Shown here: piece by piece, positions 1 to 64,000 of the stretch
How the letters are laid out: the number at the start of each line of letters is the position of its first letter
Position numbering within the stretch: the stretch's first letter is position 1
Assembly: GCA_045110515.1 (NCBI GenBank)
Contig: JBGCGD010000004.1
Location: forward strand, 89,033-153,032
Direction of reading: 5' to 3'
DNA length: 64,000 bases
DNA from: Granulosicoccus sp.
Lineage (GTDB): Bacteria > Pseudomonadota > Gammaproteobacteria > Granulosicoccales > Granulosicoccaceae
Notes under the pieces: model-generated
Seen by the model: only the letters and a program-made list of their open reading frames with translations
What the model was told of the DNA's origin: nothing
The model's database searches: none
Made by a program: the position numbers and the translations under genes

Positions 1-1399
1 GACACAAAAACCAAGGATCAATAGCGGTCGCACTAAATACATCGTCGACACTTTTACCCCGACGGAATGCTTCTGCCACAAACCAAAGTCGGTGATCACG
101 AACCTGACGAATTTCACGATCGATCAGCGCAAGCGAGTCTTCTTCAGACATCGTCGCAGGTACGATTTCATCAAAGCCACTTACACCTATTTCAAGGCCT
201 CTTAACGCTTTTTGCATCGACTCCTTAAACGTACGACCAATAGCCATAACCTCGCCGACAGATTTCATCTGCGTGGTCAGTAAGCTATCGGCTGTCGGGA
301 ATTTTTCGAACGTAAAACGAGGCACCTTGGTGACAACGTAGTCGATGCTGGGCTCGAACGAAGCGGGTGTTGTTCCGCCAGTGATTTCGTTACGAAGTTC
401 GTTTAGTGTGTATCCCACCGCGAGTTTCGCAGCGACTCTTGCGATTGGGAATCCGGTGGCTTTAGAGGCTAATGCAGAGGAGCGGGACACACGAGGATTC
501 ATCTCGATGATGATCATCGCGCCGTTAACCGGGTTAATCGCAAACTGCACGTTCGATCCGCCAGTATCCACTCCGATTTTTCGAAGTACTGCACACGATG
601 CATCACGCATGATCTGATATTCCTTATCAGTCATGGTTTGCGATGGCGCGACAGTAATGGAGTCGCCGGTATGGACTCCCATTGGATCTAAGTTTTCGAT
701 AGAACAAACGATGATGACGTTGTCCGCGTTATCACGAACCACTTCCATCTCGTATTCTTTCCAACCCAGCACTGATTCTTCAAGGAGAACTTCTGTGGTA
801 CGAGACAGGTCTAGTCCACGTCCTACAATCGCCTCGAATTCTTCGCGGTTGTACGCTATTCCACCACCACTACCGCCCATTGTGAATGAGGGTCGGATAA
901 TGCATGGGAAACCGATACTTTCCTGCCCTTCCCAGGCCTCTTCCATGGTGTGAGCAATCGCAGCCTTCGGCGTATCCAGGCCGATTTCTGTCATGGCTTT
1001 ACGAAATTTATCGCGATCTTCCGCCATATCGATAGCCTCGGGCCGCGCTCCGATCATCTCTACGCCGAATTCTTCAAGCACGCCTTCTCGGGCTAAATCC
1101 AACGCGCAATTCAGTGCGGTCTGACCACCCATTGTAGGTAGCAACGCATCGGGCTTTTCACGCTCAATGATATTGCGAACCACCCGCCAATCAATCGGTT
1201 CAATGTAGATGGCGTCGGCCATGTCCGGATCGGTCATGATGGTCGCCGGGTTTGAATTAACCAGGATGACCCGATAGCCTTCTTCACGAAGAGCCTTACA
1301 AGCTTGTGCGCCTGAATAATCAAATTCACAGGCTTGCCCTATGACTATGGGACCAGCACCGATAATCAGGACGCTATTTATGTCAGCGCGTTTTGGCAT
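1..1399 (-). CDS. carB: Carbamoyl-phosphate synthase large subunit (5' part; runs off the window edge)
   Basis: Not in the ORF track. Manual translation from ATG at 1399 gives [42 protein letters not shown]..., the canonical CarB N-terminus; directly downstream of carA. Confidence 0.97.
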
Positions 1400-1431
1400 G
1401 TTAGAGAAACACCGGTTATCAAACTATTGCT

Positions 1432-2592
1432 TTAGGCTGCTTGCAAAAGCGCCATAAATTGATCGAACAACTCTTCAACATCATGGGGTCCCGGGCTTGC
1501 TTCCGGGTGTCCTTGAAATCCCATCGCTGGTACATCCAGTCGTCTAAGCCCTTGCAGGGTTTGGTCGAACAGAGACACGTGCGTGATGGCCAAGGAATCG
1601 TTCAGTGAATCAGCATCGACTGCGAAGCCATGATTTTGGCTGCTAATCATGACTTTACCGCTCGCCGTATCTAGCACAGGATGATTAGCACCATGATGAC
1701 CAAACTTCATCTTCATCGTTTTAGCCCCTGAGGCCAACGCAAGAAGCTGATGCCCAAGACAGATACCAAACGTGGGAATACGCTCATTCAACAGTTTGGC
1801 AATAGTTTCAATGGCGTAGTCGCACGGTTCCGGATCACCGGGGCCATTCGACAAAAACAAACCATCGGGTTTTAGCTCAAGGATTTGTTCGGCTGTATAA
1901 GTGGCCGGGACAACGGTAACCTTGCACCCTCGATCGACAAATAAGCGAAGAATATTGTGCTTTACACCGAAGTCCATCGCCACAATATGCGAAGACGCTG
2001 AAGTGTTGATGGGCGCAGCCTTTTTAGGTGTCAAAGACCAGCTACCCGTCGTCCATTCATAAGGAGCTGCACAGGTCACTTCTTTCGCTAGATCCATACC
2101 GGATAGTCCCGGAAAACCCTTTGCTGCCGCAAGGGCTGCATCGATGTCGAGATCGGGACCGGCCATGATACAGCCGTTCTGCGCGCCATGCTCCCGGAGG
2201 TGCCGGGTTAAAGCACGTGTGTCTATATCGGCGATGGCCACAACCTTGTTGGCAACTAGAAATTCGTCCAGCGATTGTTCAGCACGGAAATTACTGTGGA
2301 GCCGAGGCAGGTCACGTATCACCAGACCGGTACAGAACACCGAATTTGACTCCATATCTTCGGCATTAGCACCTGTATTACCGATATGCGGATAGGTCAG
2401 CGTGACTATTTGTTGGGAGTAGGAAGGATCACTGAGGATTTCCTGGTATCCCGTCATGGCGGTATTGAAGACAACTTCACCGACAGATTGGCCATCAATT
2501 CCAATGGCTGTTCCGTCAAAACAGGTGCCGTCAGCGAGTACTAGGATGGCAGGTCGAGACACAGGCGTGAGAGATTCCAGCGTTGTACACAC
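1432..2592 (-). CDS. carA: Carbamoyl-phosphate synthase small subunit
   Basis: [29 protein letters not shown] nucleophile and FQGHPEA motifs. True start may be a few codons downstream. Confidence 0.97.
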
Positions 2593-2727
2593 AAAAACGG
2601 AGAAAGTCGCTGAAATAGCCGATTTTCTCCGTTACCAAATTTCATCTATAGTACTAGGGCAGCAGTAAGTTTGTCCACCTTAAGCAGACCTAAACTCTCG
2701 ACCTCACTGGGATAGATTTAGTGAACG

Positions 2728-3792
2728 TCAGGCTCTAACAAACCTAACCACACCATTGGTTTCCGAGCGGGCCAGCAGTCCTTTTGCTTCCAGGTAATGC
2801 AAGTGGGCAAGACTTTCGCCGAGCGCGAAGGAGGTTTGTTGCGCATCCAGCTCACGACCGAACAACACACCGAAGAGATCGAAGGCGGATTTTTCATCGG
2901 TGCACGCCTGAAGCACCTCATCCAACCGCAGCTCATGATGATGCTCCAATGCTTCTATTTTCGCCCAAAGCCCACGAAAAGGTGCGCCATGAGAAGGAAG
3001 CACTAGAGTGTCCTCGGGTAGTCGCCGCAAACTCTCCAAGGTGTTGAGAAAGCTCTGGAGCGGGTTCGGATCCTTAATACGAGGCATAACACTGACATTG
3101 GGGGTGATGCTGGACAGAACTTGGTCTGCTGCAATTAGCACCCTGTCAGCCGGACGATAGAGCATCAACATATGCGGGGCATGTCCCTTTCCAATCAAGA
3201 CTTCATACGACTGCCCTGCTAGCTCAATCGTGTCGCCTTGATCGACATAACTCCACGAGTCTAACGGCGGTGGTCTGTGTACCAGTTTCTTATACGTGTT
3301 AGCGCTTTCTCGGACCAAAGACACTGCCTTTTGTGGCAATCCATGGCTCTGGTACCAGCTGGCATAAAAATCAGCGTAGGTTCGGTCTTCAATGTCCCAA
3401 AGCTGTCTCGAGAAATCGGTTTCTATTTGCGTACCGATCAGCTTAGAACCTGCTGAAGCGAACCATCCTGCTAACCCCATATGGTCCGGATGAAAATGCG
3501 TAATCAAAACACGCTCAGGTTTTGCCGGTGAGCCAGCGGAAATCGTATGACTGAGATGCTCTGACCAACTCTCACGTGTGCTACGTGCGTCAACGCCCGT
3601 ATCTACCAGTACCTGATCCCCTGGTTCGCCTAGTAACCAGCAATTAACATGATCAAGGGCAAAAGGTAGAGCCTGCCTGATGCCTAAGATGGAGTTCGCA
3701 ACCTGAACCGGCTGACCGTCTGCACCGCCTACGCCCCGGGTCGCACCGAAGGGAAACTCAAGACCCGCGTGCTTATCTGGTTCGATACTCAC
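2728..3792 (-). CDS. MBL-fold metallo-hydrolase
   Basis: THFHPDHMG (HxHxDH), GHAPHM, DQVL and PSHG motifs. Start reassigned to GTG at 3792, which overlaps the parE TGA (GTGA). Confidence 0.85.
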   Translation of the reverse strand: MSIEPDKHAGLEFPFGATRGVGGADGQPVQVANSILGIRQALPFALDHVNCWLLGEPGDQVLVDTGVDARSTRESWSEHLSHTISAGSPAKPERVLITHFHPDHMGLAGWFASAGSKLIGTQIETDFSRQLWDIEDRTYADFYASWYQSHGLPQKAVSLVRESANTYKKLVHRPPPLDSWSYVDQGDTIELAGQSYEVLIGKGHAPHMLMLYRPADRVLIAADQVLSSITPNVSVMPRIKDPNPLQSFLNTLESLRRLPEDTLVLPSHGAPFRGLWAKIEALEHHHELRLDEVLQACTDEKSAFDLFGVLFGRELDAQQTSFALGESLAHLHYLEAKGLLARSETNGVVRFVRA

Positions 3793-5681
3793 AACTGCAC
3801 ATCTGCCAAGTCCCCATTGTTTTCGAGCCATCGTTTTCGATCACCCGCTCGTTTCTTGGCAAGCATCATGTCCATGGTCTTATTCGTATCATCTCCGTCC
3901 GCAATGGTCAGGCGAATGAGTCGGCGCGTATCAGGTGCTACCGAGGTCTCGCGCAGCTGCATGGGGTTCATTTCGCCTAGTCCTTTAAATCGCGTGACTG
4001 AAACTTTCCCTTTCAGCTTTTCAGCTTCAATGCGAGCCATAATGCCAGTTCGTTCTGCCTCATCTACCGCATAGAAAACAACCTTTCCCACATCAATACG
4101 ATACAAAGGAGGCATAGCGACATACACGTGTCCGGCCTGAACCAGCGCTTTAAAATGCCTGACAAACAGCGCACACAATAAGGTGGCTATGTGCGCCCCA
4201 TCGGAATCCGCATCGGCCAAGATACAAACTTTGCCGTATCGGAGCTTATCCAGATTCGTTGAACCCGGGTCAATTCCAATAGCCACCGATATATCGTGTA
4301 CTTCCTGCGAACCGAGTATCTGATCGATATCAGCTTCCCAGGTGTTCAAGATTTTTCCCCGTAGCGGCATGATGGCCTGAAAGGTCCTGTCCCGCGCTTG
4401 CTTTGCAGAACCACCGGCCGAGTCACCCTCTACCAAAAACAGTTCGGTGAGACTTAAATCGGTGGAGCTGCAGTCGGCAAGCTTGCCCGGCAACGCAGGC
4501 CCACTGGTCAGTTTTTTCCTGACAACCTTCTTACCTGAACGGGCTCGCGCCTGCGCACTGGCAATCGCTAAAGCAGCAATTTGATCACCGGTTTCCGGGT
4601 GCTGGTTCAACCATTGCGCCGTGTGGTCTTTAACCACACCTGAGATAAACACGACACATTCACGCGATGACAAGCGCTCTTTCGTCTGACCGGAAAACTG
4701 AGGATCTTCAAGCTTCACCGAAAGCACGTAGTTCACTTTATCCCAGACATCTTCAGGAGCAATTTTCACCCCGCGAGGTAACAAGTTTCGAAGATCAGCA
4801 AAATCACGAATGGCATCGGTTAAGCCTGTTCGCAACCCGTTTACATGCGTACCGCCTTGCGCCGTAGGTACCAGATTGACATAGCTTTCATGAACCCCTT
4901 CTCCACCGTCGGGCAACCAAACCACCGCCCAATCTGCCGTTTCGGTGCTCGACGCCATACTGGCTGACAATGGCGCATCAGGAAGGCGCTCGAAACCCTC
5001 AACAGCGCTGGTTAAATAGTCAACCAATCCATCTTCGTAAAACCATTCGTCTTTCTCGCCTGAGGCTTCGTCATGCAGCCTGACTCGCAAGCGCGGGCAC
5101 AAGACTGCCTTGGCGCGCAGCAGATGACGCAGCCGCGTTACCGAGATTTTATCGGTATCGAAGTACTTTTTATCCGGCCAAAACCGGATGCTCGTACCCG
5201 TATTTCTCTGCCCTACTTTGCCGACCTTTTTTAGTTTTTGATCAACGTTCCCGTTCTTGAACGTGGCTAAAAATTCCTGACCTGTTCGACGGATAGACAC
5301 TTCCAGCTTTTTAGAAAGAGCGTTGACCACCGAGACACCCACACCGTGAAGCCCACCGGAAAAACGATAGTTGTCATTGGAAAACTTGCCTCCTGCATGC
5401 AGAGTGGTCAATATGACCTCAACACCGGGCTTCTTTAACTTAGGGTGTTTATCAACAGGCATACCTCGCCCGTCATCAATAACCTCAAGCGAACCATCCT
5501 TATAAAGCGTAACCCGAATATCGGAGGCATGCCCTGCCAATGCTTCATCAACACTGTTGTCGATAACTTCCTGCGCCAGATGATTTGGGCGCTGTGTATC
5601 GGTGTACATACCAGGACGTTTGCGCACCGGGTCCAGTCCGCTAAGGACTTCAATGGACGAGGCATTGTATTGATCACTCAC
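3789..5681 (-). CDS. parE: DNA topoisomerase IV subunit B
   Basis: VRKRPGMY, EVIDNSVDE, LHAGGKF, VEGDSAGGSAKQ, DADSDG and RFKGLGEMN; 630 aa without the GyrB insertion. Confidence 0.95.
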   Translation of the reverse strand: MSDQYNASSIEVLSGLDPVRKRPGMYTDTQRPNHLAQEVIDNSVDEALAGHASDIRVTLYKDGSLEVIDDGRGMPVDKHPKLKKPGVEVILTTLHAGGKFSNDNYRFSGGLHGVGVSVVNALSKKLEVSIRRTGQEFLATFKNGNVDQKLKKVGKVGQRNTGTSIRFWPDKKYFDTDKISVTRLRHLLRAKAVLCPRLRVRLHDEASGEKDEWFYEDGLVDYLTSAVEGFERLPDAPLSASMASSTETADWAVVWLPDGGEGVHESYVNLVPTAQGGTHVNGLRTGLTDAIRDFADLRNLLPRGVKIAPEDVWDKVNYVLSVKLEDPQFSGQTKERLSSRECVVFISGVVKDHTAQWLNQHPETGDQIAALAIASAQARARSGKKVVRKKLTSGPALPGKLADCSSTDLSLTELFLVEGDSAGGSAKQARDRTFQAIMPLRGKILNTWEADIDQILGSQEVHDISVAIGIDPGSTNLDKLRYGKVCILADADSDGAHIATLLCALFVRHFKALVQAGHVYVAMPPLYRIDVGKVVFYAVDEAERTGIMARIEAEKLKGKVSVTRFKGLGEMNPMQLRETSVAPDTRRLIRLTIADGDDTNKTMDMMLAKKRAGDRKRWLENNGDLADVQL

Positions 5682-5880
5682 GATGGCTATATTTCTAGTG
5701 GTTGCAGCTGATGGTGTCGGGTCATTGCCACACTATACTGCGGGCTAACACCAAAAAAGACGTGAGAACTTTCTCACTTCCGATCGCGTGAAGTGTAGCG
5801 TATGACGACGCTCTTGAATTAAACATGATCAGACGACACACTTGTCACATCTCTTAGAACCTAAAATTTCCTGCATATCC

Positions 5881-6774
5881 ATGACCGACTCACCTTATAT
5901 CGTTCAACTCGACGAACAAAACTTCATGGAAGTCGTCGTTGAAGGCTCAGACAACACTCCGGTACTGGTGGATTTTTGGGCTGAGTGGTGTGGTCCGTGT
6001 AAAAACCTGATGCCCATTTTGGAAAAGCTGGCAGTCGAATTCAACGGCGCATTTATTTTGGCCAAATTAGACACCGAGGCTCACCCAGGAATTGCCCAAC
6101 AACTAGGTATCAGAAGTCTTCCCACGGTCAAATTGTTCAAAGAGCGTCAGCTGGTCAATGAATTCATGGGCGCCCTGCCGGAGAGCGAAGTCAGGACATT
6201 CTTAGAAACACATGTGGGACAGCCACTTGCCGTCGAAGAGGCTGAAGACGAAGATGCTGGCGATTCACGAGTTTCCGACGCGATGGCTCTCTTTTCACAA
6301 GGGCGTGCCGATGAGGCGAGAGAAATGCTCCAGGCTGCACAGGCTGACGATCCGACCAACCCTGAAATTTTATTGGCCTTAGGACAGATTTGCATCAGCA
6401 CCGGTGATTTAGAGACCGCTGAAAGTTGTTTGAAAGCCCTGCCGGAAGCCGATAGAGATGGCGCTCAGGGAATGCGCTTGTCAGGCACGTTGGAGTTGGC
6501 CCGGGAAAGTGATGCCAGTGCCAGCCCGACAGAACTTCAAGCGCAACTTGATCAGGAGCCTGATAGCAGCGAGCTTCGATACAAGCTTGCTATCGCCGAA
6601 GCGCTGGCCGGAAATGTTCAAACTGGCATGGACCACCTTCTAAAACTGGTGCAGACAGACCCTGGATACAACAACGGCGCACCCCGGGAAAAACTGTTAG
6701 CCCTGTTTAAGGTACTCGGTGACGATCCATTGGTTGGACAATATCGCCGTAAGCTATTCGCTACGTTGCACTAG
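5881..6774 (+). CDS. cnoX: Thioredoxin-TPR chaperedoxin (YbbN/CnoX family)
   Basis: VLVDFWAEWCGPCK thioredoxin domain followed by helical TPR-like repeats and the C-terminal YRRKLFATLH. ATG at 5881 preferred over the TTG at 5842. Confidence 0.88.
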   Translation: MTDSPYIVQLDEQNFMEVVVEGSDNTPVLVDFWAEWCGPCKNLMPILEKLAVEFNGAFILAKLDTEAHPGIAQQLGIRSLPTVKLFKERQLVNEFMGALPESEVRTFLETHVGQPLAVEEAEDEDAGDSRVSDAMALFSQGRADEAREMLQAAQADDPTNPEILLALGQICISTGDLETAESCLKALPEADRDGAQGMRLSGTLELARESDASASPTELQAQLDQEPDSSELRYKLAIAEALAGNVQTGMDHLLKLVQTDPGYNNGAPREKLLALFKVLGDDPLVGQYRRKLFATLH

Positions 6775-6846
6775 CCACTTGCCACTTGCCGTAGCCACTA
6801 GCCGTAGCCGTAGCCGTAGCCGTAGCCGTAGCCATAGCCATAGCCA
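6772..6846. repeat. Hexamer/heptamer microsatellite (TAGCCG)5(TAGCCA)3 preceded by TWGCCAC/TTGCCG variants
   Basis: Read directly: tagccac ttgccac ttgccg tagccac, then tagccg x5 and tagcca x3. It starts in the cnoX stop codon. Confidence 0.95.
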
Positions 6847-6854
6847 TTAAAATA

Positions 6855-6880
6855 CTCAGCGGCCTTTAAGCGTCGCTGAG
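6855..6880 (-). terminator. Possible intrinsic terminator for the ygfZ-DUF2007 unit
   Basis: CTCAGCG...CGCTGAG stem followed by TATTTT on the minus strand; it overlaps the DUF2007 stop codon. Confidence 0.4.
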
Positions 6881-7186
6881 AGGCCGTGCAAGACCGCATT
6901 GCCAGCAGGCCCCGAATTCGCGCCCCAGCCATTCTTTGCAGCGAGAGCATTGCCACTCCTGTTCAGGTTTTTGTCGGCCAGCTTCAAAAGCATCAATGAG
7001 GTCTCGCGCCCTCTGTTCGTGCTGGGATTCCAAAAGCCAGACGCCAATAACCTCCGATGGTGGGAGCTCACCAATGGCACCGCTTAGATATGAACCCGTG
7101 ACGTGAGCCTGCATGCCGCCGGCTTGGAGCTCATCAACAATAAGCTGCGCTTCAACGACGTTAGCCGCTCGATATATTAACGGCAT
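6866..7186 (-). CDS. DUF2007-family protein with C-terminal zinc ribbon
   Basis: IYRAANVVEAQLI...GAIGELP N-terminus and a WQCSRC...FGACWQCG zinc finger. Confidence 0.8.
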   Translation of the reverse strand: MPLIYRAANVVEAQLIVDELQAGGMQAHVTGSYLSGAIGELPPSEVIGVWLLESQHEQRARDLIDAFEAGRQKPEQEWQCSRCKEWLGREFGACWQCGLARPLSDA

Positions 7187-7191
7187 CTCGG

Positions 7192-8268
7192 CTAAGTAGA
7201 CTCGTCTGAGCTATCCGATAAGGACGGCAAGTTATAAGGCACATCCAACGCTTGTAGTTCTCGACCTTCAATAGACAAGGCGGAAGCATCGGACGAAACC
7301 TTGACCACTGCGATCAACAGCGTATACCGCGATTCCTCACCCGCACCGCTCTCGTTGATTGTGACAGCATCAATCACTTCGCCGGCAGCTGCATCGTCAC
7401 CCGCACTCAGCTTTGCGCCGGGAACCAAAGGTGCATCACCGCCTGGCAATTTGAACAACCGCATGTGACGCTTTAACTTGCCCAGATACTGCATGCGAGC
7501 CACGATTTCCTGGCCCGGGTAGCACCCCTTCGTAAAACTCAGTGCATCAATCAGCTGCAGATTAATCATTTGCGGGACGAACGACTCAGATGTGCCCTCA
7601 GTGATAGACGGAATTCCCGCACTGATGTCACCGGCCCGCCAACGAGCGAAAGACTTTCTTTCACTGCCGGTGGAGTTCCACATAGCCACAGAATCAGCTT
7701 GGTTAGCTATGTGGACAAATCGACTGCGCGTCTGACCCACGTGATCGTCATGCCAACGGATCAATTGAGAGGACTCTGATGTTGCGACATCCAGAGGTGC
7801 AAAAGGTAGCGTACCTAGCGCGCCTTGAAGATCCCCCACTGATTGAGCGCTGTCCGCAACGACTCCACTACAAATGAGTTCGGTTCGCTCACTTAGGGTG
7901 ACATCGGAGCGCATAATAAACATGCTTAAACGTTTGATAAAAGCACCCATAACTGCGCTTTTAATCAAAAGGCGAAACCCGTCTTCAGTCCCCACAATGA
8001 CAGGTAGAGCAAGCAACCTTCCCTTGGGAGTACAATACCCAGTTATCTGAGCACGAGTCACTGAAACTTGCAGAAGATCGTTACAGAATTGCCCCTGAAG
8101 GAAACTGGCAGCATCCGCACCGGTTACATCGACGACTCTCCAATCAGACAAATCGTGCAACTGCACCGACCCATCAGAGCCGTTCTGCGCCTCTTCCACT
8201 TCCGGCAATTCACTGGCATCAGGCTCAATACCCAAATTTTTAAGCATTTCTGCCCATTCATTACTCAT
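7192..8268 (-). CDS. ygfZ: Folate-binding Fe-S/tRNA-modification protein YgfZ
   Basis: Signature KGCYPGQEIVAR; N-terminal GADAASFLQGQ. Confidence 0.93.
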   Translation of the reverse strand: MSNEWAEMLKNLGIEPDASELPEVEEAQNGSDGSVQLHDLSDWRVVDVTGADAASFLQGQFCNDLLQVSVTRAQITGYCTPKGRLLALPVIVGTEDGFRLLIKSAVMGAFIKRLSMFIMRSDVTLSERTELICSGVVADSAQSVGDLQGALGTLPFAPLDVATSESSQLIRWHDDHVGQTRSRFVHIANQADSVAMWNSTGSERKSFARWRAGDISAGIPSITEGTSESFVPQMINLQLIDALSFTKGCYPGQEIVARMQYLGKLKRHMRLFKLPGGDAPLVPGAKLSAGDDAAAGEVIDAVTINESGAGEESRYTLLIAVVKVSSDASALSIEGRELQALDVPYNLPSLSDSSDEST

Positions 8269-8397
8269 AAGACGGGGTCCTTATCCTGGGTTTCATCATT
8301 AAACCGGCACATTCTTCGCACTCCGGAGAATATGAATCGTGCCTAATTGCTACTATTCTCGTATAAACATCATAATTGAAGGTTTCCTTCCTTACTT

Positions 8398-8622
8398 ATG
8401 AATTCAAAGACATCTGAAAATTCCCATCCGGACGAAATTCCTGCTCATTCAGCGGTGAAATCACGGCAATCTGACAACATTGCCGCTCATGTGGCACAAG
8501 ATGCGGTTGCTCCAGAACACGACCTACCCGCTACTCGACCTCCTGAGAGCGGCGGACAAGCGGGCCTTGAACCGACGCGATACGGCGATTGGGAAAAGAA
8601 AGGCCGATGCACAGATTTTTAG
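8398..8622 (+). CDS. DUF1674 protein (SDHAF4/Sdh8-like SDH assembly factor)
   Basis: C-terminal GGQAGLEPTRYGDWEKKGRCTDF is the DUF1674 signature; first gene before sdhC. Confidence 0.88.
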   Translation: MNSKTSENSHPDEIPAHSAVKSRQSDNIAAHVAQDAVAPEHDLPATRPPESGGQAGLEPTRYGDWEKKGRCTDF

Positions 8623-8713
8623 TTTTACGTAACATAAAAAAGTACAACGAAAATACCACTTCATCCGCTCGGCAGGGACTCGTTGAGCAACTAATTCGGA
8701 AAACCTGATCATC

Positions 8714-9097
8714 ATGGCCTGGAATGACAAGCGACCCTTATCGCCACACTTGCAGCACTATAAACTGCCGCTGACCGCATACCTATCTGTTGCACACAGA
8801 GCCAGTGGTATCGTAAACAGCGTGGCCATCGTGTTGCTGGTGTTGTTAATCGCTAGTGCCTCCGGCTCACCGGAAAGCTACGCATTTATGTCTGCCATCG
8901 CGAACTCATGGTTCGGCAAACTGGCTTTGTTTGGCTTTACCGTAACCCTCTATTATCACATGGCTAATGGCATTCGCCATTTGTTCTGGGACGTCGGCTT
9001 AGGGCTGGATGTTGAAACCGCTAAAAAGTCGGGCAATGTGTGCTTGATCGCGGCTGGAGTCCTCTCGGTAATTACTTGGTTGGTGGCATTAGCATGA
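8714..9097 (+). CDS. sdhC: Succinate dehydrogenase cytochrome b556 subunit
   Basis: RPLSPHL, SVAHRASG and HMANGIRHLFWD motifs. Confidence 0.95.
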   Translation: MAWNDKRPLSPHLQHYKLPLTAYLSVAHRASGIVNSVAIVLLVLLIASASGSPESYAFMSAIANSWFGKLALFGFTVTLYYHMANGIRHLFWDVGLGLDVETAKKSGNVCLIAAGVLSVITWLVALA

Positions 9098-9477
9098 GCA
9101 ATTTCAGAACTCCCCTATCAAAGGTTAAAGGTCTGGGTTCAGCCAAAGAAGGCACAAGCCATTTCTGGTCGCAGCGTCTCACCGCTATTGCCTTGATCCC
9201 GATGGTGATATGGCTGGCGTTTTCCGTAGCCTCTTTGCCCAACATGGATTACCTGGCCATTCGTGAATGGTTATCGCAACCCTTCAATGCCATTGTGATG
9301 ATTCTGTTCATCATTGCGGGCTTCTACCACGCACGCTTGGGACTGCAAGTAGTCATCGAGGACTACGTCGGTTCACATGGGCCTCGCACAGCAGCGATTA
9401 TTGCTGTGACCTTCATTGCCGCCGCACTCGGCGTAACGGGTGTCTTCTCAGTTTTGCGAATCGCATTCGCAGGCTGA
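9094..9477 (+). CDS. sdhD: Succinate dehydrogenase membrane anchor subunit
   Basis: GLGSAKEGTSHFWSQRLTA and HARLGLQVVIEDY. ATG at 9094 overlaps the sdhC TGA (ATGA). Confidence 0.94.
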   Translation: MSNFRTPLSKVKGLGSAKEGTSHFWSQRLTAIALIPMVIWLAFSVASLPNMDYLAIREWLSQPFNAIVMILFIIAGFYHARLGLQVVIEDYVGSHGPRTAAIIAVTFIAAALGVTGVFSVLRIAFAG

Positions 9478-9515
9478 CTCGTATCCCTTATCGACGACAA
9501 GACTGAATATCGACT

Positions 9516-11303
9516 ATGACGAACGCATATAAAATTATCGATCACTCCTACGACGTGATAGTCGTTGGTGCAGGCGGTGCAGGGCTTCGAGCAACGTTAG
9601 GTATGGCGGCTCAGGGGCTATCCACAGCCTGCGTGACCAAAGTGTTCCCAACCCGCTCACACACCGTTGCGGCGCAAGGCGGCATGAGCGCAGCTCTGGG
9701 TAATATGGGTGAAGATCACTGGACCTGGCATATGTACGACACCATCAAAGGGTCTGACTGGCTAGGCGATCAGGACTCCATTGAATACATGTGTCGCGAA
9801 GCGATGCCTGCGGTTATCGAGCTTGAACACTTTGGCGTGCCTTTCTCGCGTACGGACGAAGGGAAAATCTACCAGCGTCCGTTCGGCGGCATGACTACAC
9901 ATTTCGGTGAAGGAACAGCACAAAGAACCTGTGCGGCTGCCGATAGAACCGGACATGCCATCTTACATACGCTGTATCAGCAATCGCTGAAACACAATGC
10001 TGAATTTTACATCGAGCACTTCGCTACCGACCTCATCATGGATGAGGGCGTGTGCAGAGGGGTTATATCCCTGGACCTTGCCACAGGCGAGCTACACCGT
10101 TTCAGAGCCCATCAAGTGGTTCTGGCAACTGGTGGCTGTGGTCGTACCTACTTTTCAGCAACGTCAGCACACACGTGCACGGGTGATGGTAACGCGATGG
10201 TTCTGCGAGCCGGGCTTCCTTTGCAAGATATGGAGTTCGTTCAATTCCACCCGACTGGCATCTACGGAGCCGGCGTGTTGATTACTGAAGGCGTGCGTGG
10301 CGAAGGCGGCTACCTAACCAACAATGAAGGCGAACGCTTCATGGAGCGCTATGCCCCTAACGCTAAGGACCTTGCTTCTCGCGATGTCGTTAGCCGTTCA
10401 ATGACCATGGAAATTAATGCAGGCCGTGGCGTGGGAACCGACAACGATCATATCTTCCTCAACCTGCAGCACTTAGGAAGCGACGTTATCGAAAAACGAC
10501 TACCAGGCATTTCGGAATCTGCTCAGATCTTTGCAGGTGTAGACGTCACTAAAAATCCGATTCCAGTCATTCCAACGGTTCACTACAACATGGGCGGCAT
10601 ACCCACCAATTATCACGGTGAAGTCGTCACGCTAAAAGACGGCAATCCAGACGAAGTTGTGCCAGGACTTATGGCAATAGGTGAAGCAGCTTGTGTATCG
10701 GTACACGGCGCAAACCGCTTGGGCAGTAATTCTTTGTTGGATATCGTAGTGTTTGGCCGTGCAGCTGCCATCCGTGCCGCTGAACTAGTGAAGCCCGGCG
10801 CGCCTCACAAGCCTCTTTCTGAAGAGGCCACTGCACCAGCACTCGATCATTTGGATAGGGTTAGATTCAACAAAGGAAGTACTGGCACAGCCGATGTCAG
10901 AGACCGCATGCAACGCACCATGCAAAAACACGCAGCTGTATTTCGCACGGGTGAAAGCTTGGCGGAAGGCATCGACAAGATGCGCGGCATCGTCGACGAA
11001 TTTGACGACGTAAAGGTCGATGATAAAAATTTAATCTGGAACACAGACTTAGTTGAAACACTAGAGCTGGAAAATCTATTGGCTCAGGCGCAAACCATTA
11101 TTCACGGTGCTCATAACCGTCCTGAAAGTCGTGGCGCTCATGCCCGCGATGACTTCGAGGAACGCGATGATGAGAACTGGATGAAGCACACACTGACTTG
11201 GACCGACGATCGGGCCAACGTCACCATCGATTACCGTCCCGTTCATATGTACACCTTGACGGACGATTGCGAAGTAATACCGCCCAAAAAGCGCGTCTAC
11301 TAA
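9516..11303 (+). CDS. sdhA: Succinate dehydrogenase flavoprotein subunit
   Basis: GAGGAG FAD motif, [10 protein letters not shown] covalent-FAD His, [17 protein letters not shown] and ESRGAH. Confidence 0.98.
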
Positions 11304-11348
11304 ACAAACTCCAAGGTAAACGGACAGCAACGGATACGAAATAGAACC

Positions 11349-12134
11349 ATGGCAGAATTTAAGCTCCCAGCAAATTCCATCGTTAAACAAAACGGCAAAC
11401 ACTTTGCGGCCCCTGATGGCGCAACAAATACCCGGCGTTTTAAAGTCTATCGATACGATCCCGATAGCGGTGAGAACCCACGCGTCGATTCGTTTGATGT
11501 TGACGTTGATAACTGCGGCCCGATGATCCTAGATGCCATCATCAAGATCAAAAGTGAAATGGACTCTACGCTAACCTTCAGGCGCTCTTGCCGAGAGGGC
11601 ATTTGCGGCTCCTGTGCCATGAACATAGGTGGTACCAATGGCCTGGCATGCACAACTGCTATTGCTGATATCGAAGGCGACATCACGATATACCCTCTTC
11701 CGCACCAGCCTATCATTAAAGATCTGGTATCCGATCTCACCAATTTCTATGCTCAATATGCATCAATAGAACCATGGCTGAAGTCAGATACTCCTGCGCC
11801 ACCGGATCGTGAGCGTCTGCAATCACCAGAGGATCGTGAAAAAATCGATGGCGCCTACGAGTGCATTCTCTGTGCATGCTGCTCAACAAGTTGCCCAAGT
11901 TATTGGTGGAACCCTGATCGTTACCTAGGACCTGCTGCGTTACTGGCCTCCTATCGTTGGCTCGTCGATAGTCGCGATGATGCAACAGGCGAACGTCTAG
12001 ACGACCTAGAAGATCCATTCAAGCTCTACCGCTGTCATACCATCATGAACTGCGCCCAGGTTTGCCCAAAAGGCCTTAACCCAGCCAAGGCAATTGCAGA
12101 AACTAAAAAGATGCTTGTAAAACGACGTCTGTAG
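11349..12134 (+). CDS. sdhB: Succinate dehydrogenase iron-sulfur subunit
   Basis: [22 protein letters not shown] and [12 protein letters not shown] cysteine clusters. Confidence 0.98.
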
Positions 12135-12150
12135 GCTCAACGATATCCAG

Positions 12151-12405
12151 ATGAGCACAAAGACGGCTAATATCGCAAAACTACGGTGGAGATGCCGTAG
12201 AGGTATGCGCGAGTTGGATGAAGCTATGCGTGCTTATCTGGATAACCACTATGAAGGCGCTTCAACACAAGAGCGCCTGTTGTTTGAAGAATTGCAGGAG
12301 ATGCAAGACCCGGAGCTATTCCAGCTTGTAAGTGGTAAGGCCAAGGAGGCCCGTTATCAAAACATTCTCGACAAAATGTCGCTCAGCATGGGTAGCCGCT
12401 CCTAA
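12151..12405 (+). CDS. sdhE: FAD assembly factor SdhE
   Basis: LRWRCRRGMRELD motif. Confidence 0.93.
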   Translation: MSTKTANIAKLRWRCRRGMRELDEAMRAYLDNHYEGASTQERLLFEELQEMQDPELFQLVSGKAKEARYQNILDKMSLSMGSRS

Positions 12406-12829
12406 ATTTAGCAGGCTCTACTGTACAGTTTTAGTAGTAAGTTCCGCCTGCTCACTGTGGGCAACTACCATTAGCGGTTTGCATCCAGTGCTTCATTGTT
12501 TGCTCAGCGCAAGCCTGCTGGTGTCTGTATCTTGGCAAATTATTCAAGCCAGACGCCTCACGTTAATCACACATGATGTTGACAACAACGTCTGGACAAT
12601 TACTGCTAAGGCAAATTTACCCCGTAACGGGCATTTAGTTAGATCGGGTTACCGTTGCAGCTTTCTCGTTATTTTGGTTATCCAATCTGACAACCATCAC
12701 TGCCACTACGTGCCGTTGTGGCGAGACCAAATCAGCGATTCGGAATTCAGCTACCTACACTACCAACTTCTCTATAACACGGTGAATCCCACGTCAAAAT
12801 GGACAGCCGTCTTTTCTAAACGCGCTTAG
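12332..12829 (+). CDS. YgfX/CptA-like membrane protein (start uncertain)
   Basis: Two N-terminal hydrophobic helices; C-terminal VPLWRDQISDSEFSYL resembles the YgfX (l)wpDs..e.fr.L pattern; follows sdhE as in enterobacteria. Confidence 0.6.
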   Translation: MVRPRRPVIKTFSTKCRSAWVAAPKFSRLYCTVLVVSSACSLWATTISGLHPVLHCLLSASLLVSVSWQIIQARRLTLITHDVDNNVWTITAKANLPRNGHLVRSGYRCSFLVILVIQSDNHHCHYVPLWRDQISDSEFSYLHYQLLYNTVNPTSKWTAVFSKRA

Positions 12830-12911
12830 CATCAACGTCAGCTCGCCCAATAAATATTATTAACTTAATATTGAGGGTAAACTGTACCGGTCTGATTACA
12901 GGAAAAGACAG

Positions 12912-13652
12912 GTGAAACAACCAATCTATTTGGGCGTAAACGTTGACCATGTGGCAGCGGTAAGACAAGCGAGAGGGCTAAGCTACCCAGACCCTGTCCA
13001 TGCTGCCTTGCAAGCAGAGCTTGCCGGTGCTGACAGCATCACCATGCACCTACGGGCGGACAGACGACATATCCAAACCCATGACGTAGAAAGGTTTGCT
13101 GCAAGTGGCCAAACAAAGCTCAACATTGAAATGGCCGCAACAGCGGAAATGCTTGAAATCGCACAAAGAATAAAACCTCACACGGTCTGTATCGTCCCCG
13201 AAAACCGTCAAGAAATAGATACCATTCGAGGGGTAGACGTCACAGCCAAAAAAGATGAACTCTCCGACTTTATTGATGCATTGCAGTCCGCTGGCATTCA
13301 AAGTTCTATTTTCATCGATCCTGATGAATCACAAGTAGAAGCCGCTGCGCGAATTGGAGCGCCCTGTGTTCAATTACACACGGGCTATTATACCGACACG
13401 CAAACTCATATAGATCTCAGCACTGAGTTATCGAGAATCGTGACATCAAGCGAGTACGCTTTCAGCTTAGGCTTAATGGTTAATGCGGGGCATGGCTTGC
13501 ATTATGACAATGTGCAAGCCATCGCAGAAATTGAAACTATCAACGAACTACGCGTCGGACATAGTTTAATCACCAGGGCACTTTACTGGGGCCTTCCGAC
13601 AGCAACCAGTAAAATGAAACGACTCATGGTCGAAGCCCGGCATCGATCCTAA
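12912..13652 (+). CDS. pdxJ: Pyridoxine 5'-phosphate synthase (divergent active site)
   Basis: LGVNVDH, YPDPV, HLRxDRRHI, NIEMA and NAGHGL; upstream of acpS. Several conserved residues are substituted (see findings). Confidence 0.88.
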   Translation: MKQPIYLGVNVDHVAAVRQARGLSYPDPVHAALQAELAGADSITMHLRADRRHIQTHDVERFAASGQTKLNIEMAATAEMLEIAQRIKPHTVCIVPENRQEIDTIRGVDVTAKKDELSDFIDALQSAGIQSSIFIDPDESQVEAAARIGAPCVQLHTGYYTDTQTHIDLSTELSRIVTSSEYAFSLGLMVNAGHGLHYDNVQAIAEIETINELRVGHSLITRALYWGLPTATSKMKRLMVEARHRS

Positions 13653-13694
13653 GCAATGAACATCACTGGTTTTCTTGTTTAACAGACTCCCACT

Positions 13695-14075
13695 ATGATT
13701 GCAGGAATTGGTGTTGACCTAGCAACTATCAGCAGAATCGAACAAGCCCATGTTCGTTTCGGTGAACGGTTTGCTAAGCGTATATTAAACCCACTTGAAT
13801 GGGACGAGTACTTAGACCATCAGTCCCCTATCCGCTTTCTGGCGAAACGTTTCGCCGTGAAAGAAGCTTCAGTTAAAGCGCTGGGAACGGGCGAACGAGC
13901 AGGTGTACTACTTAGGGACTTTTACCTTAAACACGATAGTCTTGGAAAACCGATACTTCAGGTTAGCGGTGAAGCAAAGAAGCGCTGCGAACAACAAGGC
14001 ATCAAACATTTCTGGGTGAGCATAACCGACGAAGGCGACACTGTAGCCGCCTTCGTCATCTTAGAACTGGGTTAA
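13695..14075 (+). CDS. acpS: Holo-ACP synthase
   Basis: GIGVDL, LAKRFAVKEASVKALGTG, GKP and SITDE motifs. Confidence 0.94.
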   Translation: MIAGIGVDLATISRIEQAHVRFGERFAKRILNPLEWDEYLDHQSPIRFLAKRFAVKEASVKALGTGERAGVLLRDFYLKHDSLGKPILQVSGEAKKRCEQQGIKHFWVSITDEGDTVAAFVILELG

Positions 14076-14080
14076 AAGAG

Positions 14081-15016
14081 CTACTGCGCAGCCTGATAAA
14101 CCCGAATGTAGTCAACACGTGTAGATGCCGGACTAGGCGTTGTCCCGTCAGGTGCGCCTGGCCAAATACCACCGACTGCCAAACTCATAATCAGGTACAT
14201 GTTCTGACTGCTAACGTTCTCCCCAACAACACGATACCTTGGAACATCGTTGATATAAAACAGCAGTTCCTGTGGTGCCCATGCTACACCCACTTTTTGA
14301 AAGCCTTCTGAAAAATCTGTCGATGAGATTTCCCATTGTCCAGGTGAACGCAGATTCCCATCAGCATCGGTGTAGTTATAATTGTGGAACAAACTATTGG
14401 GCTTTGCTCCATCGTATTCCATGATGAACAACTCTGGCTTCAAGTTATCAAAGTCGGTGCTGAGCATCCAAAACGCCGGCCATAACCCTCTGCCCTCTTG
14501 CAGCTCTATAGAGGCTTCTACATAACCGTAGGTAAAATCAAACTTCCCAGCAGTGGTTAACGCTCCAGACAACCAGGCTTGTTCGTTTGCCGCACTTCTG
14601 AGAGCATCTGGGGTTTCGGTCGCTGTGATCGTTAAATACTCACCATCGAGACTGAAAGGGTTATAACCAAAGTCAGCGTTATTTTGAGTGTCCACGTAGT
14701 ATTGCTGCTGGTTGTAAACCACCAGATCCGTACCCCACGTCAACGCAGTATTCCATTTTGACGCATCGAGGCTATCGCTTTGAAACTCGTCACTGAACAC
14801 CAAGTTGAAGTCAGTCAGGTCAAAAGCTGTTGACGGTCGATCAGGATCAGTGGCTGGTTCTTCATCGCCGGCGGTCGGCTGCGCCGCAGCAAAACGTGCC
14901 GCCGCTAGTTGTCGTTCGTGCTGCTCAACGAGATCGCTTTCACCACAGGCGCTTAATAATAAAGTTGTGCCAAGCAATGCGGGCAACCAAGACACGACGT
15001 GTATTGGATTGTTCAC
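14081..15016 (-). CDS. GH16-family lipoprotein with non-canonical catalytic motif ELFIME
   Basis: Lipobox LSAC; LVFSDEF, TYGYVE, WPAFWML and VDYIRVYQ; ExsH/laminarinase-like pattern. Confidence 0.85.
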   Translation of the reverse strand: MNNPIHVVSWLPALLGTTLLLSACGESDLVEQHERQLAAARFAAAQPTAGDEEPATDPDRPSTAFDLTDFNLVFSDEFQSDSLDASKWNTALTWGTDLVVYNQQQYYVDTQNNADFGYNPFSLDGEYLTITATETPDALRSAANEQAWLSGALTTAGKFDFTYGYVEASIELQEGRGLWPAFWMLSTDFDNLKPELFIMEYDGAKPNSLFHNYNYTDADGNLRSPGQWEISSTDFSEGFQKVGVAWAPQELLFYINDVPRYRVVGENVSSQNMYLIMSLAVGGIWPGAPDGTTPSPASTRVDYIRVYQAAQ

Positions 15017-15030
15017 TATGCATATCCTCC

Positions 15031-16812
15031 TTAATAGTAATAACGAATGCCTAGACCAAGCAAATCGTTATCGCCGAGTTCAAAGCGTGATACGACATCT
15101 AAGTGCGGTGTCAGGTGCCAGTACGCACCACCAAAGGCTTTCAAATCTCCCTTAAAGAAGGTGCTGTAGCCTAAACCACCTCGTAGTTCCATCTGGCGAT
15201 TGATAACCATTCGTGTTGCCGCGCCAAAATACAAGCCGGAACTTCCATAGTTCACCGAAATACTGGAATCTTGATCGTCTTCGAGTTGAAACGTCCCGTG
15301 CTCGACGCCTGCCTGCAACACCATCGTAAAACGGTCTGCAACACGGGGGGTCAAGTACATGCCTCCGCCAATCATCACTTCTTGATAGGTGTTCGTGACC
15401 GCGACGCGTCCAACATAGTGGAACCGGGAGTGACTCTCCGTACTCCCTTTCACAACGACACCATTCCCGCCAACATCAAAATTGGCGGGCATTGCTTCAA
15501 CGTAGGAAAATTTATCTTCTCTGCTTCTAACACTAGCCGGAAGCTTCAGGGCGGATAATACCCCTACTTGCGACACACTGTTTTCAGTCGCTGATTTTTG
15601 CAATTCATCGTTGGCCGCAGCGACTTGCTCTAGGGTGTTTATCACAGGTAAGTCAGCCTCAGCAACAACTGCCTCTTTCTTCACCTGGGGTTTAACCACA
15701 ATAGTTTCAGAGCTTGCCGCAATTGTTGGCAACAATTCTGATTTTTTAATCGCAGACAACTCTGTAGCCGGGTTTGTTGCAGGTTCTGGCAACACAGGTT
15801 CACGGGGGATTTGATTGCGGCTATCACGAATTGGCACATTAGCCTTCGGCGATGCCGAAGCCACTGGTTCAGTGACGGTAAAACTTTTATCTTTCGGCTT
15901 TTTTAAAACGGCAACCTTTTTGGTTTTCGCAACGCCGTTAACTCCATCTACGGCTTTACTCGTTTTTTTCTTTGGATTACCAAATTGCCGTCTGTAAAGA
16001 TCTTTAGGCGGAATGCTACCATCATCGAGCAAGTAGACTTTGCCATCGAGAATAATCTTAGACCCGGGCTTACCCCCTTTAGCTGGAATATCGTCCCTGG
16101 CCTGCATGTAACGTTTACCTTCAATGGTTATCACTTTTCCCGTGAACGGTGGAAGCGTTTCCTTCTTAGCTAAATCAGGTTCGGTGGTTAAAGCCTTGCT
16201 GACAACTGAGTTTTTTTCAGGCTTCTGATCTTTCGCTGTGTCGGAGGGCTTTTGAACTGTCACCGATATGACGACAGGTTTTTCAGAGTCGCTATTATTC
16301 TTCGATTTAGCAATCTCAGCTGCGAGCTTGGCAGCACCCTGAAGCTGTGTTTTGGCAACCTGCTTGTCTTTGGTGATCGCCCCAGAATCAGAGCTTGGTT
16401 GAGCAACCTTAGGTTTTTCAGCTTTCGGATTCTTCGCAAACGCCGATTTAAGATCCCACTGAGCCCCCGAGGGGTTATCTGAAGTATTGCTTAGGGTTAT
16501 TTCACCTTTAAACGGACCGTGTCCACATTGAGGATCTTTGTAAACCGGGTAATTAAACTCACCATTTTTCTCAATTAACCCCGGCCCTGCGCCAATACGT
16601 TTACACACTTGCGCAACCGTTTGTCCACCAATAGGCGTTGGCACTATCGTGTTCATGATATCAGCGCCCAGCTCCCCCACACAGTAGCACTGGCCATCTG
16701 TCGAATAGCTACCACTCCATTGCGAAGCATGCGATGGAGACAACAAGAGATGAGCGCCGATAAACAACGCTAACGAAGATTTGACTATGTGCGGCCGCAT
16801 TTGCGATTCCAA
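15031..16812 (-). CDS. Exported protein: 4-Cys N-terminal domain, K/P-rich linker, C-terminal outer-membrane beta-barrel
   Basis: Signal peptide (…SHA|SQW); C-Y-C…C…C domain; low-complexity linker; last ~170 aa are alternating amphipathic strands ending LGLGIRYYY. Confidence 0.65.
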   Translation of the reverse strand: MESQMRPHIVKSSLALFIGAHLLLSPSHASQWSGSYSTDGQCYCVGELGADIMNTIVPTPIGGQTVAQVCKRIGAGPGLIEKNGEFNYPVYKDPQCGHGPFKGEITLSNTSDNPSGAQWDLKSAFAKNPKAEKPKVAQPSSDSGAITKDKQVAKTQLQGAAKLAAEIAKSKNNSDSEKPVVISVTVQKPSDTAKDQKPEKNSVVSKALTTEPDLAKKETLPPFTGKVITIEGKRYMQARDDIPAKGGKPGSKIILDGKVYLLDDGSIPPKDLYRRQFGNPKKKTSKAVDGVNGVAKTKKVAVLKKPKDKSFTVTEPVASASPKANVPIRDSRNQIPREPVLPEPATNPATELSAIKKSELLPTIAASSETIVVKPQVKKEAVVAEADLPVINTLEQVAAANDELQKSATENSVSQVGVLSALKLPASVRSREDKFSYVEAMPANFDVGGNGVVVKGSTESHSRFHYVGRVAVTNTYQEVMIGGGMYLTPRVADRFTMVLQAGVEHGTFQLEDDQDSSISVNYGSSGLYFGAATRMVINRQMELRGGLGYSTFFKGDLKAFGGAYWHLTPHLDVVSRFELGDNDLLGLGIRYYY

Positions 16813-16996
16813 GGGCGTAAGTTCTCGTTAAAGCGAAACAGAAAACATGCCATCACATTGCCAACGCATTAAAGCATGACCGGATTCGAATTCCGATGCT
16901 AATCCATCAAGGCTTCAACCGAGGTTCCGATAACTACCTAATAGTGGTTGAACACGAGGTTTACGACCTCGACAACACGCCGAGTAACGCACAGTT

Positions 16997-18781
16997 ATGT
17001 GCGACAACTCACACAACGGACTGCCTTCGGTATCAACAATGAATCACGCTAAATTCACAGAGAAAGGTCGGGTTACTTGCCTATGGCATGTTCCCGTATC
17101 TGTTGTTTTGCTGTCGTTTTTGAGCGCGTGCGCTGATGGCACTACCAGCGATGCAACGAGCTCGAATGCGACAGGCTCAACTGCGGTTGCAGGCCCTTCG
17201 GTGAGCGCCGCTCAGCTGTCCAACGATGCAAGTTACTCGATTGCGTTTGCGCAGGCCGTTGCTGCTGGCGATATAGAGGCCCCAGATCCGCTTCAGCCAG
17301 CTAGCGCTAACCCGAATATCGGTGCGGCCAACCCCGATACGACCGAGCCTACGGACACTCCAGACAACGCTGTCTCAGTTCCTAGTGTTGAAAATTCAGA
17401 GCAAGAAGAATCCTCTTCAGGTACCGACACGAATTCGGAAACATCACAACCGAACTCTGAGACAACCTCAAATAGTGATTCAGAATCTGACACCGACTCA
17501 ACCACTGAATCCAATCCGGATGCATTGCAATTACCAGAAGAGCCCAGCAGCACCGGTGAAGATACAGGCACTGAACCGGATGCAGGCGTCAGCGAGGAAG
17601 CACCACCCACAACCGAATTTTTCTCCGCTACAACTCCTGGTTTTAATGGTGAGATATTGGATGATTCTATTCGCGTAACCTGGCCTGTTGATCCCAATGC
17701 CCGCGGATATAACGTTTACAGACAAGCCCAGTTCGTGACCTCGGTATTTACCGAAGAATACATTGATGAGGATGTCTTCGACCGCGACTACTATTACGAG
17801 ATTCAAGCTTTCGACAATTCAGATACCCTCTACTATGTGGCAACCGGTCTTACCGTAAAAGCGCGAACCTTCGGACACATAGATCCAGAAGCACCCGTGC
17901 CGAATAACAACTTGTTAGATGACTACCAACTTGTTTTCTCTGATGAGTTTAACGGCGATTCTCTCGACACCAGTAAATGGAATACAGCGTATTTGTGGGG
18001 AACCGACCTTGTTATTAATAGCGAGGAACAATACTACGTCGATATTGCGAACGAGCCCGACTTCGGCTTCAATCCGTTCACATTCGATGGCAATAACCTC
18101 ACTATTAATTCCATTGAAACACCGCCAGAGCTTGCCAGCAAATCGTTGAATCAACCTTATTTATCCGGCGTAATTACAAGCTATGACGCTTTTAAGTTCA
18201 CTTACGGTTATGTTGAAACTCGTGCAAAAGTCACTTTCGGTAGAGGGTATTGGCCCGCGTTCTGGCTGCTTAATGCCTACTATGTAGACGATAAACCCGA
18301 GATTGATATCATGGAATTTATCGGGAACGACCAGGATGTTGTTTACCATACGTACCACTACTACGATTCGGAAGGGCAGCTACGCTCCACCGAGTCTAAA
18401 CCAACACCCGGTGTCGACTATACATCTGACTTTCATACCTACGGTGTGGAATGGAAACCGGGCACGCTAATTTTTTATATCAACAATGTAGAAGTGCATC
18501 GAGTAACGGATGCAAAGGTATCTCAACAAGAAATGTATGTCATCGCTAATACTGCCTTAGGCGGATGGTGGGCGGGATCGCCAGATGCGACTACACCTTT
18601 TCCGGGGAAGTACACACTGGACTACATTAGGGTCTATCAAAAGACAACCCCCTATGACGACGTTCTGCTTGATGATGGTTTAACTCAAGTACCTTATGCA
18701 GACGATATCATTGGAAGAGCGTCTCCAAGTCATCGCCCTTCTATCGAAGATTGGCCCGAAGGCTACCCTGACGGTCTATAA
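16997..18781 (+). CDS. GH16 glycoside hydrolase lipoprotein with acidic S/T/E linker and FN3-like domain
   Basis: LSAC lipobox (start possibly ATG 17039); VTWP…ARGYNVYR…YYYEIQAFD FN3-like segment; intact EIDIME, WPAFWLL and LDYIRVYQ. Confidence 0.88.
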   Translation: MCDNSHNGLPSVSTMNHAKFTEKGRVTCLWHVPVSVVLLSFLSACADGTTSDATSSNATGSTAVAGPSVSAAQLSNDASYSIAFAQAVAAGDIEAPDPLQPASANPNIGAANPDTTEPTDTPDNAVSVPSVENSEQEESSSGTDTNSETSQPNSETTSNSDSESDTDSTTESNPDALQLPEEPSSTGEDTGTEPDAGVSEEAPPTTEFFSATTPGFNGEILDDSIRVTWPVDPNARGYNVYRQAQFVTSVFTEEYIDEDVFDRDYYYEIQAFDNSDTLYYVATGLTVKARTFGHIDPEAPVPNNNLLDDYQLVFSDEFNGDSLDTSKWNTAYLWGTDLVINSEEQYYVDIANEPDFGFNPFTFDGNNLTINSIETPPELASKSLNQPYLSGVITSYDAFKFTYGYVETRAKVTFGRGYWPAFWLLNAYYVDDKPEIDIMEFIGNDQDVVYHTYHYYDSEGQLRSTESKPTPGVDYTSDFHTYGVEWKPGTLIFYINNVEVHRVTDAKVSQQEMYVIANTALGGWWAGSPDATTPFPGKYTLDYIRVYQKTTPYDDVLLDDGLTQVPYADDIIGRASPSHRPSIEDWPEGYPDGL

Positions 18782-18804
18782 AGAGTGAGCTCAGAGGCTG
18801 CAGT

Positions 18805-19422
18805 TTATGCAGTCTCAAACGGCTCTAAATAGAATCCAAACGTCCTCACTAAAATTTCAAACGCCGCTGACATGAGCTCTTCCCTATCCGGCTCTCCAAT
18901 GGCATAGAGTCCAACGGTGTATCCTAGACCGCTTATTTGTGCTTGATAGATCGTTAAGTCAACGTCCTGCACCCCGGTCTCAGTCGCTTTTATATCCAGC
19001 ATATCAATCCATGCGGGACGCCCATCTATCGAGACATCTATGCGGTTACTGCCATCGGTTTCAAAAGCACCTGAATCACTACCCGGTAATATCTCGATCA
19101 TGATGTAATCGGCGAAGAGGTCGGAATCACCATTCCTGGGCGCTTCAAATCCAACGGTATATCCTGGCTCAAGCACACTGAAGTCATCGGGCTGAACCGC
19201 GACTATTTTACTCCAGCCTGCAGGAATGGCGACGCTGAAACCATAGTCATCATCCTCGTAGTATTCAATATCCATGAGGAGCTCAACCGATGACTCCAAT
19301 GCAACATGGCTGCTGTCAGCATTGGCTGTTTTAGCAGGAAACGGATAGCTTGTCACCAATGCTGAAGCGCAAAAGCCCAAGATCAGTGGCACAAGGAGTA
19401 CAGGTCTCATGCTCTCAAGCAT
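18805..19422 (-). CDS. Exported hypothetical protein, PsbP/DcrB-like fold suspected
   Basis: N-terminal hydrophobic segment; YYEDDDYGFSVAIPAGW resembles the start of PsbP-like domains. Confidence 0.45.
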   Translation of the reverse strand: MLESMRPVLLVPLILGFCASALVTSYPFPAKTANADSSHVALESSVELLMDIEYYEDDDYGFSVAIPAGWSKIVAVQPDDFSVLEPGYTVGFEAPRNGDSDLFADYIMIEILPGSDSGAFETDGSNRIDVSIDGRPAWIDMLDIKATETGVQDVDLTIYQAQISGLGYTVGLYAIGEPDREELMSAAFEILVRTFGFYLEPFETA

Positions 19423-19530
19423 GCCTACTATGGGAGTTCGATTCCGAGAGCGGTGACTCAGAACGGTTATATCGCCACTAATCTGTAATACGCAAACTCA
19501 CCAATCGGGGTGAGTGAAATCTCAAAGACT

Positions 19531-21726
19531 CTAAACCTGGCAAACGTCACCAACACCGTCGTTGTCGGTATCTAACTGATCAGCATTGGCGACAGCGGGG
19601 CAATTATCGTCAGCGTCTGCGACTAAATCACCGTCACTATCAAGTAACGTGTCACACACGTCACCCGTACCGTCACCGTCTGTATCTAACTGATCGGCAT
19701 TGGCGACTGCGGGACAATTATCATCAGCGTCAGCAACCGTGTCACCGTCGCTATCTGTCAACACGTCACAGGCATCACCAATACCATCACCGTCTGTATC
19801 AGTTTGAGCGGCATTGGCATCATTTGGACAGTTGTCAACGGCATTTAGCACGCCGTCGCCATCTAGATCTAAACCATTAGTCGTGTCGCAGACGTCACCT
19901 ATTCCGTCGCCATCTGTATCTGTCTGATCCGCATTTGCATCTACGGGGCAATTGTCATCTGCGTCAGCAATTAGATCGCCGTCACTGTCAGTCAACGTGT
20001 CACAAGCATCGCCGATACCATCACCGTCAGTGTCGGTTTGCGCAGCGTTGGCATCATTTGGGCAGTTATCAGCAGCGTTGTCTATTCCATCATTGTCTAA
20101 ATCAAGACCGTTGGTTGAATCACAGACATCACCTATTCCATCGCCGTCCGCATCTGCTTGATCGGCGTTTGGAATAGCCGGACAGTTATCAGCCGGATTG
20201 TTTACAGAGTCGTTATCCGGATCCAGACCATTGGTCGGATCACAAACGTCACCGATACCGTCACCATCGACATCAGCCTGATCACTGTTTGCATCGGTAG
20301 GGCAGTTGTCCAGGGGGTCATTAACATTATCGCCATCGGGGTCCAAGCCATTAGTTAAATCACAGGCATCACCGATTCCATCCCCATCAACGTCTGCCTG
20401 ATCACTATTGGCATCGGTTGGGCAATTATCTGCAGGATCATTGACACCATCATCATCTGGGTCCAGACCGTTTATTGCATCGCATACGTCACCTATGGAA
20501 TCACCATCAACATCGTTTTGATCGGCATTAGAGATGGCCGGACAGTTATCTACGGCATCTCTGACTCCATCGCCGTCAGAATCTGTGTCGTCAGATAAAT
20601 CACACAGATCACCAAGACCATCATTGTCAATATCCGCTTGATCAGGGTTCGCGCGTGCTGGACAGTTATCTACATCGTTGTTTACACCATCACCATCCGT
20701 GTCGTCATCGTTGATGAGATCACAAGCATCGCCCGCCCCATCATTGTCGATATCAGCCTGATCCGGATTCGAATTGGTTGGACAATTATCAGTCTCATCC
20801 GGGATGCCATCATTGTCTTCATCCTTAGGAGGATCCTCAGCATCCAGTGCATCAGTGCCCTGCGCAGTTTCCTGTATGTTGCTCAGTTCGTCGTCGTCAC
20901 TGTTGTAGCTATCGGTCTCATAATCGTTCTCTCCAATGACAACCGTTGTGCCACCACCCGCGTTCTGATTACGCGAAACATGTGCGATAAGCAGCGTTTG
21001 TTCCGTAGTCGAATAAAAATTAACATCGATAAGCGGATCGGAGTTTTCAGTGACTGTGACGCTACCTTGCCAGTCATTACCTTCACGCGTTAGCAAGACA
21101 GGCGTCCCGTTAACAGTAGCGGTTGCATCCACAGCCGCTTTACGTTCTTCGGTCGCATCAACCATCTCGACGGGTAATTTCAGTTGAACAACCAAATTCA
21201 CGAGTACTGGTGGTGCTATGGGCGACGTCGAGTCGTTGAACAAAAAACCTTCGCGACGTTCTTGAAGATTGGAATACCCGTCGCCGTCCGCATCCATAGA
21301 CGTATCGAATTCAGTGAACCTCAACAATACAGGGCTTGAAACAGATCCGACATTTAGCGGCTTACTTGCACGGGCCAGAGGTAGCTCCTCGCCCTCTAAA
21401 AGCTCTACCCATTCTATGGATACAACCGTTGAGGAAAGAGGCGGCAAGGTTGTTTGAAATACGTATTGGCCTTCGGCATCAGACTCGATTTCGAAAGTCT
21501 GTCCGTTGATCGTTACGCGCAGTCTAAGATTCGGTCGAATAATAGTTCGTGATTGCAGCAGTATGTCTGGTGCGGTGAATGCCATGTTGGCCATCCCATC
21601 TGCAACACCGACCGTGTTGGTATCATCCTGCTGATTGCAGCCGGAAACAAACGAAAGCACTGTTGCCAATAATACTGCACTAAACAGTCGAGACAACAGC
21701 CGTTTGAAACGTCCTTGATTCATCAT
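19531..21726 (-). CDS. Thrombospondin type-3 repeat lipoprotein
   Basis: Lipobox VSGC; two related ~120-aa N-terminal modules; 11 DxDxDG…DNCP…NxDQxDxDxDGxGDxCD units. Confidence 0.9.
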   Translation of the reverse strand: MMNQGRFKRLLSRLFSAVLLATVLSFVSGCNQQDDTNTVGVADGMANMAFTAPDILLQSRTIIRPNLRLRVTINGQTFEIESDAEGQYVFQTTLPPLSSTVVSIEWVELLEGEELPLARASKPLNVGSVSSPVLLRFTEFDTSMDADGDGYSNLQERREGFLFNDSTSPIAPPVLVNLVVQLKLPVEMVDATEERKAAVDATATVNGTPVLLTREGNDWQGSVTVTENSDPLIDVNFYSTTEQTLLIAHVSRNQNAGGGTTVVIGENDYETDSYNSDDDELSNIQETAQGTDALDAEDPPKDEDNDGIPDETDNCPTNSNPDQADIDNDGAGDACDLINDDDTDGDGVNNDVDNCPARANPDQADIDNDGLGDLCDLSDDTDSDGDGVRDAVDNCPAISNADQNDVDGDSIGDVCDAINGLDPDDDGVNDPADNCPTDANSDQADVDGDGIGDACDLTNGLDPDGDNVNDPLDNCPTDANSDQADVDGDGIGDVCDPTNGLDPDNDSVNNPADNCPAIPNADQADADGDGIGDVCDSTNGLDLDNDGIDNAADNCPNDANAAQTDTDGDGIGDACDTLTDSDGDLIADADDNCPVDANADQTDTDGDGIGDVCDTTNGLDLDGDGVLNAVDNCPNDANAAQTDTDGDGIGDACDVLTDSDGDTVADADDNCPAVANADQLDTDGDGTGDVCDTLLDSDGDLVADADDNCPAVANADQLDTDNDGVGDVCQV
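19534..20823 (-). repeat. 11 tandem coding repeats of 38-40 aa (TSP3 Ca2+-binding)
   Basis: 11 DNCP occurrences counted in the translation; degenerate at DNA level. Confidence 0.9.
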
Positions 21727-22322
21727 GGTAGTTGATCCACTACGACAGTTACGGGCACGCCAGCACTAGAGCTACCTCCTCCGCCAGCTGCAGACGCCAG
21801 CACACCAACCACTAACAGTCCTACTGCGCCATAAAGTAGTTTTCGGTTAAACGATATACCCGATGTTTCAACCGGCTCATTAGTCACTTGTGCCACAGGT
21901 GTCTTCGGTGTAACTAATTGTCGCTCTATAGGGTCAAACGCGAAACCTTGTAAGGCTCGATTACCGGCGCTATCAAAGGCTTCGATGTAATACTGGATAA
22001 ACGTTGCAGCGGGTGGTAACTCTTCGCTAGAAACGGTCGCTGTGTAAATACCACTATTACCTAGTATGTTTAGCTGGCGCTTCAGATACGGTGTTGATTC
22101 AGCAAAGCGGTAATACAAGGTAACGCTGCCAATTTCTGTGTTGTCCGCCACCGAGGCTGCAAATACCTGACTGTCTCCGGCATTGCCAGAGGAGACAGCC
22201 TCGAACTCTATAACAGGCGGTTCAATATCCGCTGACTGCGCATTAACCACACCTGGCATGGAGAACAGCTGCAGGAAGGTGATGAGCATCACCACTAAGC
22301 GTTTGCTAACGTTATCTAACAT
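21723..22322 (-). CDS. Exported Ig/FN3-like protein with C-terminal hydrophobic helix and Gly/Ser tract
   Basis: Signal peptide ending VNA|Q; DIEPPVI…VADN…VTLYYR…QYYIEAFDSAGN beta-sandwich pattern; LLYGAVGLLVVGVLASAAGGGGSSS. Stop overlaps the next ATG. Start reassigned to 22322. Confidence 0.6.
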   Translation of the reverse strand: MLDNVSKRLVVMLITFLQLFSMPGVVNAQSADIEPPVIEFEAVSSGNAGDSQVFAASVADNTEIGSVTLYYRFAESTPYLKRQLNILGNSGIYTATVSSEELPPAATFIQYYIEAFDSAGNRALQGFAFDPIERQLVTPKTPVAQVTNEPVETSGISFNRKLLYGAVGLLVVGVLASAAGGGGSSSAGVPVTVVVDQLP

Positions 22323-22357
22323 AAAATTTGAATTACCTGATGGCGAGTATTCAACGC

Positions 22358-24370
22358 TTACCAACTAATAGCTGACCAATCATTGCCGTCGCGGCTACTG
22401 ATCAAACGAATTGACTGCATATCGGAAGGCGGCACAGCGAGGCTACCGTCAGCCCTCTCAATGGATTTAATCTGCAGCGTTCCATTGATCTCACCAGTCG
22501 CATCACTCGTGGACACATTGCGGATTCGTACATCAATGCCAACGCTGTTTTCAAACACCTGCATAAATTGTTGAACACGCAGTCCCGAACGCTTCGTCAA
22601 ACTGACGACCTGTCCAATGTCTCGACTGCTGATCGCTTTCTGTAAATCTGTAAATTTTTTGTAAACCGTTTGGAGATCGTCGTCAGTGATTGCACGGGGA
22701 GCTACGTTGACCACACTTGTATTGTTTTCAAAACCTTCCGTTGATTGTGATTTAGCCACTGCAACGGCGTTGCGATTTTGGGTCCGGCTCGCAGCCTGAG
22801 CAGCTGCAGCGTTTGCTGCCTCTATCTCGCGTACGCGTGCTAGTCTTTGCTCTAAGACAGTACGTCGCTCTGCAGCCGCTCTTTCGTTGGCAATACGTCT
22901 ATCTGTTGCGATACGATCGGCTTCGGCTATTTGTCGTCTGGCCTCTTCCCTTGCAGTTTCTTCTAACGCATCCAGGCGAATTTTTTCGGCCCTCGCAGCC
23001 GTAAGTTCCGAAGCGGTTCGAGCTTGTTGTCGTTGCTGTAGTCTGGCCGCTTCTGCGCGAGCGGCTTCTGTCGTGGCGGCTTCATCAGCAGCGGCTCTAG
23101 CTTGCTGCCTGGCTTCTTCAGCAGCGGCTTCAACACTATCGCGTGACTGCTGGCGCGCTAATGCTTGTTCTTGCGTAGCTAGCAGCCTCTGCTCTTCCAG
23201 ACGAGCCGCTTCATCGGCTGCAGCCTGCGCAGTCTGTCGCTGTACATTCAAACGTTCTTGTTCTGCAGCCAGTTGTTCAGTCCGACGCACTTCCGCCAAT
23301 CGAGCGGCCTCTATCGAAGCGACTCGGGCAGCTTCCGCTTGGCGACGATCTTCTTGCCTTGCAGCCTCAGCCACTTGCGAAGCCTGAAGCTGAACGGCAG
23401 CCTCATTTTTTAATTCTGCAATGTTGGCCTCAATGGCTTGGAATTCAGAAGCGCCGTACCCGTACAACGTTCTATCCATGGAATTCAACGCTCGCTCAGC
23501 ATCAGCATAGGCCCCGCTACTAACAAGAGCTTCCAACGCCGCTAACTGTTCGCGAAATTGCACCATGAGAGAAGACGGTTCTGCAAGGTTTCCTGCACTA
23601 TCAGGAGCCACGTCACTCAGCGCCGTGTTAGTGTCGGCAACAGCGGGCTCTACCTTTGCCTCCACTACCCCCGTATTTTCATCATTCTCAACCGTTGCGT
23701 TTAATGATGAGGGCAGTTCGCCGCGCTGAGTTTCTGACAAAAACTCATCATCGAACGCCAGTTCAGTTTGCGAATGGATGAGCTGGTCTAGTTTCCCCGA
23801 AAAATAAAGGTAACTAACTCCACCCACTATCAACAAGGCTGCAGTACCTAGGGCGAACCATCTGATCAAACTTTCTTTTGGATCTTCGTCAGGCTGATCA
23901 AAAGTGGTTGCCACCCCTTCACGCCAGTCGTTACCGAAATCCAGTTCATTACGATTGCCACGTTTAAGTGAACTGAACTCCTTCTCAAGTTCTATGTCCT
24001 CATCATTGGCAGGCGACTGCGTCGGTGGACGTACGTTGCTCTGTCGATTTCGTGCAGTCCGCTTTTTCTTGACCGGACGAAGGTCAGGAGCACTTAAAGT
24101 AGTGTCTTCGAGAAAATCTAAGTCGTCTACATTTTTAGCATGCTTAGCCGTCGTAAGCGGTGGCGGAGGTGCTACAGGATCTCCGGGTTTCGGTGGTAGA
24201 AGAGGTCCAGATTTTGAAACCGGTACGGGTGGTCTGATGGTAGGCATGGTCCTACGCATGGACTTTTTAGCTACTTTTCTGCGAGCAGTTTGCTCCTCGT
24301 CGCCTTCTGAAAGGAAGTCGAACATGGACTCGTGGTCCGGTTTGTTACGATCGAATTCTGGTTTCGACAT
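22358..24370 (-). CDS. Bitopic inner-membrane protein with TolA-like Ala/Glu/Arg coiled coil and globular C-terminal domain
   Basis: ~165-aa charged/Pro-rich N-terminus, one TM (WFALGTAALLIVGGVSYLYF), ~200-aa A/E/R/Q helix and ~110-aa C-terminal alpha+beta domain. Confidence 0.65.
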   Translation of the reverse strand: MSKPEFDRNKPDHESMFDFLSEGDEEQTARRKVAKKSMRRTMPTIRPPVPVSKSGPLLPPKPGDPVAPPPPLTTAKHAKNVDDLDFLEDTTLSAPDLRPVKKKRTARNRQSNVRPPTQSPANDEDIELEKEFSSLKRGNRNELDFGNDWREGVATTFDQPDEDPKESLIRWFALGTAALLIVGGVSYLYFSGKLDQLIHSQTELAFDDEFLSETQRGELPSSLNATVENDENTGVVEAKVEPAVADTNTALSDVAPDSAGNLAEPSSLMVQFREQLAALEALVSSGAYADAERALNSMDRTLYGYGASEFQAIEANIAELKNEAAVQLQASQVAEAARQEDRRQAEAARVASIEAARLAEVRRTEQLAAEQERLNVQRQTAQAAADEAARLEEQRLLATQEQALARQQSRDSVEAAAEEARQQARAAADEAATTEAARAEAARLQQRQQARTASELTAARAEKIRLDALEETAREEARRQIAEADRIATDRRIANERAAAERRTVLEQRLARVREIEAANAAAAQAASRTQNRNAVAVAKSQSTEGFENNTSVVNVAPRAITDDDLQTVYKKFTDLQKAISSRDIGQVVSLTKRSGLRVQQFMQVFENSVGIDVRIRNVSTSDATGEINGTLQIKSIERADGSLAVPPSDMQSIRLISSRDGNDWSAISW

Positions 24371-24539
24371 AAGCTACGAGTCAATGTGATTCAGATACAA
24401 CGTGTATCACAGTTTTTTGGATTAGCATGCTCCAATGATAAACGATATGGGAGCGTCAATAACCGGTAATAGTGTGATGTTACAACGGTTTGCGGCATAA
24501 TTTCCGATATGGTAATCCGCAAACTGGGACATTGGGTGG

Positions 24540-25073
24540 CTATTCGACGCTAAGCCGCAAGCTCCAGGTCTCGGCTGCTAAACCCAAAGGCTGCGATTCA
24601 GGCAGCAAAATAGTCACTGAAGCTGCCTCCGACGGCCCTGTCGCAAGCCATGCACCGGACGTTAACGCCGTTCGCGATGCCTCAATACCGTTAATGTGAG
24701 TCGGTGAATGCACCACGCGAGGGTCTGGGAGTAAGGTCTGTGCAATCTGCTGCCCGTCAGAGTTTTTCCAAACGAGCCTGACAAATGTATCGATTCCCTG
24801 GATACTTCTTCCAGAGGCCGGATACACGCTAGCACTGGCAATAGAGCGACCGCGTGCGATTGGCGCTGAACCAATAGTGGGTTGCGATATTTTGGCCGAA
24901 ATACTCGCAGAGGAACTCAGCTCAGTTGATTTAGCTAACCGCTCCTCTGGTGCTACGGGAAACAGGCGATGCAAGAAATGACCAGACTCATCAAAGCGAA
25001 TGAGCAGCCTCACATCGGCTGACGCTGTGTTTGAAATCAGCGAAATAGCTAGAAGCCAATACCACCTGTTCAT
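24540..25073 (-). CDS. Secreted hypothetical protein coupled to the M64 peptidase
   Basis: ATG at 25073 overlaps the M64 TGA (ATGA); signal peptide ending ASA|D; LVWKNSDGQQIAQTLLPDPRVVH. Confidence 0.65.
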   Translation of the reverse strand: MNRWYWLLAISLISNTASADVRLLIRFDESGHFLHRLFPVAPEERLAKSTELSSSASISAKISQPTIGSAPIARGRSIASASVYPASGRSIQGIDTFVRLVWKNSDGQQIAQTLLPDPRVVHSPTHINGIEASRTALTSGAWLATGPSEAASVTILLPESQPLGLAAETWSLRLSVE

Positions 25074-27124
25074 TCGACAACCACCTGCCATGTCCAATTG
25101 AAAATTCCCGCATGCGGTGCTGGAAGCTTGATTTTTCCACTGATATCACTGACACGCAATGCAACGGTGTGGGTACCCACAGGTGGCGAGAGCACAAGTC
25201 GATTAGGGTTATTGTCGGTAGCCGGCTGAGCGACACCGTTAAAGGTCCACTCAACCATCTGGACGTCATTACCGAATATGGGACTGACAATAAATTCCTG
25301 AGACTCTCCGGCATTAACCTGAATGATCTCGGTGTTGGGTGAAAAACCCCGAATGCCTTCTGTCAGGGAATATAAACGCAGTATCCACTGCTCGCTGTTA
25401 ACAGGGCCGAATGAGGCATCAAATGATCGCATCCGGCTGTTAAACGTCGGCCGAAAAATACCGCTTGCTCGATACAAACCACCTTCAAAGAGTCCAACGC
25501 CTGGCTCACCAAAGCTTTGTGGCAAGGGTACTGAGGGATCAATCCAGTGCGCCCAGGGCACAGCTGCGGGATCGGTCAGCGCCGTTACATTCTTATAACG
25601 CCCCTCTTGAAAAAGCTGTAGCCCAGATGTCTCTTCGATCAGGGTATCCACATACTCATCTGCAAGGTCGACAAGACTATGCCCCATCTCGTGAACAGCT
25701 ATCTCAGGAAAATAAGCGGACGTTATCGCAACACTTCCGCCACTGTTACCACTACCACCATATCGGCGATCGTTCACCAATAAGACGATTTGATCAACTG
25801 ACGGATACTCTCCCAATGCGGTTTCAAACATAGACAAGGTATTAGCGCAAATGAGCCTGAGAACGCCGCCACAGTTGTACGCGCTGTCGAAAGCTGTGTC
25901 TCTGCTATCAACGTTTTCATTGTCATCGGCCCCCGAACTCGCAGATACCGTGTTGATCATATGTATATTAAACGCACCGAGATGGCTGCCGATTCCTTCG
26001 TCTGCACGAATACTGGCAATAGCATCATCAACATGTTCACGAAACAAAGCTTGTTGATCTATCGAATAGCCATCGCCCAAGGCAACCACATGCACGCCCC
26101 TGCCTTGCTTACTCCCTAACAAGGTTCTGCCCGCACCAGATGCGGTTAGTGGGTACAACGTTATAGGCACGATTTCACGGCTGGTTGTTCCTTGTCGATC
26201 GCGTGCCGTTATAACAAGGTTGACGTTTGTGACATCGTTAACATCGGCAGCGATTAAGGTGATTGAACCCGCATTGACCTCGCTATTAATAAAATCATTG
26301 CTTTCAACGCTTATGGTGACCTGATCGCCGTCTAAATCATCAGGAAACACCTGCGCTGTTACGCGCTCTCTTGCGTTGAGTTCAACCGGCAATTGAGTGA
26401 TGTTCAGCGTTGGTGGATCGTTTACATCGATGACTTCGAAACGCACTCCGCTCACCTCGGTGAATAATCCTTCAGGATCGGTTACGCGGAAAGTGATATC
26501 GCCACTGAAACCGACATCAGTCTGGCTTGGCTGCCCCACCAACAGCCCGCTCGTCGCGTTAAGACTTAGCCAGGACGGGAGCCCATTTGCGCTATAACGC
26601 AGATCCGAGTCATCAACATCCGTCGCAATCAATTGAACTTGAAAGTCACGCCCTTGTTCGGCAACCCGCGGAATGTCAGCGGACAAGACTGGCGCATCAT
26701 TGACCGACGAAATGGTGAGTTCGACATTGACCTCCTGCCCGTCAAAACTGATGTAAGTAAACGCATCTTCACCGAAGTAGTCGTCAGCAACTGTGTACAA
26801 AAAAACCTGCCCCTGTGCTTGTAGGGTCAGCACTCCCTGCGCAGGCAAGGAGCGTATCGTTACAGGCCCCTCAGGCGGATCGTCGCCTGAATAAAATCTG
26901 CCTCGTAGCAATGTGTCCTCATTGAGAGCAAAACGCTGAACAGCCGCACCACTTTCACGAAAACTGAGTTGTGAGCTTATGATTTCCTCATTGCTACCGG
27001 CGAAATCATCGGTAGGAGGAGAAATGATACTGCTACCCGAGTCACAAGCTGTGAGCACGACACAGCACGCTGCAATGATTGCAGCCTGCGGTGATCGGGT
27101 AAATAGGTGAAGTATCCCTTTCAT
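25070..27124 (-). CDS. M64 (IgA peptidase-family) zinc metallopeptidase lipoprotein with Ig/cadherin-like repeats
   Basis: Lipobox LTAC; NDAP/NDPP cadherin-like and GLPSWL…SG He_PIG-like domains; LGDGY, YGGSG, HEMGHSLVDLADEY and GLFEGG…FRP…SRM M64 motifs. Confidence 0.87.
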   Translation of the reverse strand: MKGILHLFTRSPQAAIIAACCVVLTACDSGSSIISPPTDDFAGSNEEIISSQLSFRESGAAVQRFALNEDTLLRGRFYSGDDPPEGPVTIRSLPAQGVLTLQAQGQVFLYTVADDYFGEDAFTYISFDGQEVNVELTISSVNDAPVLSADIPRVAEQGRDFQVQLIATDVDDSDLRYSANGLPSWLSLNATSGLLVGQPSQTDVGFSGDITFRVTDPEGLFTEVSGVRFEVIDVNDPPTLNITQLPVELNARERVTAQVFPDDLDGDQVTISVESNDFINSEVNAGSITLIAADVNDVTNVNLVITARDRQGTTSREIVPITLYPLTASGAGRTLLGSKQGRGVHVVALGDGYSIDQQALFREHVDDAIASIRADEGIGSHLGAFNIHMINTVSASSGADDNENVDSRDTAFDSAYNCGGVLRLICANTLSMFETALGEYPSVDQIVLLVNDRRYGGSGNSGGSVAITSAYFPEIAVHEMGHSLVDLADEYVDTLIEETSGLQLFQEGRYKNVTALTDPAAVPWAHWIDPSVPLPQSFGEPGVGLFEGGLYRASGIFRPTFNSRMRSFDASFGPVNSEQWILRLYSLTEGIRGFSPNTEIIQVNAGESQEFIVSPIFGNDVQMVEWTFNGVAQPATDNNPNRLVLSPPVGTHTVALRVSDISGKIKLPAPHAGIFNWTWQVVVE

Positions 27125-27154
27125 ATCATCGTAGACTTTTTCGCCTAGCTAGGC

Positions 27155-28012
27155 TTACAAGTCTTGATGTTCTAAAGCAGTTTGAATGTAGATTTTTCGT
27201 AGCTCTGTACTGACAGGTCCCGGCTTTCCATTACCTAGTGGAACCCCATCAATGTTGACTACTGGCATAACAAACGTCGAGGCACTGGTGATGAACGCTT
27301 CGCTAGCCTGTCTGGCCTCCTCGATACTAAAGGGTTCTTCAACCACCGTGTACCCTGCCTGGGATGCAAATTTAAGAACGGTTTGTCGAGTGATACCGCT
27401 AAGAATTTCATGACCTAATTGTCGAGTTTGGATCTTTTTATCAGCTGTGACAATGTAGGCATTGTTTGACGTACCTTCGGTTACCAAACCGTTTTCAACC
27501 ATCCACGCATCGTGGACTCCCGCGTCAACAGCGGCCTGTTTGCCCATGCAAGGAGCGAGCAAACCGACGGTTTTTATATCCCGTCTTTTCCAACGCTGAT
27601 CTTCGATAGAAATAATATGCAACCCTTGCTCAGCCATTGGCGACTCAAGCAGGTTTTTAGCTTGCGTGAACATCACTAACGACGACTTGGCATTGGCCGG
27701 GTATGCAAAATCCCGATCGGCTACGCCCCTTGAGACCTGAAGGTATAACAGGCCTTCATCAAGATTGTTCATCTCCACAAGTTTTAATTGGGCGGCGACT
27801 ATATCTTCATCGGAGCAAGGAGGTGCCATCGCCAGCTCAGACATTGACCTGGACAATCGCTTTAAATGTGCAGCATTGTCGATTAGTCGACCTTTTAATA
27901 TCGTGGACACTTCATACACAGCGTCTGCGAATAAAAAGCCACGATCAAGAACCGAAATTTTCGCGTCCTCTTCAGCTACAAAATCACCATTTACATAAAA
28001 CGTTCGATTCAT
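27155..28012 (-). CDS. dat: D-amino-acid aminotransferase (class IV PLP enzyme)
   Basis: DRGFLFADAVYEV, YLQVSRG, RRDIKTV (PLP Lys), EGTSNN and ILSGITR. Confidence 0.88.
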   Translation of the reverse strand: MNRTFYVNGDFVAEEDAKISVLDRGFLFADAVYEVSTILKGRLIDNAAHLKRLSRSMSELAMAPPCSDEDIVAAQLKLVEMNNLDEGLLYLQVSRGVADRDFAYPANAKSSLVMFTQAKNLLESPMAEQGLHIISIEDQRWKRRDIKTVGLLAPCMGKQAAVDAGVHDAWMVENGLVTEGTSNNAYIVTADKKIQTRQLGHEILSGITRQTVLKFASQAGYTVVEEPFSIEEARQASEAFITSASTFVMPVVNIDGVPLGNGKPGPVSTELRKIYIQTALEHQDL

Positions 28013-28079
28013 TATTGGGGTTAATCCTCAAATCGCCGCAGCACAGCTAGCGGGTTAAGTCGTTAAAAAGTCGTGAGTT

Positions 28080-28793
28080 TCACTGCTGAAAAAGAGTGAC
28101 GACGTCTGGTATTGCCTGAACCTCGTAATCCGGCGGTTTCAAATGCTCAGGCCAGTCCTGATTATACGGGTTGAACCACAAAGTCTGCACTCCAACAGCA
28201 CCAGCGCCGTAAACATCTGTTACGGGATTGTCGCCGATATGAAGCAGGGAATCGGGGGAAATTTTCATATCTGCGAGGCATTGCTGGAACATATCGGGGG
28301 CCGGCTTCTCCAAGAGTGTCAAATTAGCGGCATATATTCGCTCAAAATACTTCTCAATACCAATACTTTGTAAATCGGCGTTTCCGTTGGTGATCGCCGC
28401 TAGCCTAAATGTCTGATTCAACTGATCGAGCATACTGATCACACCTTCGTACAAAACCACCTCACTACGGGCTTTATAAAACACGGCAAACGCCTCTTCC
28501 GCCCATCCTTCCGGATATCCATACTCCAACAGGAGTATTTTCAATCCCTGCTTTCTGATGGCTGTGACACAGCGCGTAAGCTCTGGGTACGCAGCCCTCA
28601 CCTGTTTTCGGTGCTCCATTAACGATTCGGGGCTATGCACTTTGGTGATGGCTGGGGTCTTTTGTTTATGCCATTCGTACAGGGCTTTTTCAGCTTTTCT
28701 AATAGCCGGAGCGCAGTCCCACAGCGTGTCATCTAAATCAAATGAAATCGCTTGAATTCGCGAAAGCCTATTGGGCAATTGGTCTGGCGGCAT
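28080..28793 (-). CDS. HAD-family hydrolase (YigB-like)
   Basis: FDLDDTLW, ITNGN, KP and HIGDNPVTDV motifs. Start set at ATG 28793, which has an AGGA RBS; the longer ORF-track version overlaps the opposite-strand gene. Confidence 0.88.
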   Translation of the reverse strand: MPPDQLPNRLSRIQAISFDLDDTLWDCAPAIRKAEKALYEWHKQKTPAITKVHSPESLMEHRKQVRAAYPELTRCVTAIRKQGLKILLLEYGYPEGWAEEAFAVFYKARSEVVLYEGVISMLDQLNQTFRLAAITNGNADLQSIGIEKYFERIYAANLTLLEKPAPDMFQQCLADMKISPDSLLHIGDNPVTDVYGAGAVGVQTLWFNPYNQDWPEHLKPPDYEVQAIPDVVTLFQQ

Positions 28794-28823
28794 TTGGGGA
28801 TTCCTAAAGCGCGTGTATAGCGC

Positions 28824-28831
28824 ACTATAAT
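28824..28831. promoter_or_regulatory. Overlapping divergent -10 hexamers: TATAAT (+, 28826-28831) and TATAGT (-, 28829-28824)
   Basis: Lies in the 44-bp gap between divergent starts at 28793 and 28838. Confidence 0.55.
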
Positions 28832-28837
28832 GTGTCG

Positions 28838-29659
28838 ATGAGCAACGACTTAATGATAGATGCACCAGCTTATAAAAGCTGCCACGGGATGCAGCTAGCC
28901 TACAGGCGCCAACAGGCTGCTGTATCGACTGCTGATAAACAAGCTGATGAAATACCGCATGTTGTGTTCTGCGGTGGATTTCATTCCAACATGATGGGAA
29001 CAAAAGCCGTGTCACTAGCTCAGACCTGCTCTGAGCTAGGCGTGTCGTATACCCGATTTGATTATCGCGGCCATGGCGAATCTGAAGGGGACCCGGCGGC
29101 TTTCTCACTCTCGGATTGGTTGGACGATACGCTGTGTGTCTTAGAAGACATCCAAGCACCGTTGATTTTGGTCGGCTCATCGATGGGCGCCTGGCTAGCC
29201 TCGCTGTGTGCAACCCGGAAGAATAATCAGCTGCATGGATTATTGCTTATTGCAGCCGCTCCGGATTTTCTGCAAGAACTTATTCAGCCGCGACTCACAC
29301 CAGCAGATATCTGGGATCTGCAACAGGGTCAGACTCTGGCTTTGCCTAACGCGTACGCAGATCCTCACCCCCTTACACAAGCACTACTGGACAGTGGAAA
29401 AGCCCTGTCGATACTGAATCCTTCGTCACAGCAAGCTGACAATCAACTGGGGAAGCTTGACTGCAAAATTCGGCTAATTCATGGAACACAGGACACCGAC
29501 GTACCTTACTCGTTGTCGCTAAGACTGATGGAGAAATGCGTTAACGCAGATGCGCAGCTGACTCTACTTAACGGCGCCGACCATCGCTTGTCTGACGAAA
29601 GATCACTTGCGTGCATCCGACAAAATCTTAAAGACCTTATTTGCAGCCACCGTACCTAG
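28838..29659 (+). CDS. Alpha/beta hydrolase (ABHD10-like)
   Basis: GGFHSNMMGTKA, RFDYRGHGES, GSSMG nucleophile, HGTQDTDVP and DHRLS. Confidence 0.88.
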   Translation: MSNDLMIDAPAYKSCHGMQLAYRRQQAAVSTADKQADEIPHVVFCGGFHSNMMGTKAVSLAQTCSELGVSYTRFDYRGHGESEGDPAAFSLSDWLDDTLCVLEDIQAPLILVGSSMGAWLASLCATRKNNQLHGLLLIAAAPDFLQELIQPRLTPADIWDLQQGQTLALPNAYADPHPLTQALLDSGKALSILNPSSQQADNQLGKLDCKIRLIHGTQDTDVPYSLSLRLMEKCVNADAQLTLLNGADHRLSDERSLACIRQNLKDLICSHRT

Positions 29660-29662
29660 TTC

Positions 29663-32119
29663 ATGAAAATTGACGCTGCGATTGCTCAAACCGAACAGTG
29701 GTTTTCGCATAATTCATGGACCGTTTTCGATTTTCAAAAGAGTGCGTGGCAAGCCTGGCACGACCGAAAATCAGGGTTGATTCACTCGCCCACAGGTAGC
29801 GGGAAAACGCTAGCAGCATGGCTAGGGCCCGTTCAATCGCTGCTTGCTAATGGCTCAGAAGACGACAGACTACAGGTTCTTTGGATAACGCCCTTACGCG
29901 CACTGGCGAATGATACTCGGGATCATTTACAAGACGCACTTGATGCTTTGGACATCGATGCGTCTGTGCAGATTCGCACCGGCGACACGTCCTCTAGCGA
30001 CAGAAACAAACAACGTGACACGCCGCCATACGCGCTGGTAACCACACCTGAAAGCTTATCCATCATGCTTAGCTATCCGGGGTCTGACATTGGCTTGTCC
30101 GGTATTCACACTGTCATCGTCGATGAATGGCATGAGTTAATGGGGTCTAAAAGAGGCGTACAGCTTCAACTGTGTCTGGCGCGGTTGCGATCATTGTGTA
30201 ACTCACTTTCGATCTGGGGAGTTTCCGCCACCCTTGCTAATTTAGATGAAGCTTTAAGCGTGCTACTCGGACCAGAAAAAGACGGCTCCATAATACAAGG
30301 GCTAGTACCAAGATCTATTGAGGTTAACAGTGTCATTCCTAAAGACAAGGCAACGTTTAAGTGGTCGGGACACTTAGGCCTTCAACTGGTAGAACCTGTT
30401 ATAGACGCAATAAGTTCTGCTGACACAACGCTGTTATTTACAAACACACGGTCGCAAGCAGAGCTATGGTTCCAAGCCCTTCTTGATAAAAAACCTGAAT
30501 GGTTGCACACCATTGCTCTTCATCATGGCTCGCTGGATAGAAACCTTAGAACCTCGATAGAAAACAGACTTCGTGATGGAGATCTACACTGCGTCGTGTG
30601 CACGTCATCATTGGACCTCGGTGTCGACTTCAGCCCGGTAGATCAAGTGCTTCAGGTGGGAAGTCCCAAAGGGGTTGCGCGCCTTGTGCAACGCGCAGGG
30701 CGGAGCGGCCATCGCCCAGGTAGCACCTCACGCATTCTGTGCGTTCCCACAAACGCACTAGAAATGATCGAGATCGATGCGGTTAGACGAGCTCTGGCTC
30801 AGGGACGAATTGAAGGGCGGCGTCCACCCACACGCTCGCTGGATGTATTAAGCCAGCACTTGGTAACGATTGCCATGGGGACAGGCTTTGTCGAACAGAC
30901 AATGCGGGAAGAGATCGAAGATACCCATGCTTTTCACGAAATCACAGATGCTGAATGGCAATGGGTTATGGATTTTATTTCTCGCGGCGGACAAGCTCTA
31001 CAAGGCTATCCGCAATACCACAAAGTGCTAAACGTGGCCGGAACTTACCGTGTAATGAACAAGGAGGTTCAACAACGACACAGACTCGGCATCGGCACTA
31101 TTTCAAGTGATGCACAAATAAACGTATCGTTCCGCGGCGGAAAACGATTAGGCACCACTGAAGAGAGCTTTATAGCGAGATTAAAACCGGGGAATACGTT
31201 TCAGTTCTCGGGAAGACAACTGGAGCTTGTTAGCGTTAAAGATATGACGGCCTATGTTAAAAAATCCACGCGCAGAAGTAAGGTCGTTCCACGATGGTGG
31301 GGAACCCAACTACCGTTGACCAGTGAGCTGTCTGACTCTGTGCAAAATACCTTGTATTTGTGGAGGGAGAAAAAGGCGACTTCCCCCGAATTAGATTGCA
31401 TGCACGACGTACTTTCGCTTCAGCAAGCCTGGTCGTACCTGCCGGGACCTGAAGATTTTCTTATCGAGTCCATAACGACCTATGAAGGACATAGCCTTTT
31501 CTTCTTCCCATTCGCCGGGAGATTGGCCCACGAGGGCTTGTCCATGGTCATTGCCTCTCGTCTCTCAGAGTTGACGCCATCAACGTATACATTGCAGATA
31601 AACGATTACGGCTTCGAGCTTCAAAGCCCAGAGCCAATTGACGTCGATTTGGATCAACTTAAAACCCTATTCACACCTGAAATGCTCCTTGAAGACATTC
31701 TCAAAGCGATCAACTCAGGTGAAATCGCAAAACGCAGGTTCAGAGACATTGCCCGCATCGCCGGACTCATATTCGATGGCTATCCGGGAAAACCCAAAAG
31801 CGCAAAACAATTGCAAACATCCAGTGGTTTAATTTTCGAAGTATTAAAAAATCACGATGCCGACAACTTGTTGCTTGAGTTAGCTCATAGGGAAGTGCTA
31901 GAGCAGCAACTGGAATTTCATCGATTAGAAAATACCTTGAAGAGTCTGAGTAAAAAACAGTGGAGACTCGAGCAACCCGAGCGTTTAACGCCATTGTCAT
32001 TTCCGTTGTGGGCGGAAAACTTAAATAGCCAAACTCTGACATCTATGAACTTTCAGGACAGAATTACCAGTATGCTGGGTAGCTTAGAGCACGCGGCTTT
32101 AGAAACGCTTGATCAATAG
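29663..32119 (+). CDS. Ligase-associated DNA damage response DEXH helicase (Lhr-core type)
   Basis: PTGSGKT, TPLRALA, TTPESL, DEWH, SAT, HHGSL and QRAGRSGH; lacks the long Lhr C-terminal extension. Confidence 0.9.
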   Translation: MKIDAAIAQTEQWFSHNSWTVFDFQKSAWQAWHDRKSGLIHSPTGSGKTLAAWLGPVQSLLANGSEDDRLQVLWITPLRALANDTRDHLQDALDALDIDASVQIRTGDTSSSDRNKQRDTPPYALVTTPESLSIMLSYPGSDIGLSGIHTVIVDEWHELMGSKRGVQLQLCLARLRSLCNSLSIWGVSATLANLDEALSVLLGPEKDGSIIQGLVPRSIEVNSVIPKDKATFKWSGHLGLQLVEPVIDAISSADTTLLFTNTRSQAELWFQALLDKKPEWLHTIALHHGSLDRNLRTSIENRLRDGDLHCVVCTSSLDLGVDFSPVDQVLQVGSPKGVARLVQRAGRSGHRPGSTSRILCVPTNALEMIEIDAVRRALAQGRIEGRRPPTRSLDVLSQHLVTIAMGTGFVEQTMREEIEDTHAFHEITDAEWQWVMDFISRGGQALQGYPQYHKVLNVAGTYRVMNKEVQQRHRLGIGTISSDAQINVSFRGGKRLGTTEESFIARLKPGNTFQFSGRQLELVSVKDMTAYVKKSTRRSKVVPRWWGTQLPLTSELSDSVQNTLYLWREKKATSPELDCMHDVLSLQQAWSYLPGPEDFLIESITTYEGHSLFFFPFAGRLAHEGLSMVIASRLSELTPSTYTLQINDYGFELQSPEPIDVDLDQLKTLFTPEMLLEDILKAINSGEIAKRRFRDIARIAGLIFDGYPGKPKSAKQLQTSSGLIFEVLKNHDADNLLLELAHREVLEQQLEFHRLENTLKSLSKKQWRLEQPERLTPLSFPLWAENLNSQTLTSMNFQDRITSMLGSLEHAALETLDQ

Positions 32120-32134
32120 ACAATACGTGCGTGT

Positions 32135-32842
32135 ATGAACAACTTCGAATCGTGTTCACTTGCTATACAGTGCCAAGGGCAATTGCTATTACTGCACCCA
32201 CAGGGCGTTATCTTCTGGCCTGAACAGCATATTCTATTTGCAGCCGATGTCCATGTGGGCAAGGAGCATCGTTTCGGACGCGCCGGCATACCTATTCCTG
32301 GTGGTATAAGCGAAGCAACGCTTGTCAATTTGTTTTCACTAGCAGAAGAAGCTGGCGCTCAAAGGCTAATTATTTTGGGGGATTTTATGCACAGTGCCCC
32401 GCTATCCAGTGAGTCATGGCTGGCTGAGCTCAGCCGACTTCTTGATAAGAACCTTAACTTAGCGATTGAAGTTGTCGCAGGTAATCACGATAAGTTAAGC
32501 GGCCAAACCACTATCGACCCTCGCATAGTGTGGCATCAAACCTCATTGACGGTAGAGCCTTTTGTTTTAAAACATGAACCGGGCAAAGATGACAAAGGGT
32601 TTGTACTGTGTGGTCACTTGCATCCCGCTTGGCGTCTAAAACAGTCGCGCCGCGCATCGCTTAAAGCGCCTGCTTTTTGGTTTACCAAAGACTATGCCGT
32701 ATTGCCTGCCTTCGGGCATTTTACGGGCGGTGTTGTAGTGGACGCTAACCTTAAGGAAGATTCAATCTATATGATCGGGGAAAACAGCGTAGTAAAGGTT
32801 CCGCTAGATCGAACACACCCTAAACGCCGGACACAAGCGTAA
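32135..32842 (+). CDS. pdeM: Ligase-associated metallophosphoesterase/endonuclease PdeM
   Basis: ADVHVGK, LGDFMH, GNHD, GHLHP and PAFGHFTGG; directly follows the helicase. Confidence 0.88.
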   Translation: MNNFESCSLAIQCQGQLLLLHPQGVIFWPEQHILFAADVHVGKEHRFGRAGIPIPGGISEATLVNLFSLAEEAGAQRLIILGDFMHSAPLSSESWLAELSRLLDKNLNLAIEVVAGNHDKLSGQTTIDPRIVWHQTSLTVEPFVLKHEPGKDDKGFVLCGHLHPAWRLKQSRRASLKAPAFWFTKDYAVLPAFGHFTGGVVVDANLKEDSIYMIGENSVVKVPLDRTHPKRRTQA

Positions 32843-32843
32843 C

Positions 32844-33186
32844 TCAGCTATCCAGTGCGCCGGTTCCATGGAGAAGCCGGTGCTTGGGGCAATACTCTCC
32901 AGTCGTGCTTTCTTTTAACTTTCGAAACCGTCGATTGAAGGTGGCAGCCTTTGGCTTTGGCTTTGGCTTTGGCAAGGAAACGAGAAAATACCTGGTTGTT
33001 CATCCCCAACTTTTTGGCGATCTCACTCAGCTAAATAGCTTATGAGCAGTTCTCGCTGAAAGTAGTGCCAATACAACGCATGTTCACGCGTATGCTTTTT
33101 CGCAGCACGTTGGCCAATTCGCTACAGTGACTTCCCATTGTTAGCAAATCGCGAAAGCACAGCTTGTTTGCCAGTAAAGAATATTT
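32844..33186 (-). pseudogene. Decayed AraC/XylS-family regulator remnant
   Basis: Manual translation gives FSENCS*AI*LSEIAKKLGMNNQVFSRFLAKA (first HTH, two in-frame stops), then (GCCAAA)4 and a frameshift into ATFNRRFRKLKESTTGEY (AraC second-HTH end). Confidence 0.7.
32950..32973. repeat. Hexamer microsatellite (TTTGGC)4
   Basis: Read directly; sits at the deletion junction inside the AraC remnant. Confidence 0.9.
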
Positions 33187-33205
33187 TCACGGCACCCCTA
33201 AAACG

Positions 33206-33670
33206 CTACCTAAGCCTTTCAAAAAATTGCTTCAGCCTGCTGGTCGACTCACTAGCAAACACACCTTCCGTTACGGCGATATGCGGCTCTACGCCTGCTA
33301 CTCGTAAGGAGTCATGAATACTGACAACGGCGCCTGTTCGTGGCTCGCGAGCACCGAACACAAGCCGCGAAACTCTAGACTGGAGCAGCGCGCCACAACA
33401 CATCAGGCATGGCTCTAACGTCACATAAAGAGTTGCGCCATCTATTCTAAAGTTTCCCACGGCCTTGGCCGCAGCTTTGAGTGCCACAATCTCAGCATGT
33501 CCTGATGGATCTTTGTCCTCAACACAGCGATTTCGCCCTTCTCCAATAATGGAGTCAGACAATACAACCACCGCCCCTACTGGAATTTCACCGGCCGCAG
33601 CAGCCTCCGCAGCCAGCTCGAGAGCCCGGCCCATGTAAAGACTATCCAGTCGTTGTTGATTCAATGCCAC
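33206..33670 (-). CDS. tadA: tRNA-specific adenosine deaminase
   Basis: EIPVGAVVV, DPSGHAE, LYVTLEPCLMC and LKQFF. GTG at 33670 follows an AGGAG RBS; the ORF track starts at 33703. Confidence 0.88.
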   Translation of the reverse strand: MALNQQRLDSLYMGRALELAAEAAAAGEIPVGAVVVLSDSIIGEGRNRCVEDKDPSGHAEIVALKAAAKAVGNFRIDGATLYVTLEPCLMCCGALLQSRVSRLVFGAREPRTGAVVSIHDSLRVAGVEPHIAVTEGVFASESTSRLKQFFERLR

Positions 33671-33703
33671 CAACCTGACTCTCCTCGCGTTTAACCCGCG
33701 CAT

Positions 33704-33728
33704 AAAAAAGGGAGCCGAAGCTCCCTTT
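33704..33728 (-). terminator. Intrinsic terminator after pnp
   Basis: Minus strand AAAGGGAG-CTTCGG-CTCCCTTTTTT: GC stem, UUCG loop and U-tract. Confidence 0.85.
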
Positions 33729-33755
33729 CTACATTCAAGCTATCGATACGACAGA

Positions 33756-35861
33756 TTAGCTGGAAACAGCCTCGCCTTCTTCAACTGCTTTCATGCTCAG
33801 TCGAATTCGGCCCTGCTTATCAACTTCCAGTACCTTCACCTTAACCACTTGGCCTTCTGACAACTCATCAGCCACGTTTTGAACACGTTGCTCAGAGATT
33901 TGAGAGATATGAACCAGACCGTCTTTGCCAGGCAGGATATTCACGAACGCACCAAAATCCATGATTTTTTGGACGCGGCCTTCGTAAATAGTGCCCACTT
34001 CAATATCAGCAGTGATTAGCTCGATACGACGGCGCGCTTCTTCACCGGCTGTACGATCGCTAGAGGCAATCTTGATGAGTCCATCATCACCGATGTCGAT
34101 AGTTGCGCCAGTCTCTTCAGTTAAGGCACGGATAACTGCTCCGCCTTTTCCGATGACCGCTGCAATTTTCTCAGGGTTGATCTTGATGGTGATGAATCGC
34201 GGGGCATGCTCTGACAGATCGCCACGAGGCTCTGCAAGAACCTTAGCCATTTCACCTAGAATCCAGAGACGACCACCTTTAGCCTGCTCTAACGCTTTTT
34301 CCATAATCTCGCGAGTGATGCCTTGGATTTTAATATCCATTTGCAACGCTGTAACGCCGTCAGCGGAACCCGCAACTTTGAAATCCATGTCGCCAAGATG
34401 ATCTTCATCACCCAGGATATCTGACAGTACGGCGTAACCGTCGTCTTCTTTAATAAGACCCATAGCAATACCTGCCACAGGAGCTTTCAACGGTACGCCC
34501 GCATCCATTAATGCCAAGCTGGTTCCGCACACAGAGGCCATAGAGCTTGAACCATTGGATTCTGTGATTTCCGAGACGACACGAATGGTGTAAGGAAAAT
34601 CTTCTTCATTTGGCATCACTGCCTGAACGCCACGCTTTGCCAATTTACCGTGGCCGATTTCACGACGCTTCGGTGAGCCAACAAAACCAGTCTCACCTAC
34701 AGAGTATGGAGGGAAGTTGTAATGCAGCATGAACGCCATACGAGTCTCGCCACTCAATGCATCGATGATCTGAGCATCACGTGTCGTACCCAATGTGGCC
34801 GCTACGATGGCTTGAGTCTCACCACGAGTAAAGACAGCCGAGCCGTGAGTACGAGGCAAAATACCCGTGTGGACCGAGATAGGACGAACCGTATCAGTGG
34901 TACGACCGTCAATTCGAGGTTCACCCGCAATGATTCGCGAACGTACGATTGATTTTTCAAGCTTAGAGAAAGCATCTTTAACATCGCCGGCGCTGTAACC
35001 TTCTTCGCCTTCAGCTGCTGCCAATGCTTCAACCGCTTTGTCTTTCGCAGCGCCAACGGCATCTTGACGAGCCATCTTGTCTGCAATTTGATACGCAGCC
35101 GTTAGATCAGCGCGAGACGTTGAATCAACTTGAGCAGCCAGAGATTCATCTGCTTCTGGAGCTGACCAATCCCATGAAGTTGCATTGACATCTGCAGCCA
35201 ATGCCTTGATGGCCGTTACCGCTGTTTGCAGTTGCTCGTGACCGAACATAACAGCGTCAAGCATGGTTTCTTCTGAGAGTTGATCGGCTTCTGATTCAAC
35301 CATGAGTACCGCATCGTCTGTACCAGCAACAACAAGGTCGAGTTTAGACTCTTCCATCTGGGAGACAGTTGGGTTCAACACGTACTGGCCATCGATATAG
35401 CCTACTTTGGCAGCACCGATAGGACCTGCGAATGGCATTCCAGAACAGGCCAATGCCGCTGATGCACCAATGAGCGCTGGAATGTCAGCACTGATTTCCG
35501 GGTCGAGAGACATCACTGTGGCAATGACCTGCACTTCGTTCAAAAACCCTTTAGGGAATAGAGGACGAAGCGGACGATCGATAAGCCGTGAAATCAGTGT
35601 TTCTGATTCTGATGGACGGCCTTCACGCTTGAAAAACCCACCTGGGATTTTTCCAGCTGCATAAGTTTTTTCCTGATAGTTGATGGTCAACGGGAAAAAG
35701 TTTTGACCCGGCTTGGCTTGTTTTTGGCCAACCGCGGTAACGAGGACGACGGTGTCGCCCATGCTGGCGACGATAGCGCAGCTTGCTTGACGGGCAATTT
35801 CACCCGTTTGAAGCGTAACTGTTTCGCTGCCAAACTGAAATGTTTTTGAATGTATGGTCAC
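33756..35861 (-). CDS. pnp: Polyribonucleotide nucleotidyltransferase
   Basis: [40 protein letters not shown] and S1 domains. Confidence 0.98.
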
Positions 35862-35915
35862 AGAGGGTTCCTGAGAAGAAGGGCGAAAGCTTCGATGAAG
35901 TTTGTCGCGCTCGCG

Positions 35916-36188
35916 TTAGCGGCGCAGACCCAGGCGCTTGATCAGGTTCTGATAGCGGGTGGCGTCTTTTCCGTGGAGGTAATCGAGCAGCTTACGGCGC
36001 TGATTTACCATTCTCAGCAAACCACGTCGTGAGTGGTGGTCATGCTTGTGTTCTTTAAAGTGTTCAGTCAGGTGTGAAATTCTCGCAGACAACAATGCTA
36101 CTTGTACTTCTGGTGACCCCGTGTCTGTAGAGTCAATTTGGTGTTCTTTGACGATTTCCGCCTTTCGTTCAGCGCTTAAGCAAGACAT
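35916..36188 (-). CDS. rpsO: 30S ribosomal protein S15
   Basis: [12 protein letters not shown] and [20 protein letters not shown]. Start set at ATG 36188, which has a GGAG RBS. Confidence 0.96.
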
Positions 36189-36284
36189 TAAAAGTAATAC
36201 TCCGAAAATACTAAATATGTGTTTTACACGATTAAATGGAACGCACCCGCGAACAATCGGCGCGGGCAACCCCTAATTGTACCA
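36189..36284 (-). promoter_or_regulatory. rpsO promoter (extended -10 TGGTACAAT) and candidate S15 autoregulatory leader
   Basis: TGnTACAAT at 36284-36276, then a CCCGCG/CGCGGG stem in the leader. Confidence 0.5.
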
Positions 36285-36286
36285 GC

Positions 36287-37222
36287 TCAGTTGAATTGAA
36301 GCACCCGCCGGGGTGCGACTTGTTCGCCAGTTTCTGAGAGCTCACCTAGCCCGACCATGACGCCATGCTCGTCATAAACCCGACTCAGGCCTTGTGCATT
36401 CGAGACGGCTTCGGCGATGGGCAAACAAAATGGTGACTGCCCACGACGAAAGGTTGCTACCCCATCTTCCGTTATGGAAACGGCAGCCAGATGGCTCAAT
36501 CCGGCATCCAAAGGTAAAAGCAGTTCATCCAAGGATTTGAAATCCGCAGTGTACCGGGATTCCAGGTGCTCCATAGTCAGCATTTCCCGACGCTCAAAAG
36601 GCGACACAAATGTGCGCCTCAAGGCTGTGACATGCGCACCGCAACCTATCGCCTCACCAATGTCAGTCACCAGAGATCGTATGTAGGTCCCTTTGGAACA
36701 CTTCACCGCCAAACGGGCTACCGAGCCCGAAAACGAAAGAACTTGCAAGTTGTGGATCGTAATAGAGCGTGCCGGCCGCTCGACCTCTTTGCCTTCACGC
36801 GCAAGCTTATACAATCGCTGGCCGTCAATTTTGATGGCAGAAACCATGGGCGGCACTTGTTGGAGCGGTCCCTTAAACTGGTTACAGATGAGCTTGAATT
36901 GCACCTCTGTCAGATCAGCTGGCACATCACGCGTTTCAAGCACTTCCCCGTCGGCGTCAGCCGAATTGGTTGTTACACCCAACTGCAGCGTAGTCTCATA
37001 ACCTTTGTCAGCATCGAGAAGAAAGGCGCTTAGTTTAGTCGCCTCACCGAAACATACAGGCAGCATGCCGGTGGCCAGAGGGTCCAGACTTCCGGTATGC
37101 CCCGCCTTTTGCGCATCAAAAAGTCTTTTCGCTCGCTGCAGAGCATGATTGGAGCTACCGCCTGACGGTTTATCCAACAAAAGAATACCGTGTACCGGGC
37201 GTCCCCGACGTCGACGAGCCAA
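36287..37222 (-). CDS. truB: tRNA pseudouridine(55) synthase
   Basis: GILLLDKP, KAGHTGSLDPLATG and CSKGTYIRSL. TTG start at 37222, just after the rbfA stop. Confidence 0.95.
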   Translation of the reverse strand: MARRRRGRPVHGILLLDKPSGGSSNHALQRAKRLFDAQKAGHTGSLDPLATGMLPVCFGEATKLSAFLLDADKGYETTLQLGVTTNSADADGEVLETRDVPADLTEVQFKLICNQFKGPLQQVPPMVSAIKIDGQRLYKLAREGKEVERPARSITIHNLQVLSFSGSVARLAVKCSKGTYIRSLVTDIGEAIGCGAHVTALRRTFVSPFERREMLTMEHLESRYTADFKSLDELLLPLDAGLSHLAAVSITEDGVATFRRGQSPFCLPIAEAVSNAQGLSRVYDEHGVMVGLGELSETGEQVAPRRVLQFN

Positions 37223-37226
37223 TTTA

Positions 37227-37667
37227 TTAGGAGGGATCGTTACTGCGGCTTTCCGAACTGGCGTCACCATTATCGCCATCGGAGTCAGCGGCACCGTCGT
37301 CATCTTCGCTGGTTGTATTCGTCGCCACAGCATCAGCAATCAATGCAGACATATGCGCACCACGCTCTGCTGAATCATCGTAGTGAAAACGCAACTGTGG
37401 AACCGAGCGCGTATTCATTTGCCGTGCTAATTGCCGGCGCAAAAAACCCGAAGCACGCCCAAGTGCTTCTTGAGTTTCCTGACGCTCTTCAGGATCAAAT
37501 AAAGAGAAATAGACTTTAGCCACAGACAGGTCACGCGACACCTCAACCGATGCAATCGTCAGCATGGGAGAGATACGCGGATCCTTTAGCTCTGTTCTGA
37601 TCAGACCAGAGAGTTCACGTTGAATGAAGTCAGCGACTCGGTGACTTCGGGGATAATCGTTCGGCAC
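37227..37667 (-). CDS. rbfA: Ribosome-binding factor A
   Basis: RSHRVAD…DPR…DLSVAKVY…PQLRFHYD; acidic C-terminal tail. Confidence 0.95.
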   Translation of the reverse strand: MPNDYPRSHRVADFIQRELSGLIRTELKDPRISPMLTIASVEVSRDLSVAKVYFSLFDPEERQETQEALGRASGFLRRQLARQMNTRSVPQLRFHYDDSAERGAHMSALIADAVATNTTSEDDDGAADSDGDNGDASSESRSNDPS

Positions 37668-37719
37668 TTGCGTTTACAGTCTCAACGTGAACTTCAATGT
37701 GATAAAGAAATTGCCCGCG

Positions 37720-40581
37720 CTACAGCGTTCGGGCAACTTCCGTTCTTTCGAATACTTCAATAACGTCACCCGGCTTCACATCGGTGTAATTCTTTACACC
37801 AATACCGCATTCCGTTCCCATGCGCACTTCTTTAACATCGTCTTTGAAGCGTCGGAGTGATTCGAGCTCACCTTCGTAGATAACAACGTTATCACGCAGT
37901 ACACGTATAGGTTCGTCCTTACGCACCACCCCATCAACAACCATACAACCGGCGATAAGACCAAACTTCGGTGAGGTAAATACCTCGCCAACTTCAGCGT
38001 TACCAATAATGCGCTCGCGCACTTCAGGTGCCAGTAGACCACCCGCCAATTGCTTAGCCAAGTCAATGAGTTCGTAGATGACGCTGTAGTAGCGCAGATC
38101 AGTTTCCTGTTCTTGGATGAGTCGTCGCGCAGCACCATCGGCACGGACATTAAAGCCAACCAAGACAGCGTTTGAAGCAGCGGCCAAATTGGCATCTGAT
38201 TCGTTAATACCACCAACACCACCACCGACAATACGAATTTCTACTTCTTCAGTTGACAGCTTTTCTAAGGAGTCTCGAATGGCTTCAAAACTACCTTTAA
38301 CGTCTGCTTTTACAACAAAGTTAACAACCGGCATGCTGCCTTTGATTTGCGAGAACACATCGTCAAGTCTGGCTGGACGTCGCTCTGCCAATCGTGCATC
38401 ACGTTGCTTACCGTAGCGAAGTTCAGCAAGCTCGCGCGCACTCTTTTCATCGGCGGCAACCAGCATTTCATCACCCGCATTCGGTGTTGATGAAAGACCC
38501 AGCACCTGAACCGGCGTTGAAGGACCTGCTTCAAGAACAGCTTGGCCATTTTCGTCAAACATTGCTCTGACGCGACCGGTTACCTGCCCACAAATGAAGC
38601 TATCGCCTCGCTTTAGAGTTCCTTCCTGAACAAGAATGGTGGCCACTGGCCCCTTACCTTTGTCAAGAGAAGCTTCGATAACAACACCGGCAGCATTACC
38701 TTCAGGTACAGCGGCCAACTCAAGTACTTCAGACTGAAGTATTAGAGCTTCAAGGAGCTGATCGACACCTTCACCCGTCAGAGCAGACAATGGCACGAAC
38801 TGTACATCCCCGCCCCATTCTTCTGAGATGACTTCGTGCTGAGATAGCTCATTTCGGACACGCTCAGGATCGGCGTTTTCTTTATCCATCTTGTTGATCG
38901 CAATGATCAGCGGTACATCAGCAGAACGTGCGTGTTGGATACCCTCAATAGTCTGAGGCATAACGCCGTCATCTGCGGCAACAACCAGCACGACAATATC
39001 GGTAGCCTGAGCACCACGAGCACGCATTGATGTAAATGCCGCGTGACCCGGGGTATCAAGGAACGTGATGACACCGTTTTCAGTTTCGGACTGATAAGCA
39101 CCGATGTGCTGCGTGATACCGCCAGCCTCACCAGACGCTACTCGTGACGTTCGAATGTAATCGAGTAGAGAGGTTTTACCGTGATCAACGTGACCCATGA
39201 TTGTTACTACAGGCGGACGAGGCAGTGCGTCGCCTTCACGCTCACCGGCAACCAATGCCGCCAGCGCTGCTTCGACATCGTCTGCGCTCATTGGGTTGGC
39301 TTTGTGCCCCATTTCCTCGACTACCAGGATCGCAGTGTCCTGATCGAGAATTTGGTTAATCGTAGCCATGACACCCATCGACATCATCGCTTTGATAACT
39401 TCTGCGGCCTTAACCGCCATTTTGTTCGCCAGTTCGGCAACGGTTATGGTCTCTGGGACATCAACATCACGGACGACAGGCGTTGTCGGCCTTTCGAAAG
39501 CATGCTTCGCTTCGAAATTCGCCGGTACCGCTCTCTTGGCTTTACCCTTACGTCGACCTGACTTGCCCTTGGCAACATGCAACTGGTTGCGACCATAACG
39601 GGTATCGCCGCCACCGCCGCCAGCACCACCTTTACCGCGACCCTTGCCTTTGGGTTTATCGCCGCCACGTGAACCACCGCGATCATTACTACTGGCCGCT
39701 TGCTGAGCTTCCATAGCCGCTCGGCGCTGCAGCTCTGCAGCGACACGTTCCTGCTCACGTCGCTCACGCTCGCGCTTTGCGTTTTCGTCAGATTCTTTGC
39801 GTCTTTCGGCAGCAACCTGTTTCTCAGCCATGCGCTCTGCAGCGGCACGAGCTTGTTGCTCCATTTCGAGACGGCGCTCAGCTTCTCGAGCAAGCCTCGC
39901 CTTCTCGGCCGGTGAAATATCTGCAGCCGGCGCAGCCGGTGCTTGTTCTGCCTGAGCAGCGGCTGCGGCAGCTTGTGCCTCCGCCTGGCGCATGGCCTCT
40001 GCGGCCGGGTCGAGCGCAGGCTCATCGCTGACAGCAGCATCATCGTTAGAGGTAGACGCTGCTGCACTAGCTGCGGCGACTTGGGCCGCTACCGCGGCAG
40101 CCGCATCATCGGACGCTTGCTTTGCAGCTTGAGCAGCCACTTGATCTGCTACATCAGAGGTATCAGCGACATCGGCAACCGGGGCTTGTTCGGCAGGTGC
40201 GGTGTCAACAGGCGCTGCATCTTGCACTTCAGGTGCAGCCTCAACCGCTGCCGGTGCTTCCGGCTCCGCCTCAGGCTCATCGCCGGGGCGAACGTAAGTA
40301 CGTTTTGTGCGCACTTCAACATTAACCTTGCGTCGTCCTGATGCATCAGTTTTAAGCTCGCTTACCCGTTTACGCTTAAGCGTAATCTTTTTCGCAGGAC
40401 CACCCGTGCCCGCCTGACCTCGCGACTCACGAAGGTGCGTTAGCAGTGTCAGCTTCTCCGAATCGGAGATCATGTCGCCTTCACCGGTCTTGGCAATGCC
40501 AGCATCGGAAAGCTGCTCGAGCAGCTTGTCGATAGGCGTACCTACTACCTGTGCGAGCTGTTTTACTGTTACTTCAGCCAT
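37720..40581 (-). CDS. infB: Translation initiation factor IF-2
   Basis: [10 protein letters not shown] start; [13 protein letters not shown] and NKMD G-domain motifs. Confidence 0.98.
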
Positions 40582-40650
40582 AGCTTCTCTTGTCTTTTCC
40601 CCGTACAACCGGTTGCCCGGCAGGTACTGCGTTCAATCAAACATGCCGAC

Positions 40651-42171
40651 TTACTTTGCTGCTGCAGTGGCCTCTTCGGCTTCTTCCTCAGCAAACCAAC
40701 TTTCTCTTGCCTTCATGATGAGCGTTGCAGCTAATTCTTCGTTCATACCTTGCACCACCATCAGATCATCAACTGACTGGTCTGCAAGATCGTCAACAGT
40801 CACGATTTCGTGGCCTGCCATTTCCAGTGCTAACTCTTCGTTCATGCCTTCCATAGCAATTAATTCTGCCGTTGGCGTATTGCCACCCAGCTTTTCTTCG
40901 GTCGCAATGGCCTTCGTCAACAGAGCATCTTGTGCACGACTGCGGAGTTCATCAACGATCTCTTCTTCAAATTCATCAATATCCAACAGCTCATCACGCG
41001 GCACGTAAGCCACCTCTTCCACTGTGGTGAAACCTTCCTGCACCAGGATCAAAGCAACTTCTTCGTCAACATCTAGCTGTTCTACGAAAGCTTGCAGCGT
41101 GACCTTGGATTCTTCTTCACTCTTTTCTTCTGCTGCTGACTCGTCCATGACATTGAGAGTCCACCCAGTAAGTTCAGAGGCTAGCCGCACATTTTGACCG
41201 CCACGTCCGATGGCCAACGACAGCTTTTCATTTTCTACTGCGATATCCATGCTGCGCTTGTCTTCGTCGACAACGATGCCTTTAACTTCTGCAGGCGCCA
41301 TCGCGTTGATGACAAACTGGGCCGGGTTATCGTTGTGCAAGATGATATCGATTCGCTCGCCCGCCAATTCATTAGAAACCGTTTGAACTCGCGAACCACG
41401 CATACCAACACACGCACCCACCGGATCCAAGCGAGGATCGAGTGATGACACAGCGATCTTTGCTCGAGCGCTAGGATCACGAGCGGCACCGTTGATGACA
41501 ATGACGCCCTGCCCGACTTCAGGCACTTCCAGCTTGAACAACTCGATGAGAAATTCCGGAGCTGTACGCGTAACAAATAGCTGTGGGCCACGTGGCTCAC
41601 TGCGCACTTCACGCAAATACCCACGTAGGCGATCGCCCGGTCTTACTGCTTCGCGAGGAATCATGTCTTCGCGGGATATATAGGCTTCTGCGTTGGATCC
41701 CAAGTCCAGGTAAACACCGCCGCGCTCTAGGCGCTTAACAATACCCATGACCAACTCACCGACGCGTTCGCGATAAGCATCAACGACTCTTTCGCGTTCA
41801 GCCTCACGTACTTTTTGTACGATGACCTGTTTCGCTGTTTGAGCAGCAATTCGGCCGAAATCTACCGATTCGATTTCTTCTTCTACGAAGCCACCGAGCT
41901 CCAGGCTTGGGTCGTCATATTGCGCAGCCGAAATGGTGATTTGTCGCAGCGGGAATTCCATCTCAGCGTCGTCAGCTACGACTTCCCAACAACGGTAGGT
42001 GTTGTAGTCGCCGGTTGCCCGGTCGATTTTGACGCGAACCTCGATGTCACCACCGTGCCGCTTTCGGGTAGCAGACGCGAGCGCCGCCTCCAAAGCTTCA
42101 AAGATGATGCCTTCATCAACGCCTTTTTCGTTGGACACAGCGTCCACGACTAGCAGTATATCTTTACTCAT
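40651..42171 (-). CDS. nusA: Transcription termination/antitermination factor NusA
   Basis: [25 protein letters not shown] and [12 protein letters not shown]; AR1/AR2 tail. Confidence 0.98.
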
Positions 42172-42246
42172 TGCCCGTGAGCCTCAATTCGCAAGTACAT
42201 AGATGCACTCCCACTTGATAAACAATTAATTCGTTTTGCTAACACG

Positions 42247-42705
42247 CTAAGGAAGACGTCCTTTCACGTGAGCTTGTTCAACATCAACAACAGGTAAATC
42301 GTAGTCGATCCCGTCCACTTCAACCGTCGCAATGCCATCTTTCACAGCGATTAGCTCGCCTTTAAAGTTTCTGCGACCGTTGACACCATCGGCCATTCGT
42401 ACCCGAACCTCTTCACCAATCTGCTCGGCAAAGTGCGCCTCTGTAAACAGAGGGCGGTCGACGCCGGGAGAAGAAACCTCCAGTAAGTAGGCACTTTTAA
42501 TCGTGTCTTCAACATCCAGAACCGCATTAAGCTGGCGACTGACAGCCGCACAATCTTCCATGACAATGCCTTCCGGCTTATCGATGTAGACCCGTAAAGT
42601 GGTTCCGTTTTCTGCCTGGCCGAATTCTGCGCCCACAAGCTCGTAGCCGAGCCCGGTAACTACCGGTTCGATCACTTGTACGACTGGAGCACTGGCTCGT
42701 TGCAT
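42247..42705 (-). CDS. rimP: Ribosome maturation factor RimP
   Basis: LRVYIDK…EDC…YLLEVSSPGVDRPL. Confidence 0.96.
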   Translation of the reverse strand: MQRASAPVVQVIEPVVTGLGYELVGAEFGQAENGTTLRVYIDKPEGIVMEDCAAVSRQLNAVLDVEDTIKSAYLLEVSSPGVDRPLFTEAHFAEQIGEEVRVRMADGVNGRRNFKGELIAVKDGIATVEVDGIDYDLPVVDVEQAHVKGRLP

Positions 42706-42754
42706 AAACTAAAACCTTAAAAAAGAACGACTAAAACTAAAAAAACCGATTAAC

Positions 42755-42784
42755 CAAAGAAAAAGGCTCCGTACGGAGCCTTTT
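42755..42784 (-). terminator. Leader terminator/attenuator upstream of rimP (rimP leader)
   Basis: Perfect palindrome AAAAGGCTCCGTACGGAGCCTTTT (42761-42784) followed by TCTTTGG on the minus strand, 55 nt before the rimP start. Confidence 0.75.
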
Positions 42785-43018
42785 AAAAATTCTTATGACT
42801 GACTCTGTGAGCAGATACGGATTGCTCACCTCAGCACCGCTACTATCCGCAAGAAAAACACTTGCAAAGGGAGTTCGCTGCTAACTAATTTGCTAAGTAT
42901 AACAGTCTGGCGAACGAGCCGCCAGTGTTGTAACCACTACTCTGCATACTCGTCTGATCGATGCTGCAATAGCAATGCCGATGTGAATAACAGTCAAGTA
43001 TTTGTCGCGAAAATAACT

Positions 43019-43190
43019 TTATGCATTAGGATCTGGAGCCAATCTCAGCAATTCGTCTCCCTGCGCCACTTGATCCCCTGCACCGACAGCCAGAATTTCG
43101 ACCACACGCTCTCTAGGGGCGCATAAGTCTTGCTCCATTTTCATGGCCTCTATGCTGACAACGGCCTGACCGACAGACACGGCATCGTCA
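43019..43190 (-). pseudogene. Truncated biotin-carboxyl-carrier (biotinyl) domain remnant
   Basis: DAVSVGQAVVSIEAMKMEQDLCAP…GDQVAQGDELL with the EAMKM biotinylation motif; the N-terminal APMPG strand and all carboxylase domains are absent. Confidence 0.7.
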
Positions 43191-43460
43191 GGCTGCGGCT
43201 GATGAGACTTCATCTTCATTGACCTGACGCAAAGATTCTAGCGCAGCCTTGCGCTCTACGTCAGCTTTGCGTATCGCGGTGTATTAAATTTTTTACCATG
43301 TTGCAAAGTCTTGAACAGCGACAGGATGTCCGATCCAAATTGTCGTTTCTTTGGACGTCCATCTGGACCTGGCCTGCTCAATACAGGTGGACTAAGAACG
43401 ACTTGCTGAGTCGGCCCACTGTGAGACAGATCAGTTCATCGTTTGCTATGAGTTAAACCA
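43188..43460 (-). pseudogene. Remnant of the 3' end of an indolepyruvate-ferredoxin-oxidoreductase-family gene
   Basis: Manual translation gives LSPPVLSRPGPDGRPKKRQFGSDILSLFKTL, then after frameshifts YTAIRKADVERKAALESL…SSAAA*. This resembles IOR C-termini from memory (LAPPLLSRKGPDGRPVK..FG…YTAERRME…AAE*). Confidence 0.55.
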
Positions 43461-43522
43461 AAAATACAACTGTGCCACCTATTTGAAAAACCATGCAGCT
43501 AGCCTACCTGGCAAACGCAAGC

Positions 43523-44482
43523 CTACTGCCGGCTTTTCGGGATAATTTCGTAGCCTTCCTCCTCCGGTTCATCGTCTGTCATTTCAGCGGGGAACCCGTC
43601 TGCAATGACCTGAACGTTAGCAGCCTCCTCTAAACGTCTAATTATGTTGGGCGACCATTCGCGCATACCATACCGCGCTGCACCGTCTTTCATAATGTTT
43701 ATCATCAACGGATTAATTTCTAAGGGTACGCCTGCCCTGTCAGCAACTGATTGGAACAAACCGATATCTTTAAGCACTAAATCCATCGTGAAGTTAATAT
43801 CTCGTGATCCATTGAGAATGACCTGACTTTCAGTCTCATGAACAAAGGAATTACCCGACGATACTTTAATGGCTTCATAGGCCGTGGCCATGTCCATCCC
43901 TGCGGCTTTGCACGTCACCAAGGCTTCACAAATACTTAACAGATTTGCAGTGGCTAAATAGTTCGTTACTACTTTCAAAACGGACGCACTACCCAATTCG
44001 CCGGTGTGTAAAATTCGCCTGCCCATCGCTTTTAACACCGGCAACAATTGTTCAAACACCGGGCGATCGCACCCTGCGAAAATGGCTATGTTGCCTGTTG
44101 CCGCACGGTGACAGCCCCCTGAAACCGGGCAATCTACCGCGAAGCCGCCGGCCTCTACAATCTTTGCCCCCAGACGCGTGACTTCCGCCTCGTCAGTTGT
44201 ACTCATTTCGGCCCAGATGGTCCCCGGTGTGAGCCCCTCTAGTAAGCCTCCTGGACCTTCGACCACACTTGCACTGGCAGCAGGAGATGGCAAACAGGTG
44301 ATGACGATGTCGCACTCGGCCCCCATCTTTGCCGCACTTCCCCCAAACTTGGCACCTTTGTCTAAAAGCTCCTGCGCAGCACTTTCATCTAGATCTCGGA
44401 CGGTGACATCAAAACCATTCCGAACCAAACTACCGGCAAGTTTTCCGCCGACATTGCCTAAACCGATAAAACCGATATGCAT
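43523..44482 (-). CDS. NAD(P)-dependent oxidoreductase, 3-hydroxyisobutyrate dehydrogenase family
   Basis: GFIGLGNVG Rossmann motif, TCLP, DCPVSGG, LKVVTNYL and KDIGL. Confidence 0.88.
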   Translation of the reverse strand: MHIGFIGLGNVGGKLAGSLVRNGFDVTVRDLDESAAQELLDKGAKFGGSAAKMGAECDIVITCLPSPAASASVVEGPGGLLEGLTPGTIWAEMSTTDEAEVTRLGAKIVEAGGFAVDCPVSGGCHRAATGNIAIFAGCDRPVFEQLLPVLKAMGRRILHTGELGSASVLKVVTNYLATANLLSICEALVTCKAAGMDMATAYEAIKVSSGNSFVHETESQVILNGSRDINFTMDLVLKDIGLFQSVADRAGVPLEINPLMINIMKDGAARYGMREWSPNIIRRLEEAANVQVIADGFPAEMTDDEPEEEGYEIIPKSRQ

Positions 44483-44773
44483 TTTCACGTGGTGTCCTGA
44501 ATTTTCCTTCATTATGTTGCTAACGCGCTTAGCGATACAAGCTCAAATGCGACGCAAAATTACAGCTCTAGACATTTGAAAATTTGCGTGCCGATCTGCA
44601 GCGCTGCTCACTCGCGCAAAGGGTGCCGTTGATAGGTTTACAGACCTAGCATTTTCCTCAACACGGTTCGACACCACAATTACCTGTGGCTTAACTCGGT
44701 TAAAAAATATTAGTGATAGAGTGCCATTTCGTAACAGCGCCTCTTTTCGTTAACGAAGTTTGGAGACAGCTCC

Positions 44774-46666
44774 ATGACAACAAACCCAGATGATCTGTCG
44801 TTTGACGATTTCGATGAATACATCAACCCTCGACCCGCTGAAACAGATTTCGACAGAATTGTAGATAGCGCACTGTCCAGGCGTGATTTATTAAAAAGCG
44901 TGATGGCTTTCGGCAGCGTTGCCACATTTGGAAATGGTTTCATCAATAAACCTGCCAGCGCTGCTCAAGACAGGTTCGCATTCGCAGCCATTCCAAGCAG
45001 TACCGCTGACAACGTGACCGTACCACCTGGATATAAAGCCCACGTGGTGGTTCGCTGGGGTGATCCGCTGTGGTCCAATGCACCGGAATTTGATCACGAG
45101 ACACGTGGTAGTGCAGCAAGCCAGGCACTCTCGTTTGGCGATAACAACGATGGAATGGAAGTCTACCCACATGGTGACAAGTTCATACTTATCGTCAACA
45201 ACGAATACACGAATAGAAGTGTCATCTGGGGTAATCGTCCCGATGGTAAAGCTGAAAACAAGGACGACATATTAAAAGGCATGAATGCACATGGCTTAAC
45301 GTCCGTTGAAATCGCACAGGAGAACGGCGCATGGGCTGTCGTAAAAGACAGCCCGTTTAACCGTCGATTTACACCCGATGTTGAAATGGATATCACCGGA
45401 CCTGCGAAAGGTCATGAGCTCATGAAAACTAATGCAGACCGTTCAGGGACAGTGGCGCAAGGTACGTTCAACAACTGCGGCAATGGTTCTACACCCTGGG
45501 GAACCTACCTTGCATGTGAAGAGAATTTCAATGGCTACTTTGCCACCGAAGATGAGAAATACCCGGTATCTAATTCGATGAAGCGCTATGGCATTTCTCC
45601 TAAAGGCCGCGGATACGGTTGGGAGAAAATCGATGAGCGTTTCGATTTGGCTAAGGAATCTAATGAATACAATCGCCATGGCTATGTTACCGAGGTTGAT
45701 GCTACTGACCCAAGCAGCCGACCCAAGAAACGCACCGCATTAGGCCGCTTTAAACATGAAAATGCTGAAGTTGTTGTCAACAATGACGGACGCATTGTCG
45801 TGTACATGGGAGATGATGAACGCGGTGAATTTCTCTATCGCTATGTGTCAGACGGTGTCTATGCTCCCGGTGGCGAGACCGATTCATTACTGGAAGAAGG
45901 GAAACTCTACGCCGCCAAATTCAATGATGACAGCACAGGCGAATGGCGGGAACTCTCACCCGAAGCCACTGGCATGGCAAACATGGCGGAAGTTTGTATA
46001 CACACTCGCATGGCAGCATCGACTGTTGGCGCTACCACCATGGACCGACCGGAATGGGTAAGCGCAAACCCCATGGCAGCAGAAGTTTATTGTTGTCTAA
46101 CCAACAACAGAAATCGTGGTGTGAAAAACAACGCCGGTGGTGATGAGACGCCGGTTGGTGGCCCTAACCCTCGAGAGGCGAACAAGTACGGTCAGATCGT
46201 TCGCTGGCGACCAGACGACGCGGATCATACCAGCCATACTTTCAGTTGGGACTTATACGTACTAGCGGGTAACCCCGCAGTGCATTCTGACGACAGAGCT
46301 GGGTCTGCCAATGTTAACGAAGACAATATGTTTAATTCTCCGGACGGCTTAAAGTTTGATTCCAACGGCATGTTGTGGATTCAAACCGATGGCAATTATT
46401 CCAACAAAAAGGATTTCGCCGGACAAGGTAACAATCAGATGTTGTTGGGAGATCCTGTAACCGGAGAAATCCGCCGGTTTTTAACGGGGCCTAAACAAGC
46501 TGAAATTACCGGACTCACGTGGAGCCCGGATAGACGAACCATGTTCGTTGGTGTGCAGCACCCTGGAGAAAGAGGCGAAGGACATTGGCCTGATGGTGGC
46601 GAGTCCTCTGCCCCTCGATCGGCAATTATTGCCGTGACACGCGATGATGGTGGATTAATCGGCTAA
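44774..46666 (+). CDS. phoX: PhoX-family alkaline phosphatase (Tat-exported)
   Basis: SRRDLLK Tat motif, GDNNDGM, VNNEY, NNCGNG.TPWGTYLACEEN, GRFKHE, MDRPEW, NSPDGL and QHPG. Confidence 0.93.
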   Translation: MTTNPDDLSFDDFDEYINPRPAETDFDRIVDSALSRRDLLKSVMAFGSVATFGNGFINKPASAAQDRFAFAAIPSSTADNVTVPPGYKAHVVVRWGDPLWSNAPEFDHETRGSAASQALSFGDNNDGMEVYPHGDKFILIVNNEYTNRSVIWGNRPDGKAENKDDILKGMNAHGLTSVEIAQENGAWAVVKDSPFNRRFTPDVEMDITGPAKGHELMKTNADRSGTVAQGTFNNCGNGSTPWGTYLACEENFNGYFATEDEKYPVSNSMKRYGISPKGRGYGWEKIDERFDLAKESNEYNRHGYVTEVDATDPSSRPKKRTALGRFKHENAEVVVNNDGRIVVYMGDDERGEFLYRYVSDGVYAPGGETDSLLEEGKLYAAKFNDDSTGEWRELSPEATGMANMAEVCIHTRMAASTVGATTMDRPEWVSANPMAAEVYCCLTNNRNRGVKNNAGGDETPVGGPNPREANKYGQIVRWRPDDADHTSHTFSWDLYVLAGNPAVHSDDRAGSANVNEDNMFNSPDGLKFDSNGMLWIQTDGNYSNKKDFAGQGNNQMLLGDPVTGEIRRFLTGPKQAEITGLTWSPDRRTMFVGVQHPGERGEGHWPDGGESSAPRSAIIAVTRDDGGLIG

Positions 46667-46990
46667 CTAAGCTTCTGAGCAACTCCAGTGTGCCAGGTAC
46701 CGCCGTTGAGCGATACCAATCACTTTTGTTGCACTGCTAAGGTTGCTTCGGCGCGCGCGACATTCGATAACTTCCAACGAGCATCAGTTCACAAAACCAC
46801 ACAGCTACTTTGGCAACTACCCTGCCTGTGTCGTACTTCTCATGCCGTGGGTATAAATCTGCTATGCGCTCCCGCCGCAACATACTCATGAAGAGAGATG
46901 AAAATTTACGCCAAGTCCAAGCTTACATTTTTATCAAGTATACGTCGTGCGCACATTTAAAAAGCGTCGAACATGAGATGACCTTAAACT

Positions 46991-48661
46991 GTGTCCTTAC
47001 GTAACAAAGTCGTTGGAACACTGCTCGGTGTTTTCGTTTTGTACGTATTGGCTGCGTGGTTCTTATTAAGTTTCATTTACACGCCAGCGTTCACTCAATT
47101 AGAACATCAAAACTCCAGCGACCAATTGCGTCGCGTGCATGAGTTTATGGAACTTGAAAGAATCGGTGTCGATTTGCTTGTTAGCGATTGGGCTGAGTGG
47201 GACGATGCCATGCTCTTCGCCAAAGGCGAATACGACGAATTCATCGAAGAGAATCTATCCGGGGCCTATCTATCGCACCTAGGTATGAACTTTGGGGCCA
47301 TTTTAAACGTGGACGGAAAAGTCATCTGGGGCGAGTCCTACCTAAGCGACAATAAGGTATCGACAATCGAAGATGTATTTCCCGGAGAACTCGCAAAGCG
47401 CAACACTTTAATGTCCCCTATGGAGTCAGGTGAACACGCAACCGGGTTAATCGACACGGCACACGGCCCTGCCATCGTATCGTCTGCAAGCATTTTATGG
47501 AGCAGTGGCAGGGGTCCAGCTGGCGGTATCATTGTTGTGGGAAGACTACTAAACGCCGAACATACCGAGAGAATCGGAAAAACCGTTCTATCTAAGGTAG
47601 AGCTTTTGCCAGCAAAGCATGATTTGATTCCAGAGAAATATCATTCGGTATTAACCGAATTGATGGTGGGTGACGCATCTGACGTCTTCTTGCATGATGC
47701 AGACTATCTGTATTCTTTCAGATTACTCAAAGATATTGATGGCGAAAATTTAGCGCTCCTGAGTGTTCGGGAAGACGCCCGTATCTCAGCGTTGGGGTCT
47801 GCCGCTCTTAATATGACTATCCTGACATTGCTCGTGGCTGCAACTGTTGTGACTGCATCCTTGTGGTCTGTCCTAAACGGTACCTTGCTGCGTCCTATTG
47901 AAAAGCTAACAGCGGTGCTTCGAGGAAACCAAGAGACGTCTACTACGGGTTCCGATCGCGATCTAGTGGCAACCGTCATGCGTCTTAGCGAATCCAGCGG
48001 CTCTATCTCAAAAAGGAACGATGAAATTGGTGAGCTAATTCATGCCTTTGATGAATTGAGCACATCATTAAAGGATGCCACCACAAGTGTCTGGCGCATT
48101 GCACATGTAGACGGTTTAACCGGATTGGCAAACCGTCGGTTATTTCTGGAAAGCCTGGATCGAGCAGTACAGCAGTCTTCAAGCTCACAACCGGTAGCGG
48201 TGCTTTTTATTGACTTAGATGACTTTAAAAACGTCAACGACGAAAAAGGCCATGACGCGGGTGACAAACTTCTAATTGAGGTTGCAGCCAGAATAGAGTC
48301 AGTGGTGGGCTGTTCTGGCCGCGTCTATTCACCCGAGAATGTGATTACCGGGGAACTAGTGGCGCGGATTGGCGGCGATGAATTTGTGGTCCTACTGTCA
48401 GCTAATGGGTCCACATCAGAGGCAAATCGTATTGCCGCAGAGATAGTTTCAACGGTTGCCGCGCCCTACCAGATAGAGGGACAGTTGTGCAAGATAGGCG
48501 CTTGTGTCGGCGTTGCGTCATGCCCGCAAGACGCGCAGAACATGGAAGATTTACTGAGCCTTGCAGATTCTGCAATGTACGATGCAAAAAAAGCCGGTAA
48601 AAATACGTGGCGACATTTTGTCGAAGGTTTTGACAGCAATGTGCAGAAGAAGATCGCGTAG
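46991..48661 (+). CDS. Membrane diguanylate cyclase (CHASE4-HAMP-GGDEF)
   Basis: Two TMs around DWAEWDD (CHASE4), NDEIGEL HAMP, DGLTGLANR, FIDLDDFK.VND..GH..GD and RIGGDEF. Confidence 0.88.
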   Translation: MSLRNKVVGTLLGVFVLYVLAAWFLLSFIYTPAFTQLEHQNSSDQLRRVHEFMELERIGVDLLVSDWAEWDDAMLFAKGEYDEFIEENLSGAYLSHLGMNFGAILNVDGKVIWGESYLSDNKVSTIEDVFPGELAKRNTLMSPMESGEHATGLIDTAHGPAIVSSASILWSSGRGPAGGIIVVGRLLNAEHTERIGKTVLSKVELLPAKHDLIPEKYHSVLTELMVGDASDVFLHDADYLYSFRLLKDIDGENLALLSVREDARISALGSAALNMTILTLLVAATVVTASLWSVLNGTLLRPIEKLTAVLRGNQETSTTGSDRDLVATVMRLSESSGSISKRNDEIGELIHAFDELSTSLKDATTSVWRIAHVDGLTGLANRRLFLESLDRAVQQSSSSQPVAVLFIDLDDFKNVNDEKGHDAGDKLLIEVAARIESVVGCSGRVYSPENVITGELVARIGGDEFVVLLSANGSTSEANRIAAEIVSTVAAPYQIEGQLCKIGACVGVASCPQDAQNMEDLLSLADSAMYDAKKAGKNTWRHFVEGFDSNVQKKIA

Positions 48662-48749
48662 ACAGTTTTGCATACTTGTCCCGTCGCGCGACAAGCCTTA
48701 CCGCGGTGCAAACACTGCTTTGCGAGCACCCCACTTTGCAATGGGGCAC

Positions 48750-48779
48750 AAAAAAGCCCCTACCTAGAGGGGCCTTTTT
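48750..48779. terminator. Bidirectional intrinsic terminator between the cyclase and tRNA-Met
   Basis: AAAAAA-GCCCCT-acctag-AGGGGC-CTTTTT. Confidence 0.75.
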
Positions 48780-48808
48780 GACTTGTTGGTTTCAGCTTTT
48801 AAACAACT

Positions 48809-48885
<77 letters not shown>

Positions 48886-48903
48886 CCTGTGCTGACCCGA
48901 GGA

Positions 48904-48932
48904 AGTATAAGGCGCAATGGTTTTTTATACAA
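48904..48932 (-). promoter_or_regulatory. Sigma70 promoter of tRNA-fMet
   Basis: TTGTAT-17 nt-TATACT, 18 nt upstream of the tRNA 5' end. Confidence 0.7.
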
Positions 48933-49558
48933 CCTGTTCGAGGCAATTAGTTAGATAAAAATTGAGGTGGAAGTTTCTCTGGGATTCAGCAACTTATTAC
49001 GCTTTTTTATTCGAAATTCGAATCTCAGATACCCGGTGTTTCAAGTCCAGTTTTCTCTGCACTAAGGGTCGAAATTCTCAAAATCACCGGTTCTTCTGTT
49101 TTTTGGACAATTTTTAAAATGAGTAAAAATACCCAAAGCTCTTGAAACCCGCATAAATGCTGACAAATTGACGCCAATGGCCGCAATAATCGTCACGAAA
49201 CAGTCATTTCACGATTAGACATTGGCAATTTACTGGCATTAACCGCACAATTTATTCATAATGGATTCAGGTTCGGGAGTTTTAGTGTGAACTAAGTCTC
49301 TCTTTTTGAAACATAAATGTTAACCAGTTCTCTAATCAAAACGAAGGTTAAAAAGCCTTCCAGCAAACCAAAAACTCGCTCCTACACTTAAATTTCATCC
49401 ACAGAGGCCTTAGGCGAACAGCCAGATTTACAGATGCAAACCGACGTTCAAAAGTCAGCAACAGTTCCGAAATTACTGCAGAAATGCGGTAGGAGTTCTG
49501 GTTGTGCATCGAAAGGCGGTGATACGATTTTTATGTCATTTCATGTAGGAAAGCTGAA

Positions 49559-50584
49559 ATGAAGTTGTTTCTAACATCAGCATATCAAGAACACTCGCGA
49601 CTGGATCGACTGCTGCAACTGCAAAAGCAGGATTCGCACAATCAGCATGAACTCGCTGACAATCCAGCCGAGGCCGACGCAATCGTATTCGTTGAGAACA
49701 CGCAATTCGAAGATATCCTTTTCGAAAAGCTACTCAAACATTCGTTGTTCCGCGCATACCCCGAAAAGGTATACATGTACAACGAGATGGACCAGTCGTG
49801 GCCTTTGTTACCTGGCCTCTATTGCAGTTTGTCGGCATCACTAGCCTCGTACTCTGACCAGGTTGCGTTTCCGTACATCAACACCTGTAATGAGAGTATT
49901 CAGGAAATACACAGCAAGGAAATTGAACGGCAATGGCTGTATTCGTTCGTGGGTTCTTGTAGCCATAGGGTTCGCAGACCCATCCTTGATCTGCATGACG
50001 AGGCTGCACGAATTGTCGATACGTCAGATTTCTGTGTGTGGGACCCGACGCAAACATCTAAGTTCGGATACCAAAAATTATTTACTGAAGCTATGGAAGG
50101 CAGTAAGTTCGTCTTGTGTCCCAGAGGTATCGGCCCGGCATCCTTACGTCTCTACGAGACGATGGAGGCAGCTCGTGTGCCGGTGATTATTTCTGATTCA
50201 TGGGTTGCACCCTCCCAAGTCGATTGGAGCTTTGCGGTTCGTATCCCTGAATGGGAGATTCACCAAATTCCAACATTGCTTAGAGAGCTGGAAAACGAAT
50301 GGCAGGACCGTAGCAAAGCAGCAAGAGCAGCTTGGGAATCTAAGTACGCACCGGATCAAATGTTCAATACATTCGCTTCAACGCTGGACGGTATAACAAG
50401 ATCGGCGAATCTTCCTATCCAGTCGATGAAGATCTCCAAACATAAGTGGCGCGTCTATTTGGAGCAACAAGCCCGGAACTGGTTGAAACCACCAGCGGGT
50501 GTTTCTCGCCCCACCCCTGTAAGCGTTCTTAAAAGCATGTCGGCCAGCAGCGGTATAACCAGGTTGTTTTCTCGAAAGGCGTAA
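49559..50584 (+). CDS. Exostosin-family (GT47-like) glycosyltransferase
   Basis: YSFVGS…R…I and SKFVLCPRGIGPASLRLYETMEAARVPVIISD match the exostosin F.L.P.G…s.Rl.Ea…cvPVi.sD pattern. Confidence 0.82.
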   Translation: MKLFLTSAYQEHSRLDRLLQLQKQDSHNQHELADNPAEADAIVFVENTQFEDILFEKLLKHSLFRAYPEKVYMYNEMDQSWPLLPGLYCSLSASLASYSDQVAFPYINTCNESIQEIHSKEIERQWLYSFVGSCSHRVRRPILDLHDEAARIVDTSDFCVWDPTQTSKFGYQKLFTEAMEGSKFVLCPRGIGPASLRLYETMEAARVPVIISDSWVAPSQVDWSFAVRIPEWEIHQIPTLLRELENEWQDRSKAARAAWESKYAPDQMFNTFASTLDGITRSANLPIQSMKISKHKWRVYLEQQARNWLKPPAGVSRPTPVSVLKSMSASSGITRLFSRKA

Positions 50585-50661
50585 ACCCGACAATTCCAAA
50601 AAAAGCTTTGTCACAAGGAGCTGGTTATTGTTCCTTGTCGCTCGTGATAGAACAACCTGTA

Positions 50662-52098
50662 TTACGCAAACGCCGCGATACAAGCACCCATGATAAAACC
50701 GGGAGCTATTCCTAAAGCAATCACGGCAAACCCGTTAACTGCTAAGCCTGCAGACACGTCACCGGCCGGACGAACATCGGTGGTATCGATGGGGTCATCA
50801 AAGAACATAAGTTTGATAATGCGTAGGTAGTAGAACGCACCTATGACGGACATGATGACAGCCAGAATAGCGAGCCACGTAAAACCTGCATTTACGGCTG
50901 CCTGCAAGACCGATAGCTTGGCATAGAAACCCACTGCCGGCGGCACGCCAGCGAGCGATATCATTGCCAGCATCATAACGGTCGCAAGCAAGGCATTACG
51001 CTTACCCAATCCTGCAAGGTCAGAGAGTTCTTCCGCTTCAAAGCCTTCACGCGATATGGCGAGCAACACACCAAAGGCCGCGAGGGTTGTGAACGCGTAG
51101 GTGATGGCATAGAACATTGCTGCGCTGTATCCATCGTTGGTGGCACCGACAATACCCAACAATAAAAATCCAACGTGCGAGATCGTACTGTAGGCCAGCA
51201 TACGCTTAATGTTCGTTTGAGCTATGGCAATAAGATTTCCTACCACCACAGACAAGGCTGCCATGATGGCAAGCATTTGCTGCCAGTCCGCATTAAGCGT
51301 TTCAAGACCACCGACTAACAGACGAATCAGCATGGCAAACGCGGCAATCTTGGGCGCCGTAGAAATAAACATGGTGACTGATGTCGGCGCACCTTCGTAT
51401 ACATCGGGTACCCACATATGAAAAGGCACTGCACCCAACTTAAATGCAATACCCACAATAAGAAACGTTAAGCCGAAACGTGCGCCGATAGTTCGCTCGG
51501 TAGACATGACATCGCCGTTGCCAGCGAGAATATCGGAGATGACATTTAAGTCGAGAGACCCTGATGCACCGTAGATCATAGACATGCCGTACAACAACAT
51601 GCCTGATGCTAGTGCACCCAAAACAAAGTACTTCATGGCAGCTTCAGCGGCTCGTCCGTTGTCTCGATGCAGGGCAACCATGGCGTACTGCGACAAAGCC
51701 AATAGTTCCAGACCTAAATAGACCGTTAACATGTGAGTGGCGGAGACCATAATCATCATGCCGGAAACCGCAAATAAACCCAGCACAAAATACTCGCTGC
51801 GCTGAATTTTCCGGGCACCCACGTAGTCGCGCGAATACAGAAAAATACCTATTGCAACAACCAGCAGCCAGGTTTTTAAACTGGCACTTAGCGAATCAAG
51901 CGTGTAAGCGCCACTAAAACCCGTCATGGTGTCCGATCCCAATTGGGATATGGACATCATTAACGTGATGACGAGCGTTAGCTGTGACAGCCAGTACACC
52001 GTGTTTGACGTGGCTTTCGTAAACAGGCCAACAACCAACACCGCACAGGTGGCCGCCAGCAGAAAGATCTCGGGAGTCGCGATCTGCAAGTTGTCCAT
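50662..52098 (-). CDS. nuoN: NADH-quinone oxidoreductase subunit N
   Basis: EAAMKYFVLG, FKLGAVPFHMWVPDVYEGAP and KRMLAYSTI. Confidence 0.96.
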   Translation of the reverse strand: MDNLQIATPEIFLLAATCAVLVVGLFTKATSNTVYWLSQLTLVITLMMSISQLGSDTMTGFSGAYTLDSLSASLKTWLLVVAIGIFLYSRDYVGARKIQRSEYFVLGLFAVSGMMIMVSATHMLTVYLGLELLALSQYAMVALHRDNGRAAEAAMKYFVLGALASGMLLYGMSMIYGASGSLDLNVISDILAGNGDVMSTERTIGARFGLTFLIVGIAFKLGAVPFHMWVPDVYEGAPTSVTMFISTAPKIAAFAMLIRLLVGGLETLNADWQQMLAIMAALSVVVGNLIAIAQTNIKRMLAYSTISHVGFLLLGIVGATNDGYSAAMFYAITYAFTTLAAFGVLLAISREGFEAEELSDLAGLGKRNALLATVMMLAMISLAGVPPAVGFYAKLSVLQAAVNAGFTWLAILAVIMSVIGAFYYLRIIKLMFFDDPIDTTDVRPAGDVSAGLAVNGFAVIALGIAPGFIMGACIAAFA

Positions 52099-52105
52099 GA
52101 GGCGC

Positions 52106-53602
52106 TCAGTACTTAGGAGTTGAAATGTGTTGCACGAGATTCTCAATCGATGCGTGCATGACGCTACCGATGACGTTTGGCCAAACTCCTATCAGCAATA
52201 CGAATATTGCAAGGATTGCCAGCATCCAGAACTCGCGAGGATTGATGTCAGTCAGCGCTGCCACCTTGTCGTTGCCAATCGGGCCCATGATGACTCTCTT
52301 GACCATCCAGAGCGTATAGGCAGCACCGAGAATCAATGTACTCGCGGCCAGAAACGCTATCCAGAAATTTGTTTTGAAACTTGCCAGTATGACCATGAAC
52401 TCGCCAACGAATCCTGAGGTACCCGGCAGCCCGGCATTAGCCATAGCAAAGAACACCATGAAGGCCGCAAAGATGGGCATCGTGTTGATGACACCACCGT
52501 AGTCGGCAATCTCACGGCTGTGGATGCGGTCGTACATAACACCGACGCATAAGAACATGGCAGCCGAAATAAAGCCGTGGGAAATCATTTGCACAATGGC
52601 CCCTTCCAGACCCAGTGCGACACCGGCATCGTCGCCTTTTGCGATAAGCCTAAACGCGATGAAAATACCTAGAGTGACAAACCCCATATGCGAGATAGAT
52701 GAGTACGCAATGAGCTTTTTCATATCGCGTTGAGCAAGAGCTACAAAGCCGATATACACAACAGCAATAAGCGATATCGCGATCATGAATGTATCCATGA
52801 ACGAACTGGCATCGGGTGTCACCGGCAGACTGAATCTTAAGAATCCATAACCGCCCATTTTCAACATAATGGCGGCCAGTACAGCAGAGCCCGCAGTCGG
52901 TGCTTCAACGTGAGCGTCTGGAAGCCAGGTATGAACCGGCCACATGGGGATCTTGACCGCAAAGGCTGCAAGAAACGCTAAGAAGATCCAGAACTGTTGA
53001 TCCTTATCTAACGCCAGCTCGTGCATGCTCAAAATACTGAACGACCCACCTTGCTCGTACATATAAATGAGCGCGATGAGCATGAACACCGAACCCAGGA
53101 ACGTGTACAAAAAGAACTTTACGGTGGCATAAACACGACGCGGCCCACCCCAGATACCAATGATCAGAAACATCGGTATAAGCGTGGCTTCGAAGAAGAT
53201 ATAAAACAGGATGGCGTCGAGGGCTGAGAACACGCCGATCATAAGACCGGTCATAATTGAAAACGAACCCAGATACATCGCAGGCCGATCTTTAATGACC
53301 TCCCAAGCGGAGATAACAACAATGACGTTAATGAGCGTAGTCAGGATGATTAACGGCATAGAGATGCCATCAACGCCTAAATCATAATTAATGTTGAAAC
53401 CGGGCAGCCACGCAACCGACTCAGTGAACTGCATAGCGGCAGTGGTCGGGTCAAATCCAAAATACAAAGGAAGACTAACCAGCAGCGTCAATATTGAGGT
53501 TGCTGCAGCCAGCTTACGCGCCGGGCCATCGCCCAGGGCGATGATCAGAAATCCTGCCAGAATTGGCAACCAGATCGTCAGACTTAGTATGGGGAAGCTC
53601 AA
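52106..53602 (-). CDS. nuoM: NADH-quinone oxidoreductase subunit M
   Basis: FFEATLIP, KIPMWPVHTWLPDAHVEAPT and KKLIAYSS. Confidence 0.96.
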   Translation of the reverse strand: MSFPILSLTIWLPILAGFLIIALGDGPARKLAAATSILTLLVSLPLYFGFDPTTAAMQFTESVAWLPGFNINYDLGVDGISMPLIILTTLINVIVVISAWEVIKDRPAMYLGSFSIMTGLMIGVFSALDAILFYIFFEATLIPMFLIIGIWGGPRRVYATVKFFLYTFLGSVFMLIALIYMYEQGGSFSILSMHELALDKDQQFWIFLAFLAAFAVKIPMWPVHTWLPDAHVEAPTAGSAVLAAIMLKMGGYGFLRFSLPVTPDASSFMDTFMIAISLIAVVYIGFVALAQRDMKKLIAYSSISHMGFVTLGIFIAFRLIAKGDDAGVALGLEGAIVQMISHGFISAAMFLCVGVMYDRIHSREIADYGGVINTMPIFAAFMVFFAMANAGLPGTSGFVGEFMVILASFKTNFWIAFLAASTLILGAAYTLWMVKRVIMGPIGNDKVAALTDINPREFWMLAILAIFVLLIGVWPNVIGSVMHASIENLVQHISTPKY

Positions 53603-53629
53603 TGGTTCAATCTCTATTGGGCGTGATAA

Positions 53630-55582
53630 TCAGACGAATAGAAACCATGACAACATGGCTAATAAGCCAAGGATCATGGCAAACGCGTAGTGGAAAAGCA
53701 TACCGCTTTGCAGATGACGGGCAATACCTGCAAAAAAGCCGACGCTGTTCGCTGTGCCGTTGACAAGGGCTCCGTCAATCACCTTCATATCGCCCTTCTC
53801 CCAGAGTTGCTTGCCTAAGCTAACGCTACCGCGTGCGAACACCGCTTGATTAAAGTCATCAAAACCGTATTTGTTATCCAGAATTTTGCGCAAGAACCCA
53901 AGCTTGCTATCAAGCATCGCCGGAATAGACGGGGCCACCATGTAGAAAACATAAGCCGTCGCAAATCCTGCAAATGCAAGGTACACCGCCGGTGTCTGGA
54001 AAGCGTGGAGTACGAACTGCCACGGTCCGTGATAGTTCTCACCCAATCGACCTAAGACATCGTGCGCAGGCAATACCGCAATGATGTCTTTGAAGTAATC
54101 GCCGAATACCACGGCAGAGACAGTTAGCAGACCAATAATGACAGACGGAATCGCTAACAGGATGAGCGGTACTGTGACAACTCTTGGCGACTCGTGTGCA
54201 TGATCCAGCGTCTCTTTGTCCATGCGCGGCTTTCCATGGAAGACCAGAAAGAATAAGCGGAAGGAATAAAACGATGTGACAAACACACCACCTAGGACAG
54301 CCCAAAACGCAATGGATGCCCCGGGAATCGTCGACATGTGCACCGCTTCGATAATGATGTCTTTAGAGAAGAACCCCGAGAAGGCTGGAAAGCCAATAAG
54401 CGCCAACGTACCGATAAGAGATGTCCAGTAAGTAATAGGCATTTTCTTACGCAGCCCGCCCATCTTACGAATGTCTTGCTCGTGGTGCATGGCAATGATG
54501 ACAGAGCCTGCCGCTAAGAAGAGTAAGGCTTTGAAAAACGCGTGAGTCATCAGATGGAACATGGCTGCTGAGTATGCGGACACGCCGAGCGCCACTGTCA
54601 TGTAACCCAGCTGCGATAAGGTGGAGTACGCAACCACTCGCTTGATGTCGTTCTGGACCATGCCAATGAGCCCCATGAAAAACGCAGTGAACGCACCAAT
54701 AATCAAGATAAAGCTCAGGGCCGTTTCGGAGAGCTCAAACATAGGCGACATGCGAGACACCATAAAAATGCCCGCCGTTACCATAGTTGCCGCATGGATT
54801 AGCGCTGATATAGGTGTCGGGCCTTCCATGGAATCGGGTAACCAAACATGCAACGGTGCTTGTGCAGACTTACCCATAGCACCAATGAACAGCAAGATAC
54901 ACAGTACGGTGAGCACATCCCATTCAGCCGAACCGAATATATTGATGGTTTGACCGACCAATGTAGGAGCAGCTTCAAACGCATCGGTGTACGCCAGGCT
55001 GTTGGTGTACATCACGATACCCGCGATGCCGAGAACAAAACCAAAGTCGCCTACTCGGTTTACCAAGAAGGCTTTCATGTTGGCGAAAATAGCGGATTCT
55101 TTCTTATAGTAAAAACCGATAAGCAGATAAGACACAGTGCCCACCGCTTCCCAGCCAAAGAATAATTGTAAGAAGTTGTTGGACATGACCAACATCAGCA
55201 TCGAAAACGTAAACAGCGATATGTAACAGAAGAAGCGCTGATACCCGTCATCGTCATGCATGTAGCCAATGGTGTAGATGTGCACCATGAGCGAGACAAA
55301 GTTAACCACCAACAGCATCATGACGGTCAAATTGTCGACTAGGAATCCAATTTCGAACTTGATGTTGCCGCTGACTAACCAGGTGTAAAGTGTTTCGTTA
55401 AACGGCGCAGCTCCACCCACTACGACGTGGAAGAAGGCGTACACAGAAAGCAATAAGGAAAACGCGACACCGGCAATCGTGACACGGTGGGCATTGATAC
55501 GGCCAATGCGTCTACCGAATAAACCGGTAACAATGGCAGCCAATAAAGGCGCTAGCGGGATGAGTGTATAAAGTAGCTTCAC
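53630..55582 (-). CDS. nuoL: NADH-quinone oxidoreductase subunit L
   Basis: FFGWEAVG, KSAQAPLHVWLPDSMEGPTPISALIHAATMV and HAFFKALLFL. Confidence 0.97.
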   Translation of the reverse strand: MKLLYTLIPLAPLLAAIVTGLFGRRIGRINAHRVTIAGVAFSLLLSVYAFFHVVVGGAAPFNETLYTWLVSGNIKFEIGFLVDNLTVMMLLVVNFVSLMVHIYTIGYMHDDDGYQRFFCYISLFTFSMLMLVMSNNFLQLFFGWEAVGTVSYLLIGFYYKKESAIFANMKAFLVNRVGDFGFVLGIAGIVMYTNSLAYTDAFEAAPTLVGQTINIFGSAEWDVLTVLCILLFIGAMGKSAQAPLHVWLPDSMEGPTPISALIHAATMVTAGIFMVSRMSPMFELSETALSFILIIGAFTAFFMGLIGMVQNDIKRVVAYSTLSQLGYMTVALGVSAYSAAMFHLMTHAFFKALLFLAAGSVIIAMHHEQDIRKMGGLRKKMPITYWTSLIGTLALIGFPAFSGFFSKDIIIEAVHMSTIPGASIAFWAVLGGVFVTSFYSFRLFFLVFHGKPRMDKETLDHAHESPRVVTVPLILLAIPSVIIGLLTVSAVVFGDYFKDIIAVLPAHDVLGRLGENYHGPWQFVLHAFQTPAVYLAFAGFATAYVFYMVAPSIPAMLDSKLGFLRKILDNKYGFDDFNQAVFARGSVSLGKQLWEKGDMKVIDGALVNGTANSVGFFAGIARHLQSGMLFHYAFAMILGLLAMLSWFLFV

Positions 55583-55587
55583 GTTGG

Positions 55588-55893
55588 CTAGCCTTTCAGT
55601 GCGTCAAGGTCTGCAACGTTGATGGTCGACCGATTACGGAACAACACCACCAGTATGGCAAGCCCGATGGCTGCCTCCGCCGCTGCGACGGTGAGAATGA
55701 AAAATACGAAGATCTGCCCTGCCCCGTCTCCCAGAAAATGCGAGAAGGTTACGAAGTTCATGTTCACCGAAAGCAGCATGAGCTCGATACACATCAACAA
55801 GATGATGACGTTCTTTCGATTGAGAAAAATACCCACGACGCTTAAGCAAAACAACAAAGCGCCTAAGGTAAGGTAATGAGACAGTGTGATCAT
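55588..55893 (-). CDS. nuoK: NADH-quinone oxidoreductase subunit K
   Basis: LMCIELML and [13 protein letters not shown]. Confidence 0.96.
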
Positions 55894-55914
55894 AGTAGTA
55901 GGTATCCGTCTCGA

Positions 55915-56523
55915 TCAGTTGCGCTTTTCAGCAGGCATGTCAACCACTCGCAAGCGATCACTTTTCTTAACGCTTATCTGCTCAGATGGCGTTTGGTATT
56001 TCGTTTCGGGGCGACGTCTCATAGTCAACGCAATGGCTGCCACGATAGCCACCAATAAAATGATGGCGGCAATTTCAAACTGGAACAGAAAATCGCTGTA
56101 CAACAAACGCCCCAACGATTCGGTGTTGCTCATAGCCTCAGCTGATGCCCGCTCAGGGGCAGGAAACTGTTCCGCTTTAAAGTAGCGTTGGGTGATAAGA
56201 AAGACCATTTCTACCAGCATGATCAAACCCACCAGAATGCCCACCGGCAAATATTTAACAAATCCCTCGCGCAGCGGCTCTACGTTGATATCGAGCATCA
56301 TGACAACGAATAGGAACAGCACCATAACCGCACCGACGTATACCAGCACGAGCGTAATAGCGAGAAACTCTGCTTCGAGTAACAACCAGATTGCGGCACA
56401 GGTAAAAAATGTCAGTACCAAATACATGGCTGCATGGACTGGATTGCGAACGGAAATCACGCGCGACGCCGCAAAGACCATGATGGCTGCGAATAGATAG
56501 AAAACGAACAGTTCAAAAGTCAC
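55915..56523 (-). CDS. nuoJ: NADH-quinone oxidoreductase subunit J
   Basis: VLVYVGAVMVLFLFVVMMLD and FEIAAIILL. Confidence 0.95.
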   Translation of the reverse strand: MTFELFVFYLFAAIMVFAASRVISVRNPVHAAMYLVLTFFTCAAIWLLLEAEFLAITLVLVYVGAVMVLFLFVVMMLDINVEPLREGFVKYLPVGILVGLIMLVEMVFLITQRYFKAEQFPAPERASAEAMSNTESLGRLLYSDFLFQFEIAAIILLVAIVAAIALTMRRRPETKYQTPSEQISVKKSDRLRVVDMPAEKRN

Positions 56524-56560
56524 TGGATGTTCCTTAGTTAAACGGACACGCGCTAGTCAA

Positions 56561-57052
56561 TTATCGAAATGCCGAATCGGCTGCACGGTCTGCAGCGATC
56601 TGAGCTTCGTACTTATCACCAATGGCCAACAGCTTGTCCTTGGTCATTATCTGCTCACCCCTGTTCTCAAAGTGATACTCGAAAATTCGAGTCTCAACAA
56701 TGGAATCAACTGGGCACGCTTCTTCACAAAAACCACAAAAAATACACTTGAACAGATCGATGTCATAACGCGTTGTTCTGCGTGTTCCATCATCACGTTG
56801 ATCCGAATCGATAGTGATGGCCAGTGCCGGACAAACCGCCTCACACAACTTACAAGCAATGCAGCGTTCTTCGCCGTTAGGATAACGACGCAGAGCGTGC
56901 AAGCCTCTGAAGCGATGAGACTGAGGCGTTTTTTCTTCTGGGTACTGAATAGTGATATTACCGGACACGAAGTAACGCCCTGTCAGGCTCATGCCCTTGA
57001 GCAACTCCCACAAGGTAAAACTCTTGATGTACTTACTTATTTGTCCAGTCAT
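56561..57052 (-). CDS. nuoI: NADH-quinone oxidoreductase subunit I
   Basis: [12 protein letters not shown] and [12 protein letters not shown]. Confidence 0.97.
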
Positions 57053-57086
57053 GTTTGTTTTCCAGATCCTTGTTGATTAACTCTCG

Positions 57087-58097
57087 TTAAGCGCCACGAA
57101 CGACGCTGAACCAAGGACCAATTTCAAAATATATGGCAAACCCGACGACCGCTATCCAAACGATGGTAACCGGTATGAATACTTTCCAACCCAAGCGCAT
57201 TATCTGGTCGTAGCGATAACGCGGAAATGTTGCTCGTAGCCATAGGAACAAGAACAACATGGAAGCCGTTTTAATCAGGAACCAATGAATGCCGTCGCCG
57301 ACACCATCGATAGGTGACATCCAACCACCGAGGAACAGAAGCGCCGTCAAGGCAGCGATCATCATCATGTTGGCGTATTCAGCCAGGAAGAACAGCGCGA
57401 AGGCCATGCCTGAGTAATCGACGTGAAAACCTGCAACGATTTCAGATTCACCCTCGGCGACATCAAACGGCGCACGGTTTGTTTCTGCCACACCGGATAT
57501 AAAATAAACAACGGCTAGTGGTAACAACGGAAACAAATACCAATTGAAGAAACCGCCTGCCTGAGCACGCACAATGTCGCCTAAGTTCAAGCTGCCTGCC
57601 ATCATGAGAACGCCTATGAGAGCGAATCCCATGGCAATTTCATAGGCCACAATTTGCGCAGCTGAGCGCATCGCCCCCAAAAAAGCGTACTTAGAATTAG
57701 AGGCCCACCCCGCGATAATGACGCCATAAACACCGATGGACGTCATTGCCAATACGTAGAGTAAACCCGCGTTGACATCTGAAATGGCCCAACCGTCTGC
57801 AAACGGAATAACCGCCCAGGCAGCCACTGCCGGTGCCAACGACAAGATAGGAGCCGTCAAGAACAGAAAGCGCGAAGCATTGGTTGGAACGATGACTTCT
57901 TTAAACATCAATTTAAAGACGTCAGCAAAGGGTTGGCCTAAACCTTTAAAACCGACGCGGTTCGGCCCTACCCGCACTTGCATAGATCCGATAACTTTTC
58001 GCTCTGCCAGAGTCAGGTAGGCGACACACAAAATCAGCGGCACCAGCACCGCGACAATTTTGAGTAGAGTCATTACTGTGAGGATTAACGCATCCAT
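57087..58097 (-). CDS. nuoH: NADH-quinone oxidoreductase subunit H
   Basis: ERKVIG…[21 protein letters not shown] and PRYRYDQ. Confidence 0.97.
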
Positions 58098-60442
58098 TAG
58101 GCTCTACTCACCTCTATTTCACCAAACAACTCACCGAGCGCCGCTGTTTCAGGCAAACCGGCCGGCACCCAGACACAACCATCGGGTACGTCATTGTCCA
58201 GCTTGCAGTTAAGCGATACGGCAGAACCGTTCTGCTTTAAATTAACAGCATCACCGTCTTTCAATTCAAGCTTTTGCATTTGGGCATCGGCCATTGAAAC
58301 AAACGCCTGCTTCCCGTCCATCGATTTTTGTAGAGGCTGAGAGCGACGTACAATAGGATCTGTCGCGTACATCGGTGTTTCACCGGCCCGCAGAACACTC
58401 GACGCACTAGGTGCACTATAGGCAGGAACCGAATCGAACTGAGTCATGTTGCTCAACTGCACATTTCCACACTGGCTTTGCAGTTCTTTCGTGATGGCTT
58501 CAGGGCTATCGTAAGCAAAGCCGTCCAGCTCAAGTTCGTCAGCAAGCACTCTGAAAATTTTCCATGCCGGTCGCGCATCACCCGGAGGCGATGTAATGCC
58601 TCGGGAGCTTTGCCAGTTACCCGTCGCATTCACATATGTGCCAAAGGTCTCGGTGAATGTGGCGCTTGGCAGGATGACGTCAGCGTGGGCTCGTAAGCTG
58701 TCGCTAAGATATGCGCTAACAGCCACCACACTGCTTGCACCGGCCAGACTGCTTAATGCCTGTGAAGGATGTGCTGCATCGAATTCGACTTCGCAGCCAA
58801 CCAGTAAGTAGGCCGATAGCGGAGACGCTAACATGGCGCCAGCGTTTAGACCGCTGCCAGACGCTTTCTTACCACCAGCAAGACGATGCGGTAAAGCACC
58901 TGCCAACCAGGCTCCTGCAGTATTCGCTCGCTCTGGCAACATGCCTAGTGTGGCACCCGTGGACTTTGCAATGGCCATAGCAACGTATTGCAATTGAGAA
59001 TAGGCAGGATGCTGCACAGCGATATTGCCCAGTAGAAGAGCCGCGCGATCACCGTTGGAAAGCGAGTCAGCAATTTTTTGATGACTATCAGTCACATCGA
59101 TTGACGGAATATCCGACATGGCGGAGACATCCGCACCACATGCCTTCGCCACTCCAACTAACTCACTGAGCATATGATCGTAGCGAGTGGCAATGTTTTC
59201 ACAGGCATCGAAATGCAATGGAAAACGCTTAGGATTTATGAAACTAATAGCCGCGCCTTTCATCGCTGACTTTCTCAGTCGCAATGCTGCAATAGGTTGG
59301 TCTTTACGGATGTTGGAGCCCACGAGTAAAGCGGCATCCAACGTTTCAAGATCGTTAAGCTGCATACCCAACCAAGGCATAACCGGCGCTGCGTCCTGGG
59401 CTGAAAAATCCAGCTGCCCCAAACGATGATCGATGTTGTCGGTTCCTAAAGCTCGGCCCAGCTTCTGAGCCAGGTAAAGCTCTTCCAGCGTGATGCTAGG
59501 CGACGCTAAGACACCAAGATCCTGACGACGCAGATGGTCGGCAGCGGCGGCTAGGGCTGTTGGCCAATCGCAAGTTTGCAGTTCACCATCGACACGCACC
59601 ATAGGTGAGTGAATTCTGTCAGCGTTATTTAAACCCTGATAACTAAACCGGTCTCTGTCGGCAATCCAGACTTCGTTGATTGATTCGTTTTCTCGTGGAA
59701 CCACACGATTAACGGTGGTGCCATCCATGTGTACAAACACATTAGAACCGACTGAATCATGCGGTGACACTGACGGCTGCTGTGACAGTTCCCACGAGCG
59801 CGCTGTGTATCGGGATGGACGGGCTGTCAGCGCACCCACCGGGCAAATGTCGATGACATTGCCAGAGACTTCCGAGACCACTGATTTCTCAATATAGGTA
59901 CCGATGCGGACATTCTCTCCCCGCCCTGTTGCACCCAATTCACGGATGCCGGCGATCTCTTCACCGAAGCGAACACAACGCGTGCAATGAATACAACGTG
60001 TCATTTCCGTCGCGATTAAAGGACCAATGTACTTATCGAATACGACTCGTTTGCCTTCGGTATATTGCGACGCACTATTGCCGTAGCCCATAGCAACATC
60101 TTGCAACTCGCACTCGCCACCCTGATCGCAGATGGGGCAGTCAAGCGGGTGATTGATCAGCAAGAATTCCATCGTGCCTTTTTGCGCCGCACGAGCAAGC
60201 TTTGATGCGGTGTGGACGACCATGTCCGGCATGACGGGCGTTGCGCAGGCAGGTAGCGGCTTTGGAGCTTTCTCCACTTCAACCAGACACATACGGCAGT
60301 TTGCCGCTACCGATAGCTTCTTGTGGTAGCAAAAACGCGGCACATCGATACCCGCAGCATCGGTGACCTCGATGAGCATTTGCCCACGCTGAGCCGTTAG
60401 CGGTGTGCCGTCAACGGTTATCTGAATAGTGTCGTCACTCAT
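58097..60442 (-). CDS. nuoG: NADH-quinone oxidoreductase subunit G
   Basis: CYH…[29 protein letters not shown] and CPVGAL. Confidence 0.97.
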
Positions 60443-60501
60443 GTATCAATTTTCGCAAAAATGGCAGCTTCGGGTGCCGGACTTGATCTATTTATAACAG
60501 A

Positions 60502-61827
60502 TCAGGCGACTGCTCCCAGTTTGTCGGACACCATACTGCGCCCGTTTTCAATGTAGTACTCGAACTCATGCCGGTAGTGTTTTACAAAGCTTTGTACAGG
60601 CATAGCTGCGGCATCACCCAAGGCACAAATAGTACGTCCGGCGATTTTCCCGGCAACGTCTTCCAACTTTTCAATGTCCTCGGGTAAGCCCTTACCTTCA
60701 ACAATTCTTGTCAGCATTCGATAAAGCCAACCAGTACCTTCACGGCACGGTGTGCACTGCCCACAACTCTCGGAATAATAGAAACGCGAGATGCGTCTTA
60801 GGGCTTGCACCATGTCAGTGGATTCATTCATCACAATGACAGCACCGGAACCCAGCATTGAGCCGGCAACCTTGGATATGGAATCGTAGTCCATGTTGGT
60901 TGTCATCATAATTTCGCCGGGCACAACGGGGACAGATGAACCACCGGGTATAACCGCTTTCAATGGAATGCCATCTTTCATACCACCGCTAAGTTCGAGC
61001 AATGTCGAAAACGGCGTGCCCAGATTTATTTCAAAATTACCCGGTTTTGCAACATGGCCTGATACTGAAAAACACTTTTGACCACCTGCGGTCTCTATGC
61101 CCATATCTTTGAACCACTCTGCACCATTGCGCACAATGGCCGGTACGCTGGCAACCGATTCGGTGTTGTTGATGGTGGTTGGGCGGCCGTATAAACCATA
61201 GCCTGCCGGGAAAGGTGGCTTGAAGCGTGGCTGGCCTTTTTTACCTTCTAATGATTCAAGCAGCGCTGTCTCTTCGCCACAGATGTAGGCGCCAGCGCCT
61301 AACGTTCCGATAACTTCTATATCAATTCCACTGCCTTTGATGTCGGAGCCAGCCCAACCGTTTGCATACGCATCCTTTATGGCTTGCATGAAGTTCTTAT
61401 AGACTTGATCCATGAACTCGCCGCGCATGTAGTTATAAGCTACCGATGCTCGGATGGCATAACTTCCGATAAGCATTCCCTCAACCAGAGCATGCGGGTT
61501 GAAACGAATGAGGTCACGGTCCTTACACGTTCCGGGCTCAGATTCATCGGAGTTAATAACGAAATAACTCTGACCACCGTTTTTAGGCATGAAGCTCCAC
61601 TTCAAACCTGTTGGGAAGCCTGCGCCTCCACGACCTCTTAAGCCGGAGTCCTTGACGATCTGCACCACGTCATCCGGGGAAAGTTTTTCTTCGAGAATAC
61701 GATTCCAGGCTTTATAACCACCAATTTTCAGATAGTTTTCATACGTCCACGGCTCATCAAACTGCAATGTCGTATAGCAAACCTGATTCATAGGCGCTAG
61801 GCCTTCAGGTAGCGTTATATCACTCAT
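60502..61827 (-). CDS. nuoF: NADH-quinone oxidoreductase subunit F
   Basis: GRGGAGFPTG, DESEPGT, YICGEETAL and ESCGQCTPCREG. Confidence 0.97.
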   Translation of the reverse strand: MSDITLPEGLAPMNQVCYTTLQFDEPWTYENYLKIGGYKAWNRILEEKLSPDDVVQIVKDSGLRGRGGAGFPTGLKWSFMPKNGGQSYFVINSDESEPGTCKDRDLIRFNPHALVEGMLIGSYAIRASVAYNYMRGEFMDQVYKNFMQAIKDAYANGWAGSDIKGSGIDIEVIGTLGAGAYICGEETALLESLEGKKGQPRFKPPFPAGYGLYGRPTTINNTESVASVPAIVRNGAEWFKDMGIETAGGQKCFSVSGHVAKPGNFEINLGTPFSTLLELSGGMKDGIPLKAVIPGGSSVPVVPGEIMMTTNMDYDSISKVAGSMLGSGAVIVMNESTDMVQALRRISRFYYSESCGQCTPCREGTGWLYRMLTRIVEGKGLPEDIEKLEDVAGKIAGRTICALGDAAAMPVQSFVKHYRHEFEYYIENGRSMVSDKLGAVA

Positions 61828-61854
61828 GATGTCTCCCCTATTCCCGGATGGTTA

Positions 61855-62376
61855 TCAGTCAAGCGCATCGAGAATTTCATCAACTTTTTGCGGTGTAAGC
61901 TGCGTGTGATATACGTGGTCAACCTGCATCATAGGCCCACCAGAACACGCTGCCAAACACTCTTCTTCTACTTTGAGAAAAATCTTACCGTCGCTGGTTG
62001 AGTCACCCAGCTTTATGCCGTACTTGTTTTCCACGTGATTGACGATGGTATCGGAGCCCATCAACATGCAACTGATGTTGGTGCATATAGCCACGCAGTG
62101 TTTACCAACCGGTTGAGTTTCAAACATGGAATAGAAACTGGCCACTTCATACACCGCGATAGGTGGCATTTCTAACTTTGCAGCAACAGCATCCATTAAC
62201 TCAGTAGAAAGCCAACCCAGGTTTTGATGCTGAGCAATACTCAACGCCGCTAACACAGCGCTCTGCTTTTGGTCATCCGGATAGCGGGTAAGCCACTCGT
62301 CGATCTCTTCGATCGAGTGCTCACTCAACACGGATTCCGGTGCTGGCAAACTGACGTCGGCTGGTACTGAACTCAT
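61855..62376 (-). CDS. nuoE: NADH-quinone oxidoreductase subunit E
   Basis: EVASFYSMF, CTNISC and ECLAAC. Confidence 0.95.
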   Translation of the reverse strand: MSSVPADVSLPAPESVLSEHSIEEIDEWLTRYPDDQKQSAVLAALSIAQHQNLGWLSTELMDAVAAKLEMPPIAVYEVASFYSMFETQPVGKHCVAICTNISCMLMGSDTIVNHVENKYGIKLGDSTSDGKIFLKVEEECLAACSGGPMMQVDHVYHTQLTPQKVDEILDALD

Positions 62377-62399
62377 GTATACGTCTCTATCAACAGTTT

Positions 62400-63653
62400 T
62401 TAACGATCTATCTCGCCGAACACGATATCTTGCGTGCCGATAAGCGCGACCACATCTGACAGCATGTGCCCCTTAGCCATTTCATCCAGCGATGCCAGAT
62501 GAGCAAACCCAGGCGCACGCACCTTTAATCGATAGGGTTTATTCGCCCCATCGGAGACTAGAAAACAACCAAATTCACCTTTGGGATGCTCTACGGCTGC
62601 ATAAGCTTCGCCTTCCGGTAAACAGAACCCTTCTGTAAACAACTTAAAGTGATGAATAAGTGATTCCATATCACCTTTCATATCGCCACGACGTGGTGGA
62701 GCAATTTTGTGGTCTTCGGTAAGAACCGGCCCTTCATTGTTTCTTAACCACTCAATGCATTGTTTGATAATGCGGTTAGACTGACGCATCTCTTCGATAC
62801 GCACCAAGTAACGATCATAGCTATCGCCATTGGTACCCACGGGGATATCAAAGTCCAGCTGGTCGTAAACTTCATAAGGCTGCTTTTTACGCAAATCCCA
62901 TTCGATGTTGGAACCGCGCAGCATAGGGCCTGTAAAGCCTAATTGCAGAGCACGCTCGGGAGTCACGACACCGATACCTACCGTACGCTGCTTCCAGATT
63001 CGGTTGTCAGTCAGCAAGGTTTCGTATTCATCGACACACTTAGGAAAACGCTGGGTAAAGTCGTCAAGGAAATCAAGCATGTTGCCCTGACGCTTATCAT
63101 TAAGCTTTGATGCGGCGGACTTACTCGTGAATCGTGATACTTCATACTGCGGCATGCGATCGGGTAGATCGCGGGCAACACCACCGGGGCGGTAGTACGT
63201 TGCATGCAAACGCGCACCTGAAACGGCTTCGTAGCAATCCATGAGATCTTCACGTTCGCGGAAGCAGTACAAGAAGATAGACATGGCGCCGATATCAAGA
63301 CCGTGTGCGCCTAGCCACATGAGGTGATTTAGAACCCGTGTGATTTCATCGAACATGACGCGGATGTACTGAGCCCTAAGAGGCACGTCAACACCCAGCA
63401 ATTTTTCTATGGCTAAAACATACCCGTGTTCGTTGCACATCATGGATACGTAATCGAGACGATCCATATAGCCAATAGTTTGATTGTAAGGCTTAGACTC
63501 CGCAAGCTTTTCGGTACCGCGATGAAGAAGACCGATATGCGGGTCGGCGCGCTCGACCACTTCCCCGTCCATCTCAAGCACAAGACGCAGTACGCCATGC
63601 GCTGCCGGATGCTGCGGGCCGAAATTTAATGTGTAGTTACGTATCTCAGGCAT
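62400..63653 (-). CDS. nuoD: NADH-quinone oxidoreductase subunit D
   Basis: [26 protein letters not shown] and DIVFGEIDR. Start reassigned to ATG 63653. Confidence 0.97.
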
Positions 63654-64000
63654 CGTTTTTCTTCGCAGCGTCGCTTTCGGTCTTACTGGCAGACTCACCT
63701 GTGGCATAGCGTGAATCTTCGCGTATGACACGCGGCACTAGTACACGGGGCTCAATACTGACAGGCTCGTATACGACGCGCTCTTTAACGGAGTCATATC
63801 GCATTTCAACATTTCCGATAAGCGGAAAGTCTTTTCGAAAAGGATGTCCGGTGAAGCCATAATCCGTCAGGATGCGCCGTAGGTCAGCATGGCCATCGAA
63901 AAGAATCCCGAATAAATCGAACGCTTCTCTTTCGTACCAGTCAGCGTTATTCCAAATAGGCGTAACCGATGGCACTACCGGCATTTCATCGTCAGACGCG
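63646..64000 (-). CDS. nuoC: NADH-quinone oxidoreductase subunit C (3' part; start lies outside the window)
   Basis: [35 protein letters not shown]. Confidence 0.95.

Follow-up and report, generated by a model that had tools for sequence, protein, structure and literature searches.

The question raised by this locus is whether a pdxJ gene with a remodelled active site still encodes a PNP synthase, the enzyme that condenses DXP with 3-amino-2-oxopropyl phosphate in vitamin B6 synthesis, or is kept for another role. The gene occupies positions 12912-13652 on the + strand of the window (the whole stretch of 64,000 nucleotides analysed here), starts with GTG and encodes 246 amino acids. A first-pass annotation, made from the letters alone, had described it as a full-length PdxJ with several substituted active-site residues, and proposed a pseudo-enzyme or a neofunctionalised synthase. 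Its full length is borne out by a match to the whole PF03740 profile at 301 bits (cut-off 24.5), compared with 328-341 bits for canonical Granulosicoccus copies. The protein also passes TIGR00559 (278 bits, cut-off 193) and NF003625 (323 bits, cut-off 190), and falls short on NF003623, the NCBIfam equivalog that it matches best (330.2 bits, cut-off 347). Because it passes the general models, annotation pipelines will name it PNP synthase. The AlphaFold2 model is a confident (beta/alpha)8 TIM barrel (pLDDT 94.2) whose lowest confidence falls in the lid loop (residues ~100-113), and the top 15 Foldseek matches of this model are all PdxJ structures (TM 0.89-0.95). With E. coli-type PdxJ (EC 2.6.99.2; PF03740, TIGR00559; 1ho1, 1m5w, 6rg0) it shares about 55% identity without gaps, the barrel (TM 0.94) and the linkage to acpS. 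Unlike that type, it carries E153Q, T102D, E104I, G105R and N213R, all at sites whose conservation in the family is 74-97%, misses the best equivalog cut-off and is not the sole pdxJ of its genome.

The gap-free alignment to E. coli PdxJ (1m5w/1ho1), in which window residue n corresponds to E. coli residue n-1, allows each change to be read from its codon on the + strand. In the lid (loop 4), positions 102-105 read D-T-I-R against T-T-E-G in the family (13218-13229), with T102D at 13218-13220, E104I at 13224-13226 and G105R at 13227-13229. Position 153 is Gln (CAA, 13371-13373), position 213 is Arg (CGC, 13551-13553; ELNIGH to ELRVGH) and position 48 is Ala (GCG, 13056-13058). All of these had been called in the first-pass annotation and lie at the codons given there, and the eight residues that it listed as retained (N9, H12, R20, H45, R47, H52, E72 and H193) are indeed present, together with D11, G194, G215 and H216. 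Whether such substitutions are common in the family was assessed with the best 149 hits outside the query's own cluster, drawn from 1.84 billion cluster representatives and sharing at most 50% pairwise identity. Gln is found at position 153 in none of the 149 representatives (Glu in 144), Ile at position 104 in none (Glu in 141) and Arg at position 213 in none (Asn in 110, Ser in 16, His in 8), while position 102 holds Thr in 142, Ser in four, Ile in one and Asp in one, and position 105 holds Gly in 133 and Arg in one. E48A, which had been listed alongside these changes, is not diagnostic: position 48 is Glu in 125 representatives and Ala in five, and it is also Ala in a canonical single-copy Granulosicoccus (G015) and Pro in the alphaproteobacterial type. 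Since E48 is less conserved and Ala occurs in a canonical single-copy relative, this change carries little weight. The rarity expected of T102D and E153Q thus stood up and that of E48A did not; judged from the family sample, the substitutions of the window PdxJ are more than chance variation.

These positions fall unevenly over the active site. The acid/base residues H45, E72 and H193 are all present, and what we call the first phosphate pocket (N9, R20 of the neighbouring subunit, G194, G215 and H216) is complete. The DXP-phosphate site with its closing lid (R47, H52, T102, T103, E104 and G105) is not intact, owing to T102D, E104I and G105R, and Gln stands in place of E153. Following UniProt and the E. 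coli crystal structures, we take T102, T103, H52 and R47 to be the residues of the DXP phosphate and R20, G194, G215 and H216 those of the second phosphate, with N9 in the same pocket; E153 is annotated as the transition-state stabiliser. The conservation counts are independent of these roles. By homology the window protein belongs to the PdxJ family, but it lacks two defining features of a functional PNP synthase, namely the lid with its DXP-phosphate site and E153, and on present evidence we would not assign EC 2.6.99.2 to it. Several other 50%-cluster representatives (P0201, P0206, P0225, P0236, P0242 and P0266) also deviate at catalytic positions, for example with R47H/E72K/H193Q in a fused form of 397 amino acids, or with N9S/H52Y/E72A/T102S/E153I; these may be further altered PdxJ lineages or artefacts of gene calling.

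The surroundings of the gene identify it. Upstream on the + strand lies a conserved context of sdhB, sdhE and a gene for a YgfX/CptA-like membrane protein (11349-12829, from ORFs and profile matches), and 42 nt downstream lies acpS, encoding holo-ACP synthase (13695-14075, +; PF01648, TIGR00516). The order sdhB-sdhE-ygfX-pdxJ-acpS is common to canonical and altered copies across Granulosicoccus, for which reason we treat them as positional orthologs. The window gene is therefore the native, acpS-linked pdxJ of the genus, of gammaproteobacterial type. Within 12151-12829, sdhE (PF03937) overlaps by 74 nt with a 165-aa ORF that bears a weak likeness to the CptA/YgfX membrane toxin (PF07254, 22 bits, below cut-off), and this sdhE-ygfX pair directly 5' of pdxJ is conserved across the genus. 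An Rfam search around pdxJ gave no match at E<=0.1 and promoter and terminator consensus scans gave nothing above chance level, so that an explanation by an RNA element, promoter or terminator was dropped.

The key to the explanation is a second pdxJ, absent from the first-pass annotation, which had proposed searching for one. The assembly from which the window comes (G000, a seaweed-associated Granulosicoccus MAG, 98% complete) carries it on another contig (C3:79675-80394). Its product scores 355 bits on the NF003626 equivalog (cut-off 222), and its nearest solved structure is 6w6a from Stenotrophomonas maltophilia; it therefore represents the alphaproteobacterial/Xanthomonadales type, here called type II, which is of the same family and fold as the window protein and keeps the catalytic residues. 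The type-II protein shares 78% identity with the PdxJ proteins of Pseudahrensia aquimaris and a Rhizobiaceae MAG (Rhizobiales type) and about 28-30% with the native copy, from which we argue that the gene was acquired horizontally from Alphaproteobacteria. H45, E72, H193, T102, E153 and all other positions invariant in the subfamily are intact in the copy of this MAG, and the five named residues are kept in 29/29 Granulosicoccus type-II copies. The MAG also has pdxA, pdxH and dxs, and a search for PdxS found none. Type II is likely to be the working PNP synthase of this genome. Contamination of the MAG as the source of the second copy was ruled out, as a complete genome (G041) has the two copies together on its one chromosome of 7.78 Mb; in addition, type II is the only copy in another complete genome (G020). 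In group-A genomes (the native-copy group of the window, defined below), type-II pdxJ starts 5 nt after a gene for an NrfD/DmsC-like membrane subunit, itself preceded by a DmsB-like 4Fe-4S gene, and is followed by a YceI-like and then a sulfatase-like gene (C3:78175-81894 in the MAG; locus L002:774-3685).

A survey of 48 Granulosicoccus species genomes, in which the loci were read and 23 active-site positions tabulated, relates the state of the native copy to the presence of the second one. Native copies without deviation at the 23 positions were classed as canonical and those with four or more deviations as altered (three in one contig-end fragment). Canonical native copies were found in 19 genomes, 17 of which have no type II; altered copies were found in 20, of which 18 have type II; and in the eight genomes where no native copy was found, type II is the only PdxJ. 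At the same locus in sister species, then, the native gene is mostly canonical without a second copy, and altered or deleted with one. A phylogenetically independent-pairs test of type-II presence against native state gave 4:0:2 (for:against:uninformative), a result in the expected direction but, with so few pairs, not significant (p=0.125). In the four readable loci without a native copy (G020, G001, G007 and G002), a clean deletion has removed pdxJ from the interval between ygfX and acpS, and acpS is still in place and intact. No PdxS was found in G020, which is complete, or in G001, and G020 keeps pdxA; therefore type II must be able to supply PNP alone. Lineages that deleted the native gene can do without it, and any new function is thus not essential everywhere. 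Together with the rarity of the substitutions, the second copy and the dN/dS values given below, these sister loci support the general form of the first-pass claim, that the window gene probably does not encode an ordinary PNP synthase.

Two genomes with an altered copy and no detected type II (G048, 92% complete; G061, 89%) both keep pdxA; at these levels of completeness, roughly one missed type-II copy would be expected. These two and G047, all incomplete assemblies, have pdxA and no type-II pdxJ was found in them, and of all group-A copies that of G048 is the most degenerate (H52Y, H155S, H193Q, E153Q). If type II were truly absent, the three would have pdxA and no evident working PdxJ. Reciprocal decay, in which type II would degenerate where the native copy is canonical (G004 and G059), was not seen: their type-II proteins have six and two changes, respectively, at 100 invariant type-II columns, none of them catalytic. 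Outside the genus dual pdxJ is rare, with eight cases in 249 PdxJ-bearing genomes among 300 class-level genomes searched; this tally takes in the unpublished G086, G164, G319 and G309, all of them without a second copy. G022 (L032) and G040 (L045), the latter from another family of the class, have as their sole PdxJ a third variant that shares 44-45% identity with type II; it has H12K and, at position 48, Gln in G022 and Pro in G040. In G022 acpS was not detected between ygfX and a GH16 gene. A canonical subclade (L012, L015, L019, L050, L051, L052 and L056) has no acpS directly 3' of pdxJ (tblastn, 1e-5), where it may have moved or diverged. All altered native copies have acpS downstream.

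We lean, by a narrow measure of confidence, towards the reading that xenologous displacement freed the native copy from PNP synthesis and that it has been retained in a different role. Against this it could be supposed that the window pdxJ is a dying relic whose frame stays open for acpS expression alone, through polarity or translational coupling. The short gap to acpS, in which a scan detected no terminator-like site, would suit such coupling. However, dN/dS of the altered native copy, calculated in species pairs with unsaturated dS (dS is saturated at the depth of the stem branches), is 0.034 in G000-G042, 0.034 in G011-G043, 0.027 in G016-G063, 0.012 in G056-G063, 0.035 in G045-G023 and 0.026 in G056-G055. 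The same pairs give 0.031-0.083 for type II and 0.05-0.09 for acpS, so that the supposed relic evolves under tighter constraint than the gene it would serve, and one canonical native pair gives 0.036. The most diverged altered group (group E below) is looser, with dN of 0.21 vs 0.13 for type II. Furthermore, all 78 altered sequences are full length, and acpS stays intact where pdxJ was deleted. Constraint on the protein sequence is as strong in the altered native copies as in working PdxJ; the gene is not decaying, and the relic explanation, which we regard as highly improbable, is rejected by these dN/dS values.

What the altered copies have kept and lost bears on the role that they might now play. 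In a combined set of the genus sequences and their 120 closest database homologues, 83 sequences have no deviation, and are canonical by that definition, three have one to three deviations and 78 are altered. The altered sequences were sorted by fixed signatures into five groups, each of which is, in the tree, a well-supported clade with a long stem (0.09-0.5 substitutions per site) and short internal branches. Group A, to which the window protein belongs (n=18), is marked by E153Q (18/18), N213R (17/18) and T15A (17/18); group B (n=37) by H155N and N213G (both 37/37), E104V (35/37) and E48K (30/37); group C, which includes G. antarcticus (n=16), by D11N, E72Q and N213T (all 16/16) and H45Q (14/16); and group D (n=5) by E72Q, H155N and T103A (all 5/5) and H45G (4/5). 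Group E consists of two strongly diverged sequences. The replacement at position 213 (R, G, T or S) thus differs by group. In groups A and B, H52 and R51 are often lost and the lid (102-105) is hypervariable; its positions are invariant in the 83 canonical relatives, although the latter were themselves sorted by these same residues. R20, G106, G215 and H216 are essentially invariant in all groups, and N9, D49 and G194 nearly so.

Alternatively, the window PdxJ might still be a working PNP synthase, that is, a redundant or condition-specific isozyme whose substitutions only lower or tune its efficiency while the imported copy adds capacity. With H45, E72, H193, D11, H12, R47 and H52 retained, residual or altered PNP synthesis is possible. 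The protein has the H45/E72/H193 triad and the greater part of the binding residues, the cut-offs of TIGR00559 and NF003625 are passed, all catalytic residues are kept in group B, and G048 and G061 have pdxA with no type II detected. However, E153Q and T102D occur in none and one of the 149 family members, respectively, and lid positions that are near-invariant elsewhere, type II included, are hypervariable only in these genomes. Group-A relatives went on to lose H193 (5/18) and H52 (10/18), and both H45 and E72 are replaced in groups C and D. Moreover, a dN/dS of 0.03 alongside active-site change would be unexpected for mere redundancy, as would the deletion of the native copy in other lineages. 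We consider a retained isozyme unlikely.

The opposite extreme is a purely non-catalytic pseudoenzyme, in which the barrel or its oligomer would serve as a scaffold, a sensor or a carrier of B6 metabolites and the active-site residues would drift. In its favor, some changes are isosteric replacements of acid by amide (E153Q in the window protein; D11N, H45Q and E72Q being the group-C changes put with it), the phosphate pocket of R20, G194, G215 and H216 is invariant in nearly all altered copies, and the state of the active site differs between groups, as it would if catalysis were irrelevant. Yet both H45 and E72 are kept in 54/55 sequences of groups A and B, and the group signatures are fixed at overall identities of 63-80%, which suggests that the pocket is still under constraint and not drifting. 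This explanation, too, seems improbable to us.

Returning to displacement followed by a new role, the events might have run as follows. An ancestor would have gained a second pdxJ of the alphaproteobacterial type, which took over the condensation of DXP and 3-amino-2-oxopropyl phosphate to PNP, and the native copy would then have been freed from this task. In the group-A lineage E153Q, N213R and T15A would have become fixed, and the conserved lid with which PdxJ clamps the DXP phosphate (T102, T103, E104 and G105, and H52 in relatives) would have been lost. With a lid that no longer closes on the DXP phosphate and without the carboxylate at position 153, the native protein would have lost efficient PNP synthesis, and its remaining pocket could still bind some small phosphorylated molecule. 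Its present role may be a reaction with a different carbonyl partner substrate, or that of a ligand-binding protein, and would draw on the phosphate pocket, together with the His/Glu core in groups A and B. The TIM-barrel fold, the first phosphate pocket and, in most group members, the His45/Glu72 core have been kept, and the protein has since evolved under purifying selection as strong as that on a working PdxJ.

This course of events seems to have been taken more than once. The synteny pdxJ2-yceI-sulfatase, common to groups A-D, G002 and G046, indicates a single integration of type II in their common ancestor. Type II lies in other contexts in ten genomes (G004, G059, G020, G001, G007, G053, G005, G049, G018 and G022), and alphaproteobacterial sequences are nested among the Granulosicoccus type-II sequences in the tree; because of this nesting, at least two or three acquisitions must be assumed. 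In a proxy tree of SdhA+SdhB the group E lineage is separate from groups A-D, so that the native copy was remodelled after an acquisition on at least two occasions, and the main clade alone holds four different outcomes. Note that deep nodes are weakly supported and that G004 is placed differently by the gene tree and by the proxy tree; the order of events, as we would reconstruct it, rests on such nodes.

A precedent in the same pathway is PdxA2, a PdxA paralog that takes part in the breakdown of organic acids and not in making PLP, and that pipelines nevertheless name as a B6 biosynthesis enzyme (PMC9997740). PdxA2 is an old paralog of known activity, whereas in Granulosicoccus the positional ortholog itself changed after the arrival of a xenolog. 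In the same comparative survey pdxJ counts as a well-annotated signature gene of the DXP-dependent B6 pathway, with a median of one copy per genome, and those of its passages that concern the pathway discuss PdxA2 as the problematic paralog and do not mention an altered PdxJ (PMC9997740). A search of the accessible literature found no paper linking PdxJ to a pseudoenzyme or moonlighting role. What is new here is displacement by another PdxJ, a remodelling centred on the lid and the presence within one genus of all stages of xenologous gene displacement: native copy only, both copies, native copy remodelled and native copy deleted. Several differently remodelled lineages are available in the genus, and the cultured G. 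antarcticus, with a complete genome, carries both copies.

For the organisms themselves, the annotation as PNP synthase is probably wrong in about 40% of Granulosicoccus species, which affects the vitamin exchange predicted between seaweed-associated bacteria and their hosts. The question is what selected function keeps the PdxJ barrel once B6 synthesis is no longer required of it. Based on at least two independent acquisitions of foreign pdxJ, the keeping of the native gene under strong purifying selection and four or five active-site remodellings, it is tempting to speculate that the PdxJ barrel has a second, PNP-independent function that shows itself each time B6 synthesis passes to another enzyme, an idea that we hold to be possible but doubtful. 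If it is true, altered PdxJ proteins would constitute a new class by function, whether they bind metabolites, serve in regulation or act as enzymes on a new substrate, and pdxJ would be an unreliable signature gene for B6 prototrophy.

Follow-up and report, generated by a model that had tools for sequence, protein, structure and literature searches.

A Granulosicoccaceae-specific block of nine exported-protein genes as a probable mosaic of three envelope sub-units containing a widespread Ig-protein–lipoprotein cassette

Within the 64,000-nucleotide window analysed here, positions 14081–27124 are filled by nine ORFs (g1–g9; Table 1), all of which have a lipobox, a signal peptide or a membrane anchor according to sequence reading and a hydropathy and lipobox scan. 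The DNA comes from Granulosicoccus (Gammaproteobacteria) in a plant/alga metagenome. On balance, we read this block as a mosaic, specific to Granulosicoccaceae, that is built from three envelope sub-units, and not as one nine-gene machine. The new element in it is an unnamed cassette, present in many other marine bacteria, that consists of the Ig-like protein g6, the N-terminal part of the lipoprotein g5 (g5N) and sometimes the membrane protein g7.

Table 1. Features of the block. Start codons were revised for g2 (M5, 16800), g6 (M15, 22322) and g8 (M9, 25073).
Feature	Position	Strand	Basis
g1, GH16-fold lipoprotein	14081–15016	-	Pfam GH16, E 4e-17; LLLSAC lipobox
g2, signal peptide and predicted OM β-barrel	15031–16800	-	Alignment, AlphaFold2, Foldseek
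g2/g3 divergent intergenic region	16813–16996	.	184 bp; 136–229 bp at orthologous loci
g3, GH16 lipoprotein	16997–18781	+	Pfam GH16, E 6e-27; FLSAC lipobox
g4, 205-aa secreted protein	18805–19422	-	Signal peptide, cleavage ANA↓DS; alignment
g5, C-terminal part, TSP3 repeats	19531–20829	-	Pfam TSP_3, E 1.5e-89, 11 stretches
g5N, N-terminal part of g5	20830–21726	-	FVSGC lipobox; alignment; two HMM domains
g6, Ig-like protein	21723–22322	-	Alignment, AlphaFold2, Foldseek; ATGA overlap with g5
g7, bitopic membrane protein	22358–24370	-	Hydropathy; alignments; BLASTP
g7C domain	22361–22696	-	Conserved g7 C-terminus
g8, 177-aa secreted protein	24540–25073	-	Signal peptide, cleavage ASA↓DV; ATGA overlap with g9
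g9, M64 lipoprotein	25070–27124	-	VLTAC lipobox; Pfam M64, E 2e-35, above gathering threshold

When the 44 window ORFs (17 flagged as exported) are shuffled, an exported-gene run of nine has P = 0.0009, and 0.01–0.07 such runs are expected in a genome of 5000 genes with 25–30% exported proteins; the run is hardly due to chance. The preliminary description of this DNA had recognized the nine exported or anchored proteins. Its four lipoproteins are those with lipoboxes (g1, g3, g5 and g9), its two GH16, TSP3 and M64 assignments are confirmed by Pfam, and its outer-membrane (OM) barrel (g2) and Ig-like protein (g6) are supported by AlphaFold2 and Foldseek. The two overlaps and two gaps below 40 bp that it reported are also recovered: direct reading gives ATGA overlaps at g9/g8 and g6/g5 and 35 nt between g7 and g6, and the ORF coordinates give 14 nt between g2 and g1. 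Sorting of the lipoproteins to the inner or the outer membrane is not readable from sequence; an Asp at position +2 after the lipobox Cys is seen in some lipoprotein orthologues.

Beside g1 the block is flanked by sdhA/B, pdxJ and acpS, and beside g9 by genes for a class IV aminotransferase (dat, 30 nt upstream of g9), a HAD hydrolase, an α/β hydrolase and an Lhr helicase. In agreement with the preliminary description, Pfam and NCBIfam domain searches find no transporter, regulator or mobile-element family among the nine genes and these flanks, although the term 'regulator' requires a caveat because g7 appears to be related to membrane Ser/Thr kinases (see below).

The gene order and tight spacing of the block are kept in every Granulosicoccaceae locus that is long enough to show them, and in this sense the proposed lineage-specific envelope gene cluster is real. 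The housekeeping flanks (sdhAB–pdxJ–acpS and dat–HAD) are conserved together with the block, however, so that synteny alone is no proof of a system. All full-block loci occupy orthologous positions with the same flanking genes, and dat is 69–97% identical across the family. The proteins g8, g7 and g2 evolve fast (25–55% identity), yet gene order is never broken. Insertions occur in the flanks, with 3 kb between the HAD and α/β hydrolase genes and, in locus L021, acpS separated from g1 by a hisS-like gene. The pattern of strands and gaps divides the block into sub-units, with at least three transcription units: g9–g8–g7–g6–g5–g4, which possibly begins at dat, g3, and g2–g1. A search for RNA runs containing block sequence found none, and scans for promoters and terminators gave nothing informative.

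Outside the family, the only linkage that survives is that between g6 and g5N, the portion of g5 that is conserved more widely, sometimes together with a g7-type gene. In metagenomic clusters a g5N lipoprotein gene adjoins g6 in 36 of 37 testable cases (directly downstream in 33) and a g7-type gene lies upstream in 6 of 26, proportions that are not unbiased because the survey was seeded with a single g6 subgroup and many loci stem from few marine studies. The lipoprotein is also found beside distant g6 genes whose genomic surroundings are unrelated (L015, L017, L026, L028 and L029); its homology to g5 is detected by BLASTP in L015 (E = 7e-14) and L017 (E = 6e-4) and by hhalign in L026 (probability 98.3%). 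All ten sampled non-family g5N lipoproteins carry CBM9_1 at the C-terminal end and no TSP3 repeats, and in one lineage the C-terminal head is a large repeat protein. No GH16, M64, g2, g4 or g8 gene was found near the non-family cassettes surveyed.

These observations bear on the earlier proposal that all nine genes form one integrated surface system, in which glycanases, protease, Ca2+-dependent adhesin, barrel and periplasmic components would cooperate and whose target would be algal surface polymers or the cell's own exopolysaccharide (EPS). The block does encode proteins resembling glycanases and a protease and one with Ca2+-binding repeats, and the lineage of origin is alga- or plant-associated. 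The nine genes are contiguous, ordered and tightly spaced in family members with enough sequence, even though nearby flanks carry insertions, and the carbohydrate-binding module of the non-family cassette partner makes a link to glycans plausible. Their integration into one system is nevertheless unlikely. Apart from the co-conserved flanks and the division into three or more transcription units, both g9 and g8 are missing in L020, the most divergent genome, so that this pair is dispensable; in L012 g8 is not detectable and g5 is duplicated, and the length of g5 orthologues varies between 522 and 1076 aa. The preliminary description named independent scattering of the genes in relatives, with no co-expression, as what would speak against a system; for the block as a whole this largely applies outside the family, where eight of the nine genes are unlinked as a block.

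It is also quite improbable that these are unrelated envelope genes held together by shared ancestry in one family, with coupling limited to the obvious pairs. Such an origin agrees with the orthologous positions of the full-block loci and with g6–g5N being the sole pair linked elsewhere. Against it stand the improbability of the nine-gene run, the unbroken order despite fast protein evolution, and the overlaps and short gaps in g9–g8, g7–g6–g5 and g2–g1, which point to co-translation or co-transcription. In the mosaic that we prefer, the three sub-units could cooperate in Granulosicoccaceae, which is compatible with their unbroken family-wide co-location.

The first sub-unit, A, would be g7–g6–g5, the local form of the cassette, with g4 as a lineage-specific rider. 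The g6 chain consists of a signal peptide (VNA↓QS), an Ig-like domain, a hydrophobic helix, a Gly/Ser-rich stretch and a C-terminal VPVTVVVDQLP strand. The AlphaFold2 model of its core (pLDDT of about 90) and a Foldseek match to an Ig-like domain identify this core as a predicted Ig-like β-sandwich. Homologues of g6 number 5735 library representatives at E ≤ 1e-3, and the C-terminal tail is strongly conserved across at least 50 clusters (50% identity clustering). The g6-type Ig domain also occurs in up to 35 repeats within giant, adhesin-like proteins. The topology of g6 is uncertain because positive residues precede the hydrophobic helix instead of following it. The g5N part contains two copies of a β-rich module, presumably a β-sandwich, each closing with an invariant DxDxDGxSNLxE motif that would form a single Ca2+ loop. 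In the window it is followed by 11 Ca2+-binding, Cys-containing thrombospondin type 3 repeats, which are encoded by DNA tandem repeats of 114–120 bp (Tandem Repeats Finder).

This anatomy invites a different reading, in which g6–g5N serves for surface display or sorting rather than for sensing or tethering. Either the g6 tail or g5N would then direct the export and anchoring of the variable CBM9/TSP3 head, and g7 would help only occasionally, as an assembly factor. The highly conserved g6 tail is in agreement with this, as are the multiplied Ig domain of the giant proteins and the joining of one constant N-terminal module to exchangeable heads, which is typical of displayed cargo. In PEP-CTERM, GlyGly-CTERM and LPXTG signals the motif precedes the helix, an order that counts against the g6 tail, which moreover matches no known C-terminal sorting signal (NCBIfam, zero matches for g6). 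That g7C is repeatedly fused to a kinase favours signalling in at least some lineages, and we regard the display function as doubtful.

The g7 protein has no signal peptide and a single transmembrane segment at about residues 167–190. On its N-terminal side are ∼165 Pro-rich, predicted cytoplasmic residues with two conserved short motifs; on the other side a predicted helix of ∼300 Ala/Arg/Gln/Glu-rich residues leads to the conserved ∼112-residue g7C domain. The g7 C-terminus matches that of the kinase encoded directly upstream of g6 in L026 (BLASTP E = 2e-15). The L026 protein contains a Pkinase domain, which is absent from the g7 orthologues, including that of the window. L027 matches both C-terminal-domain profiles (1.6e-26 and 6e-9) and thereby bridges g7C and the domain of the L017-group kinases. 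A kinase gene adjoins g6 in L017, L023 and L026, and in L024 the same C-terminal domain is encoded upstream of g6 on a contig that ends before any kinase domain. In two of the six metagenomic clusters with an upstream g7-type gene, this gene encodes a Hanks Ser/Thr kinase domain. Judged by these alignments, g7 is related to membrane Ser/Thr kinases but has itself no kinase domain. The g6–g5N pair does not require it, since about three quarters of the cassettes lack such a gene.

The preliminary description called g7 'TolA-like', which is apt for its architecture. As in TolA (Tol–Pal) and TonB-type proteins, an inner-membrane anchor is followed by a long Ala/charged helical region, perhaps able to cross the periplasm, and the C-terminus forms a small globular domain; as in Tol–Pal, a lipoprotein gene follows. 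Homology is another matter: g7 has no TolA_C or TonB_C match and no tolQRB–pal or exbBD neighbours, and it differs in its 165-residue cytoplasmic extension and in having homologues that bear kinase domains. Relatives of the cassette also recall TagQRST–PpkA–Fha1 of the Pseudomonas aeruginosa H1-T6SS, an envelope signalling chain based on threonine phosphorylation, in that a lipoprotein and a periplasmic Ig protein occur together with a membrane-spanning Hanks kinase; an FHA-domain cyclase gene adjoins the L026 cassette. In contrast to that system, no sequence homology, T6SS genes, TagS/T ABC components or PppA were detected, the window g7 is kinase-less and most cassettes lack a g7-type gene.

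Gene linkage suggests how such a cassette might work. Its core, g6 with its Ig domain, hydrophobic helix, Gly-rich stretch and β-strand tail and the lipoprotein with constant g5N and swappable head, may form a membrane-anchored complex that presents a ligand-binding head (for Ca2+ or glycan). In about a quarter of the lineages an upstream third gene would add a bitopic inner-membrane protein that spans the periplasm with its long helix and meets the complex via g7C. In some lineages the predicted cytoplasmic end of this protein is a Hanks Ser/Thr kinase, and in Granulosicoccaceae it is a short disordered, motif-bearing region. Kinase-bearing cassettes may thus signal into the cell; the window cassette, having no kinase, is more likely to be a scaffold or tether, or may signal via a partner recruited by the cytoplasmic motifs.

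Sub-unit B would combine g3 with the divergent unit g2–g1, a barrel-anchored OM protein and a putatively non-catalytic GH16-fold lipoprotein. As the only plus-strand gene of the block, g3 diverges from g2 and converges on g4. The g2/g3 intergenic region presumably holds promoters; a consensus promoter scan gave nothing above chance there. Following a long acidic Ser/Thr-rich N-terminal linker, the GH16 domain of g3 has an EIDIME motif that is intact in the window and all seven orthologues, and its best PDB matches are endo-β-1,3-glucanases and laminarinases (E 1e-27 to 3e-28). It is a laminarinase-like, probably active lipoprotein. These features are shared with laminarinases and rhizobial EglC/ExoK-type enzymes, with a sub-threshold match to EglC in NCBIfam (148 versus a cut-off of 700 bits). 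The block differs from characterized GH16 enzymes in low identity, in g1 and g3 being lipoproteins, in the lack of an adjacent uptake system and in the degenerate motif of g1, which reads ELFIME in place of ExDxxE. Among orthologues the versions ELFIME, EVYIME, ELYVFE, QLFVME and QLFIAE are found; the catalytic Asp is missing from each of the seven aligned lineages, three of which have also lost the nucleophile Glu. A role in glycan binding instead of cleavage is likely, possibly as a surface β-glucan binder.

After its signal peptide (SHA↓SQ), g2 has a conserved four-Cys N-terminal domain, a long disordered Lys/Pro/Ala-rich linker that holds one small conserved β domain, and a C-terminal region of ∼160 residues terminating in RYYY. 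AlphaFold2 models this region with ten strands (pLDDT of about 88) and Foldseek matches it to KdgM, NanC, Pla, OmpA and OmpX, identifying it as a predicted OM β-barrel; Pfam OMP_b-brl is matched by four homologues but only weakly by the window protein. Named homologues all come from Granulosicoccus or an unclassified gammaproteobacterium, most matches being nameless, and all neighbourhoods inspected belong to this one syntenic locus. As in SusC/SusD loci, a surface lipoprotein glycanase and a putative non-catalytic binder (g1) adjoin an OM β-barrel protein. The distinction from polysaccharide-utilization loci drawn earlier nevertheless stands: the block has no TonB-dependent transporter, SusD or sensor/regulator, and with about 10 strands the barrel of g2 is smaller than a 22-strand transporter.

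The rider g4 is restricted to Granulosicoccaceae-type loci, where it always comes after g5, and is absent from non-family loci. Sequence searches of Pfam and PDB give no match for it even at E ≤ 10, and its earlier label 'PsbP-like' is not retained as homology.

Sub-unit C would be the translationally coupled pair g9–g8, in which a lipoprotein with an M64 metallopeptidase domain is partnered by a small secreted protein. The g8 protein diverges fast among orthologues and has no Pfam, PDB or PADLOC match. The HEMGH motif of g9 is read directly in the translation. The protein resembles the M64 IgA peptidase of Clostridium ramosum and the Bacteroides structures that it matches (PDB entries 4df9 and 3p1v), which are likewise lipoproteins. 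It differs from these in its coupling to g8, a partner of no known family, and in its additional N-terminal Big_9, He_PIG and cadherin-like (Cadherin_4) domains identified by Pfam.

Nine consecutive ORFs, g1–g9, fill the interval between acpS and the class IV aminotransferase gene dat, and between them no further credible gene is found (see the table). A lipobox, a signal peptide or a membrane anchor is found in all nine products, so the preliminary description of nine consecutive exported or membrane-anchored proteins holds. The two ATGA overlaps that it reported (g9/g8 and g6/g5) were read directly, as was the 35 nt gap between g7 and g6. On the g1 side the block is flanked by sdhA, sdhB, a CptA-like gene, pdxJ and acpS, and on the g9 side by dat and genes for a HAD hydrolase, an alpha/beta hydrolase and an Lhr helicase. 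The run of nine is not a chance occurrence, since few exported or membrane proteins are encoded by the other 35 ORFs of the window, which include one Tat-type exported protein, one membrane sensor, the CptA-like ORF with a single transmembrane (TM) segment and five polytopic respiratory-chain subunits. Shuffling gives P of about 0.001 for such a run within the window, and 0.01–0.07 nine-long runs are expected per 5000-gene genome. Pfam identifies GH16 domains in g1 and g3, 11 TSP_3 stretches in g5, and M64 together with Big_9, He_PIG and Cadherin_4 in g9; it has no match in g2, g4, g6, g7 or g8, and NCBIfam gives only sub-threshold matches for the nine genes.

Coordinates of the nine-gene block, of features within and beside it, and of related features in other loci (window positions unless another locus is named)
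Feature	Position	Strand	Characteristics
Nine-gene block	14081–27124		g1–g9
g1	14081–15016	−	LLLSAC lipobox
g2	15031–16800	−	signal peptide
g3	16997–18781	+	FLSAC lipobox
g4	18805–19422	−	signal peptide
g5	19531–21726	−	FVSGC lipobox
g5 tandem repeats	19564–20514		114–120 bp units encoding TSP3 units
g6	21723–22322	−	signal peptide and C-terminal hydrophobic helix
g6 tail	21723–21860		helix, Gly/Ser/Asp-rich stretch, strand
g7	22358–24370	−	no signal peptide; one TM segment near residues 167–190
g7 cytoplasmic part	23870–24370		~165 residues
g8	24540–25073	−	signal peptide
g9	25070–27124	−	VLTAC lipobox
g9–dat intergenic	27125–27154		30 nt
dat	27155–28012	−	cytoplasmic class IV aminotransferase
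Inserted gene, locus L021	12296–13588		430 aa, tRNA-synt_His-like (hisS/hisZ-type)
Tandem GH16 genes, locus L088	12830–16205	−	two g3-like genes
Cyclase gene, locus L026	3045–3932		FHA-domain adenylate/guanylate cyclase

Within the family the arrangement is strongly conserved, as expected of the lineage-specific envelope cluster that had been proposed. Named homologues of g6 and g2 come from Granulosicoccus MAGs and isolates, and a genome scan seeded with a closer set of g6 sequences (alignment A2) returned 13 loci, all from Granulosicoccus or Granulosicoccaceae except for one MAG labelled Halioglobus. Using tblastn with the nine proteins and their flanks, we find the order HAD, dat, g9–g4, g3 (on the opposite strand), g2, g1, acpS, pdxJ in every sufficiently long contig. 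Across these loci the g9/g8 overlap is kept, g7 and g6 are 12–56 nt apart, g6 and g5 overlap or are at most 26 nt apart, and g2 and g1 are separated by 2–22 nt; g3 and g2 are divergent with 136–229 nt between them, and g4 and g3 are convergent. The block order is also kept in two divergent loci found via g2 homologues (L020 and L021/22), apart from a few exceptions. In L020, the most divergent genome (dat 69% identical), g9 and g8 are missing and g7 directly follows dat. In another family locus, L012, g8 is undetectable and two g5 genes are present. Because the housekeeping flanks are conserved as well, the synteny of the block shows common ancestry but not necessarily common function.

Distant g6 homologues (30–35% identity) occur in unrelated genomic contexts, where tblastn with the nine proteins detected none of the other eight beside g6. 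An early reading of this result, that nothing stays linked, was overturned by inspection of the neighbouring genes and by profile searches. In two loci outside the family (L015 and L025) a lipoprotein gene directly follows the g6-like gene. The first ~160 residues of its product align with the N-terminal module of g5 (g5N), from the lipobox to the invariant DxDxDGxSNLxE motif (BLASTP E 7e-14), and its C-terminus consists of a CBM9-like domain rather than TSP3 repeats. A similar g5N–CBM9 lipoprotein is encoded in L026 (hhalign probability 98.3%), and in L017 a 1194-aa lipoprotein with the g5N module is found two genes upstream of the g6-like gene.

Metagenomes were also scanned, with a different g6 subgroup as the seed, and the ORFs of the 80 loci recovered were searched with HMMs for g6, g5N, the ~112-aa C-terminal domain of g7 (g7C) and the kinase domain; grouping of their g6 genes at ~70% identity resulted in 39 clusters. 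The survey is weighted towards one g6 subgroup and a few marine studies, so its linkage fractions are indicative only: a g5N lipoprotein gene adjoins g6 in 36 of the 37 testable clusters (directly downstream and on the same strand in 33), and a g7C-type gene lies upstream of g6 in six of 26, two of these with a kinase and four kinase-less and of the Granulosicoccaceae type. CBM9_1 is present in all ten partner lipoproteins sampled from other clusters. Neither g4, g2, GH16, g8, M64 nor dat occurs beside the surveyed cassettes except in Granulosicoccaceae-type loci. A functional link between g6 and g5N is well supported. The block as a whole keeps its order within the family; elsewhere only g6 and g5, sometimes with g7, stay together. 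That the nine genes form one system has not been borne out: in other lineages they are unlinked, g6–g5(–g7) excepted, so that for the whole block we largely find the scattering that the preliminary description had named as evidence against its own proposal. Its interpretation is partly supported, in that the block is a genuine lineage-specific envelope cluster and no polysaccharide-utilization locus.

The g6 protein consists of a signal peptide, an Ig domain, a hydrophobic helix, a Gly/Ser-rich stretch and a β-strand tail, as seen in a diverse alignment (A1), in the structural model and in the library search. The model shows an Ig-like sandwich with a core pLDDT of ~90, and among solved structures it comes closest to the Ig-like domain of Porphyromonas gingivalis peptidylarginine deiminase. 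The g6 profile matches 5735 library representatives at E ≤ 1e-3; in giant proteins the same type of Ig domain is repeated in tandem up to 35 times. Of the top 150 matches, at least 50 are ~200-aa proteins with a g6-type tail. This tail, shared by at least 50 clusters when sequences are grouped at 50% identity (library sequences P0174–P0278), contains a basic residue, an ~18-residue hydrophobic helix, a Gly/Ser/Asp-rich stretch, a 'vPlTitV' strand and often a terminal proline. The positive charges that flank the helix are on the 'wrong' side for a simple type I anchor. Among known C-terminal sorting signals, NCBIfam has no match to the tail. In PEP-CTERM and GlyGly-CTERM signals the motif precedes the helix; the order of elements is reversed here, and with no NCBIfam match either identity was rejected.

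The g5 gene adjoins g6 through the ATGA overlap, and the lipobox, a beta-rich module and DxDxDGxSNLxE together make up g5N. A homology search with the g5N profile gave only five short matches, and sequence and profile searches of the PDB gave nothing significant. The number of TSP3 repeats that follow is evolutionarily unstable; g5 lengths between 522 and 1076 aa occur, in keeping with the encoding of the units by DNA tandem repeats. In one family locus (L009, from Granulosicoccus strain 3-233) a shortened g5 is followed by an extra ORF of 317 aa.

Some lineages have a receptor kinase in the position of g7. A transmembrane Hanks-type Ser/Thr kinase is the product of the gene directly upstream of g6 in L017 and L023; the corresponding gene of L024 has the C-terminal domain of this kinase group and is cut by the contig end before any kinase domain. 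Direct comparison of g7C with the C-termini of the L017 group is weak, albeit suggestive (BLASTP E 1.2; hhalign probability 24–29%), and at the level of sequence the relationship is settled only through two intermediates. The first is an 816-aa protein encoded 70 nt upstream of the g6 gene in L026, which combines a Pkinase domain (E 9e-39), a TM segment and an Ala/Arg/Glu/Gln-rich helix resembling that of g7 with a C-terminal domain that shares 34% identity with the final 112 residues of g7, up to the very end (BLASTP E 2e-15). The second is the upstream protein of L027, whose C-terminal domain is recognized by the g7C profile (1.6e-26) as well as by that of the kinase group (6e-9). In the PDB, sequence and profile searches with g7C found nothing significant. 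L026 also has a gene for an FHA-domain cyclase, located two genes upstream of its kinase-type g7 gene and beyond the g5N–CBM9 lipoprotein gene; in that lineage phospho-Thr signalling may thus have a cyclic-nucleotide output.

Judged as a Hanks receptor kinase, g7 has the extracytoplasmic C-terminal homology to kinase-bearing proteins and lacks the cytoplasmic Pkinase domain that is present in its homologues in L026, L017 and L023; no such domain was detected in g7 of the window or in the three Granulosicoccaceae orthologues tested. Its cytoplasmic part is disordered and Pro-rich, with two short motifs kept across orthologues (MSKPEFD...SMFDFL and P.IRKPVPVS.SGPL), which may be docking sites that replace the missing kinase domain. 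The earlier label 'TolA-like' is retained for layout only: g7 has no Pfam or NCBIfam match, its C-terminus has none even at E ≤ 10, and its neighbours are unrelated to tolQRB-pal. The block was also described as unlike SusC/D or TonB-dependent transporter loci, and indeed TonB_dep_Rec, Plug and SusD are absent from the nine genes and ten flanking genes. In its proposed working the cassette would have its closest known analogue in TagQRST–PpkA–Fha1 of Pseudomonas aeruginosa, whose transmembrane Hanks kinase receives its input from an outer-membrane protein together with a periplasmic partner (PMC7817224). There is neither homology to that pathway nor a T6SS, and we do not claim membership.

The two GH16 lipoproteins exceed the PF00722 cut-off of 22 bits (g1, 62.7 bits; g3, 94.7 bits), and g1 is 46–50% identical to the catalytic domain of g3. 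In g3 the ExDxxE motif is intact, reading EIDIME in the window and in all seven orthologues, and the best PDB matches are endo-β-1,3-glucanases and laminarinases. In g1 the motif is degenerate: it reads ELFIME in the window and EVYIME, ELYVFE, QLFVME or QLFIAE in orthologues, so that no version retains the auxiliary Asp, and Gln replaces the nucleophile Glu in L012, L021 and L010. To judge from these substitutions, g1 looks like a glycosidase turned pseudo-enzyme and would be a glycan binder of GH16 origin, possibly kept at the surface alongside g2. A Granulosicoccaceae-type metagenomic locus, L088, has two tandem g3-like GH16 genes.

In g2, a conserved N-terminal domain with four cysteines is joined to a C-terminal barrel by a long disordered linker, within which one small beta module is conserved. 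The barrel is modelled with ten antiparallel strands (pLDDT ~88) and ends in RYYY. Foldseek relates it to KdgM, NanC, Pla, OmpA and OmpX (E 7e-6 to 2e-4 for KdgM, Pla, OmpA and OmpX), and sequence and profile searches of the PDB returned nothing significant. The Pfam family OMP_b-brl scores 18.3 bits on g2 of the window against a cut-off of 28.7, and PF13505 is precomputed in four homologues. Named homologues belong to Granulosicoccus or to an unclassified gammaproteobacterium, and every neighbourhood checked is the same syntenic locus.

At the other end of the block, g9 matches the M64 family PF09471 with 122.8 bits against a cut-off of 26, has an HExxH zinc site (HEMGH) and is related to the Bacteroides M64-like lipoprotein structures 4df9 and 3p1v. 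A search for g8 relatives outside the family found none, and sequence and profile searches of the PDB gave nothing significant. The idea that g8 is a duplicated piece of M64 was rejected because it shows no similarity to g9. Sequence and profile searches detected no relatives of g4 beyond the family, and the designation 'PsbP-like' is a guess: there is no Pfam match to PsbP/DUF1795-type families at E ≤ 10, no PDB match with either the single sequence or a profile, and no record for an exact look-up of the window sequence.

The evidence supports a mosaic of three sub-units. The first, g7–g6–g5 with g4 riding along, is this family's version of an unnamed cassette that occurs widely and in which the g6–g5N core is constant and g7 is optional. 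The second (g3 and g2–g1) looks like a surface unit that cuts and binds β-glucan, and the third (g9–g8) is a dispensable protease pair. In the first sub-unit, g6 and g5N would form a complex anchored in the membrane and display on it an exchangeable head for ligand binding, either CBM9-like or TSP3, while the long helix of g7 and g7C would reach this complex across the periplasm. In kinase-bearing lineages the complex may signal into the cell; in Granulosicoccaceae g7 might be a scaffold, or a partner might be recruited through its conserved cytoplasmic motifs. Carried to its end, this leads to a speculative proposal that we consider unlikely to be correct as it stands: g6–g5N(–g7) would be an unrecognized trans-envelope ligand sensor of marine Gram-negatives, with an exchangeable-head lipoprotein receptor (CBM9-like or TSP3), an Ig-like adaptor and a periplasm-spanning Ser/Thr kinase or, in Granulosicoccaceae, a kinase-less scaffold with cytoplasmic docking motifs. 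In the latter family it would be wired to the laminarinase-like GH16, the GH16-derived glycan binder on its barrel anchor and the M64 protease, jointly sensing and processing surface polymers of the host alga.

Granulosicoccus is a dominant colonizer of kelp and other macroalgal surfaces, and to our knowledge little is known of how it recognizes or uses host polymers. In a survey of kelp MAGs, laminarinase genes were reported as absent from all kelp-associated bacterial genomes, including Granulosicoccus (PMC9238374). The family-wide GH16 pair, with g3 intact and g1 degenerate, is a candidate for this laminarinase gap, and the conservation of the laminarinase-like g3 suggests that such genes escaped that survey because of its annotation thresholds. 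Of wider interest is the g6–g5 pair, sometimes with g7. No Pfam family matches any of the three conserved modules g6, g5N and g7C, and the two- to three-gene cassette recurs in dozens of marine lineages, sometimes as a Hanks-kinase fusion. It thereby offers a testable entry to how, in Gram-negatives, an outer lipoprotein that binds ligands is coupled to the inner membrane; should it be merely structural, three conserved hypothetical families would still gain a useful annotation.

The window sequence is present in three DNA runs labelled 'plant metagenome' and was found in no RNA run. A promoter and terminator scan returned fewer matches than shuffled sequence, and neither Rfam nor the PADLOC defence models gave a match. 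The spacing between dat and g9 is 10–76 nt in most orthologous loci, and dat may be co-transcribed with the envelope genes. Next to it, the 377-aa HAD ORF (28080–29213) is over-extended: HAD-hydrolase matches are confined to the last ~236 aa, and the long 5′ part, which overlaps the divergent alpha/beta hydrolase gene (28832–29659), is probably non-coding. In L021 a tRNA-synt_His-like gene is inserted between g1 and acpS, and in several genomes an insertion of ~3 kb separates the HAD gene from the alpha/beta hydrolase gene; insertions are thus tolerated on either side of the block.

Follow-up and report, generated by a model that had tools for sequence, protein, structure and literature searches.

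All hydrolases and transglycosylases of glycoside hydrolase family 16 (GH16) use the same catalytic machinery, E-x-D-x(x)-E (PMC6827312). Only 0.7-1% of bacterial-type members lack catalytic residues (PMC6827312), and approximately 9% of the members of GH16_4 have lost one of them or both (Viborg et al., 2019, PMC6827312). GH16_4 includes the glycan-binding betaGRP/GNBP proteins of animals and fungi, a eukaryotic and non-monophyletic group in which it is usually the Glu residues that were lost. Among bacteria, Rv0315 of Mycobacterium tuberculosis (GH16_9), a beta-1,3-glucanase homologue, has the GH16 fold and no hydrolytic activity; its catalytic Glu residues are in place, but it lacks residues for substrate binding, which accounts for the inactivity, and it does not bind laminarin (PMC4606783). 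A binder next to a cutter is found at the outer membrane in the beta-glucan PULs of Bacteroidota, where surface glycan-binding lipoproteins (SGBPs) reportedly work beside GH16 lipoproteins (PMC7157763); the SGBPs are unrelated to GH16 by homology, and their genes accompany SusC/SusD. A literature search yielded no paper linking GH16 with pseudoenzymes and, for inactive glycan-binding GH16 lipoproteins, Bacteroidota PUL work only; among titles and abstracts on Granulosicoccus and GH16, none appeared to concern the locus described here.

The 64,000-nucleotide stretch of Granulosicoccus sp. DNA that was analyzed (the window) carries two GH16 genes on either side of a 589-codon gene. Gene A (14081..15016, minus strand; open reading frame and Pfam PF00722) encodes a lipoprotein of 311 aa whose GH16 jelly-roll has Phe for the catalytic Asp. 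Between A and B lies the barrel gene (15031..16800, minus strand; homologues, AF2 and Foldseek), which encodes a secreted protein of 589 aa, and gene B (16997..18781, plus strand; open reading frame and Pfam) encodes a GH16 lipoprotein of 594 aa, or 580 aa from its second ATG. The start codon of A is GTG 15016, 14 bp downstream of the barrel gene stop codon (15031-15033) as first noted, and a ribosome-binding site read from the sequence, GGAGGA (15025..15030, minus strand), is located within this spacer, 8 nt upstream of the start. For the barrel gene, ATG 16800 is the most likely start, and not TTG 16812, in agreement with an identical database protein of 589 aa. For B, the start may be ATG 17039, which would give the usual approximately 30 residues ahead of the lipobox Cys and would extend the spacer between the barrel-A operon and B from 16801..16996 to 17038. 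A divergent promoter had been proposed here: the divergent orientation of the genes stands, whereas a promoter and terminator scan of 13900-19600 found no sigma-70 consensus in 16801-17038, and its overall counts were not above those of shuffles. None of the public RNA runs that were searched contains the gene.

The GH16 domain of A (residues 67-308; 14093..14818, minus strand) was delimited by BLASTP against B and phmmer against PDB laminarinases, and can be aligned with that of B over 242 residues with no gap, 50% of them identical (E 3e-84). Both proteins match Glyco_hydro_16 (PF00722; A: E 3.9e-17, 62.7 bits; B: E 5.9e-27, 94.7 bits; cut-off 22 for each). The AF2 model of A has a pLDDT of ~90 over residues 67-310, and in Foldseek its best matches are GH16 laminarinases (TM to target 0.71-0.82, E 1e-19), so that A belongs to GH16 by profile as well as by its beta-jelly-roll. 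Among solved structures, GH16_3 members come nearest, and A has the jelly-roll and the beta-bulge motif x-x-x-I-M-E in common with the GH16_3 laminarinases (endo-beta-1,3(4)-glucanases; 2VY0, 3ATG, 2HYK, 3AZX, 6XOF); the WPAFW and GYxE motifs are also shared with GH16 laminarinases, at 23-30% identity. When the sequences were compared by eye, A and B both lacked the Trp that is located five residues before the nucleophile and forms the -2 subsite in laminarinases.

At the site of E-x-D-x-x-E, A reads E195-L-F197-I-M-E200 (14417..14434, minus strand; codons GAG TTG TTC ATC ATG GAA). This ELFIME aligns on the EIDIME of PDB 2vy0/3atg and departs from the E-x-D-x(x)-E of active retaining GH16 enzymes. 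B reads EIDIME (18299..18316, plus strand), with nucleophile Glu, auxiliary Asp and acid/base Glu. Translation reproduced both motifs as they had been read in the earlier note. The Phe codon of A is TTC, where B and all B orthologues have GAT or GAC. EIDIME is identical in 12 syntenic B orthologues and kept in every one examined, which bears out the description of B as the copy with the intact motif. In B, the lipobox LSAC (FLSAC45, recognized by inspection of the translation, its Cys at 17129-17131) belongs to a protein composed of a low-complexity linker, an unassigned beta-rich module of ~90 aa and the GH16 domain.

The loss of a single member of the catalytic triad could resemble early decay, in which case A would be a duplicate on its way to becoming a pseudogene; alternatively, the Phe could be an artefact of assembly or sequencing. 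We give these readings practically no credence, and consider them refuted. Gene A was assembled identically in three independent public runs (13-37x word depth), which together with the clade-wide Phe or Tyr described below rules out a sequencing error or one-off mutation and agrees with the earlier judgement that an error was unlikely. No orthologue down to ~45% identity has a broken reading frame, and purifying selection is strong, with a dN/dS of 0.051 (dS 0.75) between the window and locus L007 and of 0.10 between loci L008 and L011. Relaxed selection in orthologues, named beforehand as the sign of decay, was looked for and did not appear. The GH16 domain of A does diverge faster than that of B in 55/55 genome pairs, with a mean identity of 61% against 76% for B, as would follow from a lifting of catalytic constraints.

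We searched for GH16 relatives among 1.84 billion representatives. Almost all related GH16 domains (166 domains) have E-x-D-x-x-E. The Asp position is F or Y in each of the 120 best homologues of A (46-92% identity), so that the orthologous clade is fixed for Phe/Tyr, the conservation that had been proposed as a check. The nucleophile Glu is Gln in 54/120 of these homologues (~45%), the last Glu (Glu200) is invariant among them, and 25 sequences of the clade have neither the nucleophile carboxylate nor the downstream Asp (Q-F-E-N). The clade motif is [EQ]-x-[FY]-x-x-E, and M-I-F-V-G-R in deeper orthologues. In a neighbor-joining tree without support values, the F/Y sequences form a single clade beside the B clade, and E, Q, T, R or M at the nucleophile position is scattered across several F/Y subclades. 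One EIDIME sequence at the base of the F/Y clade was discounted because its assembly is probably chimeric: the N-terminal half resembles A, but the C-terminal half is a laminarinase of Bacteroidota type and carries a T9SS-like tail. At the Asp codon the mutational path is visible, from GAY (Asp) through TAY (Tyr) to TTY (Phe).

In a divergent high-GC relative, B, the barrel gene, A, acpS and pdxJ occur in the same order, and the positional orthologues of A read PMIFVGRHDG, without nucleophile, Asp or acid/base Glu, while B there is still EIDIME. The A orthologues are thus a graded series, from those in which only the Asp is lost to those in which everything catalytic is lost. With the clade-wide replacement of the Asp, a replaceable nucleophile and deep orthologues devoid of the triad, the view of A as a paralog with a disabled center has held up, and we propose, with middling confidence, that A is an ancient, conserved GH16 pseudo-glycosidase lipoprotein that binds the beta-glucan of B without cutting it, together with the barrel protein.

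According to this proposal, the GH16 domains of A and B derive from one ancestor, and A would no longer perform double-displacement hydrolysis. The auxiliary Asp, which positions the nucleophile, has been exchanged for a bulky aromatic residue, and the nucleophile carboxylate has become dispensable as well. In the SCLam laminarinase the equivalent Asp is hydrogen-bonded to the nucleophile during 100% of the molecular dynamics time and contacts the -1 sugar, and a Thr/His pair makes the +1 subsite (PMC7961093). The literature search found no figures for Asp mutants of GH16 enzymes. Further changes accompany that of the Asp. Fixed differences of the A clade are D197F/Y, T212N, H214N, S227Q, E259P, H261Y and D265G, and conservation is lost at the N-x-E of N-x-E-x-Q-Y-Y, Y148, D157 and E195. 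N101, E103, T212 and H214 are relaxed or replaced in the A clade, whereas they are 100% conserved in B and the nearest canonical relatives; the GH16_3 substrate-site residues, N-x-E and Thr/His at +1, are therefore not those of the A clade. These changes are coordinated and not random.

A may still be an enzyme, either a weakened hydrolase or transglycosylase where both Glu are kept, or a non-canonical catalyst that depends on Glu200 only; we consider this unlikely. The window's A keeps Glu195 as well as Glu200, so that weak hydrolase activity is conceivable for this gene; the invariance of Glu200 in the best 120 homologues and the strong purifying selection would fit an enzyme, as would the resemblance of the A-clade Tyr/Phe and Gln to the Asn/Tyr helpers of substrate-assisted GH18 and GH85 enzymes. 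However, the E-x-D-x(x)-E that GH16 catalysis is known to need is broken throughout the clade, the nucleophile carboxylate is absent in nearly half of it, some syntenic orthologues have Arg for Glu200, and the canonical N-x-E substrate motif of the clade is relaxed as well. A role as transglycosylase, which had been suggested, is unlikely on these residues, since in GH16 that activity, too, depends on the nucleophile and the acid/base. Still less probable, in our opinion, is a GH16-derived catalyst that would use Glu200 alone with the new Tyr/Phe, Gln and Asn on a glycan other than the substrate of B; it would be substrate-assisted, or lytic in the manner of lytic transglycosylases with an intramolecular nucleophile. 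If true, this would give clan GH-B a mechanism that has not been described for it.

In the window, A keeps the cleft aromatics W179 and W183 (of WPAFW) and W285 together with the former acid/base Glu200, which makes a lectin, as suggested before, plausible from the sequence, and its +1 subsite has newly fixed polar replacements (Thr to Asn212, His to Asn214). The glycan held in the cleft would be of the beta-glucan type that B cleaves. The N-terminus of A is conserved too: the lipobox LLLSAC24, placed like that of B after a hydrophobic signal sequence as judged by inspection, has its Cys in 23/23 aligned sequences, and Cys24 is the first residue of a C-G-E-S-D-L motif (14930..14947, minus strand; alignment and AF2) followed by a predicted helix (residues 26-45) that has low confidence in the AF2 model. 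C24 and D28 are invariant, and G25 and S27 nearly so. In every locus scanned, CG[ED]SDL was seen in A orthologues only, and it is the most invariant part of the clade.

These features could also be explained if A were a subunit that is neither catalyst nor lectin, in which the GH16 jelly-roll serves as a protein-protein scaffold, for instance as a partner or plug of the barrel or as a periplasmic adaptor; we regard this as doubtful, though more probable than a retained enzymatic function. The deepest orthologues have lost the cleft tryptophans along with the triad (WPAFW has become LGSVLTLI, and GGxW has become GGVRRS), yet they retain the lipobox, the CG[ED]SDL motif, the helix and the barrel-A operon, and glycan binding in the old cleft may for that reason not be the function of the whole clade. 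The invariance of the A-specific N-terminal motif fits a scaffold as well, and so does the tight spacing of the barrel gene and A (they are 14-22 bp apart in three loci, and in another the stop and start codons overlap), which suggests a stoichiometric pair. On the other hand, the lineage of the window and the best 120 homologues show little or no variation at the cleft aromatics and Glu200, and unless the cleft has a ligand, the polar, sugar-friendly Asn residues at the +1 subsite are hard to account for.

The barrel protein has a four-Cys domain at its N-terminus and an outer-membrane beta-barrel at its C-terminus; its other parts are Lys/Pro/Ala-rich linkers and a small beta domain. The N-terminal domain (16513..16719, minus strand) has C38, C40, C66 and C92 as invariant alignment columns, and the small conserved beta domain (residues 222-260; 16021..16137, minus strand), with the sequence ITIEGKRY...IILDGKVYLLDDG, stands out in the same alignment and has a pLDDT of 82-89. 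For these N-terminal and middle domains there was no Pfam match at E<=5, no NCBIfam match, and no PDB sequence match with a 26-sequence profile. The C-terminal domain (residues 433-589; 15034..15504, minus strand) has 10 strands predicted from the AF2 model (pLDDT ~80-92), ends in ...GIRYYY, and is matched by Foldseek to KdgM, OmpA, OmpX, Ail, Pla and the designed TMB10 (prob 1.0 to KdgM, OmpA, OmpX, Pla and TMB10). The Pfam OMP_b-brl match is below the cut-off (E 0.0018; 18.9 bits vs 28.7), and PF13505 is precomputed on four homologues. The strand number, the YYY end and the folds are those of an outer-membrane beta-barrel; the signal peptide was judged by eye. All 46 homologues are of the Granulosicoccus type and none is named for a known function. 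In Granulosicoccus antarcticus the small beta domain is present and the N-terminal Cys domain is absent.

A is seen in Granulosicoccaceae-type genomes only. Every Granulosicoccaceae-type locus long enough to show it, 13 in all, has the module next to acpS/pdxJ, with B divergent from the barrel gene and A. This fixed synteny is consistent with the earlier proposal that A acts together with the barrel gene, which we count among its supported claims; a physical association of the two proteins is our inference. A would be translated together with the protein whose gene lies 14 bp upstream, and the two would work together. The barrel protein, with its long linkers and two small domains, would be anchored in the outer membrane by its small 10-stranded barrel and form a glycan-holding unit with A, and the divergently encoded lipoprotein B would supply the cutting activity. 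For outer-membrane lipoproteins of proteobacteria, as for the N-terminal portions of even-stranded barrels, the periplasmic side is the default, and surface exposure of the module is at most a possibility.

Four conserved neighbor genes (18805..24370, minus strand; Pfam/NCBIfam) encode a 205-aa secreted protein, a 731-aa lipoprotein with 11 TSP3 repeats, a 213-aa protein and a 670-aa coiled-coil protein, and are syntenic with the GH16 module in seven other loci. We found no TonB-dependent transporter or SusC/SusD pair among the open reading frames at 9000-42000 or in the syntenic loci, and no other glycan-utilization genes, including downstream glycosidases, near the module. Nutrient capture is thus without support from the context, and a PUL-like nutrient-uptake locus was rejected.

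The A-like homologues are annotated automatically as "glycoside hydrolase family 16" or "beta-glucanase". If A is not an enzyme, the laminarin-degrading potential counted in Granulosicoccus from kelp and seagrass, whose family dominates macroalgal surfaces, would be inflated by one non-enzyme per genome. A would also be a clean natural case in which a glycosidase has become a conserved pseudoenzyme while the active sister gene adjoins, and the constancy of its pairing with an outer-membrane barrel protein specific to the family points to an envelope module not yet described. G. antarcticus has been cultured, so that the hypothesis is directly testable; in strain IMCC3135, the A orthologue is calculated to lie at about CP018632.1:2567509-2568456.

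When compared to described systems, A differs from the GH16 laminarinases in having Phe for the auxiliary Asp, and its clade in tolerating Gln at the nucleophile position. To the rhizobial EPS glycanases EglC, ExoK and ExsH (NF052454, NF052392) the relation is one of homology only. EglC (NF052454), an endo-1,3-1,4-beta-glycanase, is the best NCBIfam match of A and B, over the C-terminal GH16 domain (E ~1e-42), at 145 bits for A and 148 bits for B vs the equivalog cut-off of 700 bits, so that the label ExsH-like could not be upheld, and no EPS synthesis genes were found near A and B. In contrast to the SGBP systems, to which the proposed division between A and B is similar, the A locus belongs to a gammaproteobacterium and has a small barrel as partner, without SusCD or a TonB-dependent transporter. 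A is the opposite of Rv0315, as its catalytic residues are changed and its cleft aromatics kept. Like betaGRP/GNBP, A keeps the GH16 fold and has lost catalytic residues, but its closest relatives by sequence are the bacterial paralogs of the B clade and not GH16_4, and its clade is bacterial, monophyletic, marked by Asp to Phe/Tyr, lipid-anchored and in an operon with an outer-membrane barrel. Non-catalytic GH16 homologues are thus already known as a kind, of which the A clade is a further variant.

The gene coding for the ELFIME variant (gene A, 14081-15016, minus strand, an ORF of 311 aa) and its EIDIME paralogue (gene B, 16997-18781, plus strand, 594 aa) both give an above-threshold match to Pfam Glyco_hydro_16, and the two GH16 domains align without gaps over 242 residues (50% identity, E 3e-84). 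Translation of these coordinates confirmed both motifs, with TTC as the Phe codon of ELFIME. Between them lies the gene for a protein with a predicted C-terminal outer-membrane barrel, called at 15031-16812 on the minus strand; its start is most likely the ATG at 16800, giving a protein of 589 aa that matches the identical database entry P0270. Gene A starts at GTG 15016, 14 bp past the stop of the barrel gene, with GGAGGA 8 nt 5' of it. Gene A is identical in assemblies of three independent public runs (13-37x depth), so that an artefact is excluded and the GH16 pair described in the earlier note is borne out. The divergent promoter proposed there had been deduced from gene orientation only and is not supported; a consensus scan of the spacer between B and the barrel gene found no sigma-70-like site. 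The full stretch is present only in runs X1-X3, labelled 'plant metagenome', and runs from algae and marine metagenomes match it in part; such sources would fit a Granulosicoccus that lives with macrophytes or macroalgae.

Of 5.8 billion proteins searched, 621 are homologous to A at E<=1e-10. Among the best 120 of these (46-92% identity), the position of the auxiliary Asp is Phe or Tyr and the acid/base Glu is invariant in every sequence; the nucleophile Glu is replaced by Gln in 54 and by Thr in one. When the A-type proteins with Phe or Tyr at this position (the F/Y clade) and deeper representatives are tabulated by nucleophile, Asp site, acid/base and second residue after the acid/base, the combinations are E-F-E-D (42 sequences), Q-F-E-N (25), E-Y-E-D (17), Q-F-E-D (17), E-Y-E-N (9) and Q-Y-E-N (9), with rarer ones also present, some having Arg for the acid/base Glu. 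When 1.84 billion representative proteins were searched with a profile, the F/Y group formed approximately 17 clusters at 50% identity, and the wider relatives (166 domains) were almost uniformly E-x-D-x-x-E. A neighbour-joining tree, calculated without support values, places the F/Y sequences in a single clade adjoining that of the B orthologues, all of which carry EIDIME, and disperses the nucleophile residues E, Q, T, R and M over several F/Y subclades. Judged from these alignments, the Phe in A is a character of the clade and not a private mutation. P0178, which branches near the base of the F/Y clade and reads EIDIME, combines an A-like N-terminal half (lipobox and CGESDL, as far as WPAFWML) with a C-terminal half of the Bacteroidota laminarinase type (GEIDIME, HGTAHW and a T9SS-like tail). 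It distorts the base of the tree and is probably a chimera of metagenome assembly.

The Asp codon is GAT or GAC in B orthologues, and the same position reads TAT/TAC or TTT/TTC in A orthologues; the two base changes noted earlier thus have a natural path in single steps, via Tyr. Decay or relaxed selection in orthologues, one of two outcomes named earlier as refuting the proposal, was not seen: dN/dS of A is 0.051 (dS 0.75) between the window and the homologous locus L007 and 0.10 between L008 and L011, and A is therefore not decaying. The value for whole-length B is 0.114. Identity of the GH16 domain is lower for A than for B in 55 of 55 genome pairs (mean 61% vs 76%), consistent with fewer constrained sites in A.

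Site by site, the N and E of N-x-E-x-Q-Y-Y, Y148, D157 and E195 are invariant in B and its nearest canonical relatives and relaxed in A. Other positions are fixed but different in A (D197F/Y, I196L, L184M, T212N, H214N, S227Q, E259P, H261Y and D265G), and A and B have in common W179 and W183 of WPAFW, S150-G151, G164-Y165-x-E167, E200, Y213, W246, W285 and D302-Y303-x-R305. In complexes of the laminarinase SCLam, the auxiliary Asp hydrogen-bonds the nucleophile throughout molecular dynamics simulations and contacts the -1 sugar, and a Thr/His pair with the spacing of T212/H214 makes up the +1 subsite (PMC7961093). Read against these residue roles, the pattern indicates that the cleft of A is remodelled, with the catalytic apparatus dismantled and most of the sugar platform retained, at least for the window's own lineage. 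Since the tryptophans and Glu200 are retained and new Asn residues have appeared, we favour a role for the window's A in binding B's substrate or a glycan related to it, to which we give an even chance, and the lectin suggested in the earlier note is plausible on sequence grounds. Residual or non-canonical catalysis, for which the presence of both Glu in the window's A would speak, appears improbable. Transglycosylation of the known GH16 kind, also suggested earlier, is not supported and looks unlikely, because it needs the nucleophile that is absent from nearly half of the F/Y clade.

With one genome examined per GTDB species, A-type genes (at least 52% identity) turned up only in assemblies of Granulosicoccus and the gammaproteobacterial family Granulosicoccaceae, the nearest to the window being Granulosicoccus sp. 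MAG-44 (92% identity); the next matches fall to 38% and are ordinary GH16 genes. Gene order is identical in every locus long enough to judge, including G. antarcticus CP018632: the 205-aa protein gene and B, on the opposite strand; the barrel gene and A; and acpS, pdxJ and the sdh operon, again on the opposite strand. Also conserved, upstream, are the genes for proteins of 670 and 213 aa and for a lipoprotein with thrombospondin type-3 repeats. Of two contigs from a divergent high-GC relative, L087 has the full arrangement of B, barrel gene, A, acpS and pdxJ, and L088, which breaks off immediately upstream of A, has only A next to acpS and sdh genes. In their positional orthologues of A (L087 4264-5802; L088 about 351-1813) the motif region reads PMIFVGRHDG and PMVVAMRHDG, respectively; nucleophile, Asp and acid/base are gone, as are WPAFW and the GGxW tryptophan. 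Retained are the lipobox with C-G-[ED]-S-D-L (CGDSDL), the position beside acpS and, in L087, the barrel-A operon and the EIDIME of the adjoining B. The lipobox of L088 A, at about 351, lies upstream of and outside the called gene, whose start seems wrong. The complete loss of the sugar platform in these orthologues would suit a purely protein-binding or scaffold role for A, which we regard as a minority possibility, somewhat ahead of residual catalysis.

By inspection, A and B have LSAC lipoboxes without Asp at +2, and the signal peptide of the barrel protein is an ordinary one. Immediately behind the lipidated Cys of A comes C-G-[EDK]-S-D-[LI] (14930-14947, minus strand; also in L001-L014, L087 and L088), a motif that none of the DNA scanned has outside A orthologues and that may be a sorting signal or docking segment; a conserved helix, xExxERxLxxAR, comes next. 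The AF2 model of A, built on 23 aligned sequences, averages a pLDDT of 80.7 (around 90 over residues 67-310) and places a low-confidence helix at residues 26-45, right after this Cys. Foldseek matched the model to the GH16 laminarinases 3AZX, 4DFS, 3ATG, 2HYK and 2VY0 (E approximately 1e-19, TM to target 0.71-0.82), in agreement with a PDB sequence search. The nearest structures are beta-1,3(4)-glucanases; among NCBIfam models, EglC, a rhizobial EPS glycanase, matches best, far below threshold, and no transporter, PUL-like or EPS synthesis genes were found near the GH16 module. In B, residues ~205-300 (17609-17896, plus strand) form a conserved beta-rich module of ~90 aa (FNGEILDD..RVTW..ARGYNVY...YYYEIQAFD) that resembles a fibronectin-III/CBM-like domain and has no Pfam match even at E<=5; the C-terminal tail (...SPSHRPS.EDWPEGYP) is also conserved and likewise without family assignment.

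Homologues of the barrel protein number 46; every one is from a Granulosicoccus-type source, and no name among them points to a known function. The predicted model of the barrel protein comprises an N-terminal domain of moderate confidence with four invariant Cys, a confident small beta domain (residues 222-260), ten confident strands (residues 433-589) and long, disordered Lys/Pro/Ala-rich linkers. Foldseek aligned the C-terminus with the small outer-membrane barrels KdgM, NanC, OmpA, OmpX, Ail and Pla and with a designed 10-strand barrel; Pfam OMP_b-brl is sub-threshold here and on record for four homologues.

The most economical reading of the A locus is duplication followed by catalytic loss. 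A B-type GH16 lipoprotein would have been duplicated in an ancestor of the Granulosicoccaceae, and one copy would have lost catalysis, with Asp already changed to Tyr or Phe in the ancestor of the F/Y clade; the nucleophile may then have drifted between Glu and Gln, with further losses in one lineage. A would thus be a conserved component without enzymatic function, sharing its operon with an outer-membrane barrel protein specific to the family. The earlier suggestion of an inactive paralogue working with the barrel is considerably strengthened by clade-wide motif loss, selection and fixed synteny.

Of the neighbours on the minus strand, the 205-aa secreted protein (18805-19422), the 213-aa protein (21723-22364) and the 670-aa protein (22358-24370; N-terminus disordered, with a long coiled coil rich in Ala, Glu, Arg and Gln) are conserved, without family assignment and syntenic with the GH16 module across Granulosicoccaceae, and may be part of the same envelope system. 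The 731-aa predicted lipoprotein (VSGC; 19531-21726) has 11 thrombospondin type-3 repeats and a best, below cut-off NCBIfam match to the cell-cohesion protein MtsC; it is conserved beside the module in relatives, sometimes with PKD domains instead. Just outside the conserved cluster, a 684-aa protein (25070-27124, minus strand) carries Big_9, He_PIG and cadherin-like Ig domains ahead of a Peptidase_M64 (IgA-peptidase-like) domain. On the plus strand, an sdhE (Sdh5)-like ORF (12151-12405) overlaps a 165-aa membrane ORF (12332-12829), whose position gives a PF07254 (Cpta_toxin/YgfX) match in related loci; the two make up the sdhE-ygfX pair that commonly follows sdhCDAB.

Many relatives among P0121-P0159, from Acidimicrobiales and Erythrobacter MAGs, have two tandem GH16 domains per protein (e.g. 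L015 3867-5582; L017 6998-8689), in several with a degenerate motif in one domain: ELSIVQ (P0147), TIDIAT (P0153), DIDIAM (P0154), EIQVFG (P0157) and MLSLFE/EIAVAE (P0159). Pairs of an active and an inactive GH16 appear to have evolved repeatedly.

Among the papers searched, none dealt with this locus or with a clade of bacterial GH16 pseudoenzymes. In animals and fungi, GH16 homologues without catalysis are familiar. Some 9% of GH16_4 members have lost one or both catalytic residues, and these members do not form a monophyletic group; the share is only 0.7% in GH16_3 and 1% in other GH16 (Viborg et al., 2019; PMC6827312). The inactive mycobacterial GH16 protein Rv0315 has kept its catalytic Glu residues and lost binding residues instead (PMC4606783), the opposite case to A. 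Surface glycan-binding proteins (SGBPs) of Bacteroidota PULs offer a likeness, a cutting lipoprotein paired with a binding one, binding by A being putative; they differ in that they are not GH16 homologues and that SusCD-type genes are absent at the A/B locus. A is no surprise in kind; it is a neat pseudoenzyme example, open to experiment, from a bacterial family that is prominent ecologically but little studied.
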